From NCBI GenBank assembly GCA_900617105.1, contig UYFQ01000173.1, positions 1 through 64,000 on the forward strand: a DNA stretch of 64,000 nt. The letters run 5' to 3'. The DNA comes from Hydrurus foetidus (lineage: Eukaryota). The translations under genes were made by a program, and so were the position numbers. Positions within the stretch are counted from its first letter, which is position 1, and every line of letters begins with the position of its first letter. Of the stretch, positions 1 through 64,000 are shown one piece after another. Below the pieces are notes generated by a model, which did no database searches, was not told where the DNA came from, and saw only the letters and a list, made by a program, of their open reading frames with translations.

Positions 1-38
1 CACTATCTATCACTTTTAGTGTTAATCCTTTTGCACAA

Positions 39-3000
39 TTGGATCTGATCATCGGACGCAAGTCCCTGAATCAACACAACTTGTTTGTGCTGACGCCGAA
101 ACGTATGGGCTTTGACCCTACGCTAATCGAAACGTCACCCAGCCCAGATGACATCGGTCTACTTCCCTTAAGGGCAGAGTCCGACATCGGTACAGATTCA
201 CATACCGACGTCTGTTGTCATCATAGTGACGCTGTCGGATCGCGTAGTCCTTGTACACAGTGTCGCCTGATTACCGACACTGCTGACAATGGAGACGAAG
301 GTCACTCGAGCACCCACCGTATTCCAACAGTGGGAGAAGAGTGGGGTCCATCTGCGCTATGGACGGGCAGTGGTATTAACCGCCCCCCTTCTGAGACCGG
401 GACGAGAGTGAACACAGTAACACTTAACGCCGCGAGCGTGTTGCCGTGCGGAATCAATCTCAATGGAGATGAGATTGATGATGACAAAACGGATGCGTTC
501 GGTCCGTTTCTTTCTGCATTGATGGAAGACCCTACCCCAACAGGTAGGGCGAACGACGTCATCTCGACAATCACCTTTGGTGGGTCGGAAGCTCTGCAAA
601 CAGCATGCAGAGCATTATGTACCGAATTTATTGACATCTTTCAAGATGAGGTGGCCCGTGAACCGGCCCGTATACCTCCTTTTGATATTGATCATAAGGC
701 GCGGCACAATGGGAAGTACCTGGTAACAGGACCCCGCTCCGCCCCCAATCCTCACAGAAGGAGGCGATTCACAATAACCTTCAGGATCTGATACGGATCG
801 GGGTGGTTGAAAAGTCTAATGCGGTGTACTACAGTCACCCTGTAGTAGTACAGAAGTCACCCGGACAATACCGTGTATGTATTGACTTCCGGCCACTTAA
901 TAACTGTACGGAGTCGGCCAGTTGGCCACTCCCCAGCATTCCAGCAATGTTTGAACGCATTGGCGCTCGTCAACCTGACATCTTTGGGGTTATGGACTTA
1001 ACGTCCGGCTACCATCAAGCACCCCTTACAGCATCAGCTAAAATCCTGACTGCATTCATATGCTTCTCTGGAATTTATCAATTCACTCGATTGCCTTTCG
1101 GCCTCAAACGTGCCCCATCATACTTCCAGGAGATGATGGCCACGGTTGTCCTTGCGGGCCTTTTATATGTAACATGTGAGATGTATCTCGATGATTGCAT
1201 TGTATTTGGTAATGGGCCTGACGAGTTTCTGCAGAGACTTCGTGATGTCTTCATCCGTTTTCGAGAAAAGAATTTATTCTTGAAAGCTAAAAAATGTAAG
1301 TTCGGAGTTACACGCCTCGAATACGTCGGACGTGTGATCTCCAAAGAGGGGTTATCTATGTCGGCTGAGAAAATAAAATCTGTTTTAGATTTTCCTCGCC
1401 CTAAAACCGTTACTGCCCTTAGGGGATTTCTCGGTTTGGCGAACTATTTTAGAGGTTTCGTACCAAACCACTCCAACATAGTAGCACCGTTACATAAAAT
1501 GACGGTGTCTACAACTCATAAACATTCCAGAGTAACTTGGAATGCTGAAACCATTAAAGCGTTTCAAGACATTAGGCAGGCCATTTCTCAATGCCCCCTG
1601 ATGCACTTCATTGATAATGTATCACCAATACATTTATACACCGACGCATCTGATTATGGTGTAGGTGGTGTATTGTTCCAAAAGGTTGGAGATGAGATGA
1701 AACCCATTTCATTTGTGAGTAAGTCACTCACCTTCTCACAGTTGAACTGGTCAACAATCCAGAAAGAAGCTTATGCTATCTACTTGTGTTGTACAAAACT
1801 TGATCCACTATTACGTGATCGCAAGTTTACGATTCACACAGATCATAAAAATCTGACGTACATGAAATCCTCCCCTAACTCGATGGTAGGGAGATGGTCC
1901 ATGGCTCTACAAAAGCTCGATTACACAATCGCATACGTGCGAGGGTCTGAGAACACGGTAGCGGACGCTATGTCTCGCCTCTGTGCTAATCTCTCGGACC
2001 TTGTCATCAAGGTTCAACCAGCCACCACTGGCACAGAACCGGATAACTTGCCGGGCCCGTTTTGCGGCGCCCTCAAGGTCATACCAGAAATGACTGATAC
2101 GCAGCGCGACGCACTCAACATGTGCCACAACAAGTTTGTCGGACACGGAGGCGTTAAACGCACCGTAGAAAAGCTGAAAAGCTTACCCATTGAGTGGGAA
2201 CACATGGTTCAGCACACCCACTTGTTTATACAACAATGTGCGTGCTGCCAGAAGATGAACGCTACACGCGTACCGATACGTGTACACAAGTACGTTACTT
2301 CTGCGTACAAACCTTTCCATGTCTTGAACATCGATTTCATCGGACCCTTCCCCGATGCCTCACACGTTCTTGTCATCATCTGTGCTTTCACACGGTGGAC
2401 AGAACTCTTTTGGTGTGCGGATAATACGGCCAAATCGGCTACCGATTGCCTTCTCCAACACTTTGGAAGATACGGTGCACCCCAAATGATCAGATCTGAT
2501 CGGGGTTCACATTTTGCTAATGAATTGATCAAACAATTCCTAGTGTCAACGGGTACACCCCACAACCTGACACTAGCATACTCTAAACAAGAGAATGCTA
2601 TAGTTGAACGAGTTAATAAAGAAATTAACCGGTACTTACGTTCGTTCCTGTATGATACAAACGACGTGTACCAGTACAAAAACTGCTTACCGTTTATACA
2701 ACGCATTTTGAATTCTTCAATTCACAGCAGTACCAATGCCTCCCCAGCAAGTTTATTGTTTGGTAACCAAATCAATCTTGATTCGGGCATACTTTCACCA
2801 TTCCCACAATTACCGGAAGTGGAAACTTCCGCATCGAAAGTGGTCTGTGAGATGTATCACATCCAGGATACCCTGATTGCCCAAGCACAAACTGCTTTGC
2901 GCACAATGGACGCGGCTCATATTGCCACAAGTCCACAGGATATAACGGTTTTTCCCGTCGGTTCATATGTGTTGGCTAGATACACCACACAACCGCCCAC

Positions 3001-3376
3001 ACGGTTACACACGTTGTGGCGGGGACCGTTTCAAGTGATATCGATTCACAACTCTGATTATACGTTGTTAGATATAACTACGAAGAAACATAAACATCTT
3101 CATATTAGTAATCTTAAACAATTTGTTTTCAATCCGAAACATACGGATCCTGCTGATGTAGCACGCCGCGATTATATGGAATTCTTTATTGATTCCATTC
3201 TTCAGCACCAAGGCAATTCCAGACGCAAAACCCAAATGCGGTTTTTAGTCAAATGGACTGACTTTGATGACTCACACAATACGTGGGAGTCGTGGAAGAA
3301 TCTTCGTCTTACAGACGCTCTTCACACATATTTACGCCTTCACGGCATGTCGAAAATAATTCCGACAGAAAAGTAA
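39..3376 (+). CDS. pol: Gypsy pol (RT, RNase H, integrase, chromodomain) with a frameshift near 700
   Basis: DLTSGYHQ, LPFGL, YLDD; TDAS, TDHKNL; HHCC (CHNKFVGH..CACCQ); DFIGP/SDRG/ERVN; GPF; chromodomain FLVKWTDFDDSHNTWE. The QWEVPGNRTPLRPQS frame links the two ORFs. Confidence 0.95.
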
Positions 3377-3391
3377 GTTCCCAAGGAACGA

Positions 3392-3488
3392 CCTACACAT
3401 TATCTTTTGAAGATTCCTCCTCATTTTTACAACTTTAAGTTGCTTTTCAGGAGGTTTAGTCAGTAAAAATCTGACATAAATGTGTAGG
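3392..3488 (+). ncRNA. Conserved structured cis RNA element (cloverleaf with ENE-like arm) in the Gypsy 3' UTR
   Basis: Four helices; homologous copy with compensatory changes at 39878-39985. Confidence 0.75.
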
Positions 3489-4437
3489 GGAACACTCAAT
3501 GTTACAACACATCTAGGCACTCTCGTTTCTCACTCCCCAAACTCTCACATGTACAAATATCTGTATTTATCGTACGTATTTATTACTGCATTTTTGTATT
3601 TTTTTTATCTTTTTTCTGCATTTTTTTTCTCACGCTTGAGTCATATTTGTTTTGTTACACACTGTAGCTAGAGACTCACCAAGGGAGAGAGGGAGAGAGG
3701 AGAGAGAAATAAGAAAACGAGAGATAAGTAGGGGTAGTGTGGCTCCCTCAGGGTCTGCTACCCCATTCAGCCGATTAGATGCTGTTTCCACCTTAGTACC
3801 TTCGTGTTCACAGCCACGACTATCAGTCACTAGCTAGTTTGTGCTGCTTTGCAGAAGTTACTAGCGTACCTTCTGTTGCATCCCTAACTAATTAGCTCCT
3901 TTTAGCCTTTAGACTTCCCTTCTCTTTTGCCTTCCAAGGTCACAGCGCCATCTTAAATTTGTTGGCAAGCAGCGGTGAAGATGAAGAACGTCGTCGACAC
4001 AAACTCGAGCAGCGACTTTTACTGCTACCGGCTGCGGGCTGATGAATCTCATGACTTTCAGCCGCTGACAGCCCGGGCTACGGGCTGTGTCTTCAAAATG
4101 GCACACCGGCTGCGGGCTACGAAAGTCGATCAGCCCCCATCCCTAAAAATTTTGATTTTCGTATTTTCGAAAAAGCAGAATCCTTATGTGGGTGTGAAGG
4201 ACCAAGGAATTGGGATTCGGCGCCAACTCAATTTTACATTTCTTGGTGTCTTCAGCCTGTATAGTTACGACCGGCACAATACATCCTTATTTTGAAAAGC
4301 GTCTGCGAGGGACTGTTTCCTCCTCCCCTCATTGGCCTGCTAGTTGACAGTGTTTTGAATTTGTGAGATCGCAGACGAAACGGGGATATCGCCATTTTCT
4401 GGCGCTGCCGTCAGTACCCCACGCACTGCCAGGCAAG

Positions 4438-6525
4438 ATGGCCATTGAAATCAATCTGGAAGATGTCCTTTTCAGTGTTCTCATTGGATCAATTCCCACG
4501 GTATCGATGCTCCTGGCGTCATTCGCACTGATGAATCTGAAAGTACCACCTCTAATCGAGGCCTGCTTCCAGAACTTCTGTGCGGGATTGATTCTTGCTG
4601 CTGTCTCTTTAGAGTTGCTACCTTTGATGTCACCATCGTCCACAACGACACCCTTTCACTCAGTCGCTGGGACCACGGTAGGTTTTATCCTTGGTGTCGC
4701 AATGATCAATGGCGTGAGCGAGCTGATCGACGGATTTGAGAATGACACACATGGTCACGCAAGCACGACCAGTACCGTCGCTAAATGCGACACCAGCTGT
4801 AGTAAGCAGCCAAGTGATAACGAAAGCGATTCTAAAAATAAATCGGATGTGAAGTTGATATATGAAATGAGCCCTAACGGCAGCAGACGTTTGCCGTGGA
4901 TAAGCTCCAACATGGTTGCTGTCGAGCGATCAGTAGAAATGAAGGAACGAGGCAGCAAAAACGAGTCATCGAAAATACTTGCAGGCTCTCCAAAACAATC
5001 TTACGGTCAAGGCGCATATGCGCGTCTGAATACATCGACGAGCAGTTCTCATATCGACAGTCTTGATCCGGACTGCGCGGGCTGTGCTGAGGATGGATAT
5101 GATCACGAAGCCATTCTTATTGCTGCGGTAGCAATCGCCACGCCGAGTCACAGAGCACACATCAAAGAGCATTTCGTTGAAATCATGAATGCCATAGATA
5201 CCTTAGAAAGAAACACGAGCGGATTGATGATGTCGAATTGCGAGCTTGACTTGAGGCAGTCGGAGAAATTGGCTGAAGAAATAGATGAAGAAATACATAT
5301 GCTTCAATACCGTCTCGACCATACGCGGAGGTGATTCGATTCTATTTGATTTGATTATCATGATCAGAACTGGCTTCCATCAACCACGTCACAACCTTAT
5401 TGAATGTTGTGGTTGCCTTTCTCGTAGCCGTGACTATGATACGCAATCTTCGTTTAGATGAAATACCATTTAGATGAATAACTCTCGCCTCTCCCCATTC
5501 CCTGATCCGTCCTCCTAACCAAACCCTCGCACCAAAATACAGACTTCTCGAAGGATCTGAATCAGAGATATCCGCAGCGATGCACAACCACTCCTGTCAG
5601 AGAAGCAGAGGCGACAATCCCTCCTGGTGGACATCTCCCGAGAAAAGAAGCACGTTAGAAGACTCCCTTAACAGCTTGGGCAATATGGCCAAACATCTAG
5701 TGGAGCACATTGACAGCAATGTGGACATAACTATCCCCATTCTCAGAGAAATACACGGACATATCGGTGAGATGGACTCACAATTGCACACCCTGCATCG
5801 AGCCACCGAAGACGCCTCTTTCATATGGAGGAGACTCGCCAAAGTGATGGGCATGCCTGTAACTGGATCGTATGTACCAGCGTCCCTCATAATACCTGTG
5901 GTCATCGACAGGTATCATCATCCGGAATATGCAGATCTATCGTATAACACAACTCGAACTCTCCTGACTTGACTTCCTCACCTCCTCTCCCTCTCCTCTC
6001 CCTTCTTCCCTGCATGTAATACTAATACTTTCCCCTCCATTATACTCTTAAATGCTTTTTTCCATGGATATCTCACGCTCACTAATTATGGTGATTGCCC
6101 TGCGTCTCAGTTTCGTGGATGGCTTTCTGATTGGCGTGGCATGCGCTCTGAGCAGGAGAGCGGGTTGGATTCTTGCACTTGCTAACTGTTTAGAAATGGC
6201 ATTTCTCGGCATGGCAGTGTCTATGCGTGTGAGGAAGTGCACAGGGTCGAGCTCCTTCGTGCGCTATGCCTGCATCGTTGTCCCTCCCTTCATAATGCTA
6301 GGAGCGACTGTGCTGGGAGCTGTTGTGGGGTCCATCTCTAAATTGTATCCTGTTCTATTTGTCACATTTGTGGCCTTCGGTGTCATCGCGCTGCTCTACC
6401 TTGTATTTAACGAACTGCTCGTTGAAGCGAGAGAGGCGCAGGAGGGGGATATTCGGTGGTGGGTGACAGCAGTGGTGTTCGTGGGCATCTACGTAGTCCT
6501 CATGATGGATCTATTCATCAGCTAG
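4438..6525 (+). CDS. ZIP/ZupT-family metal transporter; exons 4438-5330, 5543-5911, 6111-6525
   Basis: FQNFCAGLILAAVSLELLP, DSFVDGFLIG, ANCLEMAFLG, LYLVFNELLVEA; GT-AG introns keep the frame. Confidence 0.85.
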
Positions 6526-7638
6526 CTGCCCCTTCGATACTACCGTATGCAAATATGAGTTAGAGCTGTTCCGTTGACTGTTAAGCGCCATATCATTCTA
6601 TTTTATCGTGGTTTATTTCGCACGTGTAGAAGTGTATGCATTAATTTCTCTTTGTCCGCAACGCGATTTACGATTTGTACTGTGCCATCTGGCTGAGCTG
6701 ATGGATTAGTGGTGAATGGTGCTCCACTCTCGTCTCTATCTCTGACGTAAGCCTACGTCAGTGCCTGTTGCCTGTCGCAATACAGCTGCTCCTCCAGCAC
6801 TGGCATCTCTCCTCTGCAGCCTTTCGATTGAGTATATGTGAAGAGTTTCGACACATGGCAAGAGACGAGAGATCGATGTTAATGTACATCTCAGGTGGAG
6901 ATGTATTTCACACAATGTACCGTCAAGCATTTTAACAAAATTCTTTTTTGTGGAGGTGTAAGACATTTTTTTCGTTACAAATCGAAGGAAAAGAGGCATG
7001 GAAGATCGTTGAGGTATTGTAGGAGGTTTCTCATCTCCACCAACATGGCTTTTCCTGCATGCCTGATACAAGATAGTTACTGTTACTCTGCTTAGATCGC
7101 CCCCGTGATATTTTTCCAGCGATTCTCGGTATATCTTTTGATCCCTGGGCGCCTAACATCTAACTTGAGAAATTCGCTCGTCTAAATGACCCATTGAAGA
7201 CAAACACCTTCGCCGAAGCACAGGACTGTCATACAGCAGTTGCACGATTCGTGAGTTTCATGTTCTTGAGAATCGTAAGATTTCATCGAGCATGATTATA
7301 ACGAAAAGTGCTTATTCTTCCTTTTAGAGCCTTTTAACTACTGCCATACGGGACCTCCCTGTAAAATCAAACTCCTGTTTGATTGTTCGATATATTATAA
7401 TATAATATACCTACACTGAACGGAAATGTGAACTCTTATCACGGTATGATACGGTTAACTCCTGTGAGCACTCTTCCGATCCGATCTTGTCACAGTTGAA
7501 CTTCAAAGCCGGTACACTGTATGATGCAACAAACTTGGCTATGCATGGAACAGTGGTGATATCTTACAGCTGAATGCCCAACTAGTCTACCAGCTGTTGG
7601 ACGTCCAGCCCGATAAGAGAACTCCTTCGATTTCTGCG

Positions 7639-8695
7639 ATGAGCATTAAACAATGCTGCGGTTTGGGACGTTGCGTTGAGATCAAAGGGCTGCAAGACTG
7701 TTCAAGTTGCAAATCGATATCATATTGCGGTCGTGAGCATCAGGTTGAGCATTTCAAAGATGGTCACAAGTTAGTTTGTCCTGGTAGAGAGAAGCCACTC
7801 TCGTTCGCAGCATGCGTCGAGAAAGCCACTAGATATTACAACGACAAAATGTGGGTGGCTGCACTTCCCTATTACTCGGCTCTTCTCGTAAGTTTCCTTG
7901 CATTTACCGACCATACCATCTCTCCCCGCAGTACGAACTGACCGACTTACAAAGCTCTCACAATTATTGATTGATAGGAATTGATCGAAAGAGGATATGG
8001 TATGTCTTAGACTATTCTGGTGACATGAAAACAAGCTGATTAGCTTTCAGAACATGCTCATATCAATCCTTCTTTCTGACTCTCTGCAAATCGAAATTCC
8101 AGACATTTTTCATCCTCAGACGATTCTGGCGCTTGAGGGTATGGCAAAGTGCTACGAACAACAGGACAAGTTAAATGAATGTATTCAATGCCTACAGCGT
8201 ATAGTTCTTGTCATAGAAATGTCAAATGCTGATGGCACGCAGCAGAGTAACGAGAAAATGTTCACTACCATGGGCCACATGGCGGAGCTCTACATGCTAT
8301 CCGGTCAAACAGCAATAGCGAAAGAGTTGCTCTCAAAAATTGAAGTGAGTGCATTGGAATCATTCGGTGAGAATTCGTTTGAGCGTGGTAGAGCACTGAT
8401 GGCTCTGGCAGGATGCATGGATGTGTTGGGAGAGGTCGCTGAGGCAGAGCAGACATTATTGAAGGCAATCGGACTGTCTGGTTACGGATCTAGCGACGAC
8501 GTGGCCAAGAAAGCGATCGCATCGAACGGATTCTTCAATCTTGGCGTCATTCTTTTCAAACAAAATAGATTCAAAGAAGCGTTGCCTCATTTTGAAACTG
8601 CCATGGAATCGAAAATCAGAGGCAAAGTTGATCCCACAGATCCGGATATGATTGAAACGAAAAAATATATATTAGACACAAAGAAGAATTGTTGA
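7639..8695 (+). CDS. MYND zinc finger + TPR protein; exons 7639-7887, 7978-7999, 8103-8695
   Basis: CSSCKSISYCGREHQVEHFKDGHKLVC; TPR-like FFNLGVILFKQNRFKEALPHFETA; frame-consistent splicing. Confidence 0.85.
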
Positions 8696-9214
8696 TCATT
8701 GCGTGAGATTTCTTTTGAGTTGTTGGCTTTTTTTATTGATAGATTATGTTGAGCTTTTTGTTCAAGATTTAAGATTATACCCAACAGGAGTTGAATTTCA
8801 CTTTGTCGACAGAACTGACATCCTTAATCTTCGTACTTGAATCAGATTCAGAGCGCTTTGTTCTTGTATATGATGAGTTTCACGGATTGCAAAATCTGCA
8901 CGTCGGGTACTAGAGGAATTTTCATAGCTCACACCCAACGAATCGAAACGATCACTATTTCGCGGGGTTTCTTCCTATCATTTATGCCAAATAATCGAAA
9001 ATTTCACTCCTCTAATCCACCTGGAACTTCGGCATTTGGGCAGAGTATACGGCGAAAATGCAAATTAGCTGGAGGAAAAGATTAATAGGTGAAATGTAAG
9101 ACTGCGTAACGAGATCCTTCACAGAGCGCAGTATCTACAGCACTCGGTACTGTGCACAGCAAGGAGTAGCAGCAGAAGTTATTACGTCATTGCATCACTA
9201 TAAACCTACTCGCG

Positions 9215-12200
9215 ATGAGTGCTTCGCAGAAAAAGAACTGTCAAGAGAAGGATGTTCAATTTCCGAATCCGCCATCAGATGGTGTAGCATGCATCTCAGT
9301 CAATGGAACCCAATCAACTAATTCCACCATGTTGATAGCCGGCTCCTGGGACAACAATGTATCTGCTACGTAATTGATGCACACCTGATGTGGCTGCGCC
9401 GCCTTTGAAACTCACAGACATTGGCACTTACATATTGATTGCAACAGGTTTACTGTTACGAGCTGCAGTCAAATGGCTCTGGCGGATTATCGAATATAAT
9501 AAAACAGAGTCAGATCGCCCATGAAGCCCCTGTGTTATGTAGTGACATTGGCCCGGTGAGACACCTCAGCTTTATCAAGTTGATATTACAGATAAACAGT
9601 AGAATGATGCTGCTGCCTATGATTCATTCCGATGGTTTACGTCACATTAATTGGCATGCGTTAGCATCTCGCACTAGTGTCATGATTCTTGTCCGCAGTA
9701 TATATCTTAACAGATAAGCGCATTACGTGGAGACTAGTGCGCTATCTTGTCGGAACGAATGATGCTGATTAGTTGCTATGATAATGGTAGTCAAATTACG
9801 TAATGAGACAGTGCAATACATTTAGTTTTCAATATGAGGCCTCATAAAGAATATGAGAGGAATAAAAGCATCGCTGTAGTTGTCAAAATGGACCTGTAGT
9901 AACATTTATCAAAATTTGCAGATTCACAGTCCCTCCTAAACAACAATGCTCTGCAACATCATTATGTGGACAGGATGGAATGACCACTTTCTCAGCGGGT
10001 TGTGACGGACAAGTGCGTATGTGGAACCCCTCCCAAGGACCGAATTCTGTCCAAGTCATCGGCAAACATGACCAACCAGTCAGGTATATTAAAATGTAAT
10101 GAAAAGAATCGGCTAGATGAATTTGCTGTACATTTACGCGGCTGATATCTGACGGTACTCGATAACATCAGTGTCACTGACAGCAACGATTGTTCTTCAC
10201 GTCCTTCATCGTTCACTGCAAAGAGCCTCTTCAACACTTTCCCCTTCACTCACCTCCCCATGTGCTGATGTTTAATTATTCCATAGGAATATGAAGTTTT
10301 TGCCATCTCACAACCTCTTGGTCACATCATCTTGGGACAAATCGGTAACACCCTAATCGAGCACACCATTTTCAACGCCACATTGTCTGTTTTGATGCAA
10401 TTGTCGATTTATTTATCAGCATCTATGTCGATCATCTTCATGGCTAATGGTCGATATCAATGTGTAGTGCATTGTATGACTTGAGTGCTGCGCTGTGTTT
10501 GTAGTGAGCGTGCTGGACGTTTTCTGCACCTTCAAGGAAAGACCTTCTCCTCCCTCCCTCCTCTACCCTCCACTTTCACGACACCATCTCACACCTGCCT
10601 CCATCAACCCGTTTTCTTTTGTTCATAATTCTTTTCTATTTCAGCCCTCCTCTACCTTCCCTCACTATCGCGGCTTACTCTAGTTTCAATCTCTTCAAAT
10701 CTCTTCGCAGTCATAGCATTTATCATCTTAAATAGACAACTCTAGCTCTGTCTTTCTTCTTCGTCAATGCTTCACGCACCTCTTAATGTGTTTCTGAATT
10801 GAAGCTTTCTTCCGCCTAATTTCCTCGATCTTCTTTTAATCCTCCTCCCTCCTCCTACTTTAGAGCTCTCCACTTTCTCAACCACCCTCTCCTCTGTTCT
10901 GTTCTGTTCTGTTCTCGTAAAAGTCGCCTGTCTGTCTATTGCTCGTTCTATCGTTTTTTCTACCTCATTTCTACCCTGTTATTCAAGATACGAATGTGGG
11001 ATACAAGACAACCCACAGCTGCTGCTACCTTAAATCTCGCGGAAAGAATATACGCCATGGATGCTAAAGGTGGAGCGATTGTGGCTGGGACAGCAGGGAA
11101 GCAATTGGCCGTATATAATATTAGCAATCTGGGAGGTAAGTGCGTTTTCTGATCAAATGTATTCTTCTTTTTTCTCCCACCGTATCAGCTCTTCGCTTCT
11201 TTCGCTCGCTCTCTCCTAATTAATTTATGTAATTTCTCTCATACACTCTCTTCCTCTTGCTCACTATCTCTCTTTCTCTCTCCTCTCTCTCTCTCACTCT
11301 CTTTCTCTCATCTCTCTCATTCGAATTTTGAGCTCCTGCTGATATGATGCACCATATTTCCAGACACTGCTCCCCTCCTACTAAGCACTCACTCCCCTCT
11401 CCTCCCCCCTCCCCTCTCCTCTCCTCCCACCTTCATTCTGCACCCTCCTCCTTACCTCAGCACTGGTTTCGCAATGGGCTGCATAGAAGGAAGAGTGGCT
11501 GTAGAATCTTTCTCCGAAATGCAAAATAAAATAATGATGCAGAAAAGTAAGTACTGCGCTTAGGGTCATCGTATTGTATTACATTGTACTATACTGCCTC
11601 AACATGTATCAATACACACCGCACTGTTTTCCTACTCCTCTATCACATTATGTTGAATTCCTTCGTATTGAATTACAGTGTCTTGTATTACATTGAACTG
11701 TATTGAATCCTTTTTTCTAGTTCCACTAAAATCACCTAATTCTATTTTAACTGAATGCACGACAGATCCTCAAGCGTATGGAACCAAGCCGCCATCAAAA
11801 AATTTCGTGTACAAATGCCACAGAGATGCGAGCAACGTGTACAGCGTGAACAGCATCGACTTCCACCACTACGGAACGTTCTGCACTGCAGGATCGGATG
11901 GAACGTTCACTTGGTGGGATAAAGAGGCTAGGTGCGCACTGTGTTCTACTGCACTGAACTGCACTGTACTGTATTCTCATGCACTGCTCTGTGCCACAGT
12001 CATATCACATCTCTCTCACACTAACACGCTTGACTCATTCTGAACAGCATGTACGTGCTGACTCACCTGTTTTCTTCCTCTCTGCGTTTCTTCATACCTC
12101 TCGTGTGATATTCACTTATCCCTTCACATCTTTCTTGCGCACACTCCCACACCCACGCACAGAATTTCTCTCCCTATGTTTCCCTCGCTCTCTCTTTTTC

Positions 12201-12234
12201 GATCTTCACTCTCTCTTTCTCGCACACATACACA

Positions 12235-12289
<55 letters not shown>

Positions 12290-12962
12290 AAACCGTCTAG
12301 CTGGATTTGAGATGCACAAGGGCCGATGTCCAATAACGATGGTGAAGTTCAGCCCTATGGGGAACATGATGTTCTACTCCCTGTCCTACGACTGGTCCAA
12401 GGGGGCAGAGCATAACGACCCCAAGGTGAGTGAATATTGAGTATCGTCAACATGCATGTACATCGGTTGCAGTGTGTGAGTGACTGCGTCTACGTGTCAA
12501 TGTGTGATGGTGACTATTTTTTGTGTGTGAGTGTGAGTGTCCGTAAGTACGTGAGTGCGTTACTGGCAGTCTGCGTAGAAATGTGATAAGATGTGTTCAG
12601 GCGTGAGTGTTCCTGTCTGTTTGCGTGTGTCAGTCTTCTGTAGGGATGTTTGTGTCAGTAAGTCTGTCTCCTCGATGTGATTTGATGTGATGCGATGACA
12701 TTGGGACTAATAATACTGTTTAATCTACTCTGCTTTTCCCCTGTCACTTGAGTTGCCCTTACCCACAGTCCATCTCTCTTCTCTTCTCTTCTCTCTTGTA
12801 CTCTGTTCATCTTAAATCTTCGACTAAACTGAACTGCATTGCATCGTTCCCTCTCTTCACTTCACGGCACTGCTCTACACTATTACCTCAACGCAGATCG
12901 GGAATAACATTTGCATGCACCCTGTCCTGGACTCTGAAATCTCACCAAGACCAAAACCGTAA
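9215..12962 (+). CDS. RAE1: mRNA export factor RAE1/Gle2 (WD40), multi-exon; one internal exon not found
   Basis: [74 protein letters not shown]. Confidence 0.9.
12238..12287 (+). repeat. (CT)n microsatellite forming an intron polypyrimidine tract
   Basis: Uninterrupted CT run immediately before the CAG acceptor. Confidence 0.95.
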
Positions 12963-13757
12963 AGCGCCATTTTACGATTTTGAAATTCCTGTCATAAAGA
13001 CAAATTGCTGGCTAGTTCAGAATATCTATGACAACGATTTCTTGGTTTCAATTTCTGTCTCCTCTCAGCTATGAGAAATTAGACATGATTATTTAATATA
13101 CTTTAATTGAATTTCATGTGATTAAATGGATTCGAATGTATTGAGGAGAGTCAAAGTAGAGAGTAACGAGAGACGGACAGACACACTACTTCGCCGTCAC
13201 TCTAAGCCTCATTTAATAAAACAAACCCGATACTCTCTGCACTCTTCTCAACCTATTTTGGATCCATTTCTCATGGTGAACCATCGCACTGTATTAAACT
13301 GGTTCCTATCCAATGTGTCCCATTCCGATTCCCCACACCTCTCAAACAGAATACGAAACATAGTGTATGTGCCTGATGGTATACATAATATTCCAGGATC
13401 CCTCCATCCCTCCTCGTATTAAATTCACCAACAACATTTCGGTGCAGTGCTGACACTGAAGCGCAAAATTGCATGTTTCTTGTATGGTATGCAATACGAT
13501 ATATGTTCATACGATGCAGTAGAAAGAAATAAGATACTGCTGCAGCTCAGAGCTCCTCCGATGAAACAACTCCTACAAAAAAAAGTAAGAACAGAAAAAA
13601 GGTCCTTTTCCCGTGTCGTGTAACCTACAGCATACAGAATCTGCTCCCTGGCTGGCTTCTCCAATCGAAATGTCAAATATTGGATATTGGCAGCTTCCAC
13701 ATTCCATATTCCACAATAGAAAGCTGAAAACAGATCGATTGCATTTATATTATAGTC

Positions 13758-15554
13758 ATGGATTACAATCAACCAGCTTCATCGGAGGGAATGTGTCAGC
13801 GACTTCAGCACTGGCTGTACAAGGGTGATTCGCCGGAGAGTAATCAGTCCCCTGGAATCTCAACTCTCCTTCGAAAAGTTTTACCACTTGTAGCTTTTGC
13901 GGGAATTGTTAGCGTGTACGCTATTCAAACAGAAACTTTTAAGAGTACGGACCACAGCGAAAAGTTCTCAACAATCCAGGTTGCTGAGCAAAAAGAAACT
14001 ATAGCCCTGAAACATATCAACGCAATTACGTGGAATGTAGCAGCGGTCAACAACAACCCATTCGAATATTGGATTACGAACGATGACCCCAACTACAACC
14101 GAATTATGAGCAATGTTTCTAGTTTCATCGATAGTCCAGGCCATTTTGACTTACCAGTTAAGGAAATTTTTACGGAGCAGATGTTCACTGAGTTGGAAGA
14201 ATCCATGACTGCTGCTAATTGGACAGGCGTCGCTGAAACTAGGATACTCTGGGATACGGTTTACAAAGAAAGGAAAGTCATCACTGAATTTATCAAAAAC
14301 CTTGATTTGGGGAAGAAGAGATTGACCTCAATGCCCGATCGTGTGACGAATTCCATCACTACTTCTTCCGGTATAGTCATGCGGCCCGCAGTGGTGAACT
14401 GTTACAGCAATTCCGACCTGAGCACAATCGACATGTGGTGGCAGCAGTGGAGAGCATTCGTCTTCACAAGTGAGATAACAGTGAAGAAGCAGGGGAAAAG
14501 GACTGTCGTGAAGGTGCGAGACATGTTTTCCAAGATTCCTCGGTCCAAGTACCCGGCTCTCACTGCGGAGGAGGAAGCGATATCCGTGCCGCTGCAAACG
14601 CTGTGTCTCGCCATATTCGATGCTGTGCTAGTGAACATGATGAACACCATCGATAGCATCAATTGGCAGCCCTTGAGGGCTGACATCTGCAATAAACTCA
14701 ACAAGAAAAAGACGGACCGCATCACTCAGATTCTTCAAACCACATACGCCACAGCGGACATCCAGTTCTTGCAAGAAGTGGCGAGCTCTTTCGAAGAGGC
14801 AGTGTCGAAAAGACCGCTATCGAGTATTTTCGATATTCACTCCCCCGCCACCATGGACAGTAAAAGGGACCAGAACTCCTTTATTTTACTGAAAAAAGGG
14901 AGATTCACAGACGTCACAGACGTGACTTCCCGACTATTGAAGAAAGTTGATTCCGACCACCCCATCCCCCTCACAGATGGAGACCTGCTGGTGCTCACGG
15001 CTATCGACAGCGAGGACGGAGCGAGGTACATCTTTGCTAGTTTCCACGGAGACACCAACGGCTTAGCGACCATCCCCGTCACGAGTGCCATCCACGCGTA
15101 TGCAGTTTCAAAGCCAAACTACAAACTAATATTCGGCCTTGACGCCAATACTTACAACAAACCGAAAATCGATGAGCAAGGAATGGTTCAATTTGCAGAG
15201 TTCTTTTCATCAAAAAAAATGACCAGCTGCTATGGGTCCTCTCCCAACCCCCGTAACTTCACAACATTCAATGCACGTACGCACTTACAGCCCCAGCTGA
15301 ACAAAGCTGTGAGACTGGAAGAAAAAGATGTGAAGGGCGACAAGAATCCAAAAGACTTCATTCTCTTTTTCTCATCCGATTTCTCTGTTGTCGCCACAGA
15401 GAAAGACAACACTGGTAAACGCAATTACGTTGAAAACATGGTGTTCCCCACACTTTCCTTTCCCTCTGATCACGCTGTCACTTCGACTGTTCTTGCTGAA
15501 AAAGTTAGCAAAAAATCAAGATCGCAGAGTATTGCCCAACTTGATTCTCACTAG
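13758..15554 (+). CDS. Membrane-anchored endonuclease/exonuclease/phosphatase (EEP) fold protein
   Basis: 598-aa intronless ORF; N-terminal TM segment; ITWNV, FLQEV, SFHG, GLDAN, KDFI and PSDH motifs. Confidence 0.8.
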   Translation: MDYNQPASSEGMCQRLQHWLYKGDSPESNQSPGISTLLRKVLPLVAFAGIVSVYAIQTETFKSTDHSEKFSTIQVAEQKETIALKHINAITWNVAAVNNNPFEYWITNDDPNYNRIMSNVSSFIDSPGHFDLPVKEIFTEQMFTELEESMTAANWTGVAETRILWDTVYKERKVITEFIKNLDLGKKRLTSMPDRVTNSITTSSGIVMRPAVVNCYSNSDLSTIDMWWQQWRAFVFTSEITVKKQGKRTVVKVRDMFSKIPRSKYPALTAEEEAISVPLQTLCLAIFDAVLVNMMNTIDSINWQPLRADICNKLNKKKTDRITQILQTTYATADIQFLQEVASSFEEAVSKRPLSSIFDIHSPATMDSKRDQNSFILLKKGRFTDVTDVTSRLLKKVDSDHPIPLTDGDLLVLTAIDSEDGARYIFASFHGDTNGLATIPVTSAIHAYAVSKPNYKLIFGLDANTYNKPKIDEQGMVQFAEFFSSKKMTSCYGSSPNPRNFTTFNARTHLQPQLNKAVRLEEKDVKGDKNPKDFILFFSSDFSVVATEKDNTGKRNYVENMVFPTLSFPSDHAVTSTVLAEKVSKKSRSQSIAQLDSH

Positions 15555-16922
15555 TGCAATGTCAAATAAATTTGCAAGAGTGGAGCAAATGAGCTGTACT
15601 CCTGTAGTGGAATAAATCTGTACTTTGTCTTATCTGCAGTCAATGATGTAAATACAGTATACAGTATATCTGCCTGATACCATGACTGTAAAATTTGGAA
15701 TTGCTGGAGTGTCGATAAATTTCAAAAACATTTTGGAATTATCGACACCCACCGAGTTCTCATGAACAGTCTACCAAATGTCATAAAAGTCGTGAGTAGA
15801 AAAATAACGATTTTGGTGCATTTATTTTCTTTATTTGTGAGATGCAAGTTGATTCGTCACATTTTCTGCGCTTTACCTGAAATAGATGATGATCATTTTT
15901 TGAATAGATTTGCTGATTTTTCGATTTGTTCTTTGCATAGAAGTTGAAGACTTCTTTCAGTTTTTGATCAAATAAATTGAACTTTCTTTCTTGTAGGAAG
16001 TTTCGGAGATGTTGTGATGTGTCGTGTCGCTTCTGATTTTCGTTCAACTTCATGTCCGTCAATCAAGTATACTGGAATTCGTCTTCTCCGCTCTCCCCTA
16101 TTTTTTCCGAAGCACATTCTTCGTGTTCTATTTTGAAAGAAGGAAACTGGTTGGTATAAAAATCATCATGAAATGAGTTGTCACTCGCAGTTATTGCCCC
16201 TGTTGTCAGTCTGTCCGACTGAGCCCGCTACCCGCTGTCATAACTGACCAGCAGTATGTTATTGTTTAATAAAAAACCGCGTTATCCGTTATTTGTTGTG
16301 GTTATTTCTCATCTGCTACTGTAAAATCTTTTACCAGCCCATCAACCCAAATCATACTGTTCTCCCAAAAATCATAGGGGGGGGTCTCCAGATTTCTCGT
16401 CCAAATCCTAGAATCTAGAATCCTAAATATGGGTTTCTGGGTGTTTTAACCGACCGAAGGTCGGTGTATTTAGACCGTACATGTGTACGTAATTTGTAGT
16501 GGACTTCAGCAGGGCGGGGCTGTCGGAATAACTAATGAGCTAAGTAACCGTATAAGTTATTACGTATGTACATTTGATGACGTTTCGTACGTCGTGTGCT
16601 GTGTGGTGGTCGCTACTCCACCGGTCCAGGTTCCTTCAACCCAATAACATCAAAATGATGAAAGTGCACCATGTTTGACTGTGCGGGACAGCGCGATCTT
16701 TTCGCCTGTCTCCATGAACGATGTAAGCGATGTTGCATCGTTAATTACCTTAATACTCACACCAGCAGAGCTTTCACCTTGAGCCCGGGAAAGTTGCTAG
16801 CGCACGTGTTGAACCTGCAGAAGGAGCGCGTACCCAGGAAGGATATAGTTGTCCATTCAGTGGAAACTGATCCTTAGTTACGACATAATCAACGAGTTGC
16901 TTTCTTTGCAACCAGTTGCAAC

Positions 16923-18026
16923 ATGAAAGGCAAAGGCCGAGGCCGAGAACACAATACCGCAGGCGGTCGAGCAAACCCTGCTAATGGTGGCAAAGGGAAT
17001 GCTGGCCGCGGTGCGAAGCCTCCACCGAGAACAGGAACGGTAGCCGCGATTGGCGCATTCCTGGATCTTGGAAGAGCGATGAACCATGGTAGCGTAAGCA
17101 CATGGATGAGGAAGTTCCGCGAATATACGCGCGCGAACTACAAGTCCGATATCTCTGAGATATTCGGCAACGAGGGCAAACCGGGTGATTACCCGCAATA
17201 TGTCACTCCAGCGGCAGCCGATGCGAATTTTATGGTATCAACAAAATGGAAGCGAGCATTGGAGCTATACGACAGTAACGTCCTTACTCTGAGAGAGGAC
17301 CGGAAGCAAGTCTTCGGACTAATGCTCGGTCAAATTAGCGAAGCGTCGAAAGCGACAATTCGAGAAGCTGAAACCGGACTTGCAGCGATGACTGCAGAGG
17401 ATCCGCTGCTATTGTTGAGAGCCATCATATTGACTCACCTTTCGGATCCGAAGCTGGGAGCAGATCAGAACCTGCTGAGAGTCAGAATGGCGTATGAGAC
17501 AGTCAAAATGGAGCAGAACGATGTGTTAAAGTACTACTATCAACGCTTTAAAGCGTTGAAATCTGGGTACGAGGACACGATGCGGGCATTAGGAGTCATG
17601 CCCGAGTTCAACGAGGCCATGACCGCCCACAACGAAGTACTCACTGGGATGAAATTTATGAACGGATTGAATTCCGGATACCGGCATTACGTGGAGTACT
17701 ACGAGCACAGGCTCAAAGACTGGCCAGACACTCTCGAGGACGCGTACCTCGAGATGGCCAAGGTCACCCCGAAGAAGTCAGCAGCAGCAATACCACCCAA
17801 CCAGACCAATGTTTTCGCTACGAAAACGGCTGGCGGTGAGAGACCAGCTGGGACAGAGAAAGGGAAAGCTAATGGGAACGGGGGCTGAGGGAAGGGTGGC
17901 CGTACGTCGTACGGCACCCGTCCTGGCAACTGTAATAAATGCGGTGAACTTGGGGACTACTCATACGAGTGTACAGCGGAAAGCCAAGCGGGTGCACCAG
18001 CACCCAGTGGAAAATCGGTAAACTAA
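16923..18026 (+). pseudogene. gag: Copia gag with a premature TGA at 17886
   Basis: The frame continues past TGA (likely from CGA) into a degenerate knuckle CNKCGELGDYSYEC and stops at TAA 18024-18026. Confidence 0.85.
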
Positions 18027-21000
18027 GTAAGATACATTATTCTCCACCCGTACACTCACCCACACCTACACCTGTACATACACCCGCACTTACATTTACA
18101 CACACACCCATACACACACACACCGATCCTCCATGTTTGGCTGATTCCACTAGCGGAATTGAAACATGTGATCATATTGTTTTTAGTGCCAATACATGCA
18201 ATATATATAACATGATTAGAAGTAGACACATCCTGCTTGACACATGTGCTGGTGAGTCGGTTTTCAACGACTCATCCCTGCTGTATAATGTCGAACACGC
18301 ACCCACACCTATGATTGTTAGCGGGGTGAATCCGAAAGGAAAACCGCTAATAATCAAGAAACGTGGGGTGTCGGCGTTCGGCAAAGTGTATTATAGCCCT
18401 GACTGTGCTGGTAACATATTGTCTTTTGGTAATGCTGTACGTGACTGTACTGATGTTAAGTACTTACATGACTATGATTGTTACATAGTGCAAGACGTCA
18501 GTGGAAAATATTTTTATAGATTCTCACGAGATGAGACTATGAATATATACCAATGCAATCTTGACACTATGGTAACTGAATGCATGCCAATGTTAGTTAC
18601 GACAGTAGAACAGAATAAGAAGAAGTATACAGTGAGAGAAGTCAGAGACGCGTCGTTAGCTAGAGACTATCAGCGTAGACTAGGATACGCTAGCGCAGCA
18701 CAGACTATTAAGTTGATATCCCAAGGGAATTTGACTAATAGCAAAGTGACTGCGCGAGACGTACATATAGCCATTGATATATGGGGACCGGACGTGGGAT
18801 CCCTTAAGGGGAAGACCACCAGTCATCAGGCCAAGTTAGAAGAGAAGCTACCACTGATAGGTATTGAGTACAAGACAGAACAAATTATGTACGTAGATAT
18901 AATGTTTGTCAACCAAGTACCATATCTAGTATCAGTAGTGCAGCCCATCGAGTTCCTATACGTTAGCAAGTTAGCTAACCGAGAGCACAAGAGCATATGG
19001 AACAGCCTAAAGACTTCATTAGCAAGCATGGTAAAGTACAGATTCAGAGTTAAGATGATCCGAGTAGACGGCGAGGGTGCAATCAATACAGAATGGTTTC
19101 ACAACAAAGTCGGCTTAAGAGGTATAGTACTAGACGTTACCGGAGCCGGAGAAGCCGTAGCCGTAGTCGAGCGTAAGATACGACACATAAAGGAGAGAGT
19201 AAGATCAGTAGTCAATTCTCTACCGTTCTCATTAAATGAGAAATTAGAAGTGTGGTTAGTTAAGTATGCAGTCAGTAGAATTGTATTAGCACCCACACGT
19301 AACTCACTTAATCACATCAGTCCACGAGAGAAATTAACTGGAAGAAAGTTAGACGTAGATAAGGAGATTAAACATGGTTTTGGTGATTATGTCCAAGTGC
19401 ATAATGATGTCATTGATAACTCTACCAAACCAAGAACAGCCGGGGCCATAGCACTTATGAGCTCCGGTAATCTAGAAGGTTCATGGTACTACATGCTGTT
19501 AGCTAACGAACGTATTGTTAAACGTACTAAAGCGACTGTACTACCTATGCCTGATGAAGTGATATTACACTTGAATGTACTAGCTTCAAAGAGAAAAACT
19601 GCCAATGTTAAACAGCCTGTATTTGAGAATAGTAGTCACATTGTATTCGATGATGATGACGATGTTGAAGATGATAGTGCTTACATTGGTGATGTTGAAT
19701 ATGAAACTGTCGATGAAAATGCTAACGCAGATTACACCGATGAGATTATTGAAGATAACGATCACAATGATAACGAAACACATCTTGAATCACAACTCGA
19801 TATGTCTGATGAAAATCACCCACCCACATTAGATGAGTATGTAGATGACACACTATATGTGAGTGACACTACATACGACAATGACGAACTATATTATGAT
19901 GACACACATGATGACACACATGTACCCCAACCTAAATATGATCAAGCACTGATAGATGACATATTTGGCATAAGTGATGATGAAGATGACTTTGCTGATG
20001 TAACTGTACACACTGAAGTATTCACACCACCTGCCACCATAATTGAAACCGCATATGACCCACCTGTTGTAAACTCACCCGTGTTACGTAGAAGTGGTAG
20101 AAATCACCAACTTGGTAAATGGGATAAGAAATATGTTGGTAATCTGTTCTACAACCACACTCACCTGTACAAAATGACTGTTAATGAGGGAATTAATAAG
20201 TTAGGGGTGATAGCTGTTGATTCCATTACATCTGAATTGAAACAAATGTGTGATAAGAATGTTTGGGAAGGTGTAACTTATGAATCCCTCACCCCACAAC
20301 AAAAACGCACCATTATACCTAGTAGCATGTTCTTGAAAGAAAAGTATACTGCTGATGGTATGTTTGAAAAACTGAAATCTAGACTAGTAGCCGGTGGGCA
20401 CTTACAAGATAGAGATGTTTATAACAATGGCGCCTCACCTACTGCTAGCACATCTAGTGTATTCATGCTGACTGCAATTGCTGCTAGACAGAAGCGTGCT
20501 GTCGCCACTGTTGACTTCCCCGGTGCATTCCTGAATAGTGATATGCCGCTGACCGGCGACCATGTTGTATACATGCGTCTGAATAAACAACTGACTGCTG
20601 CACTAATTAAGATTGATGCAACATATAACAAATACATGAATAACAATGGAACATGTATTGTTAAACTTAAGAAAGCTTTATATGGATGCGTTGAATCTGC
20701 TAAACTATGGTATGACAAACTATCCAGTGATTTGATCAAATTCAATTATACTGCTAATGAATATGACATATGCGTATTCAACCGAACTGAATCGGATAAC
20801 ACACAAACTTCACTCGTAATTCATGTTGATGATATGATAATCACTGCTTCAAGTGAATCTCGCGTTGATGATGTTATAAAACAAATTGAAACTATATATC
20901 CCGGTCTAACGAAACATAGAGGAAAAGTTTAAAATTACATAGGCATGACTTTCGACTTCAGCAAGCAAGGCTGCGTTAAGATGACTATGGAGGGCTTCGT

Positions 21001-21895
21001 GCAAGACCTCATTGAGGGGTGTAAGGATATGCCGGGCACGGCAAACACCCCTGCACGAGCCAATCTATTCACTATACCTGACGATTCTGACTCACCCTTA
21101 CCTGATAATCTGCGTGGGCGTTTTCACTCTATTACAGCGAAGCTACTCTACTTGAGTAAGAGGACGAGGCCAGACATTCTGACTGCCGTAGCGTTCCTGA
21201 CAAAGAGAGTGCTGAGGCCCCAAAGGGACGACTACGACAAGCTGACCCGTACGATACAGTACATACGGGGTAGTCAGCATACGGGTATAACATTTGAAGT
21301 ATATGAACCTATTCATGTTATTGCATATATCGATGCATCCTTTGCCATACATCCCGATATGAAAAGTCACACAGGCAGCGTAATCACCCTTGGGAAGGGA
21401 GCGATCTACGCCAAGAGCGGTACTCAGCGCCTCATGACAAAGTCCAGCACGGAGGCCGAGCTAGTCGCACTCAGCGACGCCGCCAACCAAGTTCTGTGGA
21501 CCAGGAACTTCCTGGAGTGCCAGGGACACCCTCAACCTCCCGCCTTAGTGTATCAAGACAATCAGTCTACGATACAGCTCATACGTAACGGTCGCTCGAA
21601 CAGCGAACGTACGCGGCACGTTGATATACGGTATTTTTTCCTGCACGACAGAATCAGTACAGGCGATGTAGACATTGTGTACCTACCTACTACTGACATG
21701 ATTGCAGACATTCTAACCAAGCCACTGCAGGGTGAATTGTTCAAGAAGCTCAGGAAGGAGCTGCTCAACACTTCACCACCTACCCTCACGTACGCAGAAG
21801 GATGCAAGACTGAGGACCGTACGGACTCCGCGCCGACACCCGTACGCACCAAATTCAACCCACGATTTCCATACCCTACGTCCAAGAAGAACTAA
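18018..21895 (+). pseudogene. pol: Copia pol with an in-frame TAA at 20930
   Basis: LLDTCA protease; YQRRLGY..WGPDVGSLKGKTT (CoDi-type integrase N-terminus without canonical HHCC); KSRLVAGG, KKALYG, HVDD; SSTEAE, ADILTK. Confidence 0.93.
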
Positions 21896-21973
21896 TACCT
21901 ACCGACGAAGAATCCATCCGACATGCTACCCCCTCCATCTTACCCTTCTACAACGCCGCTGTCCGCTTCAGCT

Positions 21974-22136
21974 GAAGACTGAACACTCAAGACCCCAAGA
22001 CTCCGTCATTCCTACTGCCCCCACATCCGACTCTACTACCCCATCAGCGCGCGTCATGACGAAGACTGACCACTCAAGACACCAAGACTCCATCATTCCT
22101 GCTGCCCCCCTCCATCACTTTTCTTCTACCCCATCA
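21974..22136 (+). repeat. Two diverged ~87-bp tandem copies in the Copia 3' UTR
   Basis: GAAGACTGA(A/C)CACTCAAGAC..CAAGACTCC.TCATTCCT.CTGCCCC at 21974 and 22061. Confidence 0.85.
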
Positions 22137-25100
22137 AGTGCGACTCAAGAAAACCCTGACAGAGACATAAAGAGCGAGGACCGTGGACCCAGACCCAAGA
22201 CCCGATTCCGGAATCAGATAGTATAACAAGTCAGAAAATTATTTTAAGTGTAATCTTTTGCGTGTTACATAAAGTCTTTTTAGAATTGTTTAACTCTATG
22301 CTCATTCGGATCAGTCAGACCTTATGATACTAATATTACCCTGCATGCAATAAATTATCTAACGTCACAATTAAGGTCAACCCCACCATTACCCTACTTC
22401 CCTACAATATAAAATCATGTTATGATACACCATTTGTGAAGCTTCAAGTAAACGGAGCATTTTTGAATTCTATTGCGTTTTCATTCGCGTACACCAACCC
22501 GACGACTCACGCCATAGGGGTGTGTCGGAATAACTAATGAGCTAAGTAACCGTATAAGTTATTACGTATGTACATTTGATGACGTTTCGTACGTCGTGTG
22601 CTGTGTGGTGGTCGCTACTCCACCGGTCCAGGTTCCTTTAACCCAGGAACATCAAAATGATGAAAGTGCACCATGTTTGACTGTGCGGGACAGCGCGATC
22701 TTTTCGCCTGTCTCCATGAACGATGTAAGCGATGTTGCATCGTTAATTACCTTAATACTCACACCAGCAGAGCTTTCGCCTTGAGCCCGGGAAAGTTGCT
22801 AGCGCACGTGTTGAACCTGCAGAAGGAGCGCGTACCCAGGAAGGATATAGTTGTCCATTCAGTGGAAACTGATCCTTAGTTACGACATGGGCTCCTTCGA
22901 CGAGGTATGCATACTCGAAAATGTCATCACACATGTTCACATCGACGTTGGATATCCTAGGTAGCTTGAACTTCCGTCCCGATGTTGCCTCTATGAACTA
23001 GAAAAATGAAGATGCGATTTCCTGTAATCTTTGTTTCTGAAAATTCACTTTTTGTAGAATGCCTCTCAGGAAGCGTGGTATAACTGACGTGGCGGAGTCT
23101 AAAACAGGCAGAGATCATTGACGACTTGCTCACCAGGTTCGATTTTAGACTTCCATCGCTGCAACCTCCTCAATTCTTTATTTTATGGTTGAAAAATGAT
23201 CACTTACGACTCAATCACTCAAAAATCACTCTACAACTACTCAATAAAAATGGTAGCGTCCTTCAGGTGAAATGACCTTGGAACATTTTAAAGATGCGAT
23301 TATTACACAGATGCATAATTCTAATGCTGGCCGACTGTGATGCTCTTCCAGCCTCGAGAGCAGAGTTTGGACGCATCAGGTGAGAAAATTCTTGATAAAT
23401 CAGATATGAGTATTTCAGCTCCGATTTGACTTCTGAAAATTGATTTGATCTTAGAATCTACCTGACAATCCATGACAGAAATCGCGGAGAAAGGAGCTGT
23501 GCCTAAAAAGTCAGTTTCGGAGAGAAGAGAGCGGAGAGATTGGAGCGAAGACTTTAAAAAATACGTTACTATCTAATGAACCGAAGCGACATTATGATTC
23601 ATCATATCATGTTTTGTATTATCTTCTTCTCTATATCTGTAAAAGCTAAGAAAAGTTCGTTATACTATAACTGACACTTAAACTTTCACGAACCCCGCCA
23701 GGAGTATTCTGCTGGTTCAGTTGCGGTGATTTTCTTCTCTGCAGAACATGGTCTCGAATGCTCTGGACATAGATTCTACATTTGTTAACAAGAAGCTCAT
23801 TAGCCTCTGCAATCGCAAAACTAATGGAATAGGTTTTCATAACATTCATCATCTAAGTTATGCAGCAGTAATCTTACGCCTCAAAGCCTACGGCAGTTAC
23901 GGTCGGTTCGTTAGGCCGTTCCTTAACGTTATCCAAAAACGTCAAATTTGCGTCTTTTCTGGATAAGATTTTACCGGAAGGCATTCCATAAGCATCCAAA
24001 AAGACGTATCCAAAAAAAAAAGTTTCTTGGTTTTTTTTGGATGGTCGATTTTTCCCAAAAAAGAGGCCTGCTTTCTAGATGCTTTCCTCCTATCTAAAAT
24101 CATGTTGCGGGCAACCTGAGTCAGGACATTTCCCAACATTTCATCAGAAATCATCAACAAATGGTGAAGGCAAAGGCTGTAAAGCCTCCCAAAAAAGCTG
24201 CCGCTGTGAAGCCCAAAGCTGTTAAGCCGCCGCCTACGCTAATCTCTCATTCTTTGCTGGGTTCGCCATCGACGAGATAGAATACAGCAACAGTAAGAGA
24301 TGGGAAGCCCATCCTAAACCCCAGCGAACAGAAATCCTTCAAGTTATGGATATCTGAGATCAAGCAAATACAAGGGCTTTTCATATGTCAATGTGGTCTA
24401 CTGATTCAAAGTCAATCGTGCTGCACCCAAAGTGCCGAAGAGGCTTTATTCGTCCGAGAATTTCCAATCAACTATGAGAAATTCTGTCGTCATCCTATCC
24501 TGGACGCTCATGTCAAAAAGATTCCTTCCATCTACTTGACGGTTGCAACGAGCACAGCTTCTGAAATTCGCAACGGCGAGAAGTTGAGGAGGAAATATAG
24601 TTCGATGAAGACCTACATCAATAGCACTCTTACGACTATATATAAAAGGTAAATCCATCTTTGAAGTCCTATTCATTACTTATTACTAAACAAAGGTCAT
24701 ATCTACTAGGCTAATGAGGAACGGAATTCCTTCCGGGAAGTCAGAAGCAGACGTGCTTGGTATTTGATTTGGTATCTGCATCTTATTATTTTTCCAACAT
24801 GAAATGCTTATTTTTTTCAACCTGATTGATGTCATCATTATTACTCCAAATCGCAACGAGGCGAAGCCCTTGCAAGTTTTTTTTAATAATATAGTGAATC
24901 TTATTATCATTTGTAAGTGAATCTTCCTCATCATCACTATCGGAGTCCCATTGAGCCCACCACTTCCTTCTCTCAGCACTGCGTTTCAAGTACTCCGATG
25001 AAGGTGGAAACTTAAATTCCTCATCTTCCACAAATCGATCCATGTTTAAATTGTGATGAGGATGAGTAATTGAAAGATGATGTGGTCAATCATTTCGAAA

Positions 25101-25376
25101 ATTATGCTGACCTGGTCTGCATGTGTAAAGGTATTTGGATGAGGTGTGTTGCGCTTCGAAAATGAAAATCAAAGTGTTTTATCGTAAAGGAAACGTGATT
25201 TGCCGGACGTTGAGGGACTTGTGCAGAGCACAGTAGGCGGTTGAGTTAACGATGAAGCACGAAGTGTTCCCGTAGCCCGTAGTAAAGTTTGTCAACATTT
25301 CAGGCTGTGATTCACACTGGACCACGTCGCGAGACACTTCGACGTGATTCGGAAATGCCTAAACAGATTTCTTGAA

Positions 25377-27299
25377 ATGCCTCTCGCAGACAAAACGTAC
25401 AATCTGATTTTGACCCCGATATCAGCGTCCGACAATGACGACGACCACCTTCCTCTGGAACATCCAACAAAAAATGACTTTCGTCCAAGCTCTGACCTGA
25501 TCTTACCGTCGGGCACGCTTGGGCACTTTGGAAATGCCAATGACGTCCCTGATTCAGCATTTTGTGGGACAAGTTACAGGATTTGTTGGGGGTGCAAGCG
25601 TTTTACTTTTTTGCGCGAGTTCATCAGCTCTGGCTTTATACTTCTTGGCGAAATGTGCAAAAAGGGTGACGCCACCGATCACTTTTTTCTCCGTAGCGGA
25701 GGCGATATTGCCAGGTTATTCTGGTGTTATTGATCTCGCAGTGGCAATTAAGTGTTATGGTGTCGCAACATCATATTTGGTCGTTATCGGAGACTTAATG
25801 CCAGCAGGTGCCACTTTGTAGCAGCTGAAGTGCTTGACATTTTGCAGCAGTAAATGATTACATTCTTGGTGCTCATACCCACTTCAAACACGGCTTCGTT
25901 TTATCAGCAATGCATCAGCTTCATACAAGCTCAGCTATCAAGCAGAGGCCACTTTGGATCATATTTGGATTTCTGATCGTGGCTCCACTATCATGCTTCG
26001 AAAGTCTTGATGCTCTGAAATACACTTCCTCCCTATCGATCACTTTTATAATGTTCCTAACGATTATAATAGTGATGTTCGCTTTTCCAAACTTAAGTGG
26101 ATTTGATCCATGTCAAAACTTTTCTGATCCTATGAGTTGTAAAGGGGAGGAAGAATATTTTTTGCTGAATTTGGGATCACTAAGGGCATTGAGCATATTT
26201 GTATTTTCCTACACCTGCCAGCAGGTTAATTGCTTCATCATTGAACCGAAATTTAATGATGCTTAACTTTGTAGGTGCTTATAGAAACAAGTCTCAGTAT
26301 AGCGCGCTATCTAATCATTATCTCTTTCGTTTTATTCCCAATTCAGAACCTTTTTTCCATCGTGAATGAGCTTCGAGAACCCACCCAAGCGAGGATAAAC
26401 AGCGTGATAGTGTCCTCTATCGGCACAGCCTTCAGTGTGTTTCTTATAGTAGGGTTGGCGGGGTATACGACGTACGGTTCTAATGTTGCTAGTGATTTGC
26501 TTAAGAGCTACCCAGGTAAAGTGTGATCTCGAAAACGCTCCTTGATTTAGACACTGCATCATCATGTGATCTTGTGCAACAAGTTTTTGATAAATGCCTT
26601 CGATTTAAAGAGAATTCTTTTCACTCAACAGCTTATTCGATACATAACACCATGAGAATCGGTTCTTAAGATGTTTTCATATTTCTACGTACGTGCAGAA
26701 ATACCGGTTACCACAGCAGCGAGGATATGCGTTTCTTTCATAGTCGCCTTCTCCTACCCTCTTCAATGCAATCCTGCAAGACGTTCCGTACTTACACTTT
26801 TGAAAAGCGTTTTCGGAAAGGGAGAGGAACCTTCTCTGGTCGTATACCGGATAAGATACACGGCTATCACGGTAAACCAAAGACATTTACAGCGTCATTT
26901 TATACCGATGATCTTTCTTTTTCGTCCTATCTCCTTTTTCCCTTTCATTTATCGGTAGAATATTTTGCAGGAACAGTCGCACTAAATTTTTTATTTGTTC
27001 TCTTTTTTTCCCTACCAAACTGTACAGGAAAATCTTAAAACTATTATTTTCCTCTCCTTTAGGCATTCTTTTTGTCCACTTCTTTTCTCATAGCTCTAAC
27101 CGTCCAAGATTTAAGTCTAGTTTTATCTTTTGTGGGAGCTACCGGATCGACTACCGTATCTTACATCTTACCCGGTATATTTTACTATAAAATGTTTCAA
27201 AACGAAGGCCCTAAGTGGATGCGCGTGTTGGCTTTTTCTCAGTACATACTGGGTTTAATTATCATTCCTGTCTGTCTTACATTACTTGTCTTCAAATGA
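25377..27299 (+). CDS. Amino-acid transporter (Aa_trans/AVT-SLC38 type), multi-exon; 5' end uncertain or damaged
   Basis: AIKCYGVATSYLVVIGDLMP, LDALKYTS, FVFSYTCQQNLF, SYPLQCNPAR, VGATGSTTVSYILPG. The usual first TM motif is not recoverable and the frame changes near 25570. Confidence 0.8.
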
Positions 27300-27849
27300 A
27301 ATGTTAACCATTTACGAATATTCCATTTTTATTTTGTTTCGCATATTTGTTCTTTCACGTAAAACACTTTCCAAACTTTTTATCTCCAGTCCTGTGGGAA
27401 TTGTCGTTACTCCTGTGATCACGAATCTTAGTTGCTAGCTTCTCACACGGCTAGAACCGAAAGCTGCCTTTATTTTCACTTTTGTTGGAGACAGCTGATT
27501 CTAGAATGACGGCAATTTGAGCACCCTCAAACTGCTTATCAGAACGTGTGCATATTATCTGTGTTCTGTACGTGGTATTGGGTAAAACGTAAAACATTCC
27601 GTATCTTTTAAAAAATACTCCTTTTTTTCTTTTTTAGAAGTAACTCATCTCACTCACTTCTTTGTAATGTTACGATGTCGAATAGCAACAACAGATCATT
27701 CCTTAGTTTGCTGTGGCGAGAAATGTGACACAAAAAGATACCTGTCGAATCGCTTCGCACCATTAGGCCATCTCTGCGAGAAAGCTGTGTTTCAAAATGG
27801 CCTATTCTGATACTTTCCAGAATCTTTAAATCGACGGCATTCGGAAGTC

Positions 27850-29896
27850 ATGGGGAACAAAACTTCCTCTCCGTTCCCTACTTATGAATCTGCCTGCAAC
27901 CATTTAAACCCCATGGAAATCAGTCACCTGAAGAAATCCTTCAAACTTATAAGTCATAACAGTGAGACGATAACTTTATCTAGTTTCTCTCAGGTAAGAT
28001 GTTCCTATCACTAGTTAGCGATTATTGAAATGAATAGTGTGAGACGAATAACCTGCCACGAACTACCTGATCTGTCGCCAAATTCAATCTTTGTATGAGT
28101 TATGGCGATTTGAGTAATATGCGGCTATGAATGTTGTCCTGAACCCTTCTTTAAAATGTACAGCACTGCACAGTTGCGGCTCCATCTTCGCAGTATGTAA
28201 GGAAGCATGTTCTGCCGAGACTTTTTGCTACCATGGACTCGAAAAGAGATCACGTTATCGATTTCGAGGAATATGTCTGCGCAGTTGCTCTATTTCGTAT
28301 TGGCAGCACAGAAGACAAAATAAAAAGTGAGTCGCACTTCTATTTGAAGTGAATTTGCCGCATGCACGTAACGCAACCTATTCAAGCCGCAACGGCTGTA
28401 CAGAGCATTCCACTGGTCGGGCAGCTTCAGTATTATGCTAAGTTAGAATCATTACATATCCGTCGGTATCCAAAATATTAGGTCATCTTCGCCAATTCGA
28501 AAATAGTCGTTGATGATGTCTGAAATTTATCACACTGAGGTCAACGAGTTCATTCTAACAATATTGCTTGACGCCTAGACGTCCTCTATTCACATACTTA
28601 CTTCCTCTCTTACGTTCTTCTACACTAAATTCAGTTTTATTTCTCATGTACGAGCCACTGAAGGGGTCTCATCTAACCAGGTACGCTATGCTATGCTATT
28701 CTATTCTATCCTACTCTATGCTACTCTATTTTATTTTATGCTATACTATTTTATGCTATTCCATTCTATTCAATGCTATTCTATCTTATTCGATGCTATC
28801 CCATTCTATGCTATACTGTTCTATGCTATACTGTTCTATGCTATACTATGCTATTCCATTCTATTCTATACTATTCCGTTTTATACAATACTATGTTATG
28901 TTATGCTATGTTATGCTATTCCATTTCATACAATACAATGCTATGCTATGCTATGCTGATTGTCAGTCACACGAATTGGCATGACATTATATGTGCCCTG
29001 TCCATATTGTATGCGCTCCGACATCCCTCTGTTAGCATTTAAATCAGCTAGCTTCTGCTCGTAATTATCATTTTATATCTACATTGCACCATTTAGTCTC
29101 GTTACATTCCCTAGCCTGCTGCAATTTACCATTTTGTACTATACAATACTGTACTGTACTGCACTGTACTGTACACATCTAATTCTTCCTCAAATTCTAT
29201 CACTCAACAACAACTTGCAGGGAGAATGTGCGCAAGCTGATCGTGGACGCCACCATCGCTACGCAGAACAAAGAAGTGCCAGCAGCCACTCTGGAGTCGT
29301 GGATACACGTACGTACGCGATGAATGACGCACTACATCATTCTTTCTTTCATTTATCTTCGAGCGCTTCAATCCAGTTATTGGTATCGTGCTTTGTGTTA
29401 TTATCGCATCGTGTTGTCTTGTCTTGTCTTGTCTTGACTTGGCGAAACGTTTCATTGTGTGTTGCAGCGTGCCTTCATGAAACGGAGAAATGACCCAAGA
29501 TGCACAGAACAGTCAATCTTATGAAAGAATCTCCATGTCATGATAAGACTATGAAACCCATGAGAAGAAACAAATGTTCACATCTGGCTACATCTGACGT
29601 ATCCTCGATACCCTCCCTTGTGTAGGATCAGGAGGAGCTCTCCCTGTGCATGACCGACATGGCCCTGCAACAGGTACGTCAAACAGAATGCAACGGATTC
29701 AATTCAGTCTATCTCCTCTCCTCTTGTTTCACCTACTCCATCTCCCTCGCCATCTCCATCTCATCTTCTCTTTTTCCTTTTTTAGTTCGCCACTGTTGAG
29801 TCCAAATTGGATTTGTCTGAGTTCATTAACTTCGTCAAGGTAGAGGGCAGTCTTCAAGGGTTGCTGCTACTGCTCCCCAGTGCCATCGATAACTAG
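27850..29896 (+). CDS. N-myristoylated EF-hand protein (calcineurin B/NCS-like), ~198 aa, 6 exons
   Basis: MGNKTS start; DSKRDHVIDFEEY EF-hand; GSTEDKIKILFLMY; last exon KLDLSEFINFV ends in TAG at 29894-29896. Confidence 0.8.
28686..28956 (+). repeat. Degenerate pentamer satellite (CTATG/CTATT/CTATA) in an intron
   Basis: Clear 5-bp periodicity. Confidence 0.95.
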
Positions 29897-30522
29897 TCAA
29901 GCAGAAGGGAACCTGTTGAAGCCTAGATATCCAGATTGAAATGATAGATGGAGGGGATAGCCATGAAGAGATGGACCCCTCTGACTGACGTACTTACTCA
30001 CTGCTCTCAGATCTATCGTCTCTTCTCTCTTCTATTCCTAGCACTCGCAGTCACAGTGGTCACCGTATGTGTCTTTTAGAACTGATTGACCGAGATCCTG
30101 ACCGACTCACTGACTGACTGGCTGCCTGAGTGACCGTGAGGTCGATCCGTCTCCCAAACTGTGGTATCTCGCTGCATTGTCTCCAATATCGCCCCATGGG
30201 ATCTTGGCAGTCTAGGGATCGGTAGTTACTGCATGGTATGGTGTCGCTTAGCATGGTGGAGAGTGCCCATTGCATTGAGTCGATGTTGGATATCAGGGCT
30301 GGCCGTGTTAGCCGGATAGTTACACTGCTGATGAACATTCTGTAAATGCCTGTATTATGTAAATGCCTGTATTATGTATTTGATTAAGATGTCGAGAGCA
30401 CTTTCTTCGACAGTTTTGTGATATTTACATGATGTACTATTTGCAGTTAGTTATTTACATTGATGAATACGCTTTACACTCCACCCTTCTCTTTTCTTTC
30501 CCACTGCATTTGGCACTATTCA

Positions 30523-32271
30523 CTATTCTACTATTTCTGTTATCACCACTGACGTGTCACTTTCTGTGGGTGGCTCCGACCCACTCAGTGTTTTGTCCAG
30601 AACATTGATGAATGGGAGGGGTAGGAGGCTTCCTAAGCTGCACAGCAGAACAAGCATAGGGAGGTTATCGAAATTCTTCTCCGTCACCCCTAGTGATGAC
30701 GTCAGCAGCGCACCCAATTCAGAAGCCACTGTCCCTGCGCCGTTATATATGGACATGAGAGTGGCAAATAAAGTTCCTTCGATCCCAGGGGGGCATAGAG
30801 TGCTCGCTAGCACTAGGGTGGGCATGAATGCAATCTGTCCCAACACCGTAAGTACGACCGTGTCAGTGAGAGCGAACACTTGATCTGGTATTCCGAGTAC
30901 TCTATTATAGTGCGTCACCAACATCAACTGAGTGAGGCTCAGTGGAACAGACAGTAGGGACGTCCACAGAATAACCTTCTTTATGGAGACGTCTTTGAGG
31001 AACGTTCTGTAGATAGTCACCCCACACAGCGCGGCTAAACTAGCTGCTAGACGCACTCTTCCTAAGAACTCCGGACCAAAACCCAGCTCCCCAGTGGTGA
31101 AAAAGAACATAGCAGAGTCTGGTGTGGGTGTGGCTTGCCATGCGAATATGAAGAGCACAGGGAGGAATATCTTGGGGTTTATCAATGTGTCCTTCAGTGT
31201 GGTGAGCTGATCCGTCACAGTGGATGTGAACTCTTTAATTGACGGCCGGAATATTTCCGCCTTCTCGTCTATCAAGAAACTTACAGCTGATATGAGGAGA
31301 GGAAAGACAGCTGTCAGGAGAAAAACTGTTTTTGGTGTGACTGTTTGAAGGAGCGATCCCGAGAAATAAGCAGAGAGAATGCCGCCCACCGCTGCGGCAG
31401 ACCAGCACAGACTCTGCAAGTCACCAGCAGCCACATTGACGACTGGGAGGCCCTCTGAGTCAGAGGTAGCTGCCGCGTCTATGCTATATTCTGCGTCTGC
31501 TGCAGATCCAGCAACATCAAGTGTTTTCTGTACTGATGATGATGATGATGATGAGACATTCGACATTATGAAAGAGACAGGAATCGTCTGCTGCGTCAAC
31601 AGCCGACTCTTCTCAACAGTGATGCTGTCGGCGACTACGTCAGATACAGCTACCGATGCAGAACCCAGAGTGATAGCTGCCACTGCTGATGCTGTGTCCG
31701 TTACTACAGTTCCGAGCGCAAGCCACGATAAACACCCGATGATGCCAGCAATGATGAGATAAGAGCGACGCTTGTATCCAAAAATAGGTATTCCGTCAGA
31801 GAGGAAGCCATACAACGGCTTAATCAGCCATGGAAGTGAGGTTATGCCACCGATTGCTGCCATGTCCGTTGGTGATAAATGCAACTCGTCTTTCATGTAA
31901 AATGACACAGCAAGTCTAGATAGCCCAAGGGCACCTTGCACAAAGTAGACCGTCAAGATTGAAATAAGTTCTGGAGACAATTCTATCCCAGCAAGAAGGA
32001 GCTTCTTCTTGTCCAGTGCTGAACTACTTGAGTTCAAGTCAGTCGGGACTCCATCTTCAAATCTAGCGGAAAATATCTTTGCTCTCGCAGCCACCGGCAA
32101 AGAGCAGCAATCGTAGTGCCTGTATGCTTGTGTTCTATCTTCGAATATATGATTTGGTCGTAAGTTCACCACGACAGACTGTTTCTGGGAGTAGAAAGAG
32201 TTGCATACTGTGGCGCTTGATAATGCGATAAGTACAACCTTCATGAGCGATGAATAAGAAGGAAAAAGCAT
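30523..32271 (-). CDS. Folate-biopterin transporter (BT1/FBT, MFS), predicted plastid-targeted
   Basis: VYFVQGALGLSRLA, LPWLIKPLYGFLSD, GYKRRSY, LCPPGIEGTLFATLMS; signal peptide followed by CNS-F and a transit-like region. Confidence 0.93.
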   Translation of the reverse strand: MLFPSYSSLMKVVLIALSSATVCNSFYSQKQSVVVNLRPNHIFEDRTQAYRHYDCCSLPVAARAKIFSARFEDGVPTDLNSSSSALDKKKLLLAGIELSPELISILTVYFVQGALGLSRLAVSFYMKDELHLSPTDMAAIGGITSLPWLIKPLYGFLSDGIPIFGYKRRSYLIIAGIIGCLSWLALGTVVTDTASAVAAITLGSASVAVSDVVADSITVEKSRLLTQQTIPVSFIMSNVSSSSSSSVQKTLDVAGSAADAEYSIDAAATSDSEGLPVVNVAAGDLQSLCWSAAAVGGILSAYFSGSLLQTVTPKTVFLLTAVFPLLISAVSFLIDEKAEIFRPSIKEFTSTVTDQLTTLKDTLINPKIFLPVLFIFAWQATPTPDSAMFFFTTGELGFGPEFLGRVRLAASLAALCGVTIYRTFLKDVSIKKVILWTSLLSVPLSLTQLMLVTHYNRVLGIPDQVFALTDTVVLTVLGQIAFMPTLVLASTLCPPGIEGTLFATLMSIYNGAGTVASELGALLTSSLGVTEKNFDNLPMLVLLCSLGSLLPLPFINVLDKTLSGSEPPTESDTSVVITEIVE

Positions 32272-33158
32272 GCTAGACTCCGCAAACCCTAGCCGCGGCT
32301 AGGCTTCAAACCAAATCTCTATTTGAAGACAGAGTTGTAAATAGTAGAAGCAGCCTCCAGTCTCCAGTTGGAGTTGGTTACACATCGTTCATCGTTCGGC
32401 GTCTCCTCGTTGACCTTCCGCTTTATAACTCTTGGCCGTCCATCGGGACGTTCCTGTCTTGTTCTACCGTAAATGTTAGTGTGGGCTGTATGCTTCCAGC
32501 GAGACTGCTCGATCCAATTAAGAAGAACTTGGTATTGGGTGGGGCGATTCTACGAGCCCGCTAGCGGTGGATGTGCTCCGTATGTTGTGTGGGAAATGAA
32601 AATTAGTGTGTTTCTAATGCTTTTTATTTTTGTGTTTTTATTTACAGACAATTATGTGCTTGGATGTAATTCTCTCAATTTGTTACATTCCTGTCTTATA
32701 CTGTGTCTTTCCTGAGGGAAAGCACTAAATTGGTTAACTGTTAGTGGAACAAGCAGAGTTAGTTTTGCTAATTCCGTTGGTCGCGGAGTGGCGACAGAGT
32801 CAAGACCTCTTGCGAATGGTTTTTTCGCTGACGGTTCAATTACAGCTTCAAAATTTGCTGTTGCACCTTGCATTTTGTGTGTTGTTGATGCGAATGCTGG
32901 TTCTAGTGATATTTGCTATCTGTGATAATTTTTACTGTATTTGTCGTCAACTGTTGTGATTGCAACAAATGGTATTATATTGGGGATTGTCCGTGATTGG
33001 AATATCCAATCGGTAGGTCCATATTTACAAATATAGTTGGTATTTCTCTGTCGATGACCTCATGGAACTCTGAGGGTTTAGGCATTAAATATGTTGGTAT
33101 TTGTCCCCTAAATGCGAAACCAACTCGATTTGATTTCGATGATGTGATTCGATTTCAA

Positions 33159-33299
33159 TGGGTGACCCCGGGAAAGAAAAAATCTAGGATTCTATCGAAA
33201 ATCTAGACCCCCCCCCTCCCCCCCCCTAGTCTAAATTCCAGCTGAAAGTCTATTTTTTCGAATAGAATCCTAGATTCTTTCTTTTCAGGGGGTCACCCA
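33159..33299. repeat. ~140-bp imperfect palindrome with a central C-run
   Basis: TGGGTGACCCC..AATCTAGGATTCTA..TAGAC is inverted against GTCTA..TAGAATCCTAGATT..GGGGTCACCCA. Confidence 0.9.
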
Positions 33300-33709
33300 A
33301 TGATTCGAAAGACTCGAGACCAACACGTGCGTGTGATTCCACGTACAAAAAACTTGCCAAGGAATAAACGAGCCCTGTAGCCGTCTGGGGCCCTCGGGAC
33401 CTTGGACCCCATTCCGTCTGTTTGGGTTCATACCCAAACACACTGTAGACTTCTAGGTAGACTCCTAGCACCCTGGTAGGATGTTTCCCTGCTCATATAT
33501 AGTTCAACAACCCCTTTGTAAGCCTAACCCAACACCTCCTAGCCCTCTAGCCTAGTTCCTTCAGGGCCACAGTGACGTCACTTCCCACCAGCTTCTATAG
33601 TTTCCTAGTGTTCATTCGTGTTTTTCGCCGTCTTCCAGTGCTTCGCTGGAAAGTTTAAGAAATCCCTCGTGAAGAGGACTTTCCAGAGTTCCCTCTACTC
33701 AGAGATCGA

Positions 33710-36700
33710 TTGTTTTTGGCGGAGCAACGTGCTATTCGAGAGGAACTCGAAAACCGCTGCCCAACTCCGGAGATTACCTACGCCGACGACGATCCAGATC
33801 GTCCGCCTGACAATCCTCCGTCTAATCCATCAACTTTCACCGACCCACGTCCGTGGACAGTAGCTCCTACAGTCCTACGTCATTCTCTTGATAGAGAAAC
33901 CGCGAGTTCATCGCTTTATAACGCCTCTAATTACTACTCTACTCCTTCCACACACCCAGCACTCTCTTGCGTAACCCCTGCACCTTCAGCTTTTAAGCGA
34001 AGTCGACCGGTTTTCAAACCGAGAACAGTTGAGAAGCGACTTCCAGCAAGTTCGCTCCGCTGTATACCGAGGTTTCAACACGAAACCTTGTCGAATTTGT
34101 TGGAAACCAACGAATTTCTGAGTGTTACGCCTGTTTCTGTTTTGCAAACTCGACCAACTTATAAGTCGACATTCACACCGGTTCAACAAACCGAGTCAAA
34201 CCTAAGCAATCCACTTAGAGAGAAAAACGTTCCGGGGTTATATCCCGTTGAGCGTGGAAACGCTTCTTACGAGGCGTCGGGAGATAGTTTTCTATACGAA
34301 AATCTCCAGAATATAATTCCAACACTTCGTGTGGAATTATTGACTGAAAACACTCACCCTATGGTGAAGAAGAACCCTGTTCAGCCTTTACGGCGTGGAT
34401 CTAACCCGCAAACAAGGCGGAGAAACCCCTTGATGGAGTCGGAGTATGAGAATTCAACTTTGGAAGAAAATTCTGATTTACCCGCTTCATATGCGGATGA
34501 TAACCCTGATGAGGGAGATATGGACATGGAATCCTTTCCTTCTGATCAACATCTGACTGATCTAGAAGAGTGTGGAGAGATTCCATACGACGCCCAAAGT
34601 CCTTTTCAGGAACTTGTTGAAACCGAACCGTCGATTTCGAGTAGCTCGTCGAGCTCATCCAGCGTCATTGCTGTACCGCGGACTCCTGAACCTCGCGTTC
34701 CCGATCCTACCCTGCTTAACGCAGCAGTCGCACCCATCGTTAGCGATGGAGTACCACGTGAGAAACCACGTGAGCAACAGAGACAGATACCTCTCTCGCC
34801 CGTCGTCATCGACGTAGTACCCAACCCACAACCGAACCCTCAGTACAATATGGAACAGGTTACGACGGCGTTGAAGCAGACAATGACTGGCGGTTTGAAC
34901 CTACAGAAACCGTTATTCATCATTGATACCCCAGAGATAACTGGAGAACAAGCTGCCCAGTTTCAGAACCAAGCCAATCAATGGCATGAGAACTTCCTGG
35001 TACACCAGGTGGTGGTTAACCCTGCCACCTATGTGGTACAGTATGCGTTCGCGAGCGATCCAGAGTTCACTCTCATCCCTCCAAGCAAATACTCAACATG
35101 GTACAATCATGTTACAGTCAAACAGGCTGCCCAAATCATAACCAAATACTTTGGCGACAGAAATGATATTGGTAGAACACTCGTCGAGAACTTCTCACGA
35201 CTTGAAATCTCTTTCTGTTACACCAACGCAGACATTGAGAGAAAATCCTTCATGGCTCTCAAGGCGTTAACAACGGTCTATGAGAATACCCAACCGATCA
35301 CTCCGGCGCAGCATGCTGCACTGATAGTTACGATCGAGAAAAAACTGAAACCGGATAGTCAGCTTAAAAGCGACTATTTCGCGGCTCGTGGCAACGAGGG
35401 TAAACCTATACCGAACGAAACGTGGGAACAAGCGTTCACTCGTCTTGGTAAATGCATCTTCAATGTTAGGAAGCTCGTTGAACGAGTTGCTAATTATGGC
35501 GATACCTCCGCTATTCATACTCTGTTTAGCAAATACCAGGAGCAGGAGACTCGGCAGGCCAGAACACCGATAATCCCTGAACAGCGTTCTTACGCTGCCG
35601 CTGTCTACCTCAAGTCAGCGCTGGCGAACTCACCAGCTAACCCTCAACCTTCTGCTGCACCTGCACATGCTCATGCACACGCATCCTCACCCAGTGCAGC
35701 AGTGCTGAGGAGACCAACAACTGAATCAATAATTCAGTTGTTGCCGCAACCAGCGCCAATCCCATGTCGCTCATGCGGTCACACTGGACATGAAGTCAGA
35801 CTCTGTCCAGTTCTGTTTCGCACAGACGCCAACCATAGTGAACTCCACCTTCAATGGAAAGATTCAACAGCGGGTAAGATGTGGCATTCATATGGCTTCG
35901 AAGCTTATGATGATGGAGCCCAACTACCAAACCATGCTGTCCGCTACCTGGTCAAACCAGTGTCCGAGTTTAGATACTCGATGCTCCAACTACCCAACAA
36001 GCGTGCTCGTTTTGACAATGGAGGAGCTACCGTACCTACGTTACCCGGTCAACACGACCCCGCTAACAATGCACAGTACGCAGAAACACGCAGAAACAGA
36101 AAACAAGGTAAATCTGTTTCCTTAAACGCTATTGTTGCAGCCTCTATAACCAGAATAGAGATTGATTCTAACTTCTTATCTTCCTGGATTTTTATTAATC
36201 AGCGAAGTATAGTCAAGGACGGGGTGCGGGTCCAAGTGCATACCAGCCCCAACAACCACCACCATCCCACCCTTAGGGCTGAACGAGTTCTGGCAAAGGT
36301 CCTACTCGACACCGGGAGTCTCCCTGGCGACTTTATTAGTCAAGATTTTGTAATTAGTTTAAATGCTCAAGATTTTGTTTATACTTCTTCTAAAGCTTTA
36401 ACTATATGTTCGGGTCTAGATAACACATGTTATGTTAGGGACCAAGTAATTGATATTGGAATGACTTTTGTCACCCATAATTTATTAATTAATACCATTT
36501 TCTTAACGGTGCGGATTATTCCAAACACCATCGACTTAATTCTGGGTCGAACAACTCTTAAGAAATATGACTTCTTCGAGAAGACTCCCTACGAAATAGG
36601 GAGACCTAATATGGAGAACTCCTTCGAAAGAATGAAAGTTTTCTTATCTGCTGAGTGCATTCCGTCGGAATGTGTGGGCAAGAAGGATGATTTGGTATGT

Positions 36701-39700
36701 CCTCATTCTGGTAACAGTACCATGGCTTATCACAAAATAGACTCAAACAGAGTCGCTAACTGTTCTGATGTCGGATGCTCTAGTCAACCAAACGCCGCTG
36801 GGGTCGAACCTACGCGTAACAGTTGTAACTATGTATCAAACCATAGTGGTGTCATACGTACTCGTACGTACACCCTAGCACATTTATGTGAAATGCCAGA
36901 AGGTACTCCAACAGCTACTACAGTGGAAACACCTAGTGGTATCATAATCTCTTCTGACGAGATAGATAATGATAAGACGGATACATTTCGCCCATTCTTA
37001 CCTGAACGCGTTCAGCAGACTGCTCCGCCTCCAAGGCCAGAGGACTTTTTGTCACAGATAAAAATTGATGGAACGGAACACCAACAATTTCTTATTAGAC
37101 AACTCTGTCTTAAATATGCAGACATATTTAGTGATAAGCTAGCAGTTAAACCGGCTAGACTTCCCCCCTTTGTTATAAAGGTCAATAAAAGGGATTGGGA
37201 ATGTTCTAAAAATAGAACAGCCGTTCGTCTCCAATCAGTTCGAAAAGAACGAGAGATCAAACGTGCCATCGATGAGATGTTGAACTCGGGAGTCATCGAG
37301 GAATCGAATGCGGTTTATTATAGCCATCCTGTCATAGTACAGAGAACAGCTGACTTGTTCAGATTTTGCATTGACTACCGAAATCTGAACAAATGCACAC
37401 AGGCTTCCAGCTGGCCGCTTCCGAACATTCGAGCTCTTTTTGAGAGAATCGGCCATCAACAGCCAGTCATATTCGGAGTTATGGATTTAACTTCTGGTTA
37501 CCATCAGGCACCTATGGATCAAGGATCAAAGGTCCTGACTGCGTTCATTTGTTATTGCGGTGTATACCAATTCACCAGACTCCCCTTCGGTCCTCGGAGA
37601 GCCCCCTCTTACTTCCAAGAGATGATGGCGACTATTGTCCTTAATGGACTCATCTACATTTCTTGTGAGATGTACTTAGACGATTGTATCGTTTTTGCAC
37701 GAGGCCAGGACGAGTTCCTGGAGAGACTAGAACGAGTCTTTCGACGTTTTCGCTGTTTTGGTTTACTGCTTAAAGCAAAGAAATGTAGATTTGGGATGTC
37801 TCAGATCGATTATGTTGGCAGACAGATCTCTTCTCAGGGCATATCAATGTCAAAAGAGAAGATTGAATCTGTCCTAAATTTCCCAAAACCCATGACACTT
37901 ACTTCTTTACGAAGTCTGTTGGGCTTGGCGAATTACTTCAGGAATTTTGTTCCTTTTCATTCCGACATCGTTGCACCCCTTCAGAGGATGATTGACCCTA
38001 AAGGGAGGAAAAAGTCAGCCCTTCAGTGGACTACGGAAGCAGATAAGGCTTTTGTTCTCATAAGACAAGCCATATCCCGCTGTCCGCTGCTACACTTCTT
38101 AGACGAAGTGTCACCCATCGAGTTATACACCGATGCCTCTGACTACGGAGTAGGTGGAGTATTATTCCAAGTAACTAATTCTGTCAAGAATCCAATCTCA
38201 TTTGTGAGTAAGTCGCTTAGCGCAACACAAGTTAAATGGTCTACCATTCAAAAGGAGGCCTATGCAATATATTTTTGCTGTAAACAACTTGACTCTCTTA
38301 TAAGAGATAGAAAATTTATCATCCATACTGATCATAAGAACTTAACCTTCTTAGGTCAAGATCCATCAGCAATGGTAAATAGATGGTCGATGGCTCTCCA
38401 AGAGCTAGACTACACTGTGTCCTATATAAGTGGACCCAAGAACTTCATTGCCGATGCACTGTCTCGGTTATGTCCTAACTTAACACAGTTGGTGATTCTT
38501 GACCCACCTACTAGAGTGGAGGAAATTGATGTTCATATATCAGCTCTACATGAAGTTGCACCTGTTACCGAGTTACAACTCGAAGCTATAGAGATGTGCC
38601 ATAATGCCATGGTGGGACATGGAGGCATTGCTCGTACCCTCGATAAACTGTCAAGTATAGATGAGGAATGGCTCGACATGACATCCCATGTTAGAGACTT
38701 CATCCGCAATTGCGCATGTTGCCAAAAAATGAGTGTGATCAAAATCCCTGTTCACATTCATAAATACACAACGTCTACTTATAGACCGTTTGACACAGTC
38801 AACATCGACTATATTGGTCCGTATCCGGATAATGGATATGTTTTGGTAATGATTTGTTCATTCACAAGATGGACTGAGCTTTACTGGTGTGTTAACAACA
38901 CTGCACAATGTGCATGTGAATGCCTTCTACAATTCTTCGGTAGATTTGGTGCACCAAGCATGATCCGATCGGATCGTGGATCTCATTTCATGAATGAAAT
39001 CATACGTGAGTTCTTACTCCGTACAGGGACCCCCACAACTTAACCTTGGCATACTCAAAGCAGGAGAATGCTATAGTGGAAAGAGTTAATAAGGAAGTTA
39101 ATCGACACTTACGTGCTTTTACATTCCACTCTACAAATCTCGAAGCCTACAGGCTTTGCCTGCCTTTCGTGCAGAGAATTATCAACAGTTCCGTACATTC
39201 AAGTACGGGAGCTTCACCAGCTAGCTTGCTGTTTGGAAACCAACTAAACCTTGATAGAGGTATTCTTGTTAGGTTTCCAGATCAAACACAAGTTCCGACT
39301 CGTTCGTCGAAGGTGATTGCAGACATGCTGCTCATCCAAACGCAACTCAACGATTTAGCGATAAATAAGTTGAAGACAACAGATATTAACCGTGTAGCCG
39401 TTAATACAGAACCTAGAACTATTTTTCCAATAGGTTCGTACGTTCTCACTCTCAACCCTAGAGGTGCTGAGACTAGATTGCACAGTATGTGGCTGGGCCC
39501 ATTTCTTGTTGTAAGCTATGATAAAAGTGAATACACTATTAAAAATCTTATCACGAAGAAAAATCGTGATGTTCATGCAAGTCAGTTGAAACCGTTTAGG
39601 TTCAACCCAACTTCCCAATCACCGACTGACACAGCTCGTCGCGACTACATGGAATTTTTTATTGAAGAGATCGTTTCCCACGTTGGAAATAAAAAGAAAC

Positions 39701-39882
39701 CTTCTACAATGAAATTTTATGTTAAATGGTTGAACTACGATTCAAACCATAATTCATGGGAACCATGGAAGTCCATGCGCGCCACAGATCAACTTCATAC
39801 GTATCTGCGCAATAACAACATGTTGCACGTTATTCCAAAAGAATTTCGAAATATGACTCCCAATACAAGGGAAGAACCGTGA
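33710..39882 (+). CDS. Single-ORF gag-pol with a 1-nt frameshift near 39030; start codon uncertain (first ATG at 34361)
   Basis: CRSCGHTGHEVRLC, LLDTGS, YLDD, TDAS, HHCC, DDE core, GPF, chromodomain FYVKWLNYDSNHNSWE. Confidence 0.95.
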
Positions 39883-39985
39883 ATGATATCTTTTGAAGAT
39901 TACTCCTAAATATTTTTTTTACCTCAATTACTTGAGTTTTTTTTTACGGAGGTTAGTCAGTACAAATCTGACATAATCATTCACG
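39878..39985 (+). ncRNA. Second copy of the structured 3' UTR RNA element
   Basis: Same junction sequences and helix layout as 3392-3488. Confidence 0.75.
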
Positions 39986-40104
39986 AGTACACACACTCTA
40001 CACACAACCCCCCCTTCTTTTTTTCTTTCTTTTCACACATTGTATGGTGTTTTATACATATTTCTGAAAGGAAATAAAAAATGTCATCTAATTTTTGAAA
40101 ATGG

Positions 40105-40250
40105 TGCCCTTCATTATGAAGCGCTAGTTTAGTTACTCTTCCTTCTGAAGCGTTAGTTTAGATCATAAAAATCATTTCTAAAAAAATCATTTTCACTCTT
40201 CCTTAAGAAGCGTTAGTTTACTTGCCCTTCCTAAAAGCGCTAGCCTAGTT
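40105..40250 (+). repeat. Four short repeats with core CTTC..AAGCG(C/T)TAG in the Gypsy B 3' UTR
   Basis: Cores near 40119, 40148, 40208 and 40235. Confidence 0.8.
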
Positions 40251-41489
40251 TATTCATTCTCAAAATTGATTTCAATTTTAGTTAAAATAAGTGGGGGTAG
40301 TGTAGCCGTCTGGGGCCCTCGGGACCTTGGACCCCATTCCGTCTGTTTGGGTTCATACCCAAACACACTGTAGACTTCTAGGTAGACTCCTAGCACCCTG
40401 GTAGGATGTTTCCCTGCTCATATATAGTTCAACAACCCCTGCAAAATCCTACCTTTTTCTAAAGTAAGGTGGAACATCCATCAATTTCCTACGACATAGT
40501 GTGGAATAAAGCGTCGAACAAGGAATTGGACTCATCTGCTGTGCACACACTCATAATCCTTTTTCATCCTCCAACATTGGTTCGCCATACGTTGACTGTG
40601 TGATGTTTGTCATGAAGCACAGTCACGGCTCAGAAGTTCAGCACTTTCTCGTAAGAAGATGTCATATTACAATGTTAATTGCTCAGAACAAGAACATGGT
40701 GCATTATCGCAACCTAACTCCACTATGCCATAGTGGCACCCTTCCTTCAAGTATATTCCCGTTCCAGGCAGTTAAATTGTATCGCGCTACGATCTAGAGC
40801 AGAGAGAAGTATATGTCCAGCGCTATCGCATGGACTGTGATACTAAACTAGATTATGGATGTGGTACTTTGATATCTTACATGCGTATTGATCAGCGCTT
40901 GCTAGTGCACTGACAGCTATCGGACATACACACCAGTGCATACGATTTAAGAACATGTGTGTATCATAGTATTGTATTGAGTTGTATTGGCTCACTGTTT
41001 ATTTGATCGGTCAGTGGAGGAACTGAAGATTATATGCACCATCTTGTGGCTTGTAATCTTCACTTGATACGAAGCATATCGTATCGCATAATATCGTAGG
41101 TATTTACAGAATTCGCTATACGTTTTATCGTCACTTGCATTTCCTTTGCTTCACTCTCTTCTCCTCGAAGTTTGGCGGAATGTCTCGACCGGCGATGGCG
41201 GCGGTAAAGATTTAAGGAGACTTGTATGTGGGAGATTTGGTGCGTGATGTTGGTGAGTTGCACGTGGGAGTTTTCCTGGGTCGTTTAGTGGGCTTATAAG
41301 TAGGGCACTTGGTTGGCGATTTCGTTTTCGAAGACTTGCGTGTTGGAGTCATTGTGGGCGATTTCGATGACTTGCTCTCTGGAACTGTAGGTTTTACAGT
41401 GGTCGGTGTCATCGAAGGTGACGTCATTGTGGGTAACAACAGCAACATTAGTTGCTTTTGCTGAGCACCCAATTATCATATCTCAATGA

Positions 41490-42604
41490 CGGGTATAGAT
41501 CCGATGGGGCATCCATTTCATTCATGAAAATGTCGGCGTCTTCATGCGTAATTGCGGAAGCAACGACAACAAAATCCTCGTGTCCAGGAGTGAGCAGTGT
41601 GATGAATGACCACTTACTGATTCCGCTTTTGGGACAAGGCGGACCGAAAGTAACATCCGAGACAGCTACATTAAACTGCAGTTGATTAGCTGTAACATTC
41701 TTCGGCAACCAATCTGGACCATGAAATCTAATGGCTTTGATTGTTTCATTCTCATTGTCGTAAAGAATGCGATGGGGCAGTGACTTATCGACGATTTCGC
41801 GCAAGAATTCTCCGAGAGATTCTGAGCAATTTGTTGACGAGATTCCCGAAACTTTCTTCGCACTCAAGATCATATTCTCCATGAATGACATAGAGTTGAC
41901 CTATAAAATACTTACATTTTCTTAGTGTTATTGATGTAACACATATTAAATACGCAACTTTACCTGAACCGAAGCCAGTATCACCACTCTTTACTAAAGC
42001 GTGCTTAATCTGCCTTGTTGCTACAGCAGGCATTGTACTGAAGTCGCTGAGCATGACACTTAGATTTGACACAATAAGAGACTTTTTCGCAGGCGACAAT
42101 CCAGAATTGAAAACAAATCCATCATTTTCCATGTAGGGATCTGGAAGACATCGTTCAGAATGTTCATGCTTAAAGTACAACTTTCCATTACTGAACAGTG
42201 TAAATGTTGCTTTGCGTTGATCACTTCGCTAATGATTCTGATGAATCAGAGTGTGTCGTTGAGTCCTTGACCGAGAAAATGCTCCTCTGTATGCACGAAT
42301 CCCTTTAGAAACATACCCGCTCTTGGCAGACCACCTTCTTTTGTCAATCGTACTGCACAAGTGCAGAAGTAACTGATGTATAGTCTTCATTTCTGAATCA
42401 CTGATCTCATCTAAATGGCAACCATCAAGGAGTAGACAGGGTGATCGCTCTATTAATTTGCTGTTCTCAGAAAACTCTTTTAGTGCCCTTCGAATCCTAT
42501 TCTTTGCCACCTCGAACGGGGACGCAGAGCTTATTGCTTCGGACGGCGGCTAAGATAAGGCGCAGATACTGATTTCAGATGGAGCAGCGTCAGCAACTTC
42601 CATT
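41490..42604 (-). pseudogene. Decayed Mutator (MULE)-like transposase, N-terminal part
   Basis: KHEHSERC; AVSDVTFG..FITLLTPGHEDFVVVASAITHEDADIF resembles the start of the MULE catalytic domain; contains stops and frameshifts. Confidence 0.55.
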
Positions 42605-42889
42605 GAACATCTGCGAGGAGTTCCATACGAGCCAACAGTAAAAAAGATTTTCTGAAAGGTGAACCACCTGAGTTACTTCGCTGCGATCAAAACCAGCGGC
42701 GAAGGTACCTCATATACCATCTGTCATCTGTATATAAATGCAGCACTACATTTTGGTCTGGACTTTGGCCTCGTTGGTTGGCCTGGTTGTTCGCTCCGAC
42801 TAGGTATAGAATCCAAGTTTTCACAGGTAGAACGAAGGCAAATGCCTTCGCACATTTTTCGCATGAAGACGAAAGGTGAGGGGTAAATT

Positions 42890-43400
42890 CGTACTTTTAC
42901 GAACCATTTGCTAACGATTTTCCTTCGAATGCCAAATCACGGAAATCATTCGTAAGGGATTTTCCCTTCGAATGCTCATAGTACCAAATCATTTATAAAT
43001 GATTTTCCTTTCGAGGGATAAATTCTTCGAAGCATTTGCGAAGGAATTTTGTCTAGAACCGCCGATCATTCGAAGGATTCCTAGGAGGGAATTCGATACT
43101 GTAGGTTCAAGATTGAGCAACAGACTCGAATGTCGAACTGCACTTGGATTATGAGTAGTATAGATTTAGATATATGACAGTGCTAAGTTGGCATGCAGAA
43201 GAATCAGTTAGATTTTCTGTGTTGCTTAATTTTGCTGCATAAAAGTCATTATCCTTCGCATAAATCAATCAAAAGAAAATTCATTCGAAGAAAAAATCAT
43301 TCGCACTTAATACTGAGATATCGATTATAAATGTTTCGACGGAGCATTTCCAAAGGAAAAATCATTCGAAGGTTACAAACAGATTTTCCTTCATAGGTGG
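42890..43400. repeat. Cluster of short direct and inverted motifs (ATCATTCGAA / GATTTTCCTTCGAA)
   Basis: Roughly ten imperfect copies in both orientations upstream of the MULE-like ORF. Confidence 0.7.
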
Positions 43401-43927
43401 ATTTTTCTTTCATGGAGGAAATAAGCCGGATAAAAAAACCCTGCACCTTCCCATCGTTCTACCTGTACAAATCTTGGATGATAATTTTAATTTTCCGTCA
43501 TGAGTGGGTGACCTCGTAAATCGCGTTTTCCCCCAGATTCACGGGATTTGGGTTACATTAAACAGTGATTTTGACAGTCAGCTCGAAAAAAAACAGTGGT
43601 TGATCAAAGGGGTCAGCTTGGATCTAGGATTGTGAAAAAGTTCCCGTTTCGAGTTTATGCTGCATAAACTTTCCGCAGATCTCTAGGTTTCTGGGTGAGT
43701 CTTGCATTTACGAGTGACACCATTTTTTTTAATAAATGGGTGACACCGTTTATTATTTTTACACCCAGATTTCTAAATATTCATGTTAGGTTTAGACAGC
43801 ATAAAAATAAAAGTGACCGTTTATTATCTGGGGTTTATACCCCAGACACCTATATTTGAAAACCTACATTTGAAAGTTTGAATTTACCTAAGTTATGGCA
43901 TAATCAATTCATAGAGATATCAACATC

Positions 43928-45100
43928 ATGATGACCTTTGATGATGAAGATGATGAGAATGATGAGATGATTGTTGTTCTAACAATTTTTACGGCTGCAA
44001 TATGGTATAATTCTGTGAAGAACAGGTCGAAATTGACCAGAAGTGCGATCTTACAGCCATCAATGAGTCCCTGGCAACATCTTTATGCTAATGGCGACGA
44101 TGCGTCATTCTTGGAGATGACAGGTTTTGATAGAGAGTCCTTTGCGCGCTTAGAAAATTGCCTTTTGGAAGAAGATTTGGGTGAGCGCAGGGCAGGTCGT
44201 CCATGCTCTTTGGATAATTGCGGAAAGCTTGGTCTTTATCTATTCTATGTTGGGTCACAGATGAAGACGAAGCATCTCTGCTTATTGTTTGGGATCATTC
44301 CTACTACTGTGGACATTGTAATTCGCTATATGATGATCCTTTTGTGCAAAAAGTTGAAGAATAACGCCAGCGCAAAAATATCTTTCCCAGATGATGATAA
44401 AATGGCGGAGTTTGCAGCTATGGTGAATATGAGGGAGCGCACAGTTGATAATGTTATAGGTTTTGTCGACGGTCTAAGTCTGGCAGTCCAGTGTTCTGAC
44501 GATGAGCATTTGTAAAATGCTGCATACAACGGGTATAGTCACGACACAACATGCAATAACGTTTTCGCCTTTTCTCCCGAGGGCAAGGTTATATTCTGCT
44601 CCTACAACTATCCTGGCTCTTGGCATGATAGTACAATTGCGCAAGATTTGATCAATGTGATGATCAAAAGGATTGGTCCCTATGCCTTCTGTGTTGATCA
44701 GGGCTTCCCCCGTAGTGGTGACCTTCACGGTAGATTCGTTGGGCCTATGATACGAAGAACGCGGAGAAAACTTAGTCCTGAAATTGCTTAATATCTGATA
44801 CCAATGCATGAGAAATATATTTCCCTGAGACAAGCATCGGAGTGGGGCATGCGCGCGCTACAAGGTACTTTCTCACGCTTAAAAAGTAGACTCACCTCTG
44901 ACAATAAGAAACGAGGCCAAATTATTCTCAGTATTGTATTATTCTTAAGTAAAAAAAAATTATTGTAAGTAAAAATTATTATTCTCAACTTTCGAACTGA
45001 TTTCGTCGGTCTGAATCAGATAGCTGCTGTTTTTAACCCGCATTATAATCAGTACATCAACATGAGCACATACGATCGAATTCACAGATACTTTAATTAA
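43928..45100 (+). pseudogene. PIF/Harbinger-type DDE transposase
   Basis: GFVDG, YNG, NYPGSWHDS, CVDQGF, RQASEWGMRALQG; in-frame stops at 44513, near 44788 and near 44966. Confidence 0.9.
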
Positions 45101-45216
45101 TCAATTCAATTGATCCTGCAGTGACCTTTTTTCCCCTGCAGTGACCTTTTTTGACTTTAAAAGACATGAAAGTGTTGATTTAGAAGACAGTTAACAGACA
45201 TGAAAGTGATAAAAAT

Positions 45217-46236
45217 TTACAAACTAGAAGTGTCATTGTCGAACAAGTTGTCATCAGCAGTTACAGAGCTTCCATCGTAACTTCTACTGCGTGATCGACT
45301 AGGCCAGTCATCGTAGGAAGAAGAAGATGAAGAGGCAGATGGGAAAGCAGATGATTGTGATTGGTTGTTCGCATTCATGTTATGATTGTGAGGTGAGGGA
45401 TGAGTTGGGAAATTAGGCCTCTGATTGGTCATCATCATCATCATCAATTGATTGTTAAATTGCTGCTGTTGCTGTTGTTGCTGCTGTTGTTGGTTCTACT
45501 GTTGCATCAACTGCATCATCATCATTTGCACCATTCCAGGCTCCCCAGATTGCTTATACGTCAGATTACGCGTATATGCATCAGCCATACTGCTCAAGGC
45601 CACGCCGGCAGATCCACGGGGATTGTTACGACAATTTTTGCTTTTCCCTCGCTCCTCTTCAACGGACGACTTCCTTCTCACAGGGAGGGAAGCAGGAATG
45701 GGGGAGGGGGCTCTCGATGCTGCAGCCCTTCTCCGCGCAAGAGGTTGTTCTGGGAGCGGAGCTTCAAGAGGGTCAATGATGGGTGCAATGGGCTCTTCTT
45801 CAAAAAGATTCTCAATGTTCGGTCTCTCAGAGTCATCATGCACGCTGGCATTCAAGATGCCTCCAATGTCAGTGTCTGTTCCCGAATCAGTGTCTTCAGA
45901 ATCACTTGCATCAGTGTCTTTCCCACCCGCGCTTAACGCCGCTGATTTCGCGAGAATCTTTCTCCAGATTGACTGACATCGAGCTACTGACGGTTGAGGA
46001 GCTGCTGAGCCGGTGATTTTTCTTCCATTGTTACATAGACTTCTGTGAGTTTGAAAATGACGCCTGATGTCCTGAGAATCCCTAAGATTCAGTTCCCGAC
46101 TGGCTTCCTGATATCTTTTCGCGACAATCGCCCAGAGGGCGGCGCAATTCGGAAGGACAGCCTCGACGACATTGATCAGTAGCTCGTTTTTGTAGTTTGG
46201 GACACCGACAGCACGACCTTTTGTTGGTTTCATCAT
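45217..46236 (-). pseudogene. Harbinger accessory Myb/SANT-like DNA-binding protein
   Basis: GVPNYKNELLINVVEAVLP..W..RY..R..IRRHF; convergent with the transposase; a TAG lies inside the polyQ tract and the frame continues to 45217. Confidence 0.75.
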
Positions 46237-47399
46237 GATTTACTTGTGGAGTGGATGTCAAATTGGCTTGATTACAAGGCGAAAGTTGTCGACGTGGATA
46301 CCTAGGAGTTTAGGATCCCAGATAGAAATCTAGAAGAGGGGGGGGGGGAGAATCCTCCAAATTTCTATCGGAATCCTAGATTTTGAAGTCTAGAATAGGT
46401 TTAGACAGTCTAGATTTGAGTTTTTTGGGTGTTTTTGTAATCAACGTAATAAGGCCACAATTCAAGGGAATGATCGGATTTCCGCAGAAATCGTGTTTTC
46501 GTGTTTGGGTGCAACGGATAACTGATACAGTGATCCCTGACTTGTTGGAACCAAATCACTTGAAATGTCCTTTATACTTCTAATATAATTCGACTGCCTT
46601 ATCCGAAGGGGCGTTGAGTCACCAGGCGCGCTTTCCTGTGATCAGTGGACCGCTTTGGATGAAGGGTTGAGCTTTGACGGCACAAGCGCTTCTTAATTAC
46701 TTGATAAAGAAATATGCGATGGTAGTTGTGGTGGCAACAGCGACAATTCAATTCTATCTTATCAGTTGACGAATTTAAAACGTGGACGAATTTGTATCTT
46801 AAAACGAATTTGTATCTTTCTGGAAGGATTGTCGTACGCATCACTTCAACGGTATTCAAAACATACACAATACAGGTACGCCATCAGATGGTTCGTACCG
46901 GCGCCGAAAAGCTACCGGCGACCGGTGGCCTAACCACTATACGGCACGAGGCTGGTGATGACGTCACCGTGGAAATCAATTAAATTATAGCGTAAGTACG
47001 TGGAATGCCGAACATACCCCTTGATGCGTGGCATCCGTTAAAGATTATCTCAGGAATTTCGTGGATCCGCGCCCGTAAAAAATCGATGGTGCTTCGGTCC
47101 CCCCCAGTAAAAAAAAATGTTTTCGTGGCCGCGACTATGCGTAGAATACAGCGATCGCTCTCCGAACTTCAGCACAACATACAGACACAGCACGCGCCCC
47201 CATGCCTCTCGAGTGAACTCTTGCACCAGGTGAGCCAATCTTGATAACCTTGTTTCTGTTTACTGGAATATGACAAGCCGCAATCGTCCCGGCGGGAAAA
47301 TATATTTGACAACCCGTGATCTAACATCACCAAGCAAAACCTGGGGCCTGGAAGTCCTGATCCGGTTTCCCTGGTGCAGAGGATTGGGCGGGGTGGCCA

Positions 47400-49257
47400 C
47401 TGTGCTCTGTATGTTGTCCTGTCAGGGAACGACGGAATTTCCCGAAAAGCACCCCGTGTAGAGGCTTCGTTAGGACCATGTCCCCAGTAGGCAAGTACCT
47501 CACATCGATTTCCTTGCTCTCAATGTAATGTGATACGAAGAAATGTCTGATTTTAATGTGCCTGCTTCTCTCGCTTGTTGAGCGCCCCTTCTTCGCTCTG
47601 GTTGTCTTGGAAGATCACTGCAGCTCCGAGGGAAAGTCCGCTAGAGATCAGGTACTCCCTTGTCCATAATACTTGCGACAGTGCATCTGAAATGCCGACC
47701 AATTCCGCTTCTGTGGATGAACTCGTTACGATTTTCTGCTTTCCAGACTTAATATAGATTACGGCATCACCCAACATAATCACAACTCCCGTCACAGATT
47801 TTCCATCCTCGTATATGTCAAAGGAGGCATCCACGAAGACTCTAAGCTGGGTTTCGCGGCCAATCTTGAGGATCAAGTGCTAGTCTTGTGTGTAAAGGAG
47901 GTAGGAAAGTATCCTGTCAACCTTCTTTTCGTCTTCTTCAGTTGGGCAGAGGACCCTAGTTGCACAGAATGACACTGATGTAAGTATATCTCCACGCACT
48001 CTCTTTGCCAGGTAGTGGAGCGTCATTACCACCGAGTGGAATTCCTCTTGCTTCTTCGCGGATAACTTTGGGCTCGTTGGATCGGATTTGAAAAGGTTGT
48101 CCGTTGCAGGCGTCGTGCATCTCTTGACTACATTGTATTTTCTTATGACATCTTTCACATATCCATCCATATGTAGTGTGACTTGGCCTTGCTCCTTGAA
48201 GTCCCAGTGAATGCCAAGGAAGTTGTGTTGCAGACCAGTGTTGGCAGTTACGCCCCCATACTTCTTCTTCAAGGTGTCCGCTATAAAGGTCAGCACTTCT
48301 TCGTCCTTCGATGTGATGAAAAGATCATCGACATATACTAGTATCATATCGATATCCTCACCACGAACTCTTCTAAACGAACATATGTCGTAGGGGTTCT
48401 TCTCGAAGCCCATGCTGTCCAGTGTTGAAGCTAGTCCGTTGTACCACAGGACGGCGCTCTGGATGCAGCCGTAGAGTGCTTTCTTGAGCCGTACAGTAAT
48501 TTTCTTGTCCGTGCGCACGTACTGTCTGTACGTCGGGTCGAGACGGCACATGATCTCTGCAACCTCGGGCGTCAACATCATCTCTACTCGGGGTCCCAGC
48601 ATAATCGCATTGAGATATGCGGCCTTGTGATCCAAGGTCATAACGTGGTGACCTTTGTGTGCCGCGAGTAACGCCATAGCCAACACAGAGGTGAGGGCAA
48701 CTGTAGGAGAGGAGACCTCTTTGTCATGGAACAATGATCGATCTTGCCTGTGCCCACCCGCAACCACACGCCCCTTAATCTTGTCGATTACCCCATTAGG
48801 CAGCTTCTTTGGCGTTAGGAATATCTTCGATGGAATAGCTCCAATAGGCTTGTATTGCGGATCCAAGCATTCCCAGACATCCTTCTGAATACAGTTCTTA
48901 AGCTCTTCCATGGATGCGGCGTCAACCAATGCATCGCCATACAATGACCTCGCTTCCTTCTTTGTAAGCGCCGTAAATATGCGTCGTTCGGGTAATGCGT
49001 TGTGTACACTATAACCTTGATTGATTGAGTTGCGTAACTCGACTAGCTCTTTTGCTTGTGTCAGGACTCTTTCAGGGGAATCATCGACTAATAGAGCTGT
49101 TGTTTCCTGTAGGTCGGGCAACAGGACTGGGTCACTTGCGTCTCCTTCGGATTGTACCAGTTGTGTGGCCTAACTATGGGCTCGGCGGTGGGACTGCTGG
49201 GTCAGGGCGCGGGGGCAAGAGGAAGGCAGCTGTGGTGCTGGTGCTATTGGCTAAAGA
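47400..49257 (-). pseudogene. pol: Copia 2 RT-RNase H
   Basis: KGRVVAGG, KKALYG, YVDD, SSTEAE; contains stops and small deletions. Confidence 0.92.
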
Positions 49258-52200
49258 TGTGGTTAGCTTACAGATAAACACAGAGATAGGCAAGTCATGA
49301 ATCGGATGGCTCGGATCGTCCCCGATCCGAACCGAACGTACGCCGGTACCCGTACAGCTGTACAGCTGTGCGGGTCACAATGGCCTCCCTCTCTCGAAAA
49401 AAAGGTTGTACTAAATTTTTCATGAACAATTTATCTATGCTTAAATACTAACATATAACTACTATTTCACGTTGAACATTGAGTTTTTTTTTTTTTTTAT
49501 AAACCTATATGTTTCATACTGTATATCGGTTAACGATAATTTTCAGCGAATTTACTTGGAATCAAGTGTTTTAGGTTTTTAGCAATTAAGAACTCGTGGA
49601 CTTTTTCAGCGTCACGCATGTTTTTCCACGGTTCCCAAGTGTTTCTGTCGTGGGGATAATTTAGCCACTTGACGTGAAACTTTAATGTTCCCACCACTCG
49701 GATGTTCCCTTCCATTGCTAGGATATCTTCGATAAAGAATTCGAGATAATCTCGTCGGGCGATATCGGTTGGGTTGACCTTTGTAGGGTCAAACTCAAAT
49801 TGTTTAATATTTGATACATGGTATCTTTTTTCGCGGTTGGTAATAAGATCGAGTAGTGTATACTCGTCGAGATCGTTAGCGACCACTTGCATGGGACCTT
49901 TCCATAAAGTGTGCATGCGTGTTGGTTTTGATGTGCGGTGGGTAACCAGTACCAACGAGTCGATTTCGAACGTTGTGTAGTCGGTGGAACCGCCTGCTTT
50001 TCGTTTCTCGTCCGCTTCTTTGAGTAGTTCAGCAGTGATTCTGATGAGTTCATCTTGCATCTGCATAATTTTCTCAGTAGAATGGGTGACATGAGCCATG
50101 TCTAAGTTTATCTCATCTCGAGGGAGAAGGATGTTGGCATCAAGGTCAATAGCATTGCCGTATATAAGCTTTGCTGCTGTTGACTGTGTCCGTACGTTGA
50201 ATGTCGTATTTATAATTCGTTGTACGAATGGTAAAATTTCTCGGTAGTTTTCCGTAGTTGCACGGTCAAATGTAAATGCCGTGATGTGTCGGTTAATTTC
50301 CTTATTCATACGCTCTACTATCGAGTTTTCTTGCGAAGAGTATGGTAGAATAAGGTTGTGTGTTGTACCGGCAACTTTTACAAATTCCTCGAGGATTTTG
50401 TTTACGAAATGGGAACCGTTATCGGATCGCAGGAATTTGGGAGCTCCGTAGCGACCGATGTGTTCTATTAGGCCTGTTACGGCCGATTTTGCAGTATTAT
50501 CAGTTGTGGCTGATAGTTCGACAAACCTTGTGAAGGTGTCTACCATAACAAGGATGTATCCTTTATCCGGGAATGGACCAATAAAGTCTATGTTTATGCA
50601 TTCCATAGGTGCATATGTTGATGTTGTGAAACGATGGGTGACGGGTTTTTGTTTGTCAGCAGACATCTTTTGGCAACACGGGCATTGTTTAATGTATGCT
50701 CTTATATCGTGTCTCATGCCTTCCCATACTTTCCCTATTTTTTAGGTTTCGCAAAGTGCGATTGAATCCTCCGTGCCCAACGGTAGAGTTGTGGACACGC
50801 ATTAAGTATGCATATATTTCCGCTGCAAGCGGTTTGCAAGTTAGGATTGCTGTTATGATGTGTTTCGGCATCTTGTTTTTACATAGGCGTGACATTGCGT
50901 CAGCGACTTCATTATTTTTCCCAGGGATATACCCTATCGTAAAATCTAATTCCTGTAGCGCACAGCGCCATCTTCCGACCATCTCATTTTTATCCTTGTG
51001 CAGGAAAGTAAGATTTTTGTGATCGGTCAGGATAGTAAACTTACGATCTCGTAGCAGGGCGTCGAGATAGTCACAGCAAAAGTAAAGGGCGTAAGCCTCT
51101 TTTTGTATTACGGACCATTTCAACTGGGTCTTGGTAAGAGATTTGCTTACGAGAGCGACGAGTTGTTTGACTCCGTCGACTTCTTGATATAAATAACCAC
51201 CTATACCGTAGTCAGACGCATCTGTCATGAGGGTAATAGGTGCTACATCGTCGATGAAATATAATAAGGGACTCTTGGAGATAAGATCTTTGACTAACGT
51301 AAACGCGTCGGCCGCTTCGTCTGTCCAGACAAGCAATGTTTGCTTTTGGCGGCGTGATCTATCATTTTGTGTAGCGGTGCTACCACATTTGAGTGATTTG
51401 GTACATGATCCCTAAAGTAATTGGTGAGACCGAGGAACGAACGTAGTTCAGTTGTCTTTCTTGGCATCGGAAAGTCAGTCACACCCGTTATCTTTTTGGA
51501 GCTCATTGATATACCTTCCTTAGATATTTGTCTACCAACATATTCAACTACTTTGACGTTAAGTCTTAGCTTTGCAGCCTTGAGTGAAATGTTTTTATCT
51601 TCTAGACGTTGAAACAATGTTTCTAAACGTTCACAGAATTGGATGTGTCCATCAGCATATATGATGATGTCGTCTAAATAGACTTCACAGATGCTGTATA
51701 TAAGGCCAAGTAGTACTATTGACGCCATCATCTGTTGAAAGTATGATGGGGCCATCTTGGGACCGAATGGTAGTCGTGTGAATTGGTATATACCCATAAA
51801 TGTTATAAATGCGGTAAATACTTGTGCCGCCAGTGTTATTGGGGCTTGGTGGTATCCGGCCGTAAGGTCGATTACGCCGAATACGTTTGGCCGTTGCGCG
51901 CCAAGTCTGTATAACATTTGTTTTATATTTGGGATCGGCCAACTTGCAGATTCGGTTGCCTCATTGAGGTTCCTGTAATCTATGCAGAATCGGAGTGAAC
52001 CGTCTGGTTTATTTGCAAGTATTACTTGGGAGTAATATGAGGCATCGGATGGTTTTATTATTCCCTTTTTGAGCATTGCTACGATTTGTTTTCTGATTTC
52101 CTCTTGTCGCATCGTTGAAGCGACTCTGGGAGCACCCCGATTACGGAAGTGTTTCCATTGAGGTATGTTTACCTTTTTGAAATCAAAGGGGGAATTCGAG

Positions 52201-55200
52201 CGGGTTCTGGACCCAGCTCGTTTTTGAAAAGCGATTTGTGTTTTATGCAAATCGCTTTAATTTCGGCAATCTCAGTTGGTGTACCATCGATATGTATTAA
52301 ATCAATTAAGTACATCGAATCGTTGTTTTGATTGTCTTGAAAAGGAGCGAAGGTATCCTTCGACTTGTAGTCGATCCCTTCCTTATCACGGAAAGACCGA
52401 ACCTCAGGGAGGTCTTCGTCTTCCTCCCTAAGTAGAGCTGCCGCAATACCACGCGTTTCGGTTGGTGTTATGGATGAGGGTGTAAGAGTAGCTACTCTCT
52501 TACGCCTTTTGGTTTTTACACCAGATCCATTCTGACGCGGAAGTGGCAACACTAGTGTTGTCAAATTGGTGGTGCGTAGTATGGACTCATCGGAAGCAAG
52601 CTGAGCAACTGCCGTCGCTGAGCTTGTAGAACACCCGCATGAAGAGTTGCAAGTCTTGTGTGTACAAGCACCTCGAGCTACCAGGTTATCCTGCCGGGGA
52701 AAGTCTGTAGTCGAGGGATTTATGCCCTCCATGACAGAAATGCCAGGAGGTAGTGGGGACCCTGGGTCAGCTATTTTACTTTCCTTTTGGACAGTGTCCT
52801 TTTCCGTTAGTAACGGTAAAGGAATTTCCGTTTGGATTGTGTCTGCTGACGCTGATTCGGCTGATATTACCTCGGGGGTAGTTCGGTGTCTATGAGTACC
52901 GTGTGTGGTACTTGTGCATCGTCCTCAGCCGAGAACGACACCCTTTGTTTTTTAGCGGTGAAGCTGGTATCGCACTAGGCGTTATTTTATCGAGGTTCTG
53001 GAAGAACTCTGGTATTATTTTTACCAAATTTAAATTTTTTATAGTCTGTAATCCTAAGATTAGGTCGACTTTTGACTCCGGAGCTATTCGGACAGGAAGA
53101 CTAAAAGTGTGTTTTAAATCGTCTTTATTAAATGATACAACAATATCAAGCACATTTGTAGATTCTACACATTGATTATTTAAGCCACTACACATCCACA
53201 TGGGTGAGTCGGATTTCCTCAAGTGGGTTTCGCCACGGAGGCCCCGAAGGACTCTACCGTTGATGACGTCCCCGACTTGACATCCAGTGTCGATTTGGGC
53301 TAGGGCTTCCATGCCTCTAGTTTGGTACGTATTGGTTGGAGGAGGAGGAAGAAGAGGAAGATTTATGTCTGTCCCCCTCCTTGCTCTCCGCCTGGTGCGA
53401 GTTGTCCCTGCGATCGTCAGGTCGGTCGCGACTTGGTTTGAAATTGGCGATCGGATCTGTGGTAGAGATATGTGAACTTGTAAGAAATCATCTATGTTTT
53501 CAGTTAATACAGCTGATAGAAGTTGTTTCATTGACGGTAATTCTCGAGCGTACTCGATTATGTCCGTACTTGGGTTAGCAAGTTGTGACTTACTTTTTCC
53601 CTTGTAGTTGGAGCTCAACTTGTTCGTGTTAGAACGATCGTTGTCCCTATCCGGTTGAGTCTGGTTGCTCTTGTACTTGTTGTACTTGGTGTTGTTGTTG
53701 GTGGCCAGCTTTTGTTTCTTGGTCGGACGGTCGTCTTGGGCTCTCCCTGGAGGAGAGAAGTCGTTCTCAACATCGTCAGATGGATACACGTAGGTAGCTG
53801 CCCCGGGGTTGTTGGTGTCCCGGGTAAGTTCCCCGTTGATGTACACATTTGGTACGAAGAATTCGTGACCAATCCGTTTGAAGTCCTTTGCCTCCTCAGA
53901 CTGCGACCAAGTGCGATGGCTACGGTTGCAGTGAGGGTTCATGTGGTTTTGGCATTCGTAACGGTTGTGTCCCTTTTTGCCACAGGTGTGACAGAAGTTG
54001 GTCGCCCGGCTGAGGCCGGACGACTCAGGGTCCACCTGACGTTTTGGGATTGCCTTGTAGGCGTTAGCCGAGTGGCTGTCACGGTGAGGTGCGACCTCAA
54101 CGTCGTCTTGGTCGGTTGGCGTGAGCTTTGACTCGAAGACGAAGTCGAGACCTCCCATGTCCTCCGCGTCTTTGATCATCTGGCGTGCTTCGCCCAGCAT
54201 GACGACAAGACGCGTGAGCATTTTGAAGATGGTATCTTTCCCGGTCTTTTTCGTCTTACGTTTTGTCTTTGCCATGAAATTGTCTGTAAACTTGTTGTTC
54301 TTTGGCAGCTTCTTGTAGAAGGCCTTACAGATATCATTTTGCATGTCGGCATCGATATTGTCGTATGACGTCCAGAATCCGAGTAGGATGTCACGGAACT
54401 CAGAGAGAGCTCTGTCTTCAACAGAAGGATCTTTCCAGCTGATGCGGAATTTGCAATTCTTCAACTTCATTTCGAAGTCGAAATGGGAAGACGTACGTTT
54501 GTTTTTGTAAAAGATCTTTTTAAGATCATTTGCAATGTTCTTTAACGTTAACGTTTTGCCTTCGACCGTTGGCCAGGCGAGACAAGTCTTGGTGTTGTAA
54601 CCTGTCTCGCTTTTGCATCGAAGCAACTGGTCGCGGATCGTTTGGATGGCATCCATTTCGATTAGCATTTCCCAACTGGTTAACATACCGGGGCGGTATG
54701 CTTGTTCGTAAAACGCTCTTGCTGCTTTATCAGCGTCGTCGAGAAGTTTTTCTCGAGTGAGGTAGTACGCCTCCTTCATGTTGATGATGGAGGTTTGCAA
54801 ACCCGCTTTGCGTTGTGGAGGGGAATCCTCTTCCGAGTTTTCCGCCTTTTGCGCGCGGTGTGTTTTACCGGATTTGGCATCGGCTTTGGTTTTCACCTTT
54901 TTGTCCTTTGGGGCGGGTTTGGGACCCGCCTTTGGGGACTTTTTCTTGGCGAGGGGTTTTATCTTAAGGGACTTCTTGTCCTTGGGCTTAGACTTTTCGG
55001 GTTCGACCTCCTCGTCGTCTTCGACTTCGACTTCAGCTTTCGCCTCATCGTCGTCGCTGTTGTCGTTCCCGTCGTCGTCCCCGTCACCCTCTCCGTCGTC
55101 CCCGTCGCCACTACTTGCGTCGGACTCGTCGGAGGAGCTGTCGGGGTTGCCACCATCGCCTCCCGTGTCGTTAACGTCGTCGACGTTACTGTCGTTCGTC

Positions 55201-56370
55201 GTCGGACTCGTCGGGGGTTTGTCGTCGTCGTTGTTGTTGGCATTGTCGTCACCGTCGGCGTCAGCCTCCGGATCTGACTCGGCGTCGGCCTCGGCCTTGC
55301 CGGTGTCGGATGCCTTTTTGTTGTGACTTTGGCGTCGACTGATGGTTCGAACAGATCGTCCTCTGCACCGATTTGTTGCAGTCGCGGAGGGAGTATCGAG
55401 GTTTCTCCCCCTCTTTTTAGGTACCCGCGGGTATCGAGGGGAGAGTCTGTCTCGCCCTCGGCTTCCTCGGGTGCCAACCCGAGGAGCTCGTCGTTTGAGG
55501 GCTCTAAAGCGTCGGCAGCAGCTTGTGCAGCAGCTATTTGTGCTTGCTCTAGTTGTGAGCTGCTTGCATTTCTTTTGTTGCTGCTATGACGCTTTGGAAG
55601 AAAATTTGTTCGTCCTCAAGACGAGTTGGGGTAGCCGAAACATGTATTGCTTCTTTGGCCAGAGCCTGTATCGATTTCTCGATGTTTTGCTTTACAAGGG
55701 CCTGCTCCGCTTTGTGCTTTTCCTTCTCAGTGAGAGGAGCACTGCGCGAAGCGCTTGGAGCTGAAGAAGCAGAGGCGGCTGCGTTAGCAGCCGCTTTCTT
55801 CTTTATTTGGGCCCTTGTCATGGGACTTTTGTCTTGAGCTTGAAACGTCTGGATCTTGGGGTCTTGGACAGCGACGGAACTCGGACGCGGCGCTCTATGG
55901 AGCTGAGGATGTGATCCCGCAGCTATGATGTCGTGGGATCGTAGGATCCTTTAACTGATGGAGCTGTTGGTGGTTTACTTTCGCGCGATTTCGTCGGAAA
56001 TCGCTCGAAAAGTTGCCTGGCGTTTTGAACCTATCAAGGAGCTAAACTGCGGGCGTTTTGGCCAGCTTTCGTTTCTCTAACGATGGGACTTGCTTTTGCT
56101 CGACTCAGAGCTACTTGCTTCGTTAGGCTTCGAGTTTTGAAGCCGTCACGATTTTGTCGCGAAAATATCGACGACTCGAGCTTTTTAACTAAAGCGTTTC
56201 AGAGGCTGTCGATTAGACGTAGCCTTTGTAGTGTCTTTCGACGTTGTTTTCACTTGTTGCCAAGTTACTAGCTTGTTTGCACGCCGTTTTACGGGTCGTG
56301 GCGATGTTTTTGGGAAGCGTTTTGGAACTGGTCTCTAAAAAGAGCACCAAGTTGGTCCAAATACTAGTAT
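49258..56370 (-). mobile_element. Gypsy chromodomain element C, nested, 5' LTR missing
   Basis: PPT GAGAGAGGGAGG followed by a TG..CA LTR at 49379-49258; no second copy of this LTR in the window. Confidence 0.9.
49530..55821 (-). pseudogene. Gypsy C gag-pol, multiply frameshifted
   Basis: Acidic N-terminus, CHTCGKKGHNRYEC, IDTGC, YLDD, TDAS, integrase, chromodomain FHVKWLNYPHDRNTWE. Confidence 0.93.
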
Positions 56371-58271
56371 TCCTGATCAACTGACTCGTGCAATGGTATG
56401 GGGTCATCTTCTCCAGGTGTGGCAGCTTTTTGAGTCCCTTGTCCAAGTTGATACGCTGCAGGTGAGCCGTAGATGTCTTGGGCATGCACTAGATCGGCTC
56501 GAGTGAAGCCGAGATCCTTCATGCTGCCACGCTGGACAACTTCGGCTGTAGCCTTCTAACTGATGAATCCCATACGTATGATAAAATCATAGGCCTTGCG
56601 AGCAGCCAGCAGCTGCCGCTTGGAGTAACGGAGTGCATTTTGGCTAACACTCATGTGAAAGACCTCATGCAGAGTCTTTAGATCCAACAGGTAGTGCCCA
56701 CCGACGCATTTGAATACGAGCGTGGGGCCTACGACCAATTGGACTGCAGAGAATGCATCTTCCATTTCGTTGTAGTGAATATGATGTGTCTCCTGAAGCT
56801 TGTGGTAGCTTAGAATGTTTGCGGCCATGCGAGGTCCAAAGTAGGCAGTGACTCCAATGTCTTGAATGTATCGTTCCGACGTGACCTTAACTCTCTCTCC
56901 TGTAATTCCTTGAACGACAACAGGTGTCGCGCTCGGTGTGATGTCAATCAGGAGCTCTGGGTTGGACACGAGGTGGATACTGGATTGAGTATCTAGCAAT
57001 ACGACGGTTCCTTGTTGTTTGTTTGTTAAAGACATCAGAATGGATACGACATCTTCATCAGTTGGAACTTCGACAAGGGATTCTTCTTCAGCGGGATGGA
57101 ATCTCTCGATCGTTGTAAGAAAAATTTTGGCGTTTTCTGTCGAGTCTGTGAAGTGAACTGTCTTTGTGGGACAAGTTGTTGAACGATGCCCCTTCTTCCC
57201 ACATGTCCAACAGATAATGTCAAGTGGTTTGATGGAGTCAACAACGACTGGATGTGGTGGAGAATAATGTCTGCGGCCTCTTCCTCTGCCTCCGCGGCCG
57301 CCTCGACCACTTCGTCCTCGTCGACCACCTTGTCCTCTACCGCTGCTGCGTCCGCGACCGCCGTCATCTGGTTCATCAACTCTTGATAAGTACACGGCTT
57401 GGAGATTTGGCACTCCTGTACCCCTGAATCGTACGACTTGTGTGTCCTTAATTTCCTTCCATAAGGTTGAGGGGAGGTCAGGGAGTGCTGCGATGCCGCG
57501 TCTCTCGTTGTCGAGGTAGTCTCGAACCAAGGATCCATATCTGGACATGTCGAGCCGGTTGAGCACTCCGATGATGAGTTCATCAGCTGGTATTTCCGGG
57601 AGGCCTACAGAAGTGCGCTCGAGCTGGTAGTCTTCTACTCTCTTTCTGAATGCGAAACTGGTCTCCTGGGGGAACATTCTGATCGACCCCCAAGTGGATC
57701 GGACACGCTCCATGTCTTGGCCGGGATTGCCGCTCTGACGAGCAATGTGCGTCGCTCTGATTCTCTCGATGAGATATAGTAGGTCGCGAATCAAGAAGTT
57801 CGCTACCCAGTCCTCATCGTACTGTACCTCGCTCCTGGAGGATTCACTTAGCTGGGCGTAAACGAGGGCAAAGACTGCCTTTTTATGTTCTTCAGTCTTC
57901 GTCGTCTCGATTTTCCACTCCTTCTTGTCATTGTTGTACTCGGCCAGGATGGCCTTTCCAACGATCGTATTTGCGATTGGATCTGGCTCGGGTTCCTCCT
58001 CGCCGAACTCTGGCGGCGATGTCCAAAAGGCTTGAGCGATGCAGGCCTTGTATTTAATCGCGCAATATTCACCAATCAGCTGCAAGAACTCAATTTGCCG
58101 ATTCTCTCGTGGGGAGGCTCCATAATTGAGGCACGGCATATCAGGATTGCTTCCTTTGAACTTCGCCTCCGTCCTCTGCGGCTCCCTAGCCGGTTGGGGT
58201 GTTCCTCGGCCTCGGCCGCCCCATCTTCTTCGACCTCTCGGGTCGTTCTCGATTCCGCGTCCGGACATCAT
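56371..58271 (-). pseudogene. gag: Copia 2 gag, protease and integrase N-terminus
   Basis: CWTCGKKGHRSTTC and LLDTQS in one frame; after the TAG the frame continues ..AQDIYG..ESVDQE and then breaks off. Confidence 0.9.
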
Positions 58272-58974
58272 TTCAGATTCTCTCTGGCCAAAAACTCTTT
58301 GGGCTTCTCTCACGCAGTGATCGCGACTTCGCTGCAGTAGTTATTTCTTTATGATCGGATTTCCGCAGAAATCGTGTTTTCGTGTTTGGGTGCAACGGAT
58401 AACTGATACAGTGATCCCTGACTTGTTGGAACCAAATCACTTCAAATGTCCTTTATACTTCTAATATAATTCGACTGCCTTATCAGAAGGGGCGTTGAGT
58501 CACCGGGCGCGCTTTCCTGTGATCAGTGGACCGCTTTGGATGAAGGGTTGAGCTTTGACGGCACAAGCGCTTCTTAATTACTTGATAAAGAAATATGCGA
58601 TGGTAGTTGTGGTGGCAACAGCGACAATTCAATTCTATCTTATCAGTTGACGAATTTAAAACGTGGACTTGAATTTGTATCTTTCTGGAAGGATTGTCGT
58701 ACGCATCACTTCAACGGTATTCAAAACATACACAATACAGGTACGCCATCAGATGGTTCGTACCGGCGCCGAAAAGCTACCGGCGACCGGTGGCCTAACC
58801 ACTATACGGCACGAGGCTGGTGATGACGTCACCGTGGAAATCAATTAAATTATAGCGTAAGTACGTGGAATGCCGAACAGGGAACGATAAACGTCTCCGA
58901 TAAAATTTTACGATAAAATATTTTATCGGTTTTCAATTAATTCTACCGTATTTCGTGTTCGGTGGCCCCTTTTA

Positions 58975-59462
58975 GAATGTCTTGAAGATTTCGCAGTAGA
59001 GCATAACAAATTGTAATTAAAAGCACTCTTATCCTGAGAAACGTGCTCTTCCATGGACAGTTTTTGAATCTTCTATATGCTTCTGCAGAATGCTCTCAGC
59101 GAAACTGCAATTACAAAATTGTTTCCTAGCGCTGGTAGCAGTGCACTCATTTGAAGTTGTTCAAAGGATGTTGCAACAGGAGCTATTTCATCTCTGCCTA
59201 TTTACTAGAGAAACATCAGCAATTTCTCTGTGCTTAGCGTGCTGTTGACCCAGAATTGTCAAAGGAGATAAAAGCCCATTGCCCCTTGCACTCGAGCCTA
59301 AAGAAAAGCTAGACTGGTTCTTTCAACCGCCGTTTCGCAAGCGGCATTTTGCATAAGCAGTCAGGAGTTTCAAAAACTGTCCATGAAAGAGCACGTTTCT
59401 CAGGATAAGAATGCTTTTAATTACAATTTGTTGTGCTCTACTGCGAAATCTTCAAGACATTT
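58975..59462. mobile_element. MITE/foldback element with ~135-bp TIRs and TA flanks
   Basis: AATGTCTTGAAGATTTCGCAGTAGAGCA..GGACAGTTTTTGAA is inverted at about 59368-59461; the inner arms are more degenerate. Confidence 0.88.
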
Positions 59463-60791
59463 TATTCAGTATGTAATGTAATGATCACAATATTCTATTC
59501 TATCAGCAGAGTAATAATCCGCGAGATATTTGCAAAAGTGATGGTGATATTGAGGTGATGTTTTTGAACGCTTGTAACTATAACAGCAAATGCCACATAA
59601 TACATGAGACGCTAAGAATTTGCAAGCATTATGACAGATATAATTGAGCGGCTCAGTTGCAAAATAGAGAGGAACTATTTTTTAAGACGAAAATGGCATC
59701 AAAAATTTTCGGTGGAATGGAACATTTGGCGTCAGCCTTTGACGTATTGAAGTTAAGTAGCTAGATTTTGGTGCATGTTCAAGCAAGAATGAAGCGTTAG
59801 AAGAGTCTTACCTGCTGTTGCAGATATTCTGTATGGTTTGGAGATGGTGAAATCTCCTGTTTTCATGAGTCTTCGGGATGCTTGATTTCTCTCGTGATGA
59901 AAATTTCCAAAGGAATGAGTAGCGGCTATAGCTGCTATGATAGGCATGTTGAGGAACTGCTGATTCACTTTTCCAACTGGAGTGAAGCTGCATTTTCTAC
60001 AGTGCTATGAGTTGAGAGGAGTATGATGGTTTGGAGTTTGGAGATGCGAGGGTAGGAGCGGAGAAAGAAAAGTACGGGATCCTCAGGAAAACGGTGAAAA
60101 TAATAAAAACACCTTTGGAACGCCATACAGGCTGGTGTCACCAAGAGAGGTAAAATTCCTTTTTTCACGGAAATGGAAAATAATTAAAAAAGCATCTAAT
60201 TTTCTTGTAAACTCGCGTTTCAGGTCACTGTTAACGGCGCCGTATTCACCAACTCTTCACTATACTTTCGCGCACTACCTTCAATATCGAGCATGGATGA
60301 GATCTTTGGAAGTTTTTCTGCTTCAGCCACTCGACTGCTGGGCTGAAATTATCTGGTGAATTCGCGTACGCGTGTGGATTTTTATTGACAGGTGCGCCCA
60401 TAATTTCATCGGGTCATATCTTTCTCTTGCTCCTCCTCATAGATGATCTCATCGTCGGCAATCGAATCACAATCACGTAGAAATCACAATCACGTAGATG
60501 TTCCGAGCGGACATCTGATCAGCTACGCAATATCTCTGACGTTCTGAGCGTGCTTCGTGAGAGATGAAATTGGATGACCTGGAAATCTCTTGGCAACTGT
60601 GGTTTCTTTTTACGACAAGTTCTATCGACAGCCGGCAGTCCTATGTAACTCTGAGCATAGTGCTTGAGATTGTTGACGTGCGGAGTGACATCGAAGTAGT
60701 CATTAGACTAGAGCCTCGGGGCAGAGCATGATCGTTGGGCTCTCGTAAATGGGATGAAATGTATGCAATGCGTAGAAGCTCATATATAACT

Positions 60792-63581
60792 TTAATTATT
60801 GCGGACAAATTCTCTCTCGATCTCCATGATATTTCTGTGTGTTTTCTGCTTTGTTCTCATTGCTTCGATCTCTTTATGGGTAAGTGAAGACTGACTCCTC
60901 CTATCACTTACATCTAGATATAGTCGAATGTAGTCGCGAGCCCTCCTCTCGTATTTCCAGACGCGACTCAATGGTAAGATAGATTCATCTTGGCATAATG
61001 TTTTTACTCGGGCAATAAATTTCGCTCCTGCTTCCAACTTGGCTGCAGAATCGTTTTGCTGCCTCTGTTCATACTTCAATTTTCCCCATGCATACTCTAT
61101 GCCTCCACCTGCTGTCTCCGGAGTACAAACAACTGATGGTAACAAAATATGACCCCTCTTCTCGACGACATTTTGCGATGCAGTTCGCTCGAAACGGAAG
61201 TCGGGACATGCCCCTAGAATTGCGTGAGCATTAAGATGATCAGGTCTGATTTTGTGAGATGCGCCGTTCATAATGAGTCTTTCCTTACTCTTCTCATCTT
61301 GTCGACCTTGCATTCCAGGGACAAACTTTCCTCTCTCATACAAGATCTAAGGATTCAGGAAGAATGGATTGAAGCACGCGGTCGATTAGAGTGCGATCTT
61401 AATATCTTGTTACCTGGAAAAATCCTTTATTCTTGCCTACGTATCCTGGAACAACAAAAGGTGCATCAGCAATTTCATCTTTTGTCTCCTCATCATTATT
61501 AATTCGACTCTTGTTCGATCGCTTACGTTGCTCCTTGACTACTTCTGCCTCTGTCATAGGTCTATCGAAGGGAAGTGCTTTCATATCGTTGAATGGAGGA
61601 GGATCATCAGGACCGAACACCATTCGCTGAGTCATCCCAATGGTAAGCGCAACACCATTTATACTTGGTGGATCAGGTCCAAGGCAGCCCTCCTCCATTA
61701 CAGAATTTCTTTTTGGAATAGTTTTACCTCCCCAATTGCACCCCATAGCATTAACCATTAATCCATCCGATTGTTCTTTCAAATGACCTGATGAATGATC
61801 GACTTCTAACAGTATCTGCATTCCTGGATATAGTGTTTCAATTGCATCCATAAAGTCTATACACTGCTCTTGAAACTTGACGCCATCCCAGTAACCTTGT
61901 TTGCCTTTGCCATTTCCATATTCGAAAAATATCAGACCTGGACTTGAGCCCAACTCGAGGTCCTTCCGATGAGCAGTACCAGATTGAATGTAATTCTCCT
62001 TGCGTATGTTATTTATAAGAACAACCTCTTCATTGGTAAGGTGTAAACCAAATCCTCGCCACTCATCGAAGAAGCCACTGACCATAATACCCATACCCTC
62101 TGATTTCTGTCGTAAGTTTATCATGCCTTTTACATTCCAGCAGCTTGATAGCATCGCGAACTGCTTGAAGATTGCTTCATCTTGACCAACGTGGTATAGC
62201 GGTAGACGGCATTTGCACAATGCTGGATCATGCCTGTGACGACAAGGTAATGCATTCCATTCATCAGCACCGAGATTGTAGTAATACTCTCCTGGCCTTC
62301 CTGTTCTAGTGATCATCTCTTTTCTATACATTTCGTGAACCTCTTCATCTAAGTAGTCCACATGAATTTTTACTCTTGGATTAGGGTTGTCAGCCGTGAT
62401 AGATGGAAGGGTGGGATCAATCGAGCATGCCCTCAAAACCTTTTCCCTGTTATCTAAAGCCATTTGTGTTGCACTTGACAAGGAACTGTCAATCCAGACA
62501 GGCAGTCGGAGTGATGCCTGTAATTGAGCTGATCCGTATCTAGTAATTGTCATAAGGTAGACACGTTATTGCCATTGGATTAATAGAAGCTTTCATCGAA
62601 GCAAGTCACCTTTCTTTCAAGTCTTTCTTCGTGCTCTCAGCCTCGTGTGAATCTGTGTAGTATGATATAGTTGACTTTTCGTACTTGCATCCACATCTCA
62701 ACATCCATCTGTGAACTGTCGATCTTCGGAATGGCCTCAATTTGTTGAACGCCTGCAAACCAATAGCAGATTTCGGTGGGTCCTTCGCAATGAGAGCTTC
62801 TAAATCTCTTGTCGCAACGTCAACGGTTAGTTTCCTCTGATTCTTCAGATATATCTCGAACCTTAGCTTATAGCCATACTCCTCTAAGAATGAATCTCGA
62901 TCCCAAACACCCCTTGTGTCTTCCTTGAAACCTCCATTCTCAATGAATTCATTATACCACACAAGAGCAGTCTTCGGGCTTATCTTCTTGCAAGTCTGTC
63001 CTGCGACTTCCTCAGCTAAGCTTGCCATTGAATACAGTGTTCGAAACTTGTTCTTTTCAATTTCATGATCTTTTAGTCTCTCAAGTACTTGGTGTTTGTC
63101 ATTAATTTTCATCTTAAGATTAGCATCATTTAAATCCTCTGTCACAAGGCACCTCTCCAGTGCCATCTTTTTTATTGATCTCGCGCAGAAATGCTGTGAC
63201 TACTAGACACTGTGACATGACCCTTGTGAGCTGCGTCTCGCTTGTCGACTCCAGCGTCATATCTTCTTTTGTAAGATCAATCAAGGTGTCTTAAAGCGTT
63301 TGCTGTGCTGAAGATGTTGATCCAGTCGCACAGTGTCAGCCAATGCAGCTTCAGACGACTGGTAGCCACCAACATACTGCACTGCAACCCTCTTCGAAAG
63401 ATTCTTCGCAGCGATGCGGTAGGAATCTTTGTCCTTCTGTACAACGCTGTAAGACCACTTCGGCATGAGAAATTTTACACTGCTTTATTTCTGTAACGAT
63501 TTGAGTCGAAGTAAATAGGTCAAAAGATGCATCACACTTGCAGCAACTATGTGGCGCTCTTCGCTTAGCAAGGAACATCAT
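60792..63581 (-). pseudogene. IS630/Tc1/mariner-type transposase with introns at 61347-61413 and 62540-62609; 5' part has stops
   Basis: STVHRWM..G, GQDEAIF, GYWDG, EVDHSSGH, PDF..RGH..PE..IEYAWGKLK. Confidence 0.82.
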
Positions 63582-64000
63582 CTACAGATAGTTAAGCAGC
63601 ATCGCAATAGCCCTCAAATAAAGCAATGAGCAATAAAATTTGAATTTCAAAAATTTTGAGAAGCGAAAAGCACTGTGAGGACCGGACAGTGATTTCGGTT
63701 CTTTTGAGCTGTCGCAAATGAGAAACCGTTCGCCAGAAAAAAAGCAAAGTCAAAACGAATTTTTCTTCCGTCTCTTGGTGACACCAGCCTGTAGCTGGGT
63801 CCGCAGGGCGGCGGAGTGTTGTCTAAGATAATCACGTACCCCCTCCCCCCTCTCGTCAAACCAGAAAACTTTTTACAATACACGAATTTTACGGAAAGTA
63901 GATGAAATCCGTAGATTAAAACCGGATTCACCGACTATAAATACGGAAACAGTCTGACGAAAACAGATTTCGTTATTTTATATTCCAAATTATTTTACCG

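Follow-up and report, generated by a model that had tools for sequence, protein, structure and literature searches.

A covarying four-way-junction RNA element past the pol stop of Gypsy retrotransposons recurs, circularly permuted, in the 3' UTRs of a clade of Marnaviridae-like viruses

Two chromodomain Gypsy retrotransposons in a 64,000-nt stretch of Hydrurus foetidus DNA (contig UYFQ01000173.1, hereafter the window) carry, just past the pol stop, a structured and covarying RNA element built around a four-way junction, which is found at the same site in about 30 Gypsy families. What is new here is that one clade of RNA viruses carries this four-way core in its 3' UTR in circularly permuted form. 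Our best guess is that the element protects the RNA that carries it, and we place a probability of roughly 0.55 on its acting as an ENE-like clamp on the poly(A) tail that would slow deadenylation.

The first copy (3392-3488) lies 3' of the pol frame of Gypsy A (698-3376, stop 3374-3376), and RNAfold returned for it exactly the layout described in a sequence-only reading of the window, with all named stems in place (-29.1 kcal/mol, z -5.10, 0/200 shuffles as good). On the plus strand, P1 (3392-3401 with 3479-3488; pairing kept, sequence free) is followed by a conserved AU (3402-3403), by P2, a 2-bp hairpin (3404-3412) whose loop L2 ends in GA where the P4 loop has 7 nt, and by J2/3 (AUU, 3413-3415), the 5' side of a lower U.U tract. 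The P3 arm (3416-3454) comprises a stem (3416-3421/3449-3454), an upper U-rich internal loop (U5 at 3424-3428, U4 at 3444-3447) and an apical stem (3430-3442). J3/4 (UUUA, 3455-3458) supplies the 3' side of the lower tract and an A present in all parsed copies, P4 (3459-3475) has 5 bp and a 7-nt UA-handle loop (3464-3470), and a second AU, a bulged A (3478) and the 3' strand of P1 complete the element (3476-3488). A purine tract (3726-3737, plus strand) stands about 250 nt beyond, before the inferred start of the 3' LTR at 3738.

The second copy (39878-39985, plus strand) belongs to Gypsy B and holds the pol stop (39880-39882) inside P1. It folds alike (z -3.88), and its outer and apical stems differ in sequence and still pair, as the same reading had proposed. 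Both copies sit 3' of the stop of a pol with reverse transcriptase, RNase H, integrase and chromodomain, and each pol, that of Gypsy A (3-3376) and that of Gypsy B (33659-39882), is spread across two overlapping frames. The minus strand of the element folds equally well (z -6.27), so folding alone cannot tell which strand acts; it is the sense strand that carries the U tracts and G-U pairs. Fold and model searches found no copy in the third Gypsy of the window, Gypsy C, whose pol (49530-55583, minus strand) has an A15 run past its stop and no cloverleaf. Gypsy C appears nested in an element at 46470-58879 that has 99% identical terminal repeats and a Copia-type reverse transcriptase (47880-49169). 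The window further contains a Copia-type element with 98% identical terminal repeats (16516-22817), as well as two long inverted repeats and a 10-nt tandem array (33155-33303, 58973-59464 and 28656-28967).

The conserved AU at 3402-3403 can pair with 3476-3477 (P1a, with P1 stacked on P4), which covariation favours, or with 3413-3414, which folding energy favours. In one Gypsy lineage and in 6/9 viral copies, the AU 5' of P2 and the AU 3' of P4 switch together to GU and AC, which suggests that they pair with each other and stack P1 on P4; J2/3 would then face J3/4, with an A-U pair and successive U.U appositions below P3. Under a nearest-neighbour model the register with a free lower tract costs 4.4 kcal/mol relative to the first-described one, and every copy can form either; that the register might switch upon tail binding is speculation.

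To survey relatives, Gypsy loci were gathered by their pol protein only and not by the element. Genome bins yielded 18 pol loci, eight of which reach the 3' UTR, and the element was present in seven. These 18 contigs (L003-L020) encode a eukaryotic Gypsy integrase within bacteria-labelled bins, two of which contain 14 Copia-type reverse transcriptase matches; bin contamination is likely. Metagenomes contributed 48 pol loci, 41 with about 130 nt or more of UTR. Among these, a model built from nine other sequences recognized the element in 30/41 (E no higher than 0.01), and with a broader model, whose training set included many of the same loci, the number rose to 37/41; two of the remaining four look diverged by eye and two are without it. 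By model the element was thus found in 44/49 usable 3' UTRs, in families whose pol ends are 36-58% identical to that of copy A. L024 and L060, judged by eye to be diverged copies, scored weaker than E 1 and were excluded from pair counts together with L066 and L078, which have no usable pol. On the pol tree, absence of the element requires three changes, and three Gypsy lineages are without it. A context-free search of five bins returned 11 full matches, comprising six known copies, four new ones 3' of a pol end and one that precedes a purine tract at the start of a contig, and additionally one truncated copy. The models, applied to at most 150 candidates per bin, gave no match in 3/9 bins.

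The element starts within 10 nt of the pol stop in 22/50 copies (median 13), and the distance ranges over 4-110 nt in Gypsy and 21-364 nt in viruses; from element to purine tract, Gypsy copies span 28-318 nt. In many copies besides that of Gypsy B (L027, L040, L045, L057 and others) the stop lies inside or beside P1, and in 16/50 it is 4 nt from the junction; P1 there pairs with coding sequence and would be opened by a terminating ribosome. Stop-codon readthrough was rejected because both distance and codon vary. Around the first copy (3200-3700), three runs of the host organism contain thousands of variant contigs at very high depth, and Gypsy A is probably a high-copy family. Sequencing runs containing the element include glacier or freshwater metagenomes.

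Comparison across families bore out the claim of a conserved, covarying element. When 29 families were aligned by sequence alone, 87.4% of cells paired, compared with 33-44% in slid controls, and both sides changed in 18/24 pairs. RNAalifold alone recovered the four-way junction, with P2 reduced to 2 bp; of the CTT/AAG stem of the originally described small hairpin, the comparison backs only two base pairs. When changes were placed on the pol tree for 48 copies, with a parser that demanded P2 pairing and picked the P3 register by fit, all were coupled at P2 (3 and 5 events), P3 (7 and 7) and P4 position 3 (4), and P1 position 3 was coupled in 8 of 8-9 events; unrelated column pairs averaged 0.25. 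Within the host's own runs, the 97-nt element contains four common variant sites and the following 166 nt contain 24. Two of the four convert the apical U-A pair to G-C at matching depths (contigs, unphased), one host run has a single-base loss at 3465, and one RNA-library contig disrupts the apical U-A pair and the first P3 pair. The runs consist of contigs that carry no ends, strand or level, and three of the four RNA runs hold small pieces only.

The permuted form was found through a P4-arm pattern, which had a single match among viral contigs, in the 3' UTR of a picorna-like genome (L081). The rest of the core, outside the search pattern, follows downstream, with P3 serving as the closing stem and P1 as a closed hairpin (z -4.52). 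The capsid of this genome has 8B38 and 6SHL as its best solved relatives, both tied to Marnaviridae papers; members of that family have protist hosts and, in the cases described, a poly(A) tail (PMC7996518). Among 80 relatives gathered by capsid, 56 have a UTR, of which nine (eight distinct) bear the permuted core and 47 do not. The carriers are 9/10 members of one clade (FastTree support 100), and 0/46 UTRs outside the clade, many of them short, contain the core. In four distinct carriers the core lies between the stop and a group-typical hairpin, and in 15/20 non-carriers with that hairpin the gap between stop and hairpin is at most 17 nt, too short for the core. This arrangement suggests that the core was gained by insertion within the carrier clade.

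Six more viral copies fold individually (z -2.1 to -4.3), and pairing is kept through compensatory changes between viruses whose capsids are about 50% identical; in L092 the first two P4 pairs, invariant in Gypsy, are exchanged for other pairs. The acceptor-like stem of the viral form is loop-closed or reduced to 2 bp. One carrier (L083) shares an exact 24-mer with the Gypsy locus L029, overlapping the search pattern, and 16-17-mers outside the pattern with L003, L017 and L077. A single regular expression recovers 5/9 viral copies, the other four having been identified by separate inspection, scans and folding; the MAFFT alignment of viral copies is poor near long inserts and did not enter the counts. 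In two wider pattern scans, 5/47 and 5/30 matches had the whole fold, all of them in this viral clade, and the other 42 and 25 matches were rejected since the rest of the fold was missing. An earlier pattern scan gave two matches, rejected as half matches, another gave none, and a scan of viral contigs by a pol-based pattern produced 45 pattern matches and no relative.

The same viruses have further structure in their 3' UTRs. A second element (L095-L162, e.g. L137:5161-5302), in 25/56 UTRs, consists of a short CG-closed hairpin followed by UAUAUAA; the loop of this hairpin could pair with a CUUC in a downstream stem, and none of the loci tested matched an Rfam family. L083 (5590-5649) and L084 (5520-5600) are without the CG-closed hairpin and have in common another structured segment 3' of the cloverleaf, possibly a pseudoknot.

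The U tracts agree with the ENE-like loop of the original description. In all 52 parsed copies the upper loop has a run of at least four U on its 5' side, and on its 3' side at least four U in 43/52, the remaining nine having a G-interrupted tract. A G stands at most 2 nt 5' of the 3' tract in 24/29 families, and C-G pairs flank the loop on both sides, so that its polarity is not discriminating, which counts against a clamp. The lower tract in Gypsy places U opposite U next to the junction in 48/48 copies and runs for one to four appositions before C-G pairs begin; in viruses, where the upper loop is missing, it has 4-7 U and lies immediately 3' of GG in 7/9. Both groups therefore have a U-rich internal loop in a stem (upper loop in Gypsy, lower tract in both) with G-C pairs beside it. 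Judged by eye, a UG(G) bulge or loop follows the CC in 6/9 viral copies, and no 3-4-nt bulge or pocket of the dENE type is constant in Gypsy. Downstream of the element the longest A run is 2-7 in the 26/30 copies in which a purine tract was found, and with no encoded A tract downstream the poly(A) tail is the likely partner. The element occupies a 3' UTR site in Gypsy and viruses alike; tails were seen only on some relatives without it.

Loops L4 and L2 fall into three types, namely a 7-nt loop with a GA-ending L2 (23 copies), a helix-extended loop with an xUAA L2 (17) and neither (11), and 10/11 of the last bear an extra small hairpin in P3. The types of L2 and L4 agree in 49/51 copies, and by eye in viruses, a match without significance since only 3 and 2 independent contrasts underlie it (p 0.25 and 0.5). 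The extra-hairpin type recurs in three distinct pol lineages, a hint of module swapping. The proposed T-loop stood in part: a UA-handle signature (U1 and A5 on a G-C closing pair, two extruded bases) is seen in 23/51 copies as a 7-nt loop and in 17 more with an inserted helix, so that 28/51 copies have another loop. T-loops usually carry a UNR or GNR turn (PMC2615604), and position 2 is A in 23/23 of the 7-nt loops, with no such U-turn at positions 2-4. Nor did the tRNA-like class survive comparison, for an open acceptor stem of fixed length stacked on the T arm is missing (the Gypsy stem is bulged and variable, the viral one closed or just 2 bp long), position 3, which in a tRNA pairs with D-loop G19, may be A, G or C opposite one and the same partner loop, and ARAGORN returned no match. 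The element is neither a tRNA-like RNase P substrate nor a canonical T-loop (PMC2615604, PMC4810234).

That an LTR retrotransposon and an RNA-only virus share the core implies a role that depends on the RNA alone or on some host factor. It makes Gag packaging, reverse transcription, nuclear export and RNase P unlikely, and stability and translation are what remain; given the viral copies, the packaging and tRNA-type processing envisaged earlier are not supported. In the clamp that we favour, U-A-U triples would hold the tail within the P3 arm, at two U-rich loops in Gypsy, as in double ENEs, and at one longer loop beside G-C pairs in viruses. A U-rich loop with adjoining G-C pairs is the published ENE signature (PMC7583470), ENEs are known from retrotransposon 3' UTRs and dicistrovirus genomes (PMC12501189, PMC7583470), and an ENE protects Evade retrotransposon RNA (PMC12501189). 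In MALAT1, A-minor contacts come before the triples and involve a G of the 5' strand (PMC4836648, PMC11411715); with the same polarity here, the tail would follow the GG-U strand as far as the junction and stop there. More tentatively, stacking of P1 on P4 and docking of the P2 and P4 loops might form a compact core that blocks the helix where the last A of the tail ends. The dENE helix terminates in a pocket (PMC13541005), a part that the cloverleaf could play here, and this capping of the tail end is held with less confidence than the clamp. The permuted order, which tolerates a partner binding in trans, counts for a clamp. Against it, freeing the lower tract carries the energetic cost given above, the agreement of L2 and L4 is backed by few contrasts, three Gypsy lineages are without the element, and many Gypsy copies have only one or two appositions in the lower tract, compared with the 3-5 triples typical of known helices. 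Moreover, the viral form being without the upper loop, conservation is highest in the junction and not in the part that resembles an ENE.

That last point is what recommends the main rival, a 3' translation enhancer in which a tRNA-shaped core would bind the host ribosome or an initiation or termination factor and the U-rich arm would be accessory. The junction rather than the upper U loop is common to virus and transposon, the arm order is tRNA-like, the loop types vary jointly, the element is often close to the pol stop, and there are precedents for viral tRNA-shaped elements binding host factors (PMC4810234). We nevertheless consider it unlikely, since the elbow-like loop is replaced in more than half of the copies, often by long inserts, the distance to the stop varies widely in both groups and the U tracts are left unexplained. 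Less probable again is a site for a host RNA-binding protein that stabilizes the RNA or brings tail-extending enzymes, a strategy reviewed for viruses (PMC12846552). Near-invariant junction bases and the same host-side logic as the clamp would suit it, but there is no candidate protein, and an RNA partner is the simpler match for symmetric U.U tracts flanked by G-C pairs.

The other readings fare worse. A compact multiway junction right after the stop codon could in principle block a 5'-3' exonuclease and leave a stable 3' fragment, as xrRNAs do. The action of xrRNAs depends on threading of the 5' end, however, and here the 5' strand enters via P1 in Gypsy and via P3 in viruses; there is no Rfam match either, and this reading is very improbable. 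We give a similarly slim chance to a Gag packaging, dimerization or reverse-transcription signal with a convergent or passenger viral look-alike: the purine tract is near, but compensatory changes in the viral copies are not expected of a passenger, and exact shared words of 24 and 16-17 nt speak against convergence. Least probable of all is a cleavage element, whether a self-cleaving ribozyme or a mascRNA-like substrate of RNase P/Z. Circular permutation and an invariant junction are common among small ribozymes and both are found here, but a cut would presumably take off the tail and 3' signals needed by both genomes, viral contigs extend at least 100 nt beyond the element, one RNA-library contig (which could be DNA) runs through it, and the closed or 2-bp viral acceptor-like stem and the empty ARAGORN result count against a tRNA-type substrate.

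The poly(A) clamp thus remains our preferred reading. The fold is without an Rfam family (no match at the gathering threshold, Rfam 15, for both copies and 16 related loci), and no published description was found in the literature searched, in which the primary ENE surveys are represented by review. According to that review, the surveys drew on plants, fungi, slime mould, stickleback and dicistroviruses (PMC7583470), which makes overlap with published ENE lists unlikely. A well-supported RNA fold whose permuted form is common to two unrelated RNA parasites points to exchange of cis-acting RNA between retrotransposon and RNA virus, and the element may have moved between them; such sharing also narrows the function to a need of both. 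The roughly 30 Gypsy families and eight distinct viral versions form a natural variant set, and a poly(A) clamp, if true, would represent a new architecture in the ENE family and a compact, naturally varied mRNA-stabilizer candidate.

Compared with known systems, our best guess is that the element works like a dENE, as a putative member of that class with a differing architecture. Like the dENEs of plant and fungal transposons (e.g. rice TWIFB1) and the Evade ENE, it lies in a transposon 3' UTR, has two U-rich loops split by a short G-C-rich stem and has the tail as presumed partner. By review descriptions, however, a dENE is an extended stem-loop with a bulge pocket, whereas here there is a four-way-junction base, two extra hairpins and a permuted form. 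The viral version resembles the single-domain ENEs of KSHV PAN RNA and dicistroviruses in having GG-U(4-7) opposite a U run and CC, mostly with a small bulge close by, and in being set in a picorna-like 3' UTR, but its loop is closed by one A-U pair and topped by a cloverleaf instead of a hairpin. MALAT1 and MENbeta likewise combine a U-rich loop with a tRNA-like element (mascRNA) in the same 3' region; theirs are separate, with an encoded A tract and an RNase P cut, whereas here the U-rich arm is within the cloverleaf, there is no A tract and the acceptor-like stem is closable. With the tRNA elbow, UA-handle and T-loop the element shares a 5-bp G-C-closed stem, U1 and A5, a 2-nt bulge and a small second loop of matching type, and it differs from them in its A at position 2, the lack of a constant GG in the partner loop and of covariation at position 3, and a helix that is often inserted. 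The s2m motif, a structured 3' UTR module in unrelated RNA viruses, is similar in its distribution; to our knowledge it has another fold and is shared among viruses, neither with a retrotransposon nor in permuted form, as the four-way core is here.

What the first reader, a model, noticed from the sequence alone, without database searches (positions are those of the whole stretch)
39878..39985. Second copy of the cloverleaf/ENE-like element supplies the compensatory evidence
Seen: outer stem CGTGAATGAT/ATCATTCACG (39878-39887/39976-39985, overlapping the TGA stop); invariant TATCTTTTGAAGATT; CTCC/GGAG arm with U8/U9 tracts around CTCAA-TTAC-TTGAG; and GTCAG-TACAAAT-CTGAC, whose loop is one base from the tRNA TTCAAAT loop. 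Junction bases are conserved while helix sequences turn over. I did not find the element in Gypsy C. Inference: lineage-specific selection on RNA structure.
Basis: partly seen in the sequence, partly recalled or inferred. Interest (0 to 1): 0.8.

Follow-up and report, generated by a model that had tools for sequence, protein, structure and literature searches.

The report
Four-armed poly(A)-clamp RNA in algal retrotransposons
Just after their last gene, several distantly related jumping genes, likely of an alga-like microbe, keep the same predicted four-armed RNA fold while the neighbouring sequence drifts freely; one arm looks like the U-rich clamps that grip and protect an RNA's poly(A) tail, so it likely stabilises the element's RNA, but that function is untested.

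Summary
Window 39878-39985 (Gypsy B) and 3392-3488 (Gypsy A) fold into the same four-way junction at the start of the 3' UTR of chromodomain Gypsy retrotransposons in a probable stramenopile. Six of 10 outer-stem pairs change on both sides and none breaks, while fourfold-degenerate sites are saturated (30 of 108 identical) and the rest of the UTR is unalignable. The fold recurs, with the same linker lengths, in four metagenome relatives at 41-42% protein identity (two types), and more loosely in a fifth. Public contigs add paired changes in the U-loop arm. Gypsy C lacks it. It is therefore older than the A/B pair.

It is not a tRNA mimic: helix order is wrong and the T-loop-like loop is not kept. 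Best reading: a single-domain, ENE-like poly(A) clamp (U4-9 on both strands of an internal loop) mounted on a four-way junction whose two small arms are conserved in sequence. I found no such ENE scaffold in the papers I could read; the key 2016 catalogue was unavailable. Triplex formation, expression and function are untested; an export or packaging role is the main rival.

The parts
39878..39985 (+). Whole RNA element, copy B: four-way junction P1-P4 at the start of the 3' UTR, overlapping the pol stop codon
39878..39887 (+). P1 outer stem, 5' strand (partner 39976-39985); sequence turns over, pairing kept
   Evidence: 6 of 10 pairs changed on both sides vs copy A
39888..39900 (+). P2 small hairpin ATCT/AGAT, flush on P1; stem letters unchanged in A, B, L002, L003, so pairing is predicted, not shown by covariation
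39903..39951 (+). P3 arm: lower stem CTCC/GGAG, U-rich internal loop, apical hairpin; the ENE-like arm
   Evidence: CTGC/GCAG in L002/L003
39913..39920 (+). 5' U tract (U8)
   Evidence: length varies among close copies
39923..39936 (+). Apical hairpin P3b CTCAA/TTGAG
   Evidence: paired changes in relatives of copy A
39937..39945 (+). 3' U tract (U9)
   Evidence: length varies among close copies
39952..39975 (+). 4-nt linker ending TTA, P4 hairpin GTCAG/CTGAC with 7-nt loop, 3-nt linker ATA; the most sequence-conserved block among public contigs
39976..39985 (+). P1 outer stem, 3' strand
3392..3488 (+). Copy A of the element, 15 nt after the pol stop of Gypsy A; U5/U4 loop
33659..39882 (+). 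Gypsy B gag-pol (RT, RNase H, integrase, chromodomain) in two frames, with a frameshift near 39010-39043
33376..33571 (+). Gypsy B 5' LTR (TGTAGCC...GGCCACA)
40286..40440 (+). Gypsy B polypurine tract (40286-40300) and 3' LTR, 140 nt identical to the 5' LTR and then cut short
698..3944 (+). Gypsy A pol (698-3376), 3' UTR and 3' LTR (3738 to about 3944, end judged from the terminal inverted repeat)
49380..49529 (-). Gypsy C 3' UTR: negative case, no element

Best explanation
It is a conserved RNA fold at the start of the 3' UTR of a chromodomain Gypsy family, and it likely works as an ENE-type poly(A) clamp that would slow deadenylation of the retrotransposon RNA. Shown: the position, the four-helix architecture by folding and paired base changes in P1, P3, P3b and (across distant relatives) P4, the U tracts on both strands of the P3 internal loop, and fixed linker lengths. 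Inferred: the RNA is polyadenylated in the 3' LTR some 100-500 nt downstream; the tail folds back into the U-loop as U-A-U triples with A-minor contacts on the C-G lower stem; the genomic RNA lives longer and transposes more, as shown for Arabidopsis Evade. Inferred more weakly: P1, P2 and P4 form a rigid platform (P1 stacked on P2) that presents the clamp, and the sequence-conserved P2/P4/linker face binds a protein or caps the tail end.
For: U tracts on both strands of an internal loop in all 7 complete copies held: 5/4, 8/9, 5/6, 8/5, 7/4, 8/5, 7/4 for A, B, L001-L005 (five distinct types), while the flanking helices change by paired substitutions. Public contigs laid on A: T3434G with A3438C in 4 of 4 runs; a contig type in 2 of 4 runs turns CAAC/GTTG into CCCC/GGGG and loses both partners 3418 and 3452 of one lower-stem pair (changes linked by equal depth). 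4 of the 6 readable single-contig loose ends 5' of the conserved block show U5-7, a new hairpin, and U4 or more. Close copies of B vary in U-tract length. The lower stem has C-rich 5' and GAG-containing 3' strands, the polarity of the lower domain of the tested Evade ENE (CTC...GAG; PMC12501189 Table S1). Position between ORF and 3' LTR as in Evade. No conserved encoded A run downstream (1 of 5 copies), so a third strand would be the tail.
Against: No triplex, stability or expression data; RNA-labelled runs gave only contigs, none over the element. 2 of the 6 readable loose ends (probably one family, runs X16 and X5) have only U3 and about U2-3, short for a clamp. One contig (X16, depth 14.4) breaks the top apical pair. 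The AAU bulge of Evade has no match: C in A, AC in B, an inserted hairpin in L001-L005; A and B put 2-6 extra bases between lower stem and 5' U tract; L001 and L002 close the loop with G-U rather than G-C, whereas flanking G-C pairs were essential in Evade. An ENE needs no P2 or P4, yet these are the most conserved sequence, so the clamp cannot be the whole story. In L002 the homologous lower stem has pair probability only 0.12 (1.2 kcal/mol above the free optimum) and L001 fits 3.5 kcal/mol above its optimum.
Confidence: 0.55

Rival explanations
1. A protein-binding cis element for nuclear export, packaging or translation of the unspliced genomic RNA, like the transport elements that murine musD and simple retroviruses carry next to the 3' LTR; the U tracts would be a protein site or flexible spacer.
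For: Same place as the musD MTE and most retroviral export elements (PMC4588558 passages). The strongest sequence conservation is in P2, the TTAG linker and P4, not in the U-loop arm. A relative with short U tracts keeps the P4 block.
Against: Symmetric U runs on both strands of a loop whose helices turn over are the ENE signature and are not needed for a generic platform; known export elements are about 400-500 nt against about 100 here; no Rfam match.
Confidence: 0.2
2. A self-contained tertiary fold or two-state switch: the U-loop is filled in cis by an A-rich hairpin loop of the element itself, and/or the P2 loop invades P4.
For: All 5 distinct copies have a loop with three or more A 3' of the second U tract (P4 loop in A and B, the inserted hairpin in L001-L003). 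RNAalifold picked a helix between the P2 loop and the P4 5' strand; it can form 4 of 4 pairs in 5 of 5 copies, with G-C, C-G, U-G and A-U at one position.
Against: That helix costs 2.5-7 kcal/mol against the four-way fold, rests on 4 bp picked from many possible helices, and one B-like contig has a P2 loop that allows only 3 of 4. The A-rich loops sit at different places in the two subfamilies and hold only 3-5 A, fewer than the U tracts.
Confidence: 0.13
3. A tRNA mimic processed by RNase P/Z (mascRNA-like) or used as a self-encoded primer.
For: Four helices; P4 in B is a 5-bp stem closed by G-C with a 7-nt loop one base from TTCAAAT. No tRNA-type primer site follows the 5' LTR of B.
Against: P1 is flush with P2 and 3 nt away from P4, the reverse of the acceptor/T-arm stack; ARAGORN 0 genes; loop differs in A and is lost in L002/L003; no CCA end; no significant pairing with the B LTR/leader (151 of 200 shuffles as good); cutting at P1 would release the U-loop arm from the genomic RNA; Gypsy C shares the palindromic primer-site region but lacks the element.
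Confidence: 0.04
4. Neutral leftover or chance hairpins in an AT-rich UTR.
For: The reverse strand folds as well in A and B (-31.8 vs -29.1, -24.7 vs -24.8 kcal/mol); a model built on A and B alone scores the distant copies weakly (E 0.66-4 over 92 kb; L001 not found).
Against: Synonymous sites between A and B are saturated (30 of 108 and 13 of 38 identical) yet the element keeps 76 of 108 letters and all pairs; rest of UTR at null level; descriptor hits 6 places in 92 kb on both strands, all right after a pol stop, and 0 of 600 shuffled UTRs.
Confidence: 0.02

Closest known systems
ENE of plant and fungal transposons, tested in Arabidopsis Copia93/Evade (PMC12501189) and rice TWIFB1 (described in PMC7583470, PMC13541005)
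   Same: Lies between the ORF and the 3' LTR of an LTR retrotransposon; U tracts of about 4-9 on both strands of an internal loop; C-rich 5' / GAG 3' lower stem as in Evade's lower domain.
   Different: One U-loop, not two; no AAU/adenosine-triad bulge; extra bases or an inserted hairpin beside the U tracts; the arm is one branch of a four-way junction with two sequence-conserved small hairpins; Gypsy chromovirus of a probable stramenopile.
KSHV PAN single-domain ENE
   Same: Single U-rich internal loop between short helices; about five possible U-A-U triples (PMC7583470 section 3.4).
   Different: PAN is described as a simple stem-loop; this one is embedded in a multibranch junction in a retrotransposon mRNA.
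MALAT1/MEN-beta ENE plus tRNA-like structure
   Same: U-rich loop together with a four-helix fold.
   Different: In MALAT1 the tRNA-like fold lies downstream, is cut off by RNase P, and an encoded A-rich tract is the third strand. Here the U-loop is inside the four-helix fold, the fold lacks tRNA geometry, and no A-rich tract is conserved.
musD transport element (MTE) and retroviral constitutive export elements
   Same: Structured cis element between pol and the 3' LTR of an unspliced genomic RNA.
   Different: Much smaller (about 100 vs 400-500 nt), no sequence or Rfam match, and it carries a paired-U internal loop.

Membership tests
ENE (poly(A) triple-helix stability element) | [quoted passage not shown] | tested here: met
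   7 of 7 complete copies, helices with paired changes; one relative type has only U3/U2-3
ENE (poly(A) triple-helix stability element) | G-C pairs immediately next to the U tracts | tested here: inconclusive
   C-G stems flank the loop in A, B and several contigs but with 1-6 spacer bases; G-U closes the upper side in L001 and L002
ENE (poly(A) triple-helix stability element) | In the 3' part of the transcript, upstream of a poly(A) tail | tested here: inconclusive
   In the 3' UTR, 107-315 nt before the 3' LTR in 5 of 5 copies measured; the poly(A) site is not mapped and no raw RNA reads were available
ENE (poly(A) triple-helix stability element) | Forms U-A-U triples with oligo(A) | not testable with these tools
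   needs melting, gel shift or probing
ENE (poly(A) triple-helix stability element) | Stabilises an intronless reporter / blocks deadenylation | not testable with these tools
   needs a cell or in vitro decay assay
Double-domain ENE (dENE) | Two U-rich internal loops separated by a duplex | tested here: not met
   one U-loop per copy
Double-domain ENE (dENE) | Conserved adenosine triad / 3-4 nt bulge below the 3' U tract | tested here: not met
   C in A, AC in B, inserted hairpin(s) in L001-L005 against AAT in Evade
MALAT1-type ENE with tRNA-like processing | Encoded A-rich tract followed by a downstream tRNA-like structure | tested here: not met
   A runs of 5 or more downstream in 1 of 5 copies; the four-helix fold contains the U-loop instead of following it
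tRNA / tRNA-like structure | Acceptor stem continuous with the T arm; conserved T-loop; detectable by tRNA scanners | tested here: not met
   linkers 0 / 1-2 / 4 / 3 nt; loop not conserved; ARAGORN 0 and Rfam 0
Small self-cleaving ribozymes and other Rfam families | Match to a covariance model | tested here: not met
   no match at gathering score in the window; at E up to 10 only sub-threshold chance hits around both copies; none on the element in 4 loci
Retroelement RNA export elements (MTE, CTE) | Between pol/env and the 3' LTR | tested here: met
Retroelement RNA export elements (MTE, CTE) | Binds the export machinery and drives export of unspliced RNA | not testable with these tools
   needs binding and fractionation assays
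Chromodomain Ty3/Gypsy LTR retrotransposon (host element) | RT, RNase H, integrase, chromodomain in that order, with LTRs and a polypurine tract | tested here: met

The most novel reading that the evidence does not exclude
A third architecture of poly(A)-binding RNA, beside single- and double-domain ENEs: a U-loop clamp built into a four-way junction whose conserved P2/P4 face couples tail protection to a second step (Gag or export-factor binding, or a P2-loop/P4 switch), so that the retrotransposon RNA is protected or released according to whether it is being translated or packaged; old and widespread in a large unstudied family of protist chromoviruses.
Probability: 0.25. Interest if true: 0.78.

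Novelty: new variant of a known kind. Interest (0 to 1): 0.55.

Why it matters
ENEs are known from viruses, vertebrate lncRNAs and transposons of plants, fungi, a slime mould and a fish, as simple stem-loops with one or two U-loops. If this element clamps poly(A), it extends the strategy to a stramenopile retrotransposon family and shows it on a new, compact (about 100 nt) junction scaffold with natural variants that already map which parts may change; that makes it an easy structural and reporter target and a possible new RNA-stabilising module. If it does not clamp poly(A), it is an undescribed conserved cis element of Gypsy RNA, whose export and packaging signals are poorly known outside yeast and mouse.

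Tried and rejected
No whole genome is held, so copy number and family-wide presence could not be counted. Pattern scans found nothing in viral contigs or prokaryote genomes; protein-led scans gave 0 loci in viral contigs and 1 locus without a UTR in genome contigs. RNAalifold on the MAFFT alignment of 6 copies did not recover the four-way fold (-3.9 kcal/mol, 9 pairs) because helices with turned-over sequence are misaligned; helix tables were therefore made by coordinates (my first P3b registers for L002 and for L003 were wrong, the unaided fold gives L003's). A covariance model from A and B alone does not find the distant copies genome-wide (E 0.66-4); restricted to the UTR it gives E 0.0019 (L002) and 0.015 (L003), nothing for L001, and a 26-nt LTR hairpin in C scores E 0.023, so this test is weak. 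The descriptor was written after seeing the copies and misses L001. L002 and L004 have identical elements (107 of 107) despite 519 of 600 identity in coding DNA; both come from one assembly, so a collapsed repeat cannot be excluded and I count them as one type, likewise L003/L005. RNA-labelled runs X18 and X20 had no contig over the element; contigs cannot show absence. P2-loop/P4-loop kissing (tRNA elbow) shows no covariation. Sm-site, C/D-box, H/ACA, hammerhead-core, B-box and readthrough readings were considered from recalled motifs and dropped because the letters are not kept in L002/L003 or no frame follows the stop. Strand could not be fixed by energy; the sense strand is inferred from U-rich loops and G-U pairs. 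The atlas look-up on the B gag region gave only generic Gag/protease leads. Earlier scan notes had no look-alike by sequence or by words.

Full report
Setting. The window is repeat-rich eukaryotic DNA with three Gypsy elements (RT, RNase H, integrase, chromodomain) and two Copia elements. The host is probably a stramenopile: among 120 listed homologues of the BT1 transporter at 30523-32298, the best with a species name are from Thalassiosira exigua and Ochromonadaceae sp. CCMP2298 (one gene, no tree). Runs that hold the DNA are mostly from freshwater and sediment. The finding lies in Gypsy B (5' LTR 33376-33571, gag-pol 33659-39882 with one frameshift, polypurine tract, 3' LTR from 40301, 140 nt identical and then cut short). 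It starts on the pol stop codon.

Observation. All quoted features are present. B and the copy in Gypsy A (3392-3488) fold unaided into the same four-way junction, each better than 200 of 200 shuffles, with helix probabilities 0.73-1.00. I name the helices P1 (outer, 10 bp), P2 (ATCT/AGAT), P3 (lower stem, U-rich internal loop, apical hairpin P3b) and P4 (GTCAG/CTGAC). A and B are far apart: 55-62% protein identity, fourfold-degenerate sites identical at 30 of 108 and 13 of 38, that is saturated. Yet the element keeps 76 of 108 letters; 6 of 10 P1 pairs change on both sides and none breaks, against at most 1 such pair when the partners are slid by 1-3 columns; 4 of 5 P3b pairs change on both sides. 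P2 and P4 are identical in A and B and so say nothing about pairing. The rest of the UTR is at null level (score 21 vs 20.0, 76 of 200) while the element scores 75 vs 16.7 (0 of 200).

Relatives. The integrase-chromodomain region has 284 relatives in public metagenomes. The one metagenome scan returned 6 loci at 41-51% identity to the B C-terminus; 5 reach past the stop. L002/L004 and L003/L005 (two types) carry the same architecture 18-69 nt after the stop; L003 folds to it unaided and L002 recovers P1, P2, P3b and P4, with the homologous lower stem 1.2 kcal/mol off its optimum. Linkers are 0, 1-2, 4 (ending TTA) and 3 (ATA) nt in A, B, L002 and L003. P4 becomes GTGG/CCAC, the lower stem CTGC/GCAG, P1 GGA/TCC or GGG/CCC. 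L002 vs L003: element 95 vs null 15.7, rest of UTR 23 vs 23.5. These copies insert a small hairpin 3' of the second U tract. L001 fits more loosely (3.5 kcal/mol off its optimum, missed by both the model and the descriptor) and I count it as probable. A descriptor written after seeing the copies hits 6 places in 92 kb on both strands, all right after a pol stop, none in Gypsy C, and 0 of 600 shuffled UTRs. A covariance model from A and B alone is weak on the distant copies, so their homology rests on position, fold and linker letters. In a 130-row FastTree of the integrase region the A/B group, the L001-L005 group and C fall in three separate branches, with weak support (71) between them. The element is thus older than the A/B pair; loss in C's branch is likely but not shown.

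Public contigs laid on copy A (4 runs, 80% likeness). Summed depth peaks on 3444-3479 (in X12 about 3300-3400 against 18 upstream and 81 downstream): many contigs with unlike flanks share the 3' U tract, lower-stem strand, linker and P4. No substitution is listed between 3449 and 3496. Paired changes, linked by equal depth: T3434G with A3438C in 4 of 4 runs; CAAC/GTTG to CCCC/GGGG together with loss of both partners 3418 and 3452 in 2 of 4 runs; CCTC/GAGG in 1 of 4. One contig breaks the top pair (T3434A with A3438C, X16, depth 14.4). A contig whose upstream letters resemble the end of B's pol has one outer-stem pair changed from A-T to G-C, a mismatch at the innermost pair, and a different P2 loop. 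Of 8 loose ends on the 5' side of the block, 2 are mixtures; of the 6 readable, 4 show U5-7, a new hairpin and U4 or more, and 2 (probably one family) show only U3 and about U2-3. These contigs are not shown to be Gypsy UTRs. On copy B the 40 substitution rows shown include none inside the element and 8 in the next 130 nt, but 63 rows were not shown; the U tracts vary in length. No raw RNA reads exist for it, so expression and ends are untested.

How it most likely works. The constant feature of the P3 arm is U on both strands of a loop between helices that turn over: 5/4, 8/9, 5/6, 8/5, 7/4 in the five types. That is the described form of the ENE, which binds the poly(A) tail as U-A-U triples plus A-minor contacts and blocks deadenylation (PMC7583470 section 3.4, read whole; PMC13541005 passages). 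In Arabidopsis Evade an ENE between ORF and 3' LTR raises RNA half-life, cDNA and new insertions (PMC12501189, parts 1-2 of 5 and supplement). The lower stem here has the polarity of Evade's lower domain. No encoded A run is conserved downstream, so the third strand would be the tail added in the 3' LTR. Departures: one loop, no AAU bulge, spacer bases or an inserted hairpin beside the tracts, G-U closing pairs in two types, one short-U family, and, above all, three extra helices whose letters are the best conserved part. I therefore put the clamp at 0.55, a protein platform for export or packaging at 0.2 (position as for musD MTE, PMC4588558 passages), a self-contained fold or switch at 0.13 (A-rich loops in 5 of 5 types; a P2-loop/P4 helix possible in 5 of 5 but 2.5-7 kcal/mol worse). 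The first two are not exclusive.

Not a tRNA mimic. P1 is flush with P2 and three bases from P4, the reverse of the acceptor/T-arm stack (tRNA geometry recalled; linkers). ARAGORN and Rfam find nothing. The loop resembles a T-loop only in B. The U-loop lies inside the fold, so MALAT1-style cutting at P1 would remove the clamp from the RNA. The element does not pair with B's LTR and leader better than shuffles (151 of 200), so it is not a self-encoded primer.

Novelty. ENEs in LTR retrotransposon UTRs are known; the reviews list single- and double-domain forms from plants, fungi, slime mould and stickleback. Searches for an ENE or cloverleaf in a Gypsy UTR, for four-way junctions in LTR elements, and for ENEs in stramenopiles (listings only, apart from the papers named) showed no such element. 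The catalogue of about 200 transposon ENEs (Tycowski, Shu and Steitz 2016), its supplement and the two 2021 structure papers were not held, so an entry there cannot be excluded. Earlier notes of this scan describe double-ENE-like modules in vertebrate CR1 elements, unchecked and of another form. Verdict: a real, selected RNA element; a new variant of a known kind if it clamps poly(A), an undescribed cis element if not; interest 0.55.

Noticed in passing
window 33571-33582; L002 3347-3358; L004 2322-2333; window 56360-56371: No tRNA-type primer site. A perfect 12-nt palindrome that begins with the last A of the LTR stands in its place in Gypsy B, L002 and L004 (different sequence in B and in L002/L004), and one stands upstream of Gypsy C gag where its 5' LTR is missing. 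Such palindromes occur 33 times in the 64 kb window, so this exact position is unlikely by chance. Tf1/Sushi-type chromoviruses self-prime (PMC6317226 passages; the word palindrome is absent there). Possible dimer-based priming; may deserve its own look.
   Followed up: partly
window 39893-39896 with 39957-39960; 3407-3410 with 3460-3463; same places in L001-L003: The P2 loop can pair 4 of 4 with the P4 5' strand in all five types, with four different pair kinds at one position; 2.5-7 kcal/mol worse than the main fold.
   Followed up: partly
window 49483-49498 region (minus strand), Gypsy C 3' UTR: Gypsy C, which lacks the element, has an encoded run of about 16 A in its short 3' UTR.
   Followed up: no
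window 3489-3737: The rest of the Gypsy A UTR is predicted to fold as one long hairpin that brings the purine tract back near the element.
   Followed up: no
window 40106-40242: Three to four short dispersed repeats (about 26 nt, ending GAAGCG(T/C)TAGTTTA) in the Gypsy B UTR before the polypurine tract.
   Followed up: no
window 46470-58879: A Copia element with 545-nt LTRs (96.5% identical) holds Gypsy C nested inside; Gypsy C has a 3' LTR but no 5' LTR.
   Followed up: no
window 33155-33303: A 150-nt element with long terminal inverted repeats (MITE-like) lies 70 nt before the Gypsy B 5' LTR.
   Followed up: no
window 58973-59464: Inverted repeat with 121-136-nt arms, about 90% complementary, 220 nt apart.
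   Followed up: no
L007 1-1008: A fragment of the A/B Gypsy clade sits in a bacterial metagenome-assembled genome, probably a eukaryotic contaminant contig.
   Followed up: no

Follow-up and report, generated by a model that had tools for sequence, protein, structure and literature searches.

Complementarity between the primer-binding site and the LTR interior suggests self-primed reverse transcription in a divergent lineage of Copia retrotransposons

On the minus strand of the analyzed window (the whole stretch of 64,000 nucleotides), a Copia element likely uses the 5'-terminal 11-12 bases of its RNA to prime reverse transcription, a reading to which we assign a probability of about 0.78. It is suggested by an exact complement between the primer-binding site (PBS) and the interior of the long terminal repeat (LTR), and by a survey of distant relatives of the element.

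Structure of the Copia element

The outer element, which bears the LTRs and the PBS, is a Copia that has lost its integrase (Table 1). It has the end features of Ty1/copia, namely TG...CA LTRs, a polypurine tract (PPT) and a 5-bp target-site duplication (TSD), and its reverse transcriptase (RT) domain RVT_2 (49169-47880; PF07727, E 4.5e-27) assigns it to Ty1/copia. The Copia label of the initial annotation thus holds for the outer element, whose gag-protease and RT-RNase H regions both match one relative, P0203. Homology to P0203 breaks at residue 647 (56370) and restarts at residue 981 (49082), so that residues ~647-981, the integrase region of ~330 residues, are missing between the two parts; the Pfam model rve gives no match even on intact Copia relatives. 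The place of the integrase region (49083-56369) is taken by ~7 kb of a Gypsy chromovirus body, which the initial annotation leaves unmentioned. The assignment of the LTRs to this Gypsy body was considered and rejected, since Copia gag follows the PBS and Copia RT-RNase H precedes the PPT. A search for an LTR pair belonging to the nested body (49530-55615) found none, and an A-run lies ~30 nt past its last open reading frame. The Gypsy body may stem either from a nested insertion accompanied by deletions or from Gypsy RNA captured by template switch. The two Copia LTRs differ by three substitutions and one indel (16 extra nt in the 3' LTR). The gag-protease frame is broken by a stop at 56556-56558, and with no integrase and with stops in gag-pol and RT this copy is unable to move alone.

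Table 1. Positions of the features of the Copia element, its Gypsy insert and the second Copia element in the window.
Feature	Position	Strand	Remarks
5' LTR	58352..58879	-	528 nt, TG...CA
GCA initiator-like motif	58596..58598	-	A at 58596 is the predicted transcription start
Predicted self-primer	58585..58595	-	TATTTCTTTAT, exact complement of the PBS; LTR positions 285-295
PBS	58342..58352	-	ATAAAGAAATA; takes in the terminal A of the LTR; no TGG
Copia gag and protease region	56370..58271	-	RGG stretch, one CCHC knuckle
Nested Gypsy chromovirus body	49530..55615	-	RVT_1, RNase H, rve, chromodomain; several frames
Copia RT (RVT_2) and RNase H	47330..49169	-	contains one stop and one frame change
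PPT	47015..47022	-	abuts the 3' LTR
3' LTR	46471..47014	-	544 nt; repeats the primer sequence at 46704-46714
TSD TTCCC	58880..58884 and 46466-46470	-	both flanks of the element
Second Copia, LTR site complementary to PBS	16738..16747	+	after GCA; 9/10 complement of PBS 16886-16895

Other repeats and the host

Two further Gypsy chromoviruses are present in the window, at 33376-40451 (+) and 698-3950 (+). The LTR copies of the former are alike over only ~150 nt, and its candidate LTR end is followed by the palindrome GTGACGTCAC; within 33481-33700, an LTR complement of at least 7 nt after any CA was absent. Approximately 100 nt outside the 5' LTR of the Copia element lie MITE-like inverted repeats of 133 nt (58976-59461, 89% identical), near which contig depth is very high, and a tandem array with a 10-nt period occupies 28656-28967. 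For the neighboring host gene BT1, the nearest named matches (46-57%) come from Thalassiosira exigua and Ochromonadaceae sp.; red algae and mosses rank behind them, and the host, as far as can be judged from sequence, is likely a stramenopile. The 22 listed runs containing the stretch, among which no RNA run was found, represent one organism as well as freshwater, sediment and air metagenomes.

Primer-binding site and its complement in the LTR

The exact 11-nt complement between 58352-58342 and 58595-58585, with GCA in front of the latter, was reproduced at the coordinates proposed in the initial annotation, as was the absence of a TGG site, none being present in the 60 nt that follow the 5' LTR. 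The arrangement is that of Tf1, i.e., a PBS at the LTR end that is perfectly complementary to the LTR interior, combined with the absence of a tRNA site. The primer sequence TATTTCTTTAT recurs in the 3' LTR at 46714-46704. With start offsets from -1 to +5 allowed, dinucleotide shuffles of the LTR gave a match of at least 11 nt in 3/5000 cases and of at least 10 nt in 19/5000, and real window positions taken as false PBSs gave at least 11 nt in 19/17,904, which puts the chance of the 11-nt match at ~0.001. A contig variant in two runs (X1 and X2) carries two changes in the PBS, at 58344 and 58347, and is counted against self-priming. In another run (X3), a single contig of depth 4.8, too weak to use, is without 11 nt (58587-58597), a gap that removes the initiator CA together with the greater part of the predicted primer.

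The second Copia of the window (16521-22887, +), with an RT 37% identical to that of the first, is also without TGG. In its LTR (16521-16885), the complementary site lies 149 nt before the LTR end, and the single mismatch of the 9/10 complement occurs in both LTRs. The tree neighbors of this element, L073 and L062, have 9-nt matches that start at YCA.

Complementarity in related elements

An RT alignment search provided 89 loci, of which 77 were the top-ranking among 535 metagenome matches and 12 came from genome (MAG) contigs; alignment scans of metagenome and viral contigs with gag-protease, and of viral contigs with RT, yielded no locus. The fetched relatives are distant, their RTs being 35-47% identical to that of the element, and all scored relatives lie outside its own subclade, which is represented by proteins alone (55-95% identical). 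LTR starts were set from the PPT, and LTR ends by the terminal inverted repeat that precedes gag, blind to complementarity. Forty-two loci were dropped before the blind count, half of them (21) having no LTR-gag junction and the other 21 no callable PPT, and the removal of three duplicates left 44 distinct elements.

A perfect LTR/PBS match of at least 10 nt was found in 31/44 of these relatives, and one of at least 11 nt in 27/44. Complementarity thus recurs in the relatives, with letters that differ between families. The control pairing the PBS of one element with the LTR of another gave a match in 24/1892 pairs, and other CA positions gave one in 9/811. Perfect matches span 10-17 nt across the lineage, plus one of 34 nt; the latter, in L008, is double the length of the next longest. 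Among the 13 relatives that failed the blind test, LTR ends chosen post hoc rescued five (11-17 nt) and left eight without a match. Post hoc matches of 12-16 nt were also obtained for 8/21 loci with no callable PPT, all of which stay outside the count. TGG occurs near the called LTR end in one of the 44 relatives (L014). Four relatives (L039, L002, L014, and L025) have a callable LTR and a match shorter than 10 nt, and are candidates for another priming mode or for mis-called ends. Twelve Copia contigs of the lineage (L078-L089) were found inside bacterial MAGs of GTDB, where they most likely represent eukaryotic contamination.

In a quickly computed RT tree (105 rows, no outgroup), matching elements are scattered throughout. 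The element itself falls into a well-supported protein subclade whose link to L034, L039, and L071 is weak; of these three, L039 alone entered the blind count. This nearest scored neighbor, placed with weak support, has a match of 6 nt only, which is counted against self-priming.

Signature of the match

The 31 matching relatives and the element itself form a set of 32 in which position and context of the match were compared. The match starts at the last A of the LTR in 20/32 elements and directly after it in 10/32, so that offsets of -1 or 0 account for 30/32; a primer must sit at one of these two offsets to define the LTR end. The element shares the signature of the lineage, namely offset -1, CA directly before the match and C directly after it (as in 12/20 of the offset -1 cases). 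This signature, together with the chance value of ~0.001, argues against an origin of its 11-nt match by AT-rich coincidence, or its survival as a relic, in a subclade that primes otherwise. In favor of such a coincidence or relic are the AT-rich composition of the match, the finding of an 11-nt match between the PBS of the element and 1/44 foreign LTRs and of 10-12-nt matches between its LTR and 2/44 foreign PBSs, as well as the negative neighbor L039 and the PBS variant in X1 and X2. We regard this explanation as very improbable.

The letters of the site vary widely, 31 distinct PBS 10-mers being present among the 32 elements (median pairwise identity, 5/10), and therefore no single tRNA can serve the PBSs of the lineage. 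The compared sites of sister pairs are in register in the LTR alignment and different in 4/11 pairs, out of register in 6/11, and show no difference in 1/11. In the four informative pairs, 10/10 PBS differences are mirrored in the LTR site, a result partly built in, since the sites were selected as perfect complements, and obtained with LTR ends of L048, L050, and L057 picked post hoc.

According to an alternative explanation, priming is by a host RNA (a whole tRNA, a half tRNA, or another small RNA), and the LTR match forms a helix with a structural role in packaging or regulation. Half-tRNA priming without TGG is indeed known from Copia lineages (PMC6317226 and PMC5445492), and the TGG near the called end of L014 points in the same direction. 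However, the PBS is AT-rich and different in 31/32 elements, and neither Copia of the window fits the anticodon-arm register (Y32 U33 R37), which a published half-tRNA PBS does. The register test is lax, 19/32 relatives passing it in some register and with many different anticodons. No tRNA genes were detected by ARAGORN within the 64-kb window. Given the diversity of the PBSs and the failed register, a tRNA primer appears unlikely for the element, and we consider host-RNA priming in general quite improbable.

CA marks the 5' boundary of the match in 29/32 elements (16% expected; 14% in an AT-matched background). At least five of six positions of the initiator YYANWYY agree in 27/32, versus 26% in the background (consensus from PMC3599244). 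The same source describes the oomycete initiator YCAYTYY, with transcription starting at its A, and reports that no INR+FPR was found in Thalassiosira. The initiator-like CA boundary favors a Tf1-like primer taken from the 5' end of the RNA. Predicted starts precede the LTR end by 100-245 nt (median, 142.5), with the longest distance in the element itself; no TATA enrichment was seen upstream. The proposal of the initial annotation, a start near 58596 coupled with self-priming, is well backed by this comparison (complementarity in 31 of 44 relatives, CA in 29 of 32 elements) and retains the status of a prediction.

RNA folding

Folds that start at 58596 contain the helix between PBS and primer at lengths of 267 and 327 nt (pair probabilities, 0.63-1.0) but not at 397 nt, and its loss in the longest fold is counted against self-priming. 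The duplex is weak (-7.8 kcal/mol, with one G-C pair), the median of the 32 elements being -11.75. Hairpins are predicted on either side of the PBS, candidate counterparts of a U5-IR-like supporting stem. The helix also forms when the fold begins at the 5' end of the LTR, and folding therefore cannot place the transcription start.

Formation of the helix when the site is not the 5' end is also one of the points in favor of a primer that derives from the RNA of the element but not from its 5' end, being either cut from the 3' LTR copy or provided by a second packaged RNA. Two other observations are compatible with such a source: the primer sequence sits in both LTRs, and the downstream TATAAA at 58457 may represent a TATA box instead of a poly(A) signal. 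The sharp start of the match at an initiator-like CA in 29/32 elements nonetheless fits a 5' end and not an internal piece, and we judge this origin of the primer improbable.

Proposed mechanism

Under the preferred reading, in which the 5' end of the element's own RNA is the primer, and by analogy with Tf1, transcription would begin at the A at 58596, within the initiator-like GCA. The 5' end of the RNA would then fold back onto the PBS across ~240 nt of R-U5, leaving the first A unpaired and forming 11 base pairs. A cut by RNase H after base 11 or 12 would free a piece of 11-12 nt, which would prime minus-strand DNA synthesis at the LTR end. The new PBS would be copied from the primer in every cycle, and the two sites would thereby stay perfectly matched even as their letters drift. 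In Tf1, the self-primer is reportedly not removed.

Relation to known systems

To our knowledge, proof of self-priming is confined to Gypsy elements of fission yeast, with predictions for a few further groups. In Tf1, pairing involves the first 11 bases, and the RNase H cut falls between bases 11 and 12 (PMC7175516). The Copia element resembles Tf1 and Tf2 of Schizosaccharomyces pombe (Tf1/sushi, Ty3/gypsy) in having a PBS complementary to an LTR-internal stretch, which is 11 nt long here as in Tf1. It differs from Tf1/sushi in its Copia RT and domain order and in matches that span 10-17 nt (34 nt in one case) across the lineage, and its self-priming is predicted from sequence. Membership in Tf1/sushi was rejected, since the LTR-bearing element has a Copia RT and the Gypsy domains belong to the insert.

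Self-priming of Copia as such is already known as a prediction, and the view of the initial annotation that no self-priming Copia was known does not stand: Neumann et al. (2019; PMC6317226) predict it for 89% of 203 elements of the plant Ty1/copia lineage TAR and cite an earlier proposal for Houba and Osr-1. The element and TAR have in common the Copia superfamily, the 5-bp TSD, and the criterion applied (at least 10 nt, 0-5 nt from the LTR end; PMC6317226). Unlike that of TAR, the host is apparently not a plant but a microbial eukaryote from freshwater. Plant Copia elements usually match the Pfam models Retrotran_gag_2, gag_pre-integrs, and rve; in five polyproteins of the lineage and the gag of the element, no match to these models was found at E 0.5. 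The missing matches and the host suggest that the lineage may be independent of TAR.

As divergent Copia of aquatic protists, the lineage may be likened to the diatom CoDi elements (CoDiI, CoDiII, and CoDi6; PMC2806351), and in the three best Atlas clusters for the gag of the element, diatoms are the commonest taxon (2-3 members each). The accessible portion of the CoDi paper (PMC2806351) contains no passage on tRNA or primer binding. The fungal GalEa elements are likewise Copia without a tRNA PBS (PMC5445492). According to that text, they carry a conserved, palindromic site that forms a local hairpin and for which no LTR complement was found, whereas the letters of the site described here vary and its complement lies in the LTR interior, 100-245 nt upstream. 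In PMC3601003, a self-priming ancestor is raised as speculation. A literature search, whose coverage excluded most subscription papers and Repbase reports, found no self-priming protist Copia lineage.

Implications

Whether a large and divergent Copia lineage in aquatic protists acquired self-priming independently of both Tf1/sushi and TAR, with the downstream half of the initiator serving as the primer and with promoter and primer site forming one co-evolving sequence that is re-templated every cycle, is in our estimate an evenly balanced question. If true, self-priming across a broad protist Copia lineage would imply several origins, or an unexpectedly early one, for the abandonment of tRNA primers, and would show Copia RNase H to be able to cut an RNA duplex to make a primer. 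Annotation tools that demand a tRNA PBS would miss or misjudge such elements, and the primer would predict the transcription start to the base. Self-priming elements would be independent of host tRNAs, which may ease their moves between hosts.
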